NCBI GenBank assembly: GCA_029856365.1
Contig: JAHQWW010000045.1
Span: 1 to 26,243, forward strand
Source: Candidatus Hodarchaeota archaeon
Lineage (GTDB): Archaea > Asgardarchaeota > Heimdallarchaeia > Hodarchaeales > Hodarchaeaceae
Length of the DNA: 26,243 nt
Reading direction: 5' to 3'
Numbering within the stretch: the stretch's first letter is position 1; every line of letters starts with the position of its first letter. Position numbers and translations under genes: made by a program. Positions 1-26,243 of the stretch are shown one piece after another. A model generated the notes under the pieces. That model was given only the letters and a program-made list of their open reading frames with translations. It had not been told where the DNA came from and made no database searches.

Positions 1-2
1 AA

Positions 3-134
3 TTAATCCAGTATAGCCTCCCTATTTTTGTGATAGGTTTTATTTCAGTCTTAATTGCATTGCTTCTTGCAAAAATTAAAATAACACAAAGCTCTTTCTT
101 AAAAATGTTAATTCTGGAAAATAATGTTATTTAA
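3..134 (+). CDS. 3' end of a probable membrane protein (5' truncated by window edge)
   Basis: Open frame from 3 to TAA at 132-134, LIQYSLPIFVIGFISVLIALLLAKIKITQ...: a hydrophobic helix followed by basic residues. Confidence 0.5.
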   Translation, partial: LIQYSLPIFVIGFISVLIALLLAKIKITQSSFLKMLILENNVI

Positions 135-194
135 CTAAACTGACTAAACGCTCCTAACCTGGCATATTTAACTTGAAGTTGATTATTCAGTTGA

Positions 195-322
195 CTGCCA
201 CTAATTGCACAAGGACTATTTTTCTCAAAAAATGTGGAAATTAAGTAGTCCTATCGTCAGATAGCTTCAGGAGTCAGCAGCTTCAATGTGAGAGCATCTG
301 GTCTGATGTCTGTACGCTGTTC
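195..322 (+). repeat. Dispersed repeat, copy 1
   Basis: ctgccactaattgcacaagg...tgtggaaattaagtagtcctatcgtcagatagcttcaggagtcagcagcttca-N16-tctgatgtctgt; aligns by eye with copies at 1932, 5279, 5970, 8136, 13631 and 14422. Confidence 0.9.
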
Positions 323-399
323 TTTGATTTTCGGGAAATTAAACATATCATGAGACTCAGGTGAGGAAAGAAATCGTGACGAACCACACATCTGCGAGT

Positions 400-552
400 A
401 TGAATAAGACAAATCCCGATGAATATTTACTAAAAATCTGTATTATAGGATCACCTGATGAGTTAAAAACGAGAATGACTCGTACATTTGCTGTAGGAAA
501 ATTTACAACACATTATTTACCCACTCTGGGAGTTGACATCACGACTAAACAA
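400..552 (+). pseudogene. N-terminal fragment of a Rab-like small GTPase
   Basis: YLLKICIIG(SPDELKT)...GKFTTHYLPTLGVDITTKQ matches Rab beta1, a degenerate G1 and switch I (Y.PT.GVD). Similarity stops after TTKQ, with no WDxxG or NKxD in the rest of ORF 361..666. Confidence 0.7.
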
Positions 553-789
553 ACCAATTCAAAAAGGGAAGCGACATCAGTACCACAATACCGCCATAAA
601 TCAGTAAAACCACGACAATTTCTTTATTATTTTCAGGCCACTCCTTCTGTATTACCTTTCTCATAGGATACATAATAAATGAGCTGATTCTTCGAGGTAA
701 AGGAAGTAGGAAAGGTGTTCGCTCGCGCCAAGTAAGATATTCTTCAGTATGTTGTCGAATCATCGTATTCGAATTGTAGATTTCAGCCT

Positions 790-1380
790 TTATTCATACG
801 CCCATACACTTATCTCTTTCCATCTTACATTTAATGTTTTAAAAACTCGTATGACTGGGAATGCATTTTTTCTATCACAATATAAAACACTTCTTGCGAT
901 CTTTTTGACATTTAAATCTGTTGTAATCCCTTTAAACGATGAGGTATAGAATTTTTCACGAGTTTTGAAAGAACTCTTTCCACCATAGAGTGCTCTATGT
1001 AATTTCATCTTTGTCTTCTGATCGCACTCTGAGGTATCGTAGACAAGTATCATTTTTGGTTTTAATGATGTTTGTTGTATCATTATAGTAATGGGAGTTC
1101 CAAAAAGAAGAATCCCATCTCCAGCTAACGCATTTTGTAATTCTTCTTCAGCTTTTAATTCATCCAGGCTCATCTGAGTAACTTGCATACCCTCATCTTT
1201 AATGGCTTCAATAAGTTCTTCCTTTTTCTGATCTTTCTGATCATAAATTATGGCCAAATCAATATCGGATTTAATTGTATCGTCCCCTGTTGCTACACTT
1301 CCAAAGAGAATGATTGAAAGAATATTACTCTTGTCTTTAATCTTTCTTGTGAAATTAATTGCTTTATTTAAACTAAACAT
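790..1380 (-). CDS. Minimal nucleotidyltransferase (MNT) antitoxin with C-terminal Cas2/VapD-like extension
   Basis: GSVATGDDTIKSDIDL is a GS-x10-DxD motif; C-terminal MILVYDTS...KLHRALYG...KKIARSVL; overlaps the upstream HEPN gene by 8 nt. Confidence 0.85.
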   Translation of the reverse strand: MFSLNKAINFTRKIKDKSNILSIILFGSVATGDDTIKSDIDLAIIYDQKDQKKEELIEAIKDEGMQVTQMSLDELKAEEELQNALAGDGILLFGTPITIMIQQTSLKPKMILVYDTSECDQKTKMKLHRALYGGKSSFKTREKFYTSSFKGITTDLNVKKIARSVLYCDRKNAFPVIRVFKTLNVRWKEISVWAYE

Positions 1381-1747
1381 TCAATATTCGCCTGCATATT
1401 CTCTTTATTATTTCATACTGCTTTTTTGCGTCTTTTGAGTACTTCCCATTTGTTCCACTGCCATATACATGCTTCGGTCTTAAATTTTCAATTTTCTCAA
1501 TAGCAGTCCATACTTCATCACTATAATTTCTCAATCTTTTCTCATGAACTAACACAGAATACATTTTGTTATGTTTTTCATCCTTATCAATCCTAAGGGT
1601 GTTTAGCTTATGCATCGCTGCGTTGACATAGTGGTTAGTGAGTAACATAATTAACTCGATTATCGCTTCATAATCTGTATCATCGTTTAGTTTCCTTAAA
1701 CTTGCATCAAGATGCTGGATTTTTTCTAGATGGGTTTCAATCTTCAT
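1373..1747 (-). CDS. HEPN-domain protein (UPF0332-like), partner of MNT
   Basis: 124 aa, helical; KHNKM...IENLRPKHVYG resembles the HEPN H...R..xxY pattern; translationally coupled to MNT. Confidence 0.7.
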   Translation of the reverse strand: MKIETHLEKIQHLDASLRKLNDDTDYEAIIELIMLLTNHYVNAAMHKLNTLRIDKDEKHNKMYSVLVHEKRLRNYSDEVWTAIEKIENLRPKHVYGSGTNGKYSKDAKKQYEIIKRICRRILNV

Positions 1748-1758
1748 GTTATTATATA

Positions 1759-1869
1759 TAACAAAATGGTGTTAAAAAGCTTTCTGTTATACTTATTCGA
1801 CATACTTGTATTTATGATGCTTATGTTATAGTTATTTAACAAAACAGTGTTAAAAAGCTTTCTGTTATA
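1759..1869 (-). promoter_or_regulatory. Duplicated BRE/TATA promoter-operator unit of the HEPN-MNT operon
   Basis: 33-nt direct repeat taacaaaa(tg/ca)gtgttaaaaagctttctgttata at 1759-1791 and 1837-1869; minus strand reads GAAAGCTTTTTAA about 25 nt before the HEPN ATG; flanked by TAACA/TGTTA half sites. Confidence 0.65.
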
Positions 1870-1931
1870 TATATTTAACATAACAATGATTTGTGATTTA
1901 TTTCAATAATAATTACCTTTCAATAAGTTTG

Positions 1932-2050
1932 AGTCATAACCAGCATAAAGGCACCCTGTGTGGGAATTTTTCGAAAATCTCTCGTCAGGTGGCTTCAGGA
2001 GTCGGTAGCTTCAGTTGGAGTAGGATCGGTCTGATGTCTGTATGTTGTTC
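1932..2050 (+). repeat. Dispersed repeat, copy 2
   Basis: ...aaaatctctcgtcaggtggcttcaggagtcggtagcttca-N16-tctgatgtctgtatgttgttc. Confidence 0.9.
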
Positions 2051-2227
2051 GAAGATCGAAGGCGTAAGTAAAGTTAGTATTGAATCTCTTGTGACTGAAG
2101 TGAAACCATCTTGTTTGAGCTAGGAAGAAGTCATTACTTCTCTCAAAAACGAAATTTCTAAATGAACGCAGCCGGTGGATTAGACGGTTGCGTATGAGTA
2201 TTCTTCTTTTCATTCCTTATATTATTG
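2050..2227 (+). pseudogene. Duplicated 3' fragment and downstream region of the 8403..8849 gene
   Basis: About 178 nt aligning to 8776-8952 with roughly 20 differences by hand count; encodes KIEGVSKVSIESLVTEVKPS. Confidence 0.9.
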
Positions 2228-2251
2228 TTGAAGCTCTTTTAGGCCTCCTCG

Positions 2252-4951
2252 CTAGTGATTTACCCCCAGATTTTTCGAAAAGAATTTATTATCTTTTTGA
2301 GTTTGCTTTCCTCTTTTTTTCGTTAGTTCATCAAATAATGAGCGTCCTTGATTGTATAGCGCATAATAGAGATCGACAATCCCTATTGTAGGATATGGGT
2401 CTAATCCGAGTTCTTGTGACAGTTGCTGGAGGTACATGAGGTTATCGTCGGGCAGAAAATCATTCAGATCCTTTTTCTCGGCCTGAGTAGTGATGCTAGA
2501 GGCTTGGAGGCTTTGTTGGATCTCTTTGTTTGAGTGCTGTTTTTGTAGCTGGGTGATTTCTAATAGGAGATTATTGACCATCGTGTGTGCCAGATCAAAC
2601 AGGTGCCGAAAACCTTGCCATTCTAATGAATCTATCATCACCAGGTCGTGGTATTCTGCGATTCGCATCCATGGAATCGATGTTACCCGTATATGGCGTA
2701 AAAAATTGACCAATCTCCCGATCAGGGTCTTGACCTTCGAATTGGTATCCGCCCGCTCCTTAGGTGAGGAGGTAATATCATAAAATGATTCTAAACGTTT
2801 TAATTCTTGGTGAGCTTGTCCAACTTCCTCAATTGTCAGTGGAGCGGGCATTGAATTTACAAACGCATATTGTTTGGCGTAATATTCTCGTCCTTTCTCG
2901 GTAATGATCCAGTAGGTGGCTCCCCTATCTATTTCGGTAGTAAATAGTCCTAACGATTTCAATTGGTTTAAGGAGAGTTCCTCCTGTTTTGTACTTTCGA
3001 GGATTCCTATGATTTCACCTGTTTGACATGGCTGGTGGATTAACAATTTCAGGAGTTTCATCAGTATCTCGTATTTCATAGGGGTTAACCCTAGTGTTTC
3101 CGAACCTCGCTGCTTTGTTTTGAGCACTGTGACTGGTTTTAGATCAACAGGTAACCTTTGGTCCAGTTTAAAATGGAACCCAACATTTTGTGGGGCATCT
3201 TCTCGGAACAGCAATCCTTCTCCTTCTATAATCCCTAGCGATTGTTGTTGTTGTTGTTTATAAGCGGAGGATTTTGTTTTCTGGCCTATTTTTAATTCAT
3301 GTCGGGTCATCACGAGCTTTCGATCTTGGGCATTAACCATTTTTAAATAGACGGTATTTCTGATTTCATCAAACGTGTCCATATTCATGGCCAGTTCCTG
3401 TAATTGATGACTGCTTACTATCAAGATATTGTGACTGGTGATCGCGTTACAAGCATCCATTATACTGGAACTGCCAATTTTTCGATCGCGTTTATATCCT
3501 GCTTGTTCGGTGAGAAATTCTGGTGTATGAGTCAGGACTACACATCCCTTTCTCATGCTTTGTGAGAGGTAGTGGAGTAAGAATCCCACGGTGGCTCTAT
3601 GGATCAGTGGGGGTTGTGCCCCAAACTGAAAGAACGTCATTGTATTTTCTCGCACTAGGGTATTACTGTAATGTCCTGTAAATGAGGGATAGTTCACCTC
3701 TGGAAATGATCGAAATTGTTCTAGCACCCCTACGATTGCCTCAATTGCCATCATATCTGCATATATCATATTACCCTCTGAATTTTCCTCCACATCGCTT
3801 TCGTTTCCCCCTCCAAAACTCAGGCTCACATCTCGCAGTGTGAATAAGTGGGTTTTTTTCGCAGTTTTTCTGATTTGGGATTCTAAGGGCACCGCATAAC
3901 GAGCGGTCAGGTATTCTGAGGTGTTTAGCGAACTCAGCAGGAGTTGACTGATCAAATGGGATTTCCACGCTGCTTGGGCTTCTATCTCTTGTTTTTCCCC
4001 ACTTGGTGATCTCGGGACGATCACATCACACAGGTTCAGGTGAATATTGGTGCCTAATTGAAACATTTGTACGGGGAAATCTTTAGGAGGATGAGTCTGA
4101 AAATAGTTAATGATCCCATTGAGTTCGTTATGGGTATCTATCACAAAAATCTGCCTAGTGGTTCCTGTGGTTCTTATGCCGTTGAGCAGTTGTTGCACTA
4201 CGGATATTGTTTCTCTTTTATTGGATCCACAGACTAATACGGTGCCTGTGGTTAATGTGGGAAATCCAACTGGCCGTGCAGGATTTTTTATTCGAGTTCC
4301 TAGTTGGTATGTAACTGGAAGATCAGGGCTAGCGTAATCCTGAAATTGTCTTGAGGGTACTCGATCTAATTGCAGAAACGGTTCTATGAGTTTTGAATGG
4401 AATCCTTTCTGTCCCTTAAAGACAGTGACGGCTTCGGGTACTCTCTTCCTATGGAAATATACTTGACTAATTTGTTCCCCAGTAATTAAGGTGACTTTAA
4501 ATCCTGCTGCTTGGAGGATTGTGTGCATTGTCGATCGGCGTTTAACAAACTTTTTTCGGGCTTTCTGAACGAGTATGGGGAGAATTCTCTCAAAATTGAC
4601 CCAAAACTTCAATGAAACCTCGACGAGGAGGAGTAAGGCAGTGTGGGAGTCATCTGCGTCAGCATATTTGGATTTAGTTGAGCGTGCGGGGAAAATTTCT
4701 CTAATTACTTTCACTCCCTCTTCATCACTCACCAAGGACAGGCTTCGGGCTGCATCCATGAAGTCCTTCCGCGGTTGGAGGGCAAAGATCGAAACCAGTC
4801 CAGCGAGCGGTGCCCAGGGGATATCCATTTTGACATAATCAGGTTTCTGCATGATGAATAAGGTAGATTTATCCTCCAACACTTTCGTTGCGAGTGGCAT
4901 TCTCCTTACTGATCTATCTCGGTACGCGTGGATACCCCAATCAGCTTTCAT
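2252..4951 (-). CDS. Large HerA/VirB4-like P-loop protein with degenerate Walker motifs and C-terminal wHTH-like segment
   Basis: TVLVCGSNKRETIS at the Walker A position (no GKT/S), IFVIDTHNEL (cf. D.kgEy), HLNLCD, CVVLTHTPEFL at the Walker B position (no DE), LIVSSHQ; C-terminal YWIITEKGREY resembles a wHTH wing. Confidence 0.65.
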   Translation of the reverse strand: MKADWGIHAYRDRSVRRMPLATKVLEDKSTLFIMQKPDYVKMDIPWAPLAGLVSIFALQPRKDFMDAARSLSLVSDEEGVKVIREIFPARSTKSKYADADDSHTALLLLVEVSLKFWVNFERILPILVQKARKKFVKRRSTMHTILQAAGFKVTLITGEQISQVYFHRKRVPEAVTVFKGQKGFHSKLIEPFLQLDRVPSRQFQDYASPDLPVTYQLGTRIKNPARPVGFPTLTTGTVLVCGSNKRETISVVQQLLNGIRTTGTTRQIFVIDTHNELNGIINYFQTHPPKDFPVQMFQLGTNIHLNLCDVIVPRSPSGEKQEIEAQAAWKSHLISQLLLSSLNTSEYLTARYAVPLESQIRKTAKKTHLFTLRDVSLSFGGGNESDVEENSEGNMIYADMMAIEAIVGVLEQFRSFPEVNYPSFTGHYSNTLVRENTMTFFQFGAQPPLIHRATVGFLLHYLSQSMRKGCVVLTHTPEFLTEQAGYKRDRKIGSSSIMDACNAITSHNILIVSSHQLQELAMNMDTFDEIRNTVYLKMVNAQDRKLVMTRHELKIGQKTKSSAYKQQQQQSLGIIEGEGLLFREDAPQNVGFHFKLDQRLPVDLKPVTVLKTKQRGSETLGLTPMKYEILMKLLKLLIHQPCQTGEIIGILESTKQEELSLNQLKSLGLFTTEIDRGATYWIITEKGREYYAKQYAFVNSMPAPLTIEEVGQAHQELKRLESFYDITSSPKERADTNSKVKTLIGRLVNFLRHIRVTSIPWMRIAEYHDLVMIDSLEWQGFRHLFDLAHTMVNNLLLEITQLQKQHSNKEIQQSLQASSITTQAEKKDLNDFLPDDNLMYLQQLSQELGLDPYPTIGIVDLYYALYNQGRSLFDELTKKRGKQTQKDNKFFSKNLGVNH

Positions 4952-4985
4952 TAGTGAATCACTCTAGCTATTGATTCTCTCCCCT

Positions 4986-5034
4986 CTTTATATATTCAAA
5001 AACTCCCAATTGGTCTTCATTTTGAATATAAAAG
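4986..5034. promoter_or_regulatory. Divergent TATA boxes within an 11-bp inverted repeat
   Basis: tatattcaaaa (4991-5001) and ttttgaatata (5020-5030) lie between divergent ORFs ending at 4951 (-) and starting at 5062 (+). Confidence 0.5.
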
Positions 5035-5061
5035 GTTTCATGGGGATGATTACTGAGTATT

Positions 5062-5325
5062 ATGGCATCTTTCAAGAATCCAGTAATTCCGAAAATTTTT
5101 CTCCAAGCGCATGAACAGATGATTCAAGGCTTTGCTTTTGACCAGCGAGGTCAACTTTCCAACGCTCGTGATTCTTACATGCAAGCCACTCGTCTTTATG
5201 CCCCTCTTTTTAAGAAATTTCCCCAAGCAGCCTACCCAGACATGTGGCGGAGAGAAGCGACTCTTTGTCTTAAGACATTGGCTGCCACTAATCGCACAAG
5301 GGCTAACTGTGTGGAAATTAAGTAG
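5062..5325 (+). CDS. Small MIT-domain-like protein; C-terminus derived from the dispersed repeat
   Basis: FLQAHEQMIQGFAFDQRGQLSNARDSYMQATRLY fits the MIT helix pattern A....A...D..G....A...Y..A; the last ~15 codons lie inside repeat copy 3. Confidence 0.55.
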   Translation: MASFKNPVIPKIFLQAHEQMIQGFAFDQRGQLSNARDSYMQATRLYAPLFKKFPQAAYPDMWRREATLCLKTLAATNRTRANCVEIK

Positions 5326-5390
5326 TCCTATCGTCAGGTGGCTTCAGGAGTCCCCAGCTTCAAATAGACGAATATTGGTCTGATGTCTGT
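5279..5390 (+). repeat. Dispersed repeat, copy 3
   Basis: ggctgccactaatcgcacaaggg...gtggaaattaagtagtcctatcgtcaggtggcttcaggagtccccagcttca-N16-tctgatgtctgt. Confidence 0.9.
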
Positions 5391-5579
5391 CTGCTATGAT
5401 TCTATTTTTCCACTTAAAATAATATCTCCGACAAAAAATCCAAAATCAATTATTTTTAGCTTAAAATCGCGGAAATTCCACTAAAAACTCGGAGAGATTC
5501 TCGAGATACCCTTTTATTACCATGAGCACCTTAAATTACGAGAAGGGAATTTCGTCGGATATACAAAAGAAGGGAAAAC

Positions 5580-5846
5580 ATGAATCATTGCCAGATATGT
5601 GGAAGGGATAGCTATCTTATCCAGTGTTCTAGCTGTCAAAGATATACTTGCGAGTTCTGTATCACTTTAATTTCTCAAACAGGGTGGGAAAGACTACAAC
5701 ATTGTTTATATTGTGGAACCCGATTTAAGGAATTTTTTAGAAAAAGGAGTAGAGAGAAAATTAAATGTTTGAATTTAGCTTGCAAGGCTTGTTATCCACC
5801 CAAGAAGGAGGCTGTAGAGAAGCGAGAGACACCACAACCTTTGTGA
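5580..5846 (+). CDS. Small Cys-rich zinc-finger protein
   Basis: CQIC, CSSC, CEFC, CLYC, C..CKAC pairs; purine-rich sequence before the ATG. Confidence 0.65.
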   Translation: MNHCQICGRDSYLIQCSSCQRYTCEFCITLISQTGWERLQHCLYCGTRFKEFFRKRSREKIKCLNLACKACYPPKKEAVEKRETPQPL

Positions 5847-5969
5847 GTGAAAAACTTCCTAGGATTCCCTAATACCCCTAATTACGACTAGCGTAACACC
5901 TGGATAGAACTTTCTTATTCCGCTCTTCTATGCTTTCATTGTACTATTAAGATAGTGAAATAAAAATAA

Positions 5970-6067
5970 CTACCTAATCGTACCAGGGTTAATTTTCTCA
6001 AAAAATGTGGAAATTAAGATTTTTCACAAATCTTATCGTCAGGTGGCTTCAGGAGTCGTTTGCTTCA
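5970..6067 (+). repeat. Dispersed repeat, copy 4 (right end truncated near the vapC stop)
   Basis: ctaatcgtaccagggttaattttctcaaaaaatgtggaaattaagatttttcacaaatcttatcgtcaggtggcttcaggagtcgtttgcttca. Confidence 0.9.
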
Positions 6068-6081
6068 GATTAGGTACTTAG

Positions 6082-6504
6082 TTATTTCCAGTCTTCAAGA
6101 AGAATGATTCGCTCATCCTCTAATTTGGAGAATAATCTCTCATCTGCTGTTATGACTTCGATTTGATTTCTTCTCCCAATAGCAATGTAACTCGCATCAT
6201 AAATTGTTATTCCATATTGATAAGCTAAATCAATTGTTAGGTTTGCTAACTTTTCCTCAAAGGGTTCAATTCTGAATTGAAAATCAATTAGGGCTTTAAT
6301 TATCTTTTTCACGTCTTTGCTACCGAATTCTGGTTTGTAACGTAATACATTGGCGATTTCATAAAAGAAGAGTGCTGGGACAATTGGAGTTGCTTCTTTT
6401 TTGAGATAATCTCTGACTTCTAGTGCTTTTTCCGTATTGATTTCGTCAACAAACCATTTGAGTGCAACTGACGCGTCAACAACTAATGTCTGATCTCTCG
6501 CCAT
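6082..6504 (-). CDS. vapC: VapC PIN-domain toxin
   Basis: VVDASVALKWF, YEIANVL, TIYDASYIA, ITADERL: the full PIN acidic set. Confidence 0.93.
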   Translation of the reverse strand: MARDQTLVVDASVALKWFVDEINTEKALEVRDYLKKEATPIVPALFFYEIANVLRYKPEFGSKDVKKIIKALIDFQFRIEPFEEKLANLTIDLAYQYGITIYDASYIAIGRRNQIEVITADERLFSKLEDERIILLEDWK

Positions 6505-6731
6505 GCTCTCAATTCCTCTGTGGTGTTTCCCTTAGCCTTTCTCCGCAACTGATCCATTATTTGTATTGTATGGTCAATAACCTTACTATCCCGATCCATA
6601 ATTCTTTTTTCTTCCTCTTCAACTCTTTTAAGAACTGCTGTTCTCATAACTTCACTCCAATTTATGTGGGATAGCTTTTCAATCCGTTTTTTCAAGTTTT
6701 CTGGGATTTTTGTACTCATTGTTGGCATCAT
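6483..6731 (-). CDS. vapB: VapB antitoxin (RHH/CopG-like)
   Basis: TMSTKIPENLKKRIEKLSHINWSEVMR is a typical archaeal RHH antitoxin start; overlaps vapC. Confidence 0.85.
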   Translation of the reverse strand: MMPTMSTKIPENLKKRIEKLSHINWSEVMRTAVLKRVEEEEKRIMDRDSKVIDHTIQIMDQLRRKAKGNTTEELRAWREIRH

Positions 6732-6781
6732 CTTTCAAGAAAATTAATACCAATCGGTCTTAAAAATATTACCTTTCTTCC

Positions 6782-6802
6782 TGTGGAAATTAAAATTTTT
6801 CA
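6782..6802 (+). repeat. Short partial copy of the dispersed repeat
   Basis: tgtggaaattaaaatttttca vs tgtggaaattaagatttttca at 6006. Confidence 0.55.
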
Positions 6803-6867
6803 AGGAGAGGAATCCTTCAGTGACAGGGCATTCTGTTTAATGTTTCTTGGGAATATTCTACCGTAGT

Positions 6868-6971
6868 ACACTCTTTATTCTTATCTGTTTTTGATGATTG
6901 ATCTCTATGATAGTGCAGTAGTGTAAGTATGGGGTTTTCCGCTGACAGGTTCAGCCACTGATCGTACCTGG
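6868..6971 (+). repeat. Left-arm copy of the dispersed repeat
   Basis: actctttattcttatct...ttgatc...gatag...gacag.tt.agccactgatcgtacc aligns to 13631-13732 and runs into the gccactaatcg motif. Confidence 0.75.
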
Positions 6972-7335
6972 AAATCGTTTTTGAATTAGGTGATTTCATT
7001 AGATGAATCGAGAAAATAATATATGGTGGAATATTTGGAATCATTCCAAAATCCTTGCTTGTTTTGGAGTTTTTTTAAGAATTGTATCCCTTTCTTAATG
7101 AAAATTTATGGGTCTGAGGATATGAGGGTCCAATTGATCATAACAAACATCGAGGATTCGATAAGCAGCATATAATACCAGCCATTTCTTTAGGCGTTAG
7201 TCTTTCATTATCGAATCCTTGATTATTAGCCATTAACAAACCTTCTCAAAAATAACGAGAATCCGTAACTGAAATTTTTGGAGAGAGATTAAGGTTTAAT
7301 TACATATAGTAGTCAGCAAAATGTTTTTTCTCTTT

Positions 7336-7360
7336 AGCTTCAGGAGTCTGCAGCTTCAAT
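7336..7360 (+). repeat. Core of the dispersed repeat forming the 3' end of the PIN gene
   Basis: agcttcaggagtctgcagcttcaat; reverse strand encodes IEAADS-stop. Confidence 0.8.
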
Positions 7361-7759
7361 TAAAACCACGAGTTCATCTGGACTTAAGATATTTTCCTCC
7401 CCTAGCCAAGTAAAATGAGTTTTATTAAATGTGATCAGCTTTGATTTGTGAACCTGAGCGTGAGTTCCTATAATGAAGTCCCTTGCATGATGTCTAAACG
7501 GTAATGCTGAGTACTTTGCATTTTTACTAATATGGAAAATATTTTGATAGGTTAAATCATTTATCTCTGCTCCAAGTGCCTCAATATCCTTTTTAAACAA
7601 TTCTTCGGAGATTCCACGCACATTGTACCAATGAAATGTTTCTAAAGTACTAATCACAGATAGGAATACATCTAACTTATCCTTTGATAATTGTAACCAA
7701 TCAATAAAATCTTGGTCGCGAAAGATATTACTATCCAGACTTATCCGCAGGAATTTCAC
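7340..7759 (-). CDS. PIN-domain (VapC-like) toxin
   Basis: SLDSNIF, SVISTLE, ARDFIIGTHA, LITFNKTHF. Confidence 0.88.
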   Translation of the reverse strand: MKFLRISLDSNIFRDQDFIDWLQLSKDKLDVFLSVISTLETFHWYNVRGISEELFKKDIEALGAEINDLTYQNIFHISKNAKYSALPFRHHARDFIIGTHAQVHKSKLITFNKTHFTWLGEENILSPDELVVLIEAADS

Positions 7760-8033
7760 CCCAATTTGATATCCGCATATCCTCGATTAGAGGTCCTGGT
7801 GCTTTTAGCGCGTTTCGGATCGCTTTTCTCCATTGAAGATTTTTCCGTTTATTCACTGCTCTTTGAATAATCTCACGGGCTTTGGGATTAGGAGAGTACA
7901 ATTTCACACCTATTTCTTTTTCGAATAACCCAACTGCACGTGAAATTATGTCCCCTTGGGTCGTGTCGAGTTCGGCTGCTAATTTCTTGATTTTTTTGCG
8001 AAGTTCATCATCTACGGTCACAGAAGAAGGCAT
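7731..8033 (-). CDS. RHH-type antitoxin
   Basis: SSVTVDDELRKKIKKLAAELDTTQGDIISRAV; overlaps the downstream PIN gene. Confidence 0.8.
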   Translation of the reverse strand: MPSSVTVDDELRKKIKKLAAELDTTQGDIISRAVGLFEKEIGVKLYSPNPKAREIIQRAVNKRKNLQWRKAIRNALKAPGPLIEDMRISNWGEIPADKSG

Positions 8034-8135
8034 TTTTATTCAATCAGTGAATCCATGTATCCATTAATTAATGTTTCTATTTATACAGCAATCCACTAGG
8101 AGACTCAAAAAGAAGTTATCAAGGGGTACCATTTA

Positions 8136-8221
8136 GAAATTCAGTGGAACTATCATCAGTTGGCTTCAGGAGGCACTAGCTTCAATGAGAGAGCATTTGC
8201 TCTGATGTCTGTATCTTGTTC
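8136..8221 (+). repeat. Dispersed repeat, copy 6
   Basis: gaaattcagtggaactatcatcagttggcttcaggaggcactagcttca-N16-tctgatgtctgtatcttgttc. Confidence 0.88.
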
Positions 8222-8402
8222 GTGCGTTATGGAGTACGCTGTATTTCTCTGAGTATGCTATTATCGGAACATAGAAATAGATTATTTAAGACAATATATT
8301 AATTCTTTATTCAAATAAGATTTTTGGAGTTTAAACCTCTATTTTGTTGGTAAAATGCTTCTTTATGGAACCAGTGACATCACAGAATGAGGTTGATGAA
8401 TA

Positions 8403-8849
8403 ATGTCTGCTGTGACCATCGCAAAAATGATTCAGCTTCATGAGCCCTTTGATCTTCTAGGGAAATATTCTGTAGCACTCCCCACTAAGGATAACGTTTA
8501 TGATGGGGTAAAGTATGCTTTGATGATCCTTAATCCCTCAACAAAAACCATTCGAATCATTCCTGCCCGAAGTCCTGAAGTTCTTAAGACTACTATAGTA
8601 ATTGGTGTATTATCTCCTGATTTTTTACAAGAGTTTGGTTTTATTTTAATAAGCAATAAAACAAAGACCCTTTATAGCACAGGGTTGTGTTTCACGCAAG
8701 ATCGTTGCACCTATGAAGTTTACATAGATCGCTCTGACTTAAGAATCTCTCAAGAGCAGTTATCAAATAAACTAACGAAAATTGAAGGCGTAAGTAAAGT
8801 TTGTATTGAATCTCTTGTGACTGAAGTGAAACCATCTCCTTTGAGTTAG
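8403..8849 (+). CDS. Hypothetical protein with ACT-like C-terminal domain
   Basis: Clean 148-aa ORF preceded by gaggttga; LYSTGLC...YEVYID...LTKIEGVSKV has an ACT-like beta/alpha pattern. Confidence 0.7.
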   Translation: MSAVTIAKMIQLHEPFDLLGKYSVALPTKDNVYDGVKYALMILNPSTKTIRIIPARSPEVLKTTIVIGVLSPDFLQEFGFILISNKTKTLYSTGLCFTQDRCTYEVYIDRSDLRISQEQLSNKLTKIEGVSKVCIESLVTEVKPSPLS

Positions 8850-9130
8850 GAAGAAGTTATTACTTCTTTCAAGACGAAATTTCTAAATAAACGCAACCAT
8901 TGGATTAGACGGTTGTGTATGAGCTTTCTTCTCTTCATTCCTTATGTTATTGAAAGAAAAAAGCTTTTTTTACGATAACCTATTAAATTAGTAGATTTTC
9001 ATGAAAAAAATATAATTTCTAAGAAAATTAACAGAAAATTATGTGTTGGATAGAGGAACATACTCTCAGTACGAGAGGAACGGAGTGTCGGCGGCTCTTA
9101 TCTACGGGTTATCTGGAAGAGTACCCCGTA

Positions 9131-9183
9131 TGGCTACCACTAATCGCACCAGGGCTAATTTTCTATAAAATTATGGAAATTAG
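9131..9183 (+). repeat. Dispersed repeat, copy 7 (middle segment only)
   Basis: tggctaccactaatcgcaccagggctaattttctataaaattatggaaattag. Confidence 0.85.
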
Positions 9184-9678
9184 AAAGAATATTTCTCATC
9201 TGAATAATGTTTGGATACGCGAATATCTCTAGTTCTATTAAGGATGGAAAATAGGGCATAACTAGTAATAAGTATCAAGAATTTCAATTGGATGTTTTTT
9301 CCACAACCGAGGCAATGTATGAGATCAAATCCTTTACTTCCTCCAATGCTCTTGATATCATCACTCATGGCCTTGAGTGGTTGAAACAGGGCTATTATCC
9401 AAGATTTAATCCTGCGTGGCCCAAAGCTATCTATAAATGGGGGCCTCTCCAAGTAGGATTCTAAAAATTGTTATATTTTTTCTTAACTGGCTTCTAATCT
9501 TCTTATTTCGTGTTTAACCGAGGTTCTTAGTCTTTGGGTGTTTATATGGATATCATGAAATAGACTTTGAATGACATTCAGTAAATTTCAATTCTTATTA
9601 AACTCAATTAATATCCTATTGAGAAAATTTAGGGTGTTCATAAAGGAGGTACTAAATAGAGGGACGGTGAAAAGCGAA

Positions 9679-9714
9679 ATGCCTCCTCAAAGTGGCTCTC
9701 CTCCTTGCCAATAA
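9679..9714 (+). CDS. Candidate small peptide MPPQSGSPPCQ (frame is open back to ATG 9571, giving 47 aa)
   Basis: GC-rich 36-nt ORF in AT-rich spacer; GGTGA SD-like site 8 nt upstream; U-rich tract at 9725-9750; counterpart at 21613. Confidence 0.5.
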   Translation: MPPQSGSPPCQ

Positions 9715-9752
9715 TTTAAAATATAAATTCTCCCCTTTTTCTTTTTTTCTTA

Positions 9753-11306
9753 TCAGAACAGATTGGGCTGTATCCACATGAGATTATTTTGATCAAACCA
9801 TTCGAATTCCATTCCATGAGGAGGATGTGTTGGTAAAATTGGATATAGTTTCCATTTAAGCTCATCTTTAATCCATTGGATTAACTGTGAATTCAACCTT
9901 GTCCATATTTGGATAGATGAATCAGTAATATAGTATTCACAATATGGTATTGTATTTAGGAATGTTTTTAACTGAAGTTTTGGAATTCGGGGAAGTTTAA
10001 TCCAGTAAGAATCTAATGAAAATTCATAGATAAGTCGATATGGCACAAATCCAATGTGAACTACTTGATTGTAATGTAACTGTCTAAGTAGACCGATTTC
10101 AGAACGGGAAAGTGTGAATGTGTTTTGTGTACAAGCTGTTTGAATAGGTAACGATGAAATTGAGAATTCTTTAGAAAATTTACAATATAGTCTGATGATT
10201 TGAGTGGGTAGGGGGTGTTCCTTAAAATCCCAGTTAGGATTATAGGATGGTGTTGTAAATGACAATGAATATGGTTGAAACTTCTTTCGTGGATGTTTCA
10301 CCTTTATTTGACTTGTTAATCGAGTCATTTCCTTTTGACTTAATTGCGACCACCCAGTGCCTACTATATAGTTTTCAAAAGAGACATTTCGATGAATAGT
10401 GTATATCTTTGTTAAATCTATAACGTTTATATCTCCTTCTGTTTCACGATGGTATAGATATGCTTTTAATTGGTTAATTGTATTTGTAGGGACAACTAAT
10501 GTCCCAATATAGGCATTTGGATGATCTCTAACATAGTAAACTGCGCTTAGACCTAAGACAGTGTAATCTCGATTATGAAAATCTATTATATCTTTTAATG
10601 AGTTTCCTACATTTAGTTCAAAATGAAAAAACAAACGATCCAATCCAAAGGCGGGACTATGAAAACGTAAAAACCATCGACCATCAATGAGGCGAAAAAA
10701 TCGGGAAAGCTCAGTTGTTGGTTTCACATTATGGGGAAAAGGTACTTGGCTGATAATGGCTGTTCTTATCTTTCGTTGATTTAGTGCATCTATACCTCCT
10801 TCTTTGATGAATGAGTAAAGAGTTATCAAGATCTGAAATTGGTGTTCTGAAAGGGGATAGAGGAGTTTATTGCTTTCATACTGCAATTGCTCCCATGCAA
10901 GATTCGATAATGGAATATTTTCTCGTATAAGTCCATAAACTCCAGGAGTACTAGAGCTCCCTCGAAGATGTTTTGCAATGTATTCATAAAATCGATTTGC
11001 GTGAAATTTTGAGACGTTTAACAACAGATAAGCATTTGAAAAATAGTTGTAAGTAAACCATAGGAAAGCCGTCTGGAGGTATTGATCAGTTCCCAAAATT
11101 CTATTATTGTACTCTTCAAAGCGCTTTGAGAGCTTATTTCTTTGGTAGTCAGCCTCTTCGTAATATTGAAGGACTGAGAGGAATTCCGTTAGTAAAAGTT
11201 GATCAGATGGTGGATACTCCGCAATATGATCTGGAAGCTGTTCCATAATAGTTTTGATAAAACGCTTAAAACTCTCTCGACCTGGCCGAACCACCTCACT
11301 GCTCAC
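9753..11306 (-). CDS. Uncharacterised ~515-aa protein, probable tandem wHTH/Lrp-AsnC-like regulator (paralogue 1)
   Basis: Shares YPPSDQ, EFLSVLQ, AWEQLQY, PAFGL..LFFHF.L, DIIDFH, EFSLD.YWI.LP with 21768..23306; two LS..(E/Q)..(I/L)L..L HTH-start-like segments. Confidence 0.75.
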   Translation of the reverse strand: MSSEVVRPGRESFKRFIKTIMEQLPDHIAEYPPSDQLLLTEFLSVLQYYEEADYQRNKLSKRFEEYNNRILGTDQYLQTAFLWFTYNYFSNAYLLLNVSKFHANRFYEYIAKHLRGSSSTPGVYGLIRENIPLSNLAWEQLQYESNKLLYPLSEHQFQILITLYSFIKEGGIDALNQRKIRTAIISQVPFPHNVKPTTELSRFFRLIDGRWFLRFHSPAFGLDRLFFHFELNVGNSLKDIIDFHNRDYTVLGLSAVYYVRDHPNAYIGTLVVPTNTINQLKAYLYHRETEGDINVIDLTKIYTIHRNVSFENYIVGTGWSQLSQKEMTRLTSQIKVKHPRKKFQPYSLSFTTPSYNPNWDFKEHPLPTQIIRLYCKFSKEFSISSLPIQTACTQNTFTLSRSEIGLLRQLHYNQVVHIGFVPYRLIYEFSLDSYWIKLPRIPKLQLKTFLNTIPYCEYYITDSSIQIWTRLNSQLIQWIKDELKWKLYPILPTHPPHGMEFEWFDQNNLMWIQPNLF

Positions 11307-11630
11307 CTCTAAAAAGGAGAGAACTTGAAAATTTAATCTTCTATTTCATTTCCAACAGACAAAAAATAATCTCATAAGACTTAAAAGAGTTTGTAAGCTT
11401 ATATAGCTCTTATAAAGTATTTTTTTTAAATAACCTAATAAGGTATAATCCATATGATTACTCCAGATGAATCTTTTATATTAGAAAAATTCATTATAAA
11501 GATAGGCTTCCCCATTTAAACTAAGAGCGAGATGGACTCACTTTTTCTGGCATGATAGGCCACGATGACTATTGTAGGTTTATGTTTGCAAGTAAACAGG
11601 TTTCTTTTCATGTGAAACCACTCAACATTA

Positions 11631-12116
11631 GTGATCAAAATGGTAGAAGACGATTTAACCTGCTCCGACCCGATAAGAGAAGAAAGAGACCAGAAACTGA
11701 CTAAACAGAAAAAATGGCCCATACTTGCTTGTATTTTTATATTGATAGTAGCCTCTCTTTTCATAATTTATCGAATAATCCCACAGGAAACAGTTGTTTT
11801 TGAAAAAGATATTTCTATCAATCTTAAAACATTTTCCTATTTAGAATATTCATCTAATTTTATTTCATTCAAGGCGGGGCAGAAATTTACAATAAAAATA
11901 ACAAAATATTCCTCTAATGAAGAGACAACAGTGAAAATTATTCTCTATAAGAACCTTGAGAATATTTGGACTAGTTCTTTTAGTGGAAACACAGAACTAA
12001 GTGGAGATCTAAAAGAAGATAGTGAGTACTACAAATTTTCCTTTAGTGTATATCAAAATTTTAATTTACCTGGTCCTGAAGTCAGTTTTCATGTTCAAAT
12101 TCTTAGGTATGATTGA
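11631..12116 (+). CDS. Membrane-anchored hypothetical protein
   Basis: One N-terminal TM helix (WPILACIFILIVASLFIIY) followed by a beta-rich domain. Confidence 0.7.
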   Translation: MIKMVEDDLTCSDPIREERDQKLTKQKKWPILACIFILIVASLFIIYRIIPQETVVFEKDISINLKTFSYLEYSSNFISFKAGQKFTIKITKYSSNEETTVKIILYKNLENIWTSSFSGNTELSGDLKEDSEYYKFSFSVYQNFNLPGPEVSFHVQILRYD

Positions 12117-12152
12117 TCAATTGACGAGTTTTGTACCCTAGGCTAACTGTTA

Positions 12153-12209
12153 AATCCATGTTAATGAACACTCTTTCTTTATATATCATTAACATGGATT
12201 CATGTTAAT
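12153..12209 (+). promoter_or_regulatory. Inverted repeats and TATA/operator-like unit
   Basis: Perfect 15-bp IR 12153-12167/12186-12200; ctttatatat-c-ATTAAC-N10-GTTAAT at 12177-12209. Confidence 0.55.
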
Positions 12210-12219
12210 AATATGTGGA

Positions 12220-13509
12220 TTATTTCGTTGTTTCATGTCTTTTTTTTGCAGCATCTCCTCGCGCCGTGAGAGAATAATAAGCTCGTTTCCCACTTCCTAC
12301 TCTGGTGACCCAGTTTTTGTTCATCATTCCTTTGAGAACACGAGTTATTGAAGGTGGTTTTTTATCTAATCTTTCAGCAGCGTCTGTTGGAGTTGTTCTT
12401 CCTTTGCTAAGGAGTGTCAATACTTGATATTCTAGTAATGTTGGGTGTTGAATTTCTGTTTCTTCTTCATAAACGTGCTCAGGTTTTACTGTTTTGGAAT
12501 TTAGTTCAATTGCTCTTTGGATAGCTTCATATGTTCTTTCTAGCATGAGATACGTGTTTGGAACAGACACATTAAGGATGGTCTTAATTGTTTCGGGGGG
12601 AAGTATTTCTTGAGTTGTTTTGATGACATTTTTTTCGTTCTCTTGGATTTGTGAGATACCTAAGAAGGCTCTTGAATGAATAATTTTTTCTGCATCCTTT
12701 TGTGTTGTTACTCCTGGATATTTTTCTATAGTTGATAGTCTACGTACTGAAGAAGCTACAGTTTCCTTAATTGATTCGCCAAATGTGTATGTGAGAGAAA
12801 GGATTCCCCGTTTACCTTGAAACCATGATTGATTTCCGTCGAAGAAATCTGATAGCACAGTATCAGAGTTTACTTTGTCTAACTCATCGATGACAAAGAT
12901 TAGAGAAGTTTCAGTTTCCTCTAAGCGATTAATGAGAATGTCTGCCACGTTTCTGGTGTCAATTGTTGTTGAGGTTAGAATTGTTTCAATATCTGTTTGT
13001 TTTAATCGAGTTACGAGCCATTTTATTCCCTTTTCAGCGATGTCTGAGGCATAAGCCAGTGGTGGAAAAACAAGGCTAGAGGCTTCTGTGATCTTCCGTC
13101 CGATCCATGGGGCGTATTTTTGTGTCCCTTTCTTGAGTTTACTCTCTTTTTTCTTGAATTCAGCGACTTCCAAAATTCCAGAGATAACTGATCTATAAAA
13201 AGCATCCTCTAGTTCCTTAATATTTGACGCTGCCTTAGCTCCCTTTACCGTTATTGTTACAGGTATAATCTTTCTATCTTTTGAAGTTGATAACGCACGC
13301 AATAATACACCTTGCATTGCTGTAGTTTTTCCTACACCTCTTACACCGTATATAGAGATTTTACGATCCTGGTTTACTATTTTGGATGCATTTTGGGTAG
13401 CAAAGTCTCCTATATCGTGGTATAGCAAGTCAAATAACTCAGCTTCATAGGATAGTAGTTCTCTTGTCATATACTGTTGAGCAGCTCTGAGAGTTCTACT
13501 GTTTACCAT
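12220..13509 (-). CDS. P-loop ATPase with C-terminal winged-helix (MarR-like) domain
   Basis: Walker A GVRGVGKT, Walker B IFVIDELDK; C-terminal TPTDAAERLDKKPPSITRVLKGM...YYSLTARG. Confidence 0.85.
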   Translation of the reverse strand: MVNSRTLRAAQQYMTRELLSYEAELFDLLYHDIGDFATQNASKIVNQDRKISIYGVRGVGKTTAMQGVLLRALSTSKDRKIIPVTITVKGAKAASNIKELEDAFYRSVISGILEVAEFKKKESKLKKGTQKYAPWIGRKITEASSLVFPPLAYASDIAEKGIKWLVTRLKQTDIETILTSTTIDTRNVADILINRLEETETSLIFVIDELDKVNSDTVLSDFFDGNQSWFQGKRGILSLTYTFGESIKETVASSVRRLSTIEKYPGVTTQKDAEKIIHSRAFLGISQIQENEKNVIKTTQEILPPETIKTILNVSVPNTYLMLERTYEAIQRAIELNSKTVKPEHVYEEETEIQHPTLLEYQVLTLLSKGRTTPTDAAERLDKKPPSITRVLKGMMNKNWVTRVGSGKRAYYSLTARGDAAKKRHETTK

Positions 13510-13510
13510 G

Positions 13511-13543
13511 ATTAACCTTGTTTTTGGTTAATAATATATAAAG
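13511..13543 (-). promoter_or_regulatory. TATA box plus palindromic operator of the ATPase-wHTH gene
   Basis: Minus strand ctttatatat-t-ATTAAC-N10-GTTAAT-c-ATG, leaderless spacing. Confidence 0.6.
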
Positions 13544-13630
13544 ATTAAGTCATATTTAACACAGTATAAATCTTCTATTAAATATAAAAAATGAAATTTC
13601 AGCAAAAATATGAGGTATTGAGTTCTAGGA

Positions 13631-13839
13631 TACTCTTTATTCTTATCTATCTTTAAGAATTGATCCTGTTGATAGAACAGCCGTGTTCGAATAGATATTT
13701 TGGCCGACAGCTTTAGTCATTAATCGAACAAGGCTTTTTTTTAAAAAAAAACTCGAAACTGAGATTTTTCAGAAAATCTTTTGTCAGTGGGCTTTAGGAG
13801 TCAGCAGCTTCAATGAGAAGGTATAGGTTTGATATCTGT
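13631..13839 (+). repeat. Dispersed repeat, copy 8 (longest, diverged)
   Basis: Contains the left arm shared with 6868, agtcattaatcgaacaagg, and gtcagtgggctttaggagtcagcagcttca-N15-tttgatatctgt. Confidence 0.85.
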
Positions 13840-13898
13840 TTAATTTATTGGTCACCTTTTCTGTTACTTTTGTAGCTTCCAAACAAATAACTTTCGTG

Positions 13899-14273
13899 TT
13901 ACAAGACAGCTTTGGCCTTTTTTAGGTCATCTACTCCAATAACTATTCTATTATTTTCAGCTAGGTAAATTAAATTAATATTTATATCTTCAAGGGCTAA
14001 TTTTCGGAACAACCTTCCACCTGAACCAGGTTTTTTCACTATTTCTTTGATTTCAATAACAAGTACTTCTCGTTCTTCTTTAATCTTAAACCCAGCTCGT
14101 TTAAGTACATTGTAGGCTTTTCCAGAATCTTCTACCAAAATGTGTATTAAGTCTTCTCCTTCACATGCAGCTCCGCAAAGGCCTTCTATATTAATATTAG
14201 CCTTCCCTAGAGTTTCTCCTAAATCAGCAAGAGTACCAGGTCTGTCTTCTAATATAATAGTAATATCCTTCAT
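13899..14273 (-). CDS. ACT domain-containing protein (tandem ACT)
   Basis: LEDRPGTLADLGETLGKANINI and KKPGSGGRLFRKLALEDININLIY. Confidence 0.9.
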   Translation of the reverse strand: MKDITIILEDRPGTLADLGETLGKANINIEGLCGAACEGEDLIHILVEDSGKAYNVLKRAGFKIKEEREVLVIEIKEIVKKPGSGGRLFRKLALEDININLIYLAENNRIVIGVDDLKKAKAVL

Positions 14274-14421
14274 TTCAACAACCTCGTATAACTTAACAAA
14301 GATTATTCGTAGTATATTCTTCTTGGAATATAAGGTTATCAGAGTTTTAGTTTTTAATAAGTATGTTCCATTATATCTAACGCTTCGATTTTCCGACTAA
14401 ATCGTGATTCACGATCTCCTG

Positions 14422-14499
14422 TTAATCAGCACCAAGGCTAAATTTCTAAAAAAACTGTGGAAATTTAGCGGAACTATCGTCAGTTGGCTTAAGGAGTCA
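14422..14499 (+). repeat. Dispersed repeat, copy 9
   Basis: ttaatcagcaccaaggctaaatttctaaaaaaactgtggaaatttagcggaactatcgtcagttggcttaaggagtca. Confidence 0.85.
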
Positions 14500-14549
14500 A
14501 CATATATAATATGAATAAATGCTTGATTCTCCCAAGACCAATAGCTTCC

Positions 14550-15140
14550 TCAAGTTTTTTTTGTTAATGGTTCGGGAATTACATTATTTGGGATGTACCC
14601 GAGGGTGGCGTGATACACAGCACACGTCGCCACGACAATGGAAGTGTTCACCATTGAGGTCTCATAGTACCACAGATTCTGTGTGATATCTTTAAATAAA
14701 TAATCTTTAATGGTGTGATACACCTCTTCTCGCATCTTCATCGGGATAAGATCCGTCTTATGTTGTAGAATGAACGTAGTCGCCATCGGACTATATTTTG
14801 TGATATTCTCCAAGCATAAGTTCAGGTACATTCTGTTTTGGGACATATCTTTGATCTCAACAGAATCTATTACATAAACCAATGTATCCATATCACCAAA
14901 GATCACTTTTGATATGTCATTTTTAGAACCTACAAATCGATCTAGAAATGCTGTTGTCCCTCCTAAATCCCAAAATTCTATTTTTATATTATTAATAACC
15001 TGTGTATGTCTTTCATACTCTATTGTTGCATGAAAATCTATATCTGTCATATCTGTTATTTCTTTAAATAACCATTTGCGGATCATGGTCTTTCCTGATC
15101 GTGTTAATCCAAACAATACAATTTTGTTGGTTTGTGTCAA
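14550..15140 (-). CDS. Ras-superfamily small GTPase (Arf/Rag-like)
   Basis: G1 GLTRSGKT, G2 AT, G3 WDLGG, G4 HKTD, G5 ETS; TTG start. Confidence 0.88.
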   Translation of the reverse strand: MTQTNKIVLFGLTRSGKTMIRKWLFKEITDMTDIDFHATIEYERHTQVINNIKIEFWDLGGTTAFLDRFVGSKNDISKVIFGDMDTLVYVIDSVEIKDMSQNRMYLNLCLENITKYSPMATTFILQHKTDLIPMKMREEVYHTIKDYLFKDITQNLWYYETSMVNTSIVVATCAVYHATLGYIPNNVIPEPLTKKT

Positions 15141-15141
15141 T

Positions 15142-15567
15142 TTAAATCCCTTGTCTGCATATCATTTTATCTTGTACTTGCTTGGTTAATATGTCATCAG
15201 AAGTCTCTTGAGGACATAAGGATTGCATGTTGCAAATTATTTCTGTATGAACTGTTTTTAAATATTCTAGTAATTTTACTTTAAGTATCTCTAGAACTTC
15301 TTTGTTCTGTCGAATACCTTTTATGTGAAAAACTTCGATTTCAAAAATATCCTTTTATGGATTTAAAATCATTGTTGCAATGATTTGATTTTCTTCATTT
15401 TCTACTATATAACAATCTTGAGGGCCAATCTTTGAATGATCTGAGGTATGTTCTTTAGCTTCCTTACATCCCCGTTCTGGATCCTCATTCCGATCCAAAA
15501 AGACCATCCACGCTACTTTTTCCACGTCTTGAATTTTCATGTTCCTAATCTTAATCATAAACTCCAT
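15142..15567 (-). pseudogene. GNAT-like gene interrupted by an in-frame TAA
   Basis: IKIRNMKIQDVEKV...CYIVENEENQIIATMIL is a GNAT N-terminus; after TAA at 15355-15357 the same frame stays open for 70 codons (KDIFEIEVFHIKG...) to TAA at 15142-15144. Confidence 0.55.
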
Positions 15568-15920
15568 TATTCGTGTTTTTATTTTTCAATCAGTTTGGCC
15601 TGACAGGTGTATGATGATTACACTGCCCATTGATTATTTAATATAATTCTTCACCATATACTTGGTATGGGATGCTTCTCCAGGCTGGAAATAGCTTCCA
15701 TGTTCATATATGAAGATGTCTCTCTAGGTGTTCTATTTTCAGCCATAATTTCTGTTATACAAGAGAGAGTACTTAATAAATAATTTTATTGGAGTTTGAT
15801 GTTATTGCAACCTTTGGAACTCATCATAAACGTGTTTTCGATGTCTAATATATTATTTTAGAGAGCGATATAGAGTCTGTTCTTTGATATTCACCTCACA
15901 TTTGGAAATAAGTGTGATGG

Positions 15921-16385
15921 TCATACTATATCCTTCCGTGTACCTTTTCCTCGCCTTCGTTTGGATATTCCGACCCAGTTCCGCAGTTGACTGAAATGAC
16001 CTACAGCATGGAATAGATTCTGCTGAATAGCTCCTGCGATTGTTGTTTTTTCTCCCCATTGGAATGTCATTTCATTACTCAGCTCTTCATCACTGAATTT
16101 TTCAAAAGCATTAATCATACGATTTACAGCACAAGTCAAATCTTTTGAGGGGTTACTTAAAGATTTATATTTTCTGAACTCATCCTTAAACCATCGGCCT
16201 GCATCTTCATAAATTGCTTGAACTGTGTGATGGAATGTTTCCTTTACTGAATATTCATGAGGAAAGGTTCTAAACTCCCAAGCATCTTCTTCTTCAATAA
16301 TCTCGATTGTTTTTAGTCCCTGTCGAAGAAAATATTCCCAAAATTGACTATAAACACTGATTTGAGTTCTACTCATTACTACCAC
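15921..16385 (-). CDS. DinB/YfiT family protein
   Basis: WEFRTFPHEYSVKETFHH and NLFHAVGHFSQL (H-x3-H..Q) metal-site motifs. Confidence 0.85.
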   Translation of the reverse strand: MVVMSRTQISVYSQFWEYFLRQGLKTIEIIEEEDAWEFRTFPHEYSVKETFHHTVQAIYEDAGRWFKDEFRKYKSLSNPSKDLTCAVNRMINAFEKFSDEELSNEMTFQWGEKTTIAGAIQQNLFHAVGHFSQLRNWVGISKRRRGKGTRKDIV

Positions 16386-17080
16386 ATAATTTTTTCAGTG
16401 TCATGAAAAGCGCTTTAAAGTCCATTTAATGAAATAATGATAGACTGATTGGTCTTATTTATTATATTCTTTTCCAAAGTAGTTTCATAAATGTAAGGAT
16501 TATTTAATCCTTAGGATTATGATTGGACATGTCTATATTTATCTAGTTGAAATAATAATGCTTTTATAAGTTATTTCCTTTTGAATAATATCATATAGAC
16601 ATGCTTAAATAAATTTTACATCTAAATTGACTTTTTTATACATAATCTGATAAAATTTGAACCCTATTTCAGTTTAGACTTGCCTATATTATGTTTGAAA
16701 TAATAATATTCAATTCGGAGGCTGGATCTTTTTTTCAACTTAGCAAATCATAATGAATTTATAACACTCATCCTCAGTATCAATATTTATTCCCCAATCG
16801 TGAGTTTCAAACCTTGGAGTGAGGATCGTTTCTGGTAGTCCTAGTACAGAGGGGATCTCGATGAAAATCTGGTTTTCAATCATTATTAAAGGAGTCTAAA
16901 AATGTTATATTTCAGCAAGTCTTTTTTTGATTTTTAAATCACATCTAGGGAGAGGAGGTAATGATTTATCAGAGAAAAAGTGAGATTGTAAAGTTTAACA
17001 TATTTGTAAAATGATGTTTGAATGATTAAGAAGAAGAGGATAAATAAATAGTTAAGATTCCTTGGGCTTGGTGAGAATTT

Positions 17081-18034
17081 TTGAAAATTCGTTTTGGTAT
17101 TCAGATTGAACCTCAATTAGGTTTCAGTTATGATACTGTGGAAAAAATTGCGCTAAATGCTGAAAAAGTAGGTTATGATTCTCTTTGGTCTAGTGACCAT
17201 TTTTTCCTCGATGATAAATCAGAAGAAAAAAATTGTATGGAGGCATGGACTTTGCTTGCTGCTTTAGCTGCTAAGACTAATACATTACGTCTTGGTACTC
17301 TGGTTACGTGCAATAATTATCGTTACCCCCCAGTTCTTGCAAAAATGGCAGCTACTGTGGATATGATTTCAAATGGAAGACTAGAGTTTGGTATCGGTGC
17401 AGGATGGAAAGAAATCGAATACAATGCTTATGGTATTTCGTTCCCCTCCGTCAAAGATCGTATGGATCAATTAGAAGAATCTATCCAGATTATTAAAAAG
17501 TTATGGACAGAACCTAAGGTTAATTTTTATGGAAAGCACTATCAAATTAAGGATGCATTTTCAGCACCTAAACCTATCCAGCAACCACCACCTATTTTTG
17601 TAGGGGGAACTGGAAAAAAGAGAATCCTAAATATGGTTGCAAAATATGCTGATTATTGTAACTTTGGATGGTTCCTTGATCCAAAAACTATTCCGGAGTT
17701 ATTAGATGTATTAAAACAGCATTGCAAAGATGTAAGTCGTGATTATGATTCTTTGGGGAAATCATACTTTGCATCAGTAATTGTGACTGAAACTGAAGAT
17801 GAATTAGAGAAAATTTTGGCAGAAAGAGCTAAATTACGGAACATGAGTCTAGAAGAATATAAAAAGTCTATTGATAGCTTAAATGTGTTTTATGGCACAC
17901 CAGAAGTCGTTCAACAGGGATTTGACAATCTTATTGATCTTGGATTTGATTATTTCCAAATAATGTTTCCCTATCCGAGAGATTTCGAGCAAAGCAATGA
18001 ATTCGCTAAGTTTGTATTACCAAAACTTAAATGA
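17081..18034 (+). CDS. LLM-class (probably F420-dependent) oxidoreductase
   Basis: GYDSLWSSDHF, EAWTLLAALA, RLGTLVT, YRYPPVLAKMAATVDMISNGRLEFGIGAGW, PPIFVGG. Confidence 0.93.
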   Translation: MKIRFGIQIEPQLGFSYDTVEKIALNAEKVGYDSLWSSDHFFLDDKSEEKNCMEAWTLLAALAAKTNTLRLGTLVTCNNYRYPPVLAKMAATVDMISNGRLEFGIGAGWKEIEYNAYGISFPSVKDRMDQLEESIQIIKKLWTEPKVNFYGKHYQIKDAFSAPKPIQQPPPIFVGGTGKKRILNMVAKYADYCNFGWFLDPKTIPELLDVLKQHCKDVSRDYDSLGKSYFASVIVTETEDELEKILAERAKLRNMSLEEYKKSIDSLNVFYGTPEVVQQGFDNLIDLGFDYFQIMFPYPRDFEQSNEFAKFVLPKLK

Positions 18035-18156
18035 GAACTACAACTAAAATCCAAGAATGAACATAAAGCTGAACACGAGAATGAATACGAAGTTGAAGAT
18101 GAAAATGAAACTATAGGTGTACAGGGAGTTTAAGTTCAACGATATAAAAAATTCTT

Positions 18157-18696
18157 CTATTCAATCATCAAAAAAGTATAACGGTTCATTTTCTCTGAAT
18201 AGTCTTTGAGAACTTCAATTGGGTAACCTAGCTGTCTTACTGTACTATAGACATCAATGGCCATTCCCTCGGGAGTGGGGCGCGAAAGCCGTGGGTATTT
18301 ACACGCTTCTCTCTCTTTCGTACAATCTTGGCAGATTTCACAACTATCCATAAAGAGAAGGAATGCTTTCACATAACCAGAGAGAAATACTTCTTTTTCG
18401 AGTTTCAGAAGTTCCAAGTTTATCTCTTTCGTCCAAGCAAATCGATCTTCGGGTTGTGCCACCTTTTTTTCGAAATGAAAGACCGCTGCTTCCTTGTACT
18501 CCCGAAAAAACCTTTCACATTCTGGAACTGACAAAGTATTCGGAGGACAGGAAGCATTCTTGCCGTATTCAGAACATCCAAAAATGCATTTCATTCGTAC
18601 CCAATATGAGACAATGATTTTCTCAGGATTGATCCATTTAAAGTCCGTAAATCCATTTTTTATAAATTTCCGTTCCAAATCTTTTCTAAACGCCAT
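18157..18696 (-). CDS. DUF2284-like predicted metal-binding protein
   Basis: WVRMKCIFGCSEYGKNASCPP, SCEICQDC, CKYP...RPTPEGMAIDVYSTV. Confidence 0.85.
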   Translation of the reverse strand: MAFRKDLERKFIKNGFTDFKWINPEKIIVSYWVRMKCIFGCSEYGKNASCPPNTLSVPECERFFREYKEAAVFHFEKKVAQPEDRFAWTKEINLELLKLEKEVFLSGYVKAFLLFMDSCEICQDCTKEREACKYPRLSRPTPEGMAIDVYSTVRQLGYPIEVLKDYSEKMNRYTFLMIE

Positions 18697-18813
18697 ATCC
18701 TCTCACTTTGAGATTTTTTGAATATTTTTTTTATCATGGTTATTCTAGTCTACAAGAATTGAATCTAAGATTTTTGGGGTAATTATATTCTCCTTACTTT
18801 AGATGTTATTGAT

Positions 18814-19098
18814 GTGATTAGGGTGAATACTATCCAGTTATTTCTATCCGAAAAGAAAAAACTTCAGAAAAATGTCACTATAAAGAAAAAAAGTTGTTCT
18901 ATTAGCTCAACTGATATTAGACTAAATGAACCAATAATAAAAACTCCCTTCAATCAAGTTCTAAAAACAATTCTGGAATTAATGAATAAAATCCCTGTAG
19001 AAGAAGAAGTGTCATGGAAAAATATTCATCAATTAAGACAGAAATTTGTTAAACTTCATAAAAACCCGAAATCTGGTGATTTCAATCTTAATAATTAG
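18814..19098 (+). CDS. Hypothetical protein
   Basis: 94-aa ORF co-oriented 38 nt upstream of the HerA-like gene; no motif recognised. Confidence 0.45.
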   Translation: MIRVNTIQLFLSEKKKLQKNVTIKKKSCSISSTDIRLNEPIIKTPFNQVLKTILELMNKIPVEEEVSWKNIHQLRQKFVKLHKNPKSGDFNLNN

Positions 19099-19136
19099 GT
19101 GGGAGACTAAACAAAGCTGAAATTGATTTTTGAGAT

Positions 19137-21284
19137 GTGACTCTCATGACTCAGAATGTACCAGCTTTCAACTTTCACTTCATTCCATTGAATGTAGATA
19201 AAACTAGCAACAAGGTATTTCAGAACGCTAAAGACGCCTTTTCCTTGGAGTATGCAATATTTGATCCTAAATCTGTATGGATCAATATGGTTCCTGTGGA
19301 GATTGGTCGATTTCGTAAAAAAGGGGTTGAAAGAGGGATAGCCACTATCCAACAGTTTGCTACTGCGCTAGGATTGCATCCTGATTTTCATAAGATCGGT
19401 TATACTCCCATCCATGTTCTTTTAGAATTACTACAAGATAAATTTCAGGTGGGTTCTGATGGCCCCGAATATTATTGTGGTGGAATTCTTGGATTAAAAG
19501 GTAAAACTGACAGATCTCTCACTACTACTGAGGGCTTTATGGATACGATTCTTGAAATTTCAACTGATTCTCCCCAATTTACATTTATTCAGCTTGTTTT
19601 TAAATCAATCAAACTTCCAAAGGAATTTCAAACACAAAATGATCAAGATAGTCGAATGGCTCATGTACGATTTGATATTCAGCAAGGAAAAGTGGAACGT
19701 CGTTTTCATCCTCAAAAAATAAATATTATGGAAGAAACAGGCTGTTTTGAGTTCTCACCTCGTATATTAGTAGTAGAAAAAAGTCAGGAAACCCTGCGAT
19801 CTAAACTTGATCGCCTGTCTGTCTTATTTGTTTCCAATGGGTTTAATGTCCGTTTTTATCCAACTTTCTGGCATCGTTTTTCTTCATTTAGGAGACTCTG
19901 TCTTAAGCGAAAATTCATTTCACCAATTATCTTAGACGGTTATTCTTTAATGAGTTTTATTACTCCTCCTCAAAGACAATTCTCTCATGAGGGCTATACT
20001 CTTGTTTCAAACAAAGAAGATTACACGTTATCCGCAAGTGTGAGTGAAACATCACCTCAACGAGCAATTAATCTTGGCACTCCAATCATTAGTGGTAAAA
20101 CAACAGATGTTCCTTTGTTGATTGACGGTAAAGATCTCAATAGGCATATGGCAGTGTTTGGTATGACTGGTGAGGGTAAAAGTCGTTTTATTTATGGACT
20201 AATCAAGGAATTTCACCAAAAAAAAGTTAAATTTCTTATCTTTGATCCGAAAGGGGAATATCTTGCTCCAGTCCAGTCTTTTTGTCATGATTTCATTTAT
20301 TTAAAGCCTGGATCAACCACATTTCCTTGGGGGTTAAATATTTTCCAAATACCTAAAAATGGAGTAGGAGAAAATATTGTTCCTTTGGCTGATCACATTC
20401 AGTTTGTTGTATCTATTCTTGAGCATATTTTTGAAGACACAGATGCAGTCTCACCCCAAATGCGCCGTCTCCTTCGTCTTGCAATCATTCAGACCGTGAA
20501 AGATCAAGGGGATTTTCGAACCTTTCTTAAATGGCTTAATATGCCTGATAAACTAGGAATGAAAGGTGCTTATCTAGAAAATACTGTAGCTGGTATTGTG
20601 AATCGCATTGAAAAACTCTTTTTCGGTAATACTGGGAGATGTTTTACTGTTCACAAAACAACCTTTGAAGTCTCTAATTTGTTAGATTGTAATGTTATCA
20701 TCGACCTTTCTGCCTTTGAATCAATGGAAGACCAAGGTGGAAGACAAATTTTTCTAAACGTAGTGTTTCAATACATTTACTATTTCGTTAGAAGCTTTAG
20801 ATCGCCTTATAAGGAAGAAACCCTTCCTAAAAATATTTTCATTCTAGATGAGATTCAAAAACTCATCCCTGCAAAGAATCAGAGAATTAAGACTCCAGAA
20901 TCTATGATTGGTAAAGGCCCTTGGACCTTACGAGCTTATGATATATCCATGATTTTTATTGGTACTGATCCGATAGTTGAGCAACCTATACTAACCAACA
21001 CAGGAGTCCTGACTGTTTTTTTTACAAAATTTGATCCTTATGTCATATCAAACCTACTTGGACTATCTAGAAATGAGTATGAGCGATTTCGTAATCTCTT
21101 AAAGGCAAAAACTGACGAACGACGTTGTATCGTTTCGATTAATGGTCGAATCTCTCTCTTGAGGACACACGATTTTTCTGTTGATTTACAATCCTTCCTG
21201 AACTTGGATGAACTCCTAAACCTACCCCTACAAAAAAGATTGCGTGAATCTTATCAGAACTTGGTTTTTGATCCAATGAAATAA
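19137..21284 (+). CDS. HerA/VirB4-like (DUF87) ATPase
   Basis: LNRHMAVFGMTGEGKS (Walker A), IFDPKGEY, IIDLS, IFILDEIQK (Walker B), LRAY (Arg finger position). Confidence 0.88.
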   Translation: MTLMTQNVPAFNFHFIPLNVDKTSNKVFQNAKDAFSLEYAIFDPKSVWINMVPVEIGRFRKKGVERGIATIQQFATALGLHPDFHKIGYTPIHVLLELLQDKFQVGSDGPEYYCGGILGLKGKTDRSLTTTEGFMDTILEISTDSPQFTFIQLVFKSIKLPKEFQTQNDQDSRMAHVRFDIQQGKVERRFHPQKINIMEETGCFEFSPRILVVEKSQETLRSKLDRLSVLFVSNGFNVRFYPTFWHRFSSFRRLCLKRKFISPIILDGYSLMSFITPPQRQFSHEGYTLVSNKEDYTLSASVSETSPQRAINLGTPIISGKTTDVPLLIDGKDLNRHMAVFGMTGEGKSRFIYGLIKEFHQKKVKFLIFDPKGEYLAPVQSFCHDFIYLKPGSTTFPWGLNIFQIPKNGVGENIVPLADHIQFVVSILEHIFEDTDAVSPQMRRLLRLAIIQTVKDQGDFRTFLKWLNMPDKLGMKGAYLENTVAGIVNRIEKLFFGNTGRCFTVHKTTFEVSNLLDCNVIIDLSAFESMEDQGGRQIFLNVVFQYIYYFVRSFRSPYKEETLPKNIFILDEIQKLIPAKNQRIKTPESMIGKGPWTLRAYDISMIFIGTDPIVEQPILTNTGVLTVFFTKFDPYVISNLLGLSRNEYERFRNLLKAKTDERRCIVSINGRISLLRTHDFSVDLQSFLNLDELLNLPLQKRLRESYQNLVFDPMK

Positions 21285-21612
21285 ACTCTTCTTAATATCT
21301 TACTTATTCTCTTAATAGCTCTTTCTGGATTACTAAGGAGTATATCCAACAGTTATACTTTTCTATGAGTTAGAATCATGATTTTCGGGTTCTTATAAAG
21401 AGATTTCTTCATGTATATTAAAAGTTGGGAGTTTATAATAGGGTAAAGAGTTACTACATTGATATCAATCATGCCTACTCCTTATAAGATTCTCAAAAGA
21501 AAATTAGGTGTTATTAAAACAATGCATAAGAATCTAAAAATGAGATTTTAACTAAGAAAAAAGTTAGGAGATTATATTTATTTTGGGGAAGTGGAAGAGT
21601 GAGGTTAAAACA

Positions 21613-21651
21613 ATGTGTCCGCCTGGCCCTGGTAGTCTACCAAATTCTTAA
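21613..21651 (+). CDS. Candidate small peptide MCPPGPGSLPNS
   Basis: GC-rich 39-nt ORF; GAGGT SD-like site 7 nt upstream; U-rich tract at 21704-21730; counterpart at 9679. Confidence 0.5.
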   Translation: MCPPGPGSLPNS

Positions 21652-21767
21652 GAAACTAAGAGAATGATTATAGTAACATATTACGTTCCTATATTATCTC
21701 ATCAAATTCTCTCTTTTTTTCTTCATTTCTCTCAAAAAAAAGTATTAATCAATATCTCTCGTTTTTG

Positions 21768-23306
21768 TCAAGTTGTTAAGACAAGAGGAGCTTTCCATTG
21801 CTGAGTTTTAAGGTCGTACCAGTCAAAAACAAGATTTTTAGGGTTATGATTTTCGACAATTGGCATGACACTCCATTCAAGATCAGTACGCAGCCATTGG
21901 GCTAGTTTGGAGGTTAAAAAAGTCCATATATGTATATTTGTCTCAGTGAGATAAAGATAACTAGAAGGAAGCCAAGCTAACAACCTTGAAAGTTGATCAA
22001 GTGGCATTTTGGGGAGTGTTATCCAATAATTGTCAAGTGAGAACTCAGAGATTAGTCTTAAAGAAAGAAAACAAATATGGAGTGTTTTTTGAAGATACAA
22101 TTCTCTTAATAGCTTAATTTCAGGTTTAGAAAGTCTCATGGTGATTTGACTGTTATGTGAACCCAAAGGCAGTTCCTGAAAGGAAAATCTTCTAGGAATC
22201 TTACAGTAGAGGGCAATTATTTGGGATGGATTGTGAGATTGATTATGATGCCAAAATTTATTGAATGGGGGGGATAAATAAAAAGAAAAATGCTTAATGC
22301 GCTTTTTTCGTGGGTATTGTGTCTTTAGTATCGGAACTAATCGACGCCAATCAGTTTGAGTTGGATTACGCCAACCCTTTGTAGCTTGATAGAGAAACAA
22401 AGAAACGCTTAAGTGTGAAGTGTCAATTTTTGTAAGCTCATAGAGTATTAATTGGCCAAGACGCTCACATTGTTGAAGATATTTTCGTAAGGACTCTACA
22501 AATTTAGTAGGTACAAATAAAATTCCACAATATGTATTGTGGAAGCCTCTAATCCAATAGATATTACTGTAACATAAGATGGTGTTGGTCGGATCATGAA
22601 AATCGATGATGTCTTCTAAAAAAGTAGATTCACTAAGCTGAAAATGAAAAAATAGGAGCTCTAAGCCAAATGCTGGAGTATAAAAATAAAGAAGCCAGTT
22701 TGAATCTAATCTAGAAAAAAGACCAATAAGCTTTCTTGAAAGAGTAGGTGATTTTGCTCGATTTAAGAAATAATTTTTTATGTAGCTTTGATTTAAGGCT
22801 TTAATTCCAATTTCCATACAAAGAGTGTGTACTATCTCAAGAACATGAAGCTCTTCACTGGTGAGTGGAACACTGAGTCTATTGCAGGCATATTGAAGTT
22901 GTTCCCATGCAAAATCTGTTAATGGAGTGCCTTTACTTACTAACTGAAATACCCCATGTGTATCAGAGTCACCGCGAAGCTGTTTCACAAAATATTCATA
23001 AAAATCATCTGCGTGAAAACTTGCCACGCTTAATAAATTGGATGCATTCTGGAAATAACTCTCAACGAACCAGAGGAAAGGTAGAGACCAAAACTTCTCA
23101 CTGTTTCGATATTTGTTGTTAAATCTTTGAAAGATTTCAAGAAGCTGCTTACGAGCTGCTTGAGTATCTACTTCGTAAGATTGTAGAACAGACAGGAATT
23201 CATTAAGAACAATCTGATCTGAAGGAGGATATTTTGTTACATAGTTAGGAAGTTGAGACAATATAGTTTCCATAAACCGTTTCCATGTTTTACGCTGATA
23301 AGCCAC
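21768..23306 (-). CDS. Uncharacterised ~515-aa protein, probable tandem wHTH/Lrp-AsnC-like regulator (paralogue 2)
   Basis: Colinear full-length similarity to 9753..11306. Confidence 0.75.
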   Translation of the reverse strand: MAYQRKTWKRFMETILSQLPNYVTKYPPSDQIVLNEFLSVLQSYEVDTQAARKQLLEIFQRFNNKYRNSEKFWSLPFLWFVESYFQNASNLLSVASFHADDFYEYFVKQLRGDSDTHGVFQLVSKGTPLTDFAWEQLQYACNRLSVPLTSEELHVLEIVHTLCMEIGIKALNQSYIKNYFLNRAKSPTLSRKLIGLFSRLDSNWLLYFYTPAFGLELLFFHFQLSESTFLEDIIDFHDPTNTILCYSNIYWIRGFHNTYCGILFVPTKFVESLRKYLQQCERLGQLILYELTKIDTSHLSVSLFLYQATKGWRNPTQTDWRRLVPILKTQYPRKKRIKHFSFYLSPPFNKFWHHNQSHNPSQIIALYCKIPRRFSFQELPLGSHNSQITMRLSKPEIKLLRELYLQKTLHICFLSLRLISEFSLDNYWITLPKMPLDQLSRLLAWLPSSYLYLTETNIHIWTFLTSKLAQWLRTDLEWSVMPIVENHNPKNLVFDWYDLKTQQWKAPLVLTT

Positions 23307-23399
23307 CTTTTAGTTCACCTTATTTTAATAAGGTGTTCTTTTTAAGTTTTGAAAGAAAATATTTGATAATTTTCTAGGTCTCGCTATAATTAATTTTTA

Positions 23400-23426
23400 A
23401 ATATTTATAAAGTCTTTATAAATATT
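23400..23426. promoter_or_regulatory. Perfect AT-rich palindrome in divergent intergenic region
   Basis: aatatttataaag-t-ctttataaatatt: 13-bp arms giving a TATA-like box on each strand. Confidence 0.55.
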
Positions 23427-23522
23427 ATCGATTTCATATGTTGTTTGAATCATTGGATTAGACTTCAGGAAAGAGACTTTTAAACATTCAAGTTATAACT
23501 CACTGGATCTAAAATTGTTCAA

Positions 23523-25403
23523 ATGGAAGTAATACTAATGAATAACTCATTTAGTTCTCTTAATATTGTACTTTTAGATTTTTTTAAGGACATCGAAGGC
23601 GAGTTAGCAGAGATTTTAAGTTCTCCAATGTTAAAAACCCTTTGTGAACCAATCATAGATTTAACATTGATTTTTTCTGATATTAAAAATTCAAATGAAG
23701 TAAACTCCTTTATCACTAATTCTGGTTTAAAGCAAGAAGAAATTGATGTTCTTAAACGAATTTTTGAGGATCCTTTTCAAACGTCCTTTTCTTATGGCTA
23801 TAAGGATAAAGAATTCGTTTTCATTCAGCTAGAAAAAACTTCTCCCTTACTTAAACCTATTCATCGAAATGGACTCAAAGGATTAATTTTTCACGAAATT
23901 TTTCACTCTATTCAACGACAACGCGGTTTAGAGGTTCGCTTACGTAATTCATTAGTTTTCAGTCTTGAATTTTTTACCCAATTAGCATCCATAATGCCTC
24001 CTGATATTTTTGATCAAAAAGAGCTAATAGCTTTTCTCAAAAAGATTTCACAGGTTGCCCTATTATCGCTTAAGGACATTTTTGTTAACGTTGAGATGAT
24101 GAAAAGAGGATTGAGTAATCCATTGTTAGATTATTATAGTGTGGAGCTTCGTTTTGAGGAATCTGATCGAATTGCTCCACCTATCCTCGAAATTCCTTTT
24201 CAAAAAGGTGAAATAAAGATTAAAGATCTTGAGGCGTTTGCTAAAGCATTCAACTACATTATTTCACTCATTCCTGTTTGGTTACCCACTATGGTTCTAC
24301 AGGAAGATTCTATAGACTATGCACCTTCCCGTAAACTGAAACATCATATTTTCCAGAAGTATTACATTAATCCATCTCTCATAACTAGTGAGATGTGGCA
24401 TATAGAGAATGTCTTCTTGACAAGTTTCTCATTTTCTAAAAGTTTTCATTTTAAATGGTTTGGAGCAATCTTTAATTTAGCATTAGAGTATCTCATCGGT
24501 GAGGATTTTGTTTTCTATCACTTATCAAAGGCTACTGAACTAGTTGAAGCCATTTATGAAGGACAGAAAGACTCTGAAAGGCAAAATCTTGCAATGGTTC
24601 CGATTTTGAAAGCAGCTTACGTCCATAAGAGAGAACATCCAGCAGGAATACAACAGAAGAACGTTGAAGATCTAGATGCAGCAATGAAGCGCTATAATAT
24701 TGATCAAGAGGAGATTTTTGAATTAGAAGAATCTCTCGACGAATTAGGTAAAACAGAGGACAACCACTTTAATCATTTCTTCGAAAATCTACTTCAATTA
24801 TCCATCATGATTCTAGCACGAGATTTTAGACAAGATGTTTTCCATGGTCATCAAACATCTATAAAGGATTTTGGACGTGCTATTCTTACGCTTCTTCAGG
24901 CTATCAGTCATCTGGGTGATCAATGTGATGATGAATATTATCATTCCGTCAGGTTAACTGTAAAACGATTACTTAGAAGTGATAATGTTTTCAAACAGAA
25001 ACAACTGGCCCTTCATTTGGAAATTATTGCGAAGGAGGAAATTTTCACCTCGGGTATTGAATCCTCTTCAGCTGAGGGGGAAGAACTCCTATTCAATTTT
25101 GATTTCTTTGAAATCCCTCTAAGCAATACATTTATTGAAATAGGTATTTCTTTTATTAATAACATCAAGACTGTCTTAAAGAAAGTACCTATTGATGATA
25201 CGGAATTCCCTTTATTAGTCTCACAGTTCAATAGTATTCTCCTCTCAGATAAAGAGCTCAACACTGAAGAAATGGATCAGATAGATATGATCCTGGTTAG
25301 CAGCCTCATTGCCACCACAGGAGTTCCTTTCACCATGATTCAGCCAGTTCTCGAGCAATTTATAGCTTTGAATCGTCCATCTCAAGCGGAAAATGATGAA
25401 TAA
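23523..25403 (+). CDS. Hypothetical protein with HExxH zinc-binding motif
   Basis: 626-aa ORF; GLIFHEIFHSIQR followed by KDIFVN. Confidence 0.7.
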   Translation: MEVILMNNSFSSLNIVLLDFFKDIEGELAEILSSPMLKTLCEPIIDLTLIFSDIKNSNEVNSFITNSGLKQEEIDVLKRIFEDPFQTSFSYGYKDKEFVFIQLEKTSPLLKPIHRNGLKGLIFHEIFHSIQRQRGLEVRLRNSLVFSLEFFTQLASIMPPDIFDQKELIAFLKKISQVALLSLKDIFVNVEMMKRGLSNPLLDYYSVELRFEESDRIAPPILEIPFQKGEIKIKDLEAFAKAFNYIISLIPVWLPTMVLQEDSIDYAPSRKLKHHIFQKYYINPSLITSEMWHIENVFLTSFSFSKSFHFKWFGAIFNLALEYLIGEDFVFYHLSKATELVEAIYEGQKDSERQNLAMVPILKAAYVHKREHPAGIQQKNVEDLDAAMKRYNIDQEEIFELEESLDELGKTEDNHFNHFFENLLQLSIMILARDFRQDVFHGHQTSIKDFGRAILTLLQAISHLGDQCDDEYYHSVRLTVKRLLRSDNVFKQKQLALHLEIIAKEEIFTSGIESSSAEGEELLFNFDFFEIPLSNTFIEIGISFINNIKTVLKKVPIDDTEFPLLVSQFNSILLSDKELNTEEMDQIDMILVSSLIATTGVPFTMIQPVLEQFIALNRPSQAENDE

Positions 25404-25474
25404 ACCCTGATCTCCTTTGGTTTACAAAATAAATCTCGTTATTGCACTTGTTGGAATTTCCACCATGGAAAAAA

Positions 25475-25640
25475 CGGCACCAGCAGGAATTTCAGACGGA
25501 AACACCATATTTCTATCTTTTGAACCTGCGACCACCCGGTATCTGTTGAGACTCCTTGTAGAGTAACTTAATAACAGCCGGACGCTCTACCTGTTCAGAG
25601 GAAGAACGGAAAGCTCTATCCTAAACTGAGCTATGATGCC
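25475..25640 (-). tRNA. tRNA-Asn(GUU) with three BHB introns
   Basis: Acceptor GGCAUCA/UGGUGCC with G73; introns 25623-25593 (D-loop), 25571-25541 (37/38), 25518-25489 (59/60); spliced product is a 74-nt cloverleaf. Confidence 0.88.
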
Positions 25641-25657
25641 TTTTTTTGAAGAGGAGA

Positions 25658-25783
25658 TGGGCCTGGGGGGATTTGAACCCACGACCATCCGGTTTCTCAA
25701 GCTCATTTGGGCAATATGAGCCGGACGCTCTAACCATTTCAGAGAGTGAAAGTGTTGAACACCCTAAACTGAGCTACAGGCCC
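25658..25783 (-). tRNA. tRNA with CAU anticodon, probably tRNA-Ile2, with two BHB introns
   Basis: Acceptor GGGCCUG/CAGGCCC with A73; anticodon arm UCCGG-CUCAUAA-CCGGA; introns 25766-25737 and 25714-25694; GGGCC start is typical of archaeal Ile rather than Met tRNAs. Confidence 0.85.
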
Positions 25784-26008
25784 ATTATATATCTGTTAAT
25801 GGAAGCGTTTCAATAGATATTGAAATTCATTTTTTGTTTAAGATTGTAATAAGTTTTGCTAGTTCTGTTTTTTTAACCTTTTTGCCAATAGTGATGCTAG
25901 ATACAACCCCACAGAATTTCTACCTGATTGATGAATACAAATCAATTGTTTATATGCCCTGATACCAAGGACATTACAAAGTCTGAAAACCTTTTTGTCA
26001 GCAAATAT

Positions 26009-26243
26009 CTAAGGGTATACCACATATAGTCCATCTTGAAAGACAGTTGGATCTTTACTTTGCCGTCCTCGCAAGCGAGTAGCTTCTGCCAATCGTGCTG
26101 CGGTTTGCGAGACTTTTTCAACGTCTATTCCAGTCATTGTTATTATATCCCCCTTTACAGTAATGGTAACCAACTTATCATAAGGTATTCTTATTGGGTC
26201 TCGCCTTCCGTAAAGGTTTTTCACTAAAATATAATTTTCTTGG
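26009..26243 (-). CDS. rpl6: 50S ribosomal protein uL6, C-terminal part (5' truncated by window edge)
   Basis: TGIDVEKVSQTAARLAEATR...KDPTVFQDGLYV matches the archaeal L6/eukaryotic L9 C-terminal signature D.R.F.DGIY. Confidence 0.9.
   Translation of the reverse strand, partial: QENYILVKNLYGRRDPIRIPYDKLVTITVKGDIITMTGIDVEKVSQTAARLAEATRLRGRQSKDPTVFQDGLYVVYP

Follow-up and report, generated by a model that had tools for sequence, protein, structure and literature searches.

The window, that is, the whole 26,243-nt stretch of DNA analysed here, carries about eleven copies of a repeat, R, that were recovered by repeat finding and with an nhmmer profile built from the copies, all of them on the + strand and situated between genes. 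These searches recovered all eleven positions (195 to 14422) listed in the first-pass annotation, whose consensus also proved correct, and a sensitive re-scan of the window (nhmmer --max, threshold E≤10) returned nothing credible at 14.5-26.2 kb, in agreement with its statement that no copy follows 14.5 kb. Copy 1 (183-343, profile 22-172) consists of sequence assigned to the last ~25 nt of the large subunit (LSU) rRNA (~195-225) and a full trailer. It is followed by copy 2 (1911-2067, profile 14-168), copy 3 (5251-5412, profile 8-164), LSU-derived from ~5280, and the 3'-truncated copy 4 (5967-6077, profile 31-124). Copy 5 (6780-6845, profile 60-140) is degenerate, with a weak E-value of 0.0065; copy 6 (6864-6993, profile match 6911-6993) retains the 5' part only, with ~86 nt of LSU 3' sequence; and copy 7 (7335-7364, profile 91-120) is a core fragment overlapping the 3' end of an ORF at 7340-7759. 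Copy 8 (8116-8237, profile 46-167) precedes copy 9 (9131-9184), which comprises the LSU 3' end with the beginning of the trailer and is fused to an LSU fragment at 9043-9123. Copy 10 (13626-13875, profile match 13674-13875) bears a ~110-nt LSU-derived 5' extension, and the array terminates in the 3'-truncated copy 11 (14401-14515, profile 19-121). The copies vary too much at their ends for insertion boundaries to be defined.

Directly downstream of copy 1, a truncated Ras/Roc-like small GTPase gene of family F1 (361-666, +) forms with it a segment colinear with a relative (window 195-551 versus G007:C8 53025-52639). The next module (790-1747, -) encodes an MNT-type nucleotidyltransferase (790-1380) and a 124-aa partner that has no Pfam match, and is followed by a gene for an 899-aa protein (2252-4951, -), likewise with no Pfam match, whose 64% identical homologue in G011 also lies between R copies and opposite to them, among other neighbours. 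A fragment (5580-5846, +) with the Zn-ribbon N-terminus of an F1-type GTPase gene is cut off by copy 4; this R-GTPase segment, too, is colinear with a relative (G011, at window 5328-5803). A PIN toxin (6082-6504) and its small RHH-like partner (6483-6731), the latter 90% identical to one in G017, make up a module at 6082-6731 (-), and a second pair with weak Pfam matches to PIN and RHH occupies 7340-8033 (-). The F5 family gene (8403-8849, +; 148 aa, no Pfam match) shares 84% nucleotide identity with an R-flanked module in G007, and the F3 family gene (9753-11306, -; 517 aa, no Pfam match) has a paralogue at 21768-23306. Genes for a P-loop ATPase with a C-terminal MarR-type wHTH (12220-13509, -) and an ACT-domain protein (13899-14273, -) complete the array, and a Gtr1/RagA-like GTPase gene (14550-15140, -) is the first past the last R. 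Pfam searches thus bear out the labels MNT, PIN (6082-6504), weak PIN/RHH, ATPase-wHTH, ACT and GTPase (14550-15140) of the first-pass annotation, but not HEPN (1373-1747), 'HerA-like plus MIT' (2252-4951) or 'ACT-like' (8403-8849).

Relation of R to the 23S rRNA gene

Sequence comparison identifies R as a duplicate of the LSU (23S) rRNA gene's 3' end together with the trailer of the 23S processing stem. The 5' part of R corresponds to the LSU 3' end, most often the terminal ~25 nt, with ~110 or ~330 nt present in certain copies and a shorter piece in others. The remainder corresponds to ~110 nt of the native 23S trailer, and the duplicated block measures ~135 to ~440 nt. Native LSU ends match the window copies in BLAST searches, and the Rfam model LSU_rRNA_archaea matches long R copies at 161-227 bits, including C184:257-566 in this genome (226.6 bits, model 2721-2973), which overlaps the R copy at C184:135-320, as well as G007:C8 46367-46669 and 27759-28068. 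Within the window, the segment at 9043-9123 contains the sarcin-ricin loop motif and is 87.5% identical to a relative's LSU over 72 nt; its match to the Rfam LSU model (2741-2825) has a weak E-value of 0.12. The 5' junctions recur: ~20 R copies start 21-30 nt before the LSU end, and six to eight copies in five genomes start 322-334 nt before it, while the DNA upstream differs at each copy sharing such a junction. The assignment to the LSU tail rules out R as a free-standing new recombination site. It also touches a proviso of the first-pass annotation, that the copies might match the 3' end of a decayed multicopy gene: R does correspond to the end of the LSU gene, and the description of the array as cassette-like stands.

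Contig G007:C8 ends in the LSU gene (model 2545-2987), which is followed by R and then by 29 further copies over 54 kb; on G004:C44 the LSU gene (model 1019-2987) is followed by R at 2050-2235 and a second R at 5813-5975. In both relatives the array thus adjoins the downstream end of the gene and shares its orientation. An LSU gene is assembled beside an array in only two genomes. The arrays of G010, G011, G017 and the window reach the contig end on the side expected to hold the LSU gene, and in the assembly of the present genome no complete LSU, LSU 5' half or 16S was found; contig C49 has 5 kb devoid of R on the side expected to face the LSU gene. The window is best explained, with fair rather than high confidence, as the distal part of an accessory-gene island.

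The native trailer can be assigned, on predicted pairing, to the 3' strand of the pre-23S processing stem. In G007, the one genome for which this was computed, the trailer and the 23S 5' leader are predicted to share 64 intermolecular base pairs (-60.7 kcal/mol), and the leader-trailer duplex outperforms shuffled sequences (-68.7 versus -50.2 ± 5.1).

Distribution of R and modules shared between species

The first-pass annotation had proposed scanning the genome and its relatives with a profile of the repeat, and such a scan (nhmmer) shows the copies to be clustered, co-oriented and confined to one genus. The 4.24-Mb genome holds 32 copies, all on contigs C41, C49, C184, C83, C44, C20 and C95, which together represent 90 kb or 2% of the DNA, a clustering far beyond chance. 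R is present in 18 of 21 genomes of the same genus and in none of 19 genomes from other genera. The uniform orientation described for the window extends to the wider set, in which 105 of 106 copies agree with the majority of their contig (binomial p ~1e-26; 12 contigs or regions in five genomes). Within 55 kb an array can hold as many as 30 copies, spaced at a median of 1.2 kb. R is very unlikely to be a mobile element of the MITE or SINE kind, small and non-autonomous, that arose from the rRNA tail and inserted itself into the intergenic sites of an existing island. The copies are indeed intergenic, and many share a 3' end and vary in 5' extent in the manner of 5'-truncated retrocopies, but their co-orientation and confinement to 2% of the genome, the lack of terminal inverted repeats, the many copies that are truncated at the 3' end instead, the failure to find any orthologous site pair with and without R, and the lack of a reverse transcriptase or transposase nearby all argue otherwise, in line with the earlier argument against random MITE insertion.

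The same modules turn up in different species amid other flanking genes on either side, and homology stops at R, as in G007:C8 43551-44427 versus G017:C126 4640-5520 (91%) and G009 14016-14774 versus G011 32218-32975 (83%). In 29 of 56 cases the nearest neighbour of an R copy is a copy from another genome. In a ~95% identical relative represented by run X7, read depth is near zero over the window modules at 7340-8033 and 9753-11306, and the contigs of this relative diverge at R edges. The comparison of strains suggested by the first-pass annotation hence reveals an order that is not invariant, with modules rearranged in relatives and breakpoints at R. In G004, a 3.6-kb module with no integrase lies between two R copies (2050 and 5813) that are 99% identical over the trailer core and alike over ~215 nt in total, beginning ~25 nt before the LSU end; judged by sequence, these near-identical direct repeats around a putatively recent insert constitute an insertion signature.

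Repeated tandem segmental duplication of the rRNA-operon tail and a downstream GTPase gene, followed by unrelated gene gain and loss and with no cassette-type mobility, would need no recombinase, and it draws on the colinearity of R and GTPase gene between species (window versus G007:C8 and G011), on Ras-family genes being the commonest cargo (12 of 103 array ORFs, among the families listed, 25 of 63) and on three tandem R-GTPase units at G007:C8 40.8-42.8 kb with a period of ~590 nt, which indicate that plain duplication contributes. As an account of the arrays it is nonetheless rather unlikely: most modules are unrelated to one another, the orientation of cargo relative to R is random (78 ORFs same, 83 opposite), identical modules stand among different neighbours in different species, the insert between the two G004 copies holds non-GTPase genes, and fixed LSU 5' junctions are unexpected from random breakpoints.

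R copies around shared modules are ~70% identical, as against 91-93% for the cargo, and their divergence is roughly neutral; this speaks against the notion that the extra copies are kept for a role in RNA, be it as partners of the 23S leader in transcripts that read through, as signals for processing or termination, or as 5' leaders of cargo genes such as GTPases. That R is one strand of a processing stem, that it sits 40-170 nt upstream of many same-strand genes, that in two R-gene pairs the 3' part of R and the spacer are better conserved than the gene body, and that alifold predicts a weak helix on the + strand only would fit such a role. Half of the cargo, however, is encoded on the strand opposite to R, many copies are cut short at differing positions, and a single inverted (leader-sense) match occurs among 106 copies, so that we regard a role in RNA as improbable.

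Recombinase searches and comparison with known systems

No integrase, serine recombinase or TnpB was found in or beside any array by Pfam searches of arrays and flanks, which agrees with the earlier remark that no recombinase was in view; no integrase was found either among the array ORFs (n=103, among the families listed, 25 of 63) or, in family searches of five genomes, near an array. PF00589 matches in G000, G007, G009, G011 and G017 all fall on other contigs or far from arrays, and a conserved Xer-like recombinase is present in every genome examined. The searches yielded no extrachromosomal carrier of R. The repeat shows no evident inverted-repeat recombinase core site and no inverted arms within its copies, and its single strands fold no better than shuffles (z -0.97 to +1.3; four full copies, both strands).

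Several known systems resemble the R arrays in part. Genomic islands formed by tandem integration at tRNA or tmRNA 3' ends, as in archaeal 'gene capture' and the repeated tRNA 3' ends of Prochlorococcus, share with them co-oriented direct repeats that copy the 3' end of a stable-RNA gene, a position directly downstream of the intact gene (G007:C8, G004:C44), near-identical flanks (G004), and accessory, toxin-antitoxin and defence-like cargo in which many units are devoid of an integrase. The R arrays differ in their target, an LSU rRNA gene with its processing-stem trailer, in the length of the repeated block and the number of copies, and in that none of the units in five genomes was seen to carry an integrase, as some tRNA-gene units do. 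SCCmec-type islands at the rlmH/orfX 3' end, and integrase-less elements that accrete beside ICEs in streptococci, likewise display serial accretion at the 3' end of one gene, with direct repeats including that end and units mobilised in trans; their core repeats are short and their recombinases, of the serine or tyrosine type, have been identified, whereas no recombinase was found with the R arrays, whose host is an archaeon. Xer-dependent modules (IMEX elements, Acinetobacter pdif modules) are small, recombinase-less, flanked by recurring sites and mobilised by an enzyme of the host, but R has no dif-like inverted arms. The archaeal pre-rRNA processing stem, a leader-trailer helix with a bulge-helix-bulge, has the R trailer as its 3' strand at the native locus; there is a single leader, and the ~30 extra R trailers have no partner strand nearby.

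Clusters of attC sites with no neighbouring integrase have been reported in Asgard MAGs (PMC9668308), and an integron-type array (CALIN) with divergent attC sites and IntI encoded elsewhere would share with the R arrays co-oriented sites between short, toxin-antitoxin-rich cargo of one to three genes. We consider this reading highly improbable, since R has no R''/R' boxes, in accordance with the first-pass annotation, and no hairpin above shuffles, the cargo is not co-oriented, no IntI or attI was seen, the tyrosine recombinases of the five genomes lie far from the arrays, and the site is a piece of an rRNA gene; on these grounds R was rejected as an attC site. Of the original proposal, therefore, the cassette-like array stands (copies co-oriented and clustered, modules reordered at R), whereas the free-standing site of an integron-like platform does not.

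A candidate mechanism and its significance

The identity of R as an LSU tail moves the reading from an integron-like platform to serial recombination at the tail of an rRNA gene, with duplication of the target. We consider it probable that the arrays are rRNA-anchored accretion or cassette islands built by repeated recombination, site-specific or homologous, at the 23S tail, and we infer integration or recombination at R as the generating process. DNA units carrying an R-like segment would recombine at the tail of the rRNA gene or at an R already in place. Every such event would add one co-oriented R, and R-R recombination would then delete, move and exchange modules within and between species of the genus. 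Since no unit encodes a known recombinase, the enzyme would act in trans or be carried by unsampled plasmids or viruses, or host homologous recombination would take its place. The R core may stay conserved as fresh copies keep arising from the native trailer, which is under selection, even as older ones decay, and small Ras-like GTPase genes, for which R forms the upstream leader, may in addition have been multiplied by local tandem duplication. In G007, copies farther from the LSU gene are no less similar to the native trailer (Spearman rho -0.04), and with no such age gradient a simple accretion of the newest unit next to the gene would not be enough.

More tentatively, the arrays might represent an undescribed gene-capture platform of Heimdall-group Asgard archaea, in which the LSU tail and stem serve as attachment site, recombinase-less cassettes are exchanged between species, and GTPase genes find a nursery. 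The enzyme could be a novel site-specific recombinase, as the fixed junctions ~25 and ~330 nt before the LSU end suggest, or short-homology recombination could be at work.

We found no report in the literature of an LSU rRNA 3' end anchoring a multi-cassette island. The assignment of R accounts for a conspicuous genus-wide repeat, and it calls for caution with R arrays, which break assemblies beside rRNA operons and can be misread as integrons or as new non-coding RNAs. In archaea near the eukaryotic stem, R marks a hotspot, anchored at the rRNA gene, where genes are gained, lost and exchanged. If confirmed, the proposed mechanism would establish a new kind of integration target, would point to a missing recombinase or to homology-driven cassette exchange between species, and would provide a concrete locus for the multiplication and shuffling of the small GTPase paralogues that are a hallmark of Asgard genomes.

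Copy number, orientation and spread of the repeat

The dispersed repeat under study, R, was recovered as a family by repeat finding in the window, and a 174-position profile built from the window copies was used for nhmmer searches. This profile recovers all eleven copies that the first-pass annotation had reported between positions 195 and 14499, every one on the + strand, the copy at 6780-6845 being a weak match (E 0.0065). With all nhmmer filters off, nothing credible appears in the window past 14.5 kb, as had also been stated. The whole 4.24 Mb assembly of the same genome, G000 (204 contigs), that of a Heimdall-group Asgard archaeon, contains 32 matches, and these are confined to C41 (the contig of the window), C49, C184, C83, C44, C20 and C95, or 2.1% of the DNA. 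The co-orientation first seen in the window extends to this larger set: each R-bearing contig of G000 shows one orientation throughout, and 105 of 106 copies are co-oriented over 12 regions of five genomes, with a median spacing of 1.2 kb (interquartile range 0.8-2.6 kb). That R is a MITE-like element is very improbable; of the defining MITE features, terminal inverted repeats were looked for and not found in R, and dispersal in both orientations is not seen.

A BLAST search of 41 related genomes with one copy as query detected R in 18 of the 21 congeneric genomes and in none of the 19 that belong to different genera within the order and class. In the related genome G007, contig C8 (54.7 kb) carries 30 copies, 29 of which share a strand, and 7-16 copies apiece lie at a contig end in G011:C3, G017:C126 and G010:C12. 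Viral contigs scanned with the R core gave no matches, and a metagenome scan returned nine short contigs, uninformative on recombinases, on which R copies are again co-oriented. Several of the R contigs of G000 begin with an R copy, and C49 and C184, identical over positions 1-273 of each, fork within one. The assembly therefore broke at R copies, and the R contigs of G000 probably represent fragments of a single array or of a few; the shared 273 nt reflect either heterogeneity among strains or the presence of one downstream module at two array positions. On C95, a 17-kb contig with no second copy, a lone R 3' part (6681-6776, - strand; profile positions 85-170) sits immediately 5' of a gene for a Ras-like GTPase (5967-6536).

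Relation of R to the LSU rRNA gene and its trailer

In an all-against-all comparison of the arrays, some R copies were found to reach ~300 nt further 5', with 82-91% identity between species, and alignment identified this extension as the 3' end of the LSU (23S) rRNA gene, including the sarcin-ricin loop motif AGUACGAGAGGAAC. In Rfam searches, C184:257-566, which overlaps the R copy at C184:135-320, matches positions 2721-2973 of the LSU_rRNA_archaea model with 226.6 bits, two G007 copies match the same model, and the terminal part of G007:C8 corresponds to LSU positions 2545-2987. Since the Rfam end of the gene falls at about profile position 60, an ordinary R comprises the last ~25 nt of the LSU gene and the ~110 nt that come after it. 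In the window, these last ~25 nt lie at 195-225, 5280-5310 and 9132-9158, pieces from further inside the gene at 6900-6955 and 13662-13716, and a sarcin-ricin region at 9043-9123, which is 87.5% identical to the G007 LSU over 72 nt and matches Rfam model positions 2741-2825 with a weak E of 0.12.

The ~110 nt downstream part of R is the native 23S trailer. Pairing of leader and trailer was analyzed in one genome, G007, where the 110 nt located 5' of the LSU start on contig C9, which holds 16S together with LSU positions 1-1452, form 64 intermolecular base pairs with the C8 trailer (-60.7 kcal/mol); the duplex is also more stable than those with shuffled trailers (-68.7 versus -50.2 +/- 5.1). 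The conserved blocks picked out in the first-pass annotation are thus the 3' strand of the pre-23S processing stem, and it is near certain that R consists of LSU tail plus trailer. Pairing with the 23S leader accounts for the conserved blocks better than intramolecular structure does: RNAalifold yields a weak helix of -4.5 kcal/mol on the + strand and nothing on the - strand. Permissive Rfam scans of two R copies gave no useful score. That the R copies are there chiefly because they act at the RNA level is improbable. At the gathering threshold, the sole Rfam match in the window, and none to R, is a 126-nt tRNA at 25658-25783 (- strand, 46.6 bits), evidently intron-bearing; ARAGORN in bacterial mode reported no tRNA in the window.

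Two further readings of R were considered. As a coding element it was rejected, because two GTPase ORFs simply extend into R and stop at its TGA, and C-termini are not conserved in the family. As an attC site it was rejected because single-stranded DNA of either strand folds no better than shuffles, so that R lacks an attC-like hairpin. The arrays resemble those of integrons in look, but the tests that define an integron were negative, and a true integron is scarcely credible here.

In two genomes R is found behind the LSU gene itself. In G007 the native trailer comes next after the LSU 3' end, and 29 further R copies come after it, all in the orientation of the gene, while in G004:C44 LSU positions 1019-2987 precede the native trailer (2050-2235) and a second R copy (5813-5975). 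The arrays of the window, G010, G011 and G017 run to the contig end on the expected LSU side, the exception being C49 of G000, with 5 kb free of R on that side. Neither the LSU 5' half nor 16S was found in the G000 assembly. The same holds for the sequence examined of G009 (CP070695.1), deposited as a chromosome and bearing three arrays, which therefore says nothing on the proximity of arrays to the rRNA operon and is probably a joined MAG, unfit as a closed reference. A full LSU without R is present on G001:C57; this contig, whose LSU is 77% identical in the tested stretch, may be mis-binned. In G007, introns or other insertions are probably present both in the 16S gene (1695-3919 of stretch L031 on C9; 2225 nt for a 1478-position model) and in the LSU 3' part (13937-14756 of stretch L022 on C8; 820 nt, the model having 443 positions there).

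Signs of insertion and rearrangement of modules

The G004 array holds a 3.6 kb module encoding one protein with a Schlafen/AlbA_2 domain and two unknown ones, but no integrase. The R copies on its two sides show 99% identity in the trailer core, and their similarity covers about 215 nt in all, from about 25 nt before the LSU end onward; 5' of this shared block, the second copy shows only an older, diverged LSU-like stretch. The module looks like a single recent insertion. The 5' starts of R recur at fixed places: about 20 copies begin 21-30 nt before the LSU end, and six to eight copies in five genomes begin 322-334 nt before it, the copies each being fused to different DNA on the 5' side. In smaller groups the start lies 5-15 nt before the LSU end or coincides with it; the edges of local alignments make these groups fuzzy.

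Modules are common to different species in unrelated surroundings. A PIN-containing module is 91% identical between G007:C8 (43551-44427) and G017:C126 (4640-5520), with unrelated neighbours on both sides; its flanking R copies are truncated alike yet only about 70% identical, and similarity ends inside or at them. A two-gene module shared by G009 (14016-14774) and G011 (32218-32975), 83% identical, likewise lies between R copies with unrelated neighbours on both sides, as do several more. The expectation that modules would differ in neighbours and arrangement among relatives, with similarity breaking at R edges, was thus borne out. In X7, a mangrove sequencing run holding a relative about 95% identical, Logan contigs cover most window modules, and depth is near zero in two stretches: 7338-8004, with the PIN/RHH module that lies between copies 7 and 8, and 9339-12006, with a 517-aa module. 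One X7 contig spans window positions 2090-5271 and diverges at both R edges, and another joins 6057 to 13878. These are contigs rather than reads, and most joints have short sides within R and cannot reveal circles; they show alternative arrangements, not excision.

For 29 of 56 R copies, the nearest neighbour belongs to a different genome; mean identity is 0.75 within genomes, against a somewhat lower 0.69 between them. Along the G007 array, identity to the native trailer does not drop with distance from the gene. In view of this lack of an age gradient, either insertion is not solely beside the gene or modules were reshuffled later. A 180-nt duplicate (88-92% identical) occurs in the window at 8776-8952, as the 3' end and tail of ORF 8403-8849, and at 2050-2227, as an orphan remnant just after R copy 2, indicating that the remainder of the gene was lost by deletion. 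Between the MNT module and R copy 2, three 39-nt tandem units (1753-1882) also make a 37-nt inverted pair.

Cargo and assembly of the arrays

Cargo ORFs lie on either strand relative to R (78 same, 83 opposite), so R is no general promoter and the array no operon. Small Ras-like GTPases make up the commonest cargo family, with Pfam Ras matches in 12 of 103 array ORFs; the family F1 has 19 members, and the window encodes Gtr1/RagA and Ras/Roc GTPases. Most array Ras-like GTPases have a degenerate P-loop without the GxxxxGK[ST] motif (e.g. window 361-666; G007:C8 40839-42624) and may be pseudo-GTPases; some carry an N-terminal zinc ribbon of four cysteine pairs (window 5580-5846; a 272-aa form in G011). 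Other cargo includes PIN/RHH pairs, an MNT-type nucleotidyltransferase, an MFS transporter, a NikR-CbiMNQO operon, beta-helix surface proteins, methyltransferases, HNH endonucleases and assorted enzymes. The products of window 9753-11306 and 21768-23306, the latter outside the array, are paralogues (41% identical) of a 512-534-aa family without Pfam match that recurs in or beside the G009 and G017 arrays.

The GTPase genes usually lie 40-170 nt 3' of an R copy on the same strand, and R and GTPase gene are colinear across species. G007 has a tandem run of three R-GTPase units that repeat about every 590 nt; in two of them the ORF stops at a TGA within R. Broken F1 members directly follow copy 1 (361-666) and follow copy 3 (5580-5846) in the window. 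Local tandem duplication therefore also adds to the arrays; that they arose purely in this way is unlikely.

The absence of a recombinase from view, remarked on at first pass, holds more widely: in five genomes, tyrosine recombinases (PF00589), serine recombinases (PF00239) and TnpB-like proteins (PF07282) all lie away from the arrays. Pfam scans of the window and C49 found no recombinase, nor did that of 103 ORFs of four array contigs, among the best 25 of 63 families listed. The proposed platform for site-specific gene capture or shuffling is upheld in part. Recurrent fixed junctions speak for a site-specific enzyme supplied in trans, whereas the long, variable homology, the mosaic copies and the lack of a recombinase or inverted-repeat core site favour homologous recombination.

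Taken as a whole, rRNA-anchored accretion or cassette formation is a reasonably probable account. Three of four features tested for accretion at a stable-RNA gene are present, the missing one being an integrase, and no report of an LSU rRNA tail anchoring arrays was found in the literature. In its workings the R island is like islands that grow by serial integration at the ends of tRNA or tmRNA genes, and like SCCmec-type composite islands. Units bearing an R-like block would recombine with the rRNA tail or an existing R, and recombination between R copies would then excise and move modules. The R core would be kept because new copies come from the selected native trailer, while old copies decay.

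Follow-up and report, generated by a model that had tools for sequence, protein, structure and literature searches.

A conserved Pro-Pro micro-ORF convergent with a predicted double-Lrp-fold protein in Hodarchaeales

Two micro-genes and their convergent neighbours

The Hodarchaeales DNA analyzed here, a stretch of 26,243 nt that we call the window, contains two large genes on the minus strand, each facing a micro-ORF on the plus strand beyond its stop codon (Table 1). The original prediction had placed these micro-ORFs next to the large-gene stops, each with an SD-like motif before it and a T-tract behind it. All of these features were recovered when the coordinates were checked in the sequence, the end of micro-gene 1 lying 38 nt from the stop of paralogue 1 and that of micro-gene 2 lying 116 nt from the stop of paralogue 2. 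The two large proteins had also been taken for paralogues, and they share 41% identity over 506 aa (E 1e-140). Around them, the window encodes toxin-antitoxin (TA) pairs, an ATPase-wHTH protein, a HerA-like protein and a luciferase-like protein. A conserved divergent neighbour (23523-25403, 626 aa) had no Pfam match, and its Atlas feature matches were below 0.9. Genes of nir/ahb, haem d1 or alternative-haem pathways were not found nearby, nor was there, beside the pair, a conserved exporter, transporter or peptidase, or a conserved third gene that could serve as a target.

Table 1 Features of the two loci in the window
Feature	Position	Strand	Remarks
Micro-gene 1	9679..9714	+	11 codons, ATG 9679 to TAA 9714, MPPQSGSPPCQ*
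SD-like GGTGA	9666..9670	+	8 nt 5' of micro-gene 1 ATG
Proximal promoter-like element TTTAGGGTGTTCATAAAG	9628..9645	+	ends 33 nt before ATG, PWM 13.2
Distal copy of 18-nt element CTTTGGGTGTTTATATGG	9532..9549	+	PWM 12.1
T-tract, terminator-like	9736..9748	+	3' of micro-gene 1, CTCCCC before T-tract
Predicted double-Lrp-fold protein, paralogue 1 (P0001)	9753..11306	-	517 aa as listed, exact start uncertain
Double TATA-like element	11397..11417	-	~100 nt upstream of paralogue 1
Micro-gene 2	21613..21651	+	12 codons, ATG 21613 to TAA 21651, MCPPGPGSLPNS*
SD-like GAGGT	21601..21605	+	7 nt 5' of micro-gene 2 ATG
Proximal promoter-like element AGTTAGGAGATTATATTT	21562..21579	+	ends 33 nt before ATG, PWM 8.7
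Three more same-strand element copies (21383, 21423, about 21501)	21383..21518	+	PWM 13.0 and 12.1
T-tract	21714..21720	+	3' of micro-gene 2
Predicted double-Lrp-fold protein, paralogue 2 (P0002)	21768..23306	-	512 aa, conserved synteny
Palindromic double TATA core AATATTTATAAAG-A-CTTTATAAATATT	23402..23422	-	~100 nt upstream of paralogue 2

An upstream motif that had been described as agaaaatt(t)agg(g)tgtt proved to be real and to belong to a multi-copy, TATA-containing element of 18 nt with the consensus TTTwGGGwGnTTATAAAG; the copy near 21501 is the motif first noticed. At most loci of the family the element ends 31-33 nt before the ATG, and 27 of the 52 loci with a micro-ORF carry two to three tandem copies on the same strand. 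The element is similar among all paralogues. Across the genome it is rare, with 47 matches of at least 10 nats in 8.5 Mb, four of which fall in the two spacers of the window, and a looser motif was present within 150 nt upstream of 2 out of 3036 long ORFs. These counts exclude the TTTwGGGwG-TATA element as the general promoter of the organism. The other top-scoring matches precede nothing consistent.

Conservation and coding character of the micro-ORF

Enrichment of PP-containing ORFs past the stops of homologues of the large gene had been suggested as a check. In a non-redundant set of 69 loci with a homologue of the ~515-aa gene, a convergent micro-ORF encoding M-x(0-2)-P-P and a hydrophilic Pro/Gly-rich tail was present behind 52. 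Its length is mostly 10-12 codons, with a range of 9-16. When a strict pattern was applied (SD, start, up to three codons, CCNCCN and stop, for 9-14 aa), 41 of the 69 homologous loci matched on the convergent strand, and by this pattern have a canonical SD, as compared with 2 on the gene strand and a mean of 0.05 loci per set of shuffled sequences, an excess well above what chance would give. The same pattern has 10 matches in the organism's own 4.24-Mb genome (8.5 Mb for both strands), two of them being the micro-ORFs of the window.

The orientation is convergent in all 52 loci. The SD spacing is 4-12 nt, mostly 6-8 nt, the start codon is ATG in 48 cases and GTG in 4, and all three stop codons are in use. 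Between the stops of the two convergent genes, a tract of at least five T (T5+) follows the micro-ORF in 49/52 loci. On the large-gene strand, no T5+ tract precedes the crossing of the micro-ORF in antisense in 40/52 loci, so that the 3' ends of the micro-ORF and large-gene transcripts probably overlap.

The peptides are almost all different (51 distinct sequences for 52 loci), which agrees with the proposal that each paralogue has a peptide of its own. PP is present in all 51 and is their sole strictly invariant feature. Thus, of the pattern originally proposed for the two window peptides, the PP near the start holds throughout the family, and 'GSxP' and the lone Cys disappear as family features. 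The orthologue of micro-gene 1 at locus L005 encodes MPPPGSPPPK, and MSPPPEGGLPK, MSPPPGGPGPKE and MSPPPGGIGPDQ are the peptides of relatives of micro-gene 2 within its clade. Overall composition is 31% Pro and 18% Gly, the PP codons being CCC (39), CCT (32), CCA (31) and CCG (2). No export signal was found in the peptides, which are hydrophilic. The micro-ORF occurs in the deepest branches of the family tree and was lost in about five discrete clades. As judged from this tree, it is ancestral and has accompanied the convergent ~515-aa gene throughout the diversification of that family, to protein identities as low as about 25%, as expected of the conserved partner that it had been predicted to be.

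Conservation follows codons, and not, as the original prediction had envisaged as its possible refutation, nucleotides. In 16 sister pairs (176 codons), the differences at the first, second and third codon positions amounted to 44, 38 and 79, a coding periodicity, and the frame was kept. Loci L074 and L065 differ in the micro-ORF by six synonymous and no non-synonymous changes. With NG86, the M..PP head gave an omega of 0.11 and the tail one of 0.47. No stable RNA structure was detected with ViennaRNA in 49 putative transcripts (mean folding z -0.23, 10% below -2), and Rfam had nothing at the micro-ORFs (window at E<=1; 8850-9760 at E<=10). The mean folding z and the lack of an Rfam match led us to discard a structured small RNA as the main explanation. 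From these sequence comparisons we conclude that both micro-ORFs are genuine stand-alone genes under selection, with a putative promoter element, an SD and an oligo-T terminator.

The first micro-ORF can be extended to 47 aa from an ATG at 9571, and the original prediction had considered that this might be a precursor with a leader, as part of a RiPP-like module. Only a few close relatives (L005, L015, L016) retain a similar open frame; it is frameshifted in L006 and stopped in L014, and at least 10 of the 26 loci have an in-frame stop 0-3 codons 5' of the micro-ORF start (L018, L019, L022, L023, L024, L027, L035, L037, L042 and L043). These interruptions exclude the 47-aa precursor, and since the leader extension is not conserved, the idea of a RiPP precursor fails. 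Furthermore, Pfam indicated no RiPP maturase domain in the large protein or its neighbours. In principle, the winged HTH of the large protein could serve as an RRE. Co-folding of the large protein (A1 alignment) with the 47-aa extended ORF, which contains the peptide, gave ipSAE values of 0.00 and 0.01.

Predicted fold of the large protein

Family members were found in one genus-level group only, with 1-10 copies per genome. The AF2 model of P0001 (pLDDT 92) predicts an N-terminal helical bundle of about 150 aa followed by two fused Lrp/AsnC modules, each with a winged HTH and a ferredoxin-like RAM domain. The best solved match of residues 154-517 was the siroheme decarboxylase NirDL (4czc_A; Z 12.9, rmsd 4.7, 266 residues aligned), and Foldseek matched 4ch7 with an E of 2.5e-5. 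Matches to single-module Lrp proteins were also found (8q90_B, Z 5.7; 2e7w_A, Z 5.6), and the neighbours in the Atlas were archaeal HTH_AsnC/HTH_24 clusters (TM 0.55-0.64), with structurally related double-Lrp clusters from Thorarchaeota, Bathyarchaeota and other Heimdallarchaeia. The bundle formed by residues 1-150 had generic helical matches only (Z 6-7.6) and may be of TPR-like origin.

At the sequence level, P0001 was without any Pfam match. Profiles of the HTH_AsnC-type, HTH_24 and AsnC_trans_reg families matched neither P0001 nor P0002 (Pfam and NCBIfam, E<=1), these Pfam families gave no match in any of 34 family members at E<=0.1, and a profile search of the large-protein family against PDB sequences returned no meaningful match. 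Conserved basic residues (R178/K179/R181) lie in helix 177-187, the putative recognition helix of the first HTH, and invariant aromatic or polar residues are found outside the HTH (Y31, R56, W83, W138-E139, Q142, W211, S254, S309, Y313 and W319). On the strength of the model, we confidently assign the large protein a predicted helical bundle and two fused Lrp/AsnC-type modules, and it is in this sense, by fold, that its earlier description as regulator-like holds.

Possible functions of the pair and comparison with known systems

We tentatively favor, as the likeliest reading, that the pair forms a peptide-plus-regulator circuit, analogous but not homologous to RopB/LCP. In this view, each double-Lrp paralogue would have the hydrophilic MxPP-Pro/Gly peptide of its own locus as a small cognate ligand or effector, and would use the conserved R178/K179/R181 of its first HTH to act on the tandem TTTwGGGwG-TATA elements that precede the peptide gene. 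The paralogue-specific tails would give each copy a separate specificity, and the peptide might act inside the cell or after export. This proposal draws on the conservation of the micro-ORF (52/69), its coding signature and ancestry, the two-Lrp fold, the tandem elements and the diversity of the peptides. A precedent exists in the leaderless communication peptide SIP, which comprises 8 aa, is encoded by a 24-bp ORF and binds a neighbouring cytosolic regulator (PMC10518010).

Several observations speak against the circuit: the HTH regions lack a Pfam HTH match, NirDL, the closest structure, has an enzymatic and no regulatory role, export signals are absent from the hydrophilic peptides, and no conserved transporter or peptidase lies beside the pair. 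In addition, the known ligands of Lrp proteins are amino acids and not gene-encoded peptides. If the large protein binds the promoter element, cross-talk is to be expected, as the element is similar in all paralogues. Taken by themselves, linkage and co-inheritance could also be explained by a plain pair of regulator and target, or by a translational device that acts in cis. A further step would be a set of private peptide codes in Hodarchaeales, in which paralogue-tuned receptors respond to a 9-14-residue Pro-Pro peptide, possibly exported, that switches the regulator on its tandem operator-promoter; we consider this conceivable but somewhat doubtful.

We also considered the possibility that translation of the ORF matters, rather than the free peptide. 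Short Pro-rich leader ORFs can report the charging of tRNA-Pro or the activity of EF-P/eIF5A, MgtL/MgtP and the eukaryotic PPW uORFs being known sensors. In the present case, ribosomes would stall at Pro-Pro in codons 2-5, with D/G/E/P next, to a degree that depends on aIF5A activity or the supply of Pro/Gly-tRNA. Ribosome occupancy would then set the extent of the short transcript, or its pairing with the double-Lrp mRNA where the two convergent 3' ends overlap, and thereby tune the regulator. The invariance of PP, the lower omega of the head than of the tail, the abundance of Pro and Gly and the probable overlap of the 3' ends would all fit. Yet no cistron lies downstream of the ORF, which is followed by a T5+ tract at nearly all loci, no conserved attenuator-like RNA structure was found, and pure stalling would require neither the hydrophilicity nor the purifying selection on the tail (including the six-to-none ratio of L074 versus L065). 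We regard such a translational sensor as rather unlikely.

Slightly less probable still is that the double-Lrp protein controls the micro-gene as a plain target, the peptide acting elsewhere, inside or outside the cell, without binding the regulator. Lrp-type regulators often control adjacent genes, and the tight co-inheritance and the tandem copies of a specialised, genome-rare element before the micro-gene agree with this view. However, no conserved third gene was found as a target, and the peptides diverge while the promoter element stays similar, which is easier to understand if specificity resides in peptide-protein contact.

That the pair consists of an enzyme and its substrate appears improbable. 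The double-Lrp fold would then modify or ligate the peptide, yielding a minimal RiPP-like or microcin-C-like product from an unprocessed precursor of 9-14 aa. The closest solved structure, itself a fusion of two such modules, belongs to an enzyme, many aromatic and polar residues are invariant outside the HTH, and the 7-aa MccA is a precursor as short as this. Against this stand the absence of a leader/core organisation, of an exporter or immunity gene, and, in the Pfam searches, of nucleotide-binding, radical-SAM, YcaO, ThiF or other maturase domains in the protein and its conserved neighbours, as well as tails too variable for a single chemistry. Finally, it is highly improbable that the GC-rich island is no gene but a non-coding element (small RNA, bidirectional terminator or DNA site) with an incidental open frame. 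Pairing of CCNCC with the purine-rich leader is conceivable in principle, but 52 loci maintain start, frame and stop over 9-16 codons with an SD at 4-12 nt, the third-position excess and the synonymous turnover at the PP codons point to coding, and neither excess folding energy nor an Rfam match was found.

Annotation pipelines do not see genes as short as 10-12 codons. Here, selection has maintained such a micro-gene at more than 50 loci, in each case next to a member of one large-protein family that has no sequence-level assignment. If the peptide is the ligand of the double-Lrp protein, control by gene-encoded peptides would extend from Firmicutes and their phages to Asgard archaea, with a different receptor fold, and the RAM domain of Lrp proteins would gain a new class of ligand. 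Should the ORF be a Pro-Pro stalling device, it would sense aIF5A or proline status through translation, as a stand-alone unit whose convergent wiring is unusual. Private peptide codes, if they exist, would be the first ribosomal-peptide signalling in archaea, between cells or within them. Their parts would have no relation to bacterial RRNPPA systems, and their hosts belong to the archaeal lineage that is closest to eukaryotes. A full-text literature search retrieved no published description of the micro-ORF and double-Lrp pair.

Among known proteins, Lrp/AsnC regulators share with each half of residues 154-517, as modelled, a winged HTH and a RAM domain (beta-alpha-beta-beta-alpha-beta), but the family described here joins two such modules in a single chain, with an additional helical bundle of 150 aa before them, and is not matched by Pfam HTH_AsnC or AsnC_trans_reg. 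The siroheme decarboxylases NirDL/AhbAB (4czc, 4ch7) likewise combine two Lrp-like modules, either as a heterodimer or, as in the best solved match, fused in one chain; the double-Lrp protein differs from them in having an identity of only 10-14%, no NirdL-like_HTH or AsnC_trans_reg2 Pfam match, no haem genes nearby and an extra N-terminal domain. As for the micro-ORF, MgtL/MgtP (Salmonella mgtA/mgtCBR) and the AZIN1 PPW uORF are also very short ORFs with conserved proline codons, and attenuators of the MgtL/HisL type are enriched in codons for the amino acid sensed, as Pro and Gly are here. Unlike leaders of the MgtL/MgtP/AZIN1/HisL type, which lie upstream on the same transcript, the micro-ORF is convergent and has its own T-tract in 49/52 loci. 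There is also a parallel with RopB/LCP of Firmicutes (RRNPPA), although the double-Lrp protein does not appear to be a homologue of RopB, has no sequence match to RRNPP-type families and is Lrp-like over residues 154-517 rather than TPR, and although the predicted Hodarchaeales peptides are hydrophilic and Pro/Gly-rich where LCPs are hydrophobic, strictly convergent with their partner and encoded in an Asgard host. Both systems have an ORF that adjoins the gene of a cytosolic regulator (a putative one in Hodarchaeales) and is missed by gene callers, with peptide 'codes' that vary by lineage of the known or presumed receptor. In both, too, an ultra-small ORF encodes a peptide of mature length, with no leader or processing site (PMC10518010).

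A micro-gene convergent with the large gene

Re-reading of the window DNA placed both Pro-Pro micro-ORFs where the original prediction had put them, each convergent with one of two paralogous genes encoding a ~515-aa protein (the large protein). The paralogues share 41% identity over 506 residues and are the only copies of the large protein in their own 4.24-Mb, 84%-complete assembly. A word-indexed homologue search with the large protein returned 43 proteins from Hodarchaeota, Promethearchaeota or "Thorarchaeota" MAGs, none with a name beyond "hypothetical protein", and an exhaustive phmmer search returned 158 cluster representatives. By whole-genome search, the family was present in all of 21 further genomes from its own genus-level group (1-10 copies per genome) and in 0/39 searched genomes from other families of the class.

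The DNA past the stop codon was taken for all retrievable family copies and its convergent strand was read, giving 69 non-redundant loci that offered 120 nt or more (L056 corrected by hand). A micro-ORF of the same kind was found at 52 of them. It has 9-16 codons (10-12 in 45/52), starts with ATG (48) or GTG (4) and stops with TAA (34), TGA (12) or TAG (6). Pro-Pro comes after 1-4 residues and the tail is hydrophilic and rich in Pro and Gly (whole composition, Pro 31%, Gly 18%; approximate consensus, M-x(0-2)-P-P-x-[D/G/E]-G-[P/G]-[P/G]-[G/P]-x-K). Between the end of the ORF and the large-gene stop lie 19-204 nt (median 69), with a T5+ tract among them at 49/52 loci. A strict pattern, which also requires a canonical Shine-Dalgarno motif, matched the convergent strand at 41/69 loci and the gene strand at 2/69, against a mean of 0.05 in dinucleotide shuffles, so that the enrichment anticipated downstream of homologues lies well above chance. 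Both strands of the whole own genome held 10 strict matches, two of them the window micro-ORFs.

Features of the window discussed in the text
Feature	Position	Strand	Remark
Micro-gene 1	9679-9714	+	encodes MPPQSGSPPCQ; ends 38 nt from stop of paralogue 1
Shine-Dalgarno-like motif, micro-gene 1			GGTGA, 8-nt spacer
T-tract 3' of micro-gene 1	9736-9748
Paralogue 1	9753-11306	-
Double TATA-like element	11397-11417	-	about 100 nt before start of paralogue 1
Micro-gene 2	21613-21651	+	encodes MCPPGPGSLPNS; ends 116 nt from stop of paralogue 2
Shine-Dalgarno-like motif, micro-gene 2			GAGGT, 7-nt spacer
T-tract 3' of micro-gene 2	21714-21720
Paralogue 2	21768-23306	-
Double TATA-like element	23402-23422	-	about 100 nt before start of paralogue 2
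18-nt element, four matches	9532, 9628, 21383, 21423		in the two spacers
MNT-like nucleotidyltransferase	790-1380
899-aa protein	2252-4951		no Pfam match
PIN-domain proteins, two	6082-6504, 7340-7759		small RHH-like ORF ahead of each

Conservation proved to be at the codon level, as the original prediction required. The Pro-Pro residues are invariant while their codons are used near-evenly (CCC 39, CCT 32, CCA 31, plus CCG 2), and a comparison of 16 sister pairs over 176 aligned codons put 44/38/79 differences at codon positions 1/2/3. The micro-ORFs of L074 and L065, one of these pairs, differ by six synonymous changes and no non-synonymous one. The head, up to PP, has a Nei-Gojobori omega of 0.11 and the tail one of 0.47, although the peptide-guided alignment may lower dN and dS is near saturation. 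Putative transcripts showed no folding advantage over shuffles (mean z -0.23, n=49) and Rfam gave no match at the micro-ORFs, even at E<=10, which led us to reject a structured RNA. Taken together, these sequence comparisons lead us to conclude that the micro-ORF is a putative translated micro-gene. A 47-aa form starting at ATG 9571, which might have carried a leader, did not hold: a few close relatives keep it open, others have it frameshifted or stopped, and about ten loci have an in-frame stop 0-3 codons 5' of the start. A leader peptide was therefore rejected, and the micro-gene appears to be leaderless.

Upstream elements, neighbourhood and descent

Motif searching by EM in the DNA 5' of the micro-genes yielded an 18-nt element of about 12 bits, TTTwGGGwGnTTATAAAG. 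At most loci 31-33 nt separate its 3' end from the ATG; the distance is exactly 33 nt for both window micro-genes. Two or three same-strand copies occur within 245 nt at 27/52 loci; an opposite-strand copy was seen at one locus, and shuffles had none. With only 47 matches of at least 10 nats in the own genome, four of which fall in the two window spacers, it was rejected as the organism's general promoter form. It reads as a dedicated promoter with an unusual G-rich element at the BRE position, and its tandem repetition is as expected of a candidate operator array. At two related loci only, L027 and L043, a second short ORF (start MTQ(I/N)D, SD-like GGAGAGA) lies about 60-110 nt upstream of the micro-gene, between distal and proximal promoter-like elements.

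Both large genes of the window are preceded by double TATA-like elements, possibly bidirectional promoters or operators, whose distance would imply long 5' UTRs. A perfect inverted repeat of 13 nt, AATATTTATAAAG-A-CTTTATAAATATT, has the paralogue 2 element as its core, and a strict version of the double element occurs at 13/67 family loci versus 0.65 in shuffles. The large-gene strand lacks a T5+ tract ahead of the micro-ORF antisense in 40/52 loci, so that the 3' ends of the two transcripts probably overlap.

Across all copies, the sole constant partner of the large gene is the micro-gene; no conserved transporter, peptidase or maturase was found beside them. Paralogue 1 is neighboured by PIN/RHH toxin-antitoxin pairs, a nucleotidyltransferase and a P-loop ATPase with a winged helix. 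The block around paralogue 2 (17081-25403) is syntenic in at least three other genus genomes (L087, L089, L084); besides the large gene and micro-gene it holds a HerA/DUF87-like ATPase, a 94-aa protein, a luciferase-like oxidoreductase and a divergent 626-aa protein without known family.

Elsewhere in the window, small genes of defence or addiction type follow one another at 790-8033, and a Gtr1/RagA-like small GTPase of eukaryote-signature type (14550-15140, minus strand; Pfam E 2e-27) adjoins an ACT-domain protein (13899-14273). An Rfam tRNA match at 25658-25783 (minus strand, 46.6 bits) is 126 nt long and would therefore contain one or more introns; ARAGORN called none anywhere in the window. 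The 19-mer CCGTTCCTCTCGTACTGAG (9065-9083, minus strand) occurs once in the window, beside a dispersed repeat at about 9131, and near-identical stretches flank family genes in other genomes (upstream at L015 and L036, downstream at L026). Rfam scans gave no rRNA match at this place.

When the large proteins are placed on a maximum-likelihood tree, the micro-gene is present on the deepest branches (L082, L035, L081; identity to the window's proteins about 25-31%) and missing from about five discrete clades; the pair is therefore ancestral and was retained through the whole diversification of the family. Several clades without it carry a co-directional downstream gene in its place, among them the sub-clades L075-L079 and L030/L033/L063/L070; in the latter, this gene's N-terminus, judged by eye, resembles the acyl-CoA synthetase type. 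Peptides are typical of clades, with MPPQ/MPPP types in that of paralogue 1 and M[SC]PP(P)xGG types in that of paralogue 2, and just one sequence recurs among the 52 loci.

Fold of the large protein and possible roles of the pair

No sequence profile search recognised the large protein. An AlphaFold2 model (34 homologues; pLDDT 92, pTM 0.88) predicts two successive modules of winged HTH plus ferredoxin-like (RAM) domain at residues 154-517, behind a helical bundle (residues 1-150) with generic structural matches only. The best solved structural match is NirDL, a siroheme decarboxylase that is itself fused and Lrp-like (4czc_A, Z 12.9 and rmsd 4.7 across 266 residues; Foldseek 4ch7, E 2.5e-5). 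ESM-Atlas neighbours are archaeal hypothetical-protein clusters with HTH_AsnC-type or HTH_24 domains (TM 0.55-0.64), and single Lrp regulators align to one module (Z 5.6-5.7). The first HTH has conserved basic residues (R178, K179, R181); invariant positions are mostly aromatic or polar, in the N-terminal bundle and first RAM domain. The model thus supports the description "regulator-like" for the fold; membership of the Lrp/AsnC sequence family is not supported.

The comparisons show a genuine micro-gene, bearing expression signals of its own, that is co-inherited with a double-Lrp-fold protein. We tentatively favour a peptide-plus-regulator circuit, in which the micro-peptide would be the cognate ligand of the adjacent protein and the latter would act on the tandem 18-nt elements. 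A sensor of Pro-Pro stalling, coupled to convergent 3' overlap, seems unlikely. Next comes a plain regulator-target pair, which we likewise doubt. An enzyme-substrate pair is improbable, though the best solved structural match, NirDL, is an enzyme. A non-coding element is very hard to credit beside the codon-level conservation.

Full-text searches of the published literature found no description of this module. The system of RopB and its leaderless communication peptide offers the nearest working parallel to the favoured peptide-plus-regulator circuit: there an 8-aa peptide, made without a leader from a 24-bp ORF, binds the cytosolic regulator encoded next to it (PMC10518010). The parts of the two systems are not homologous.
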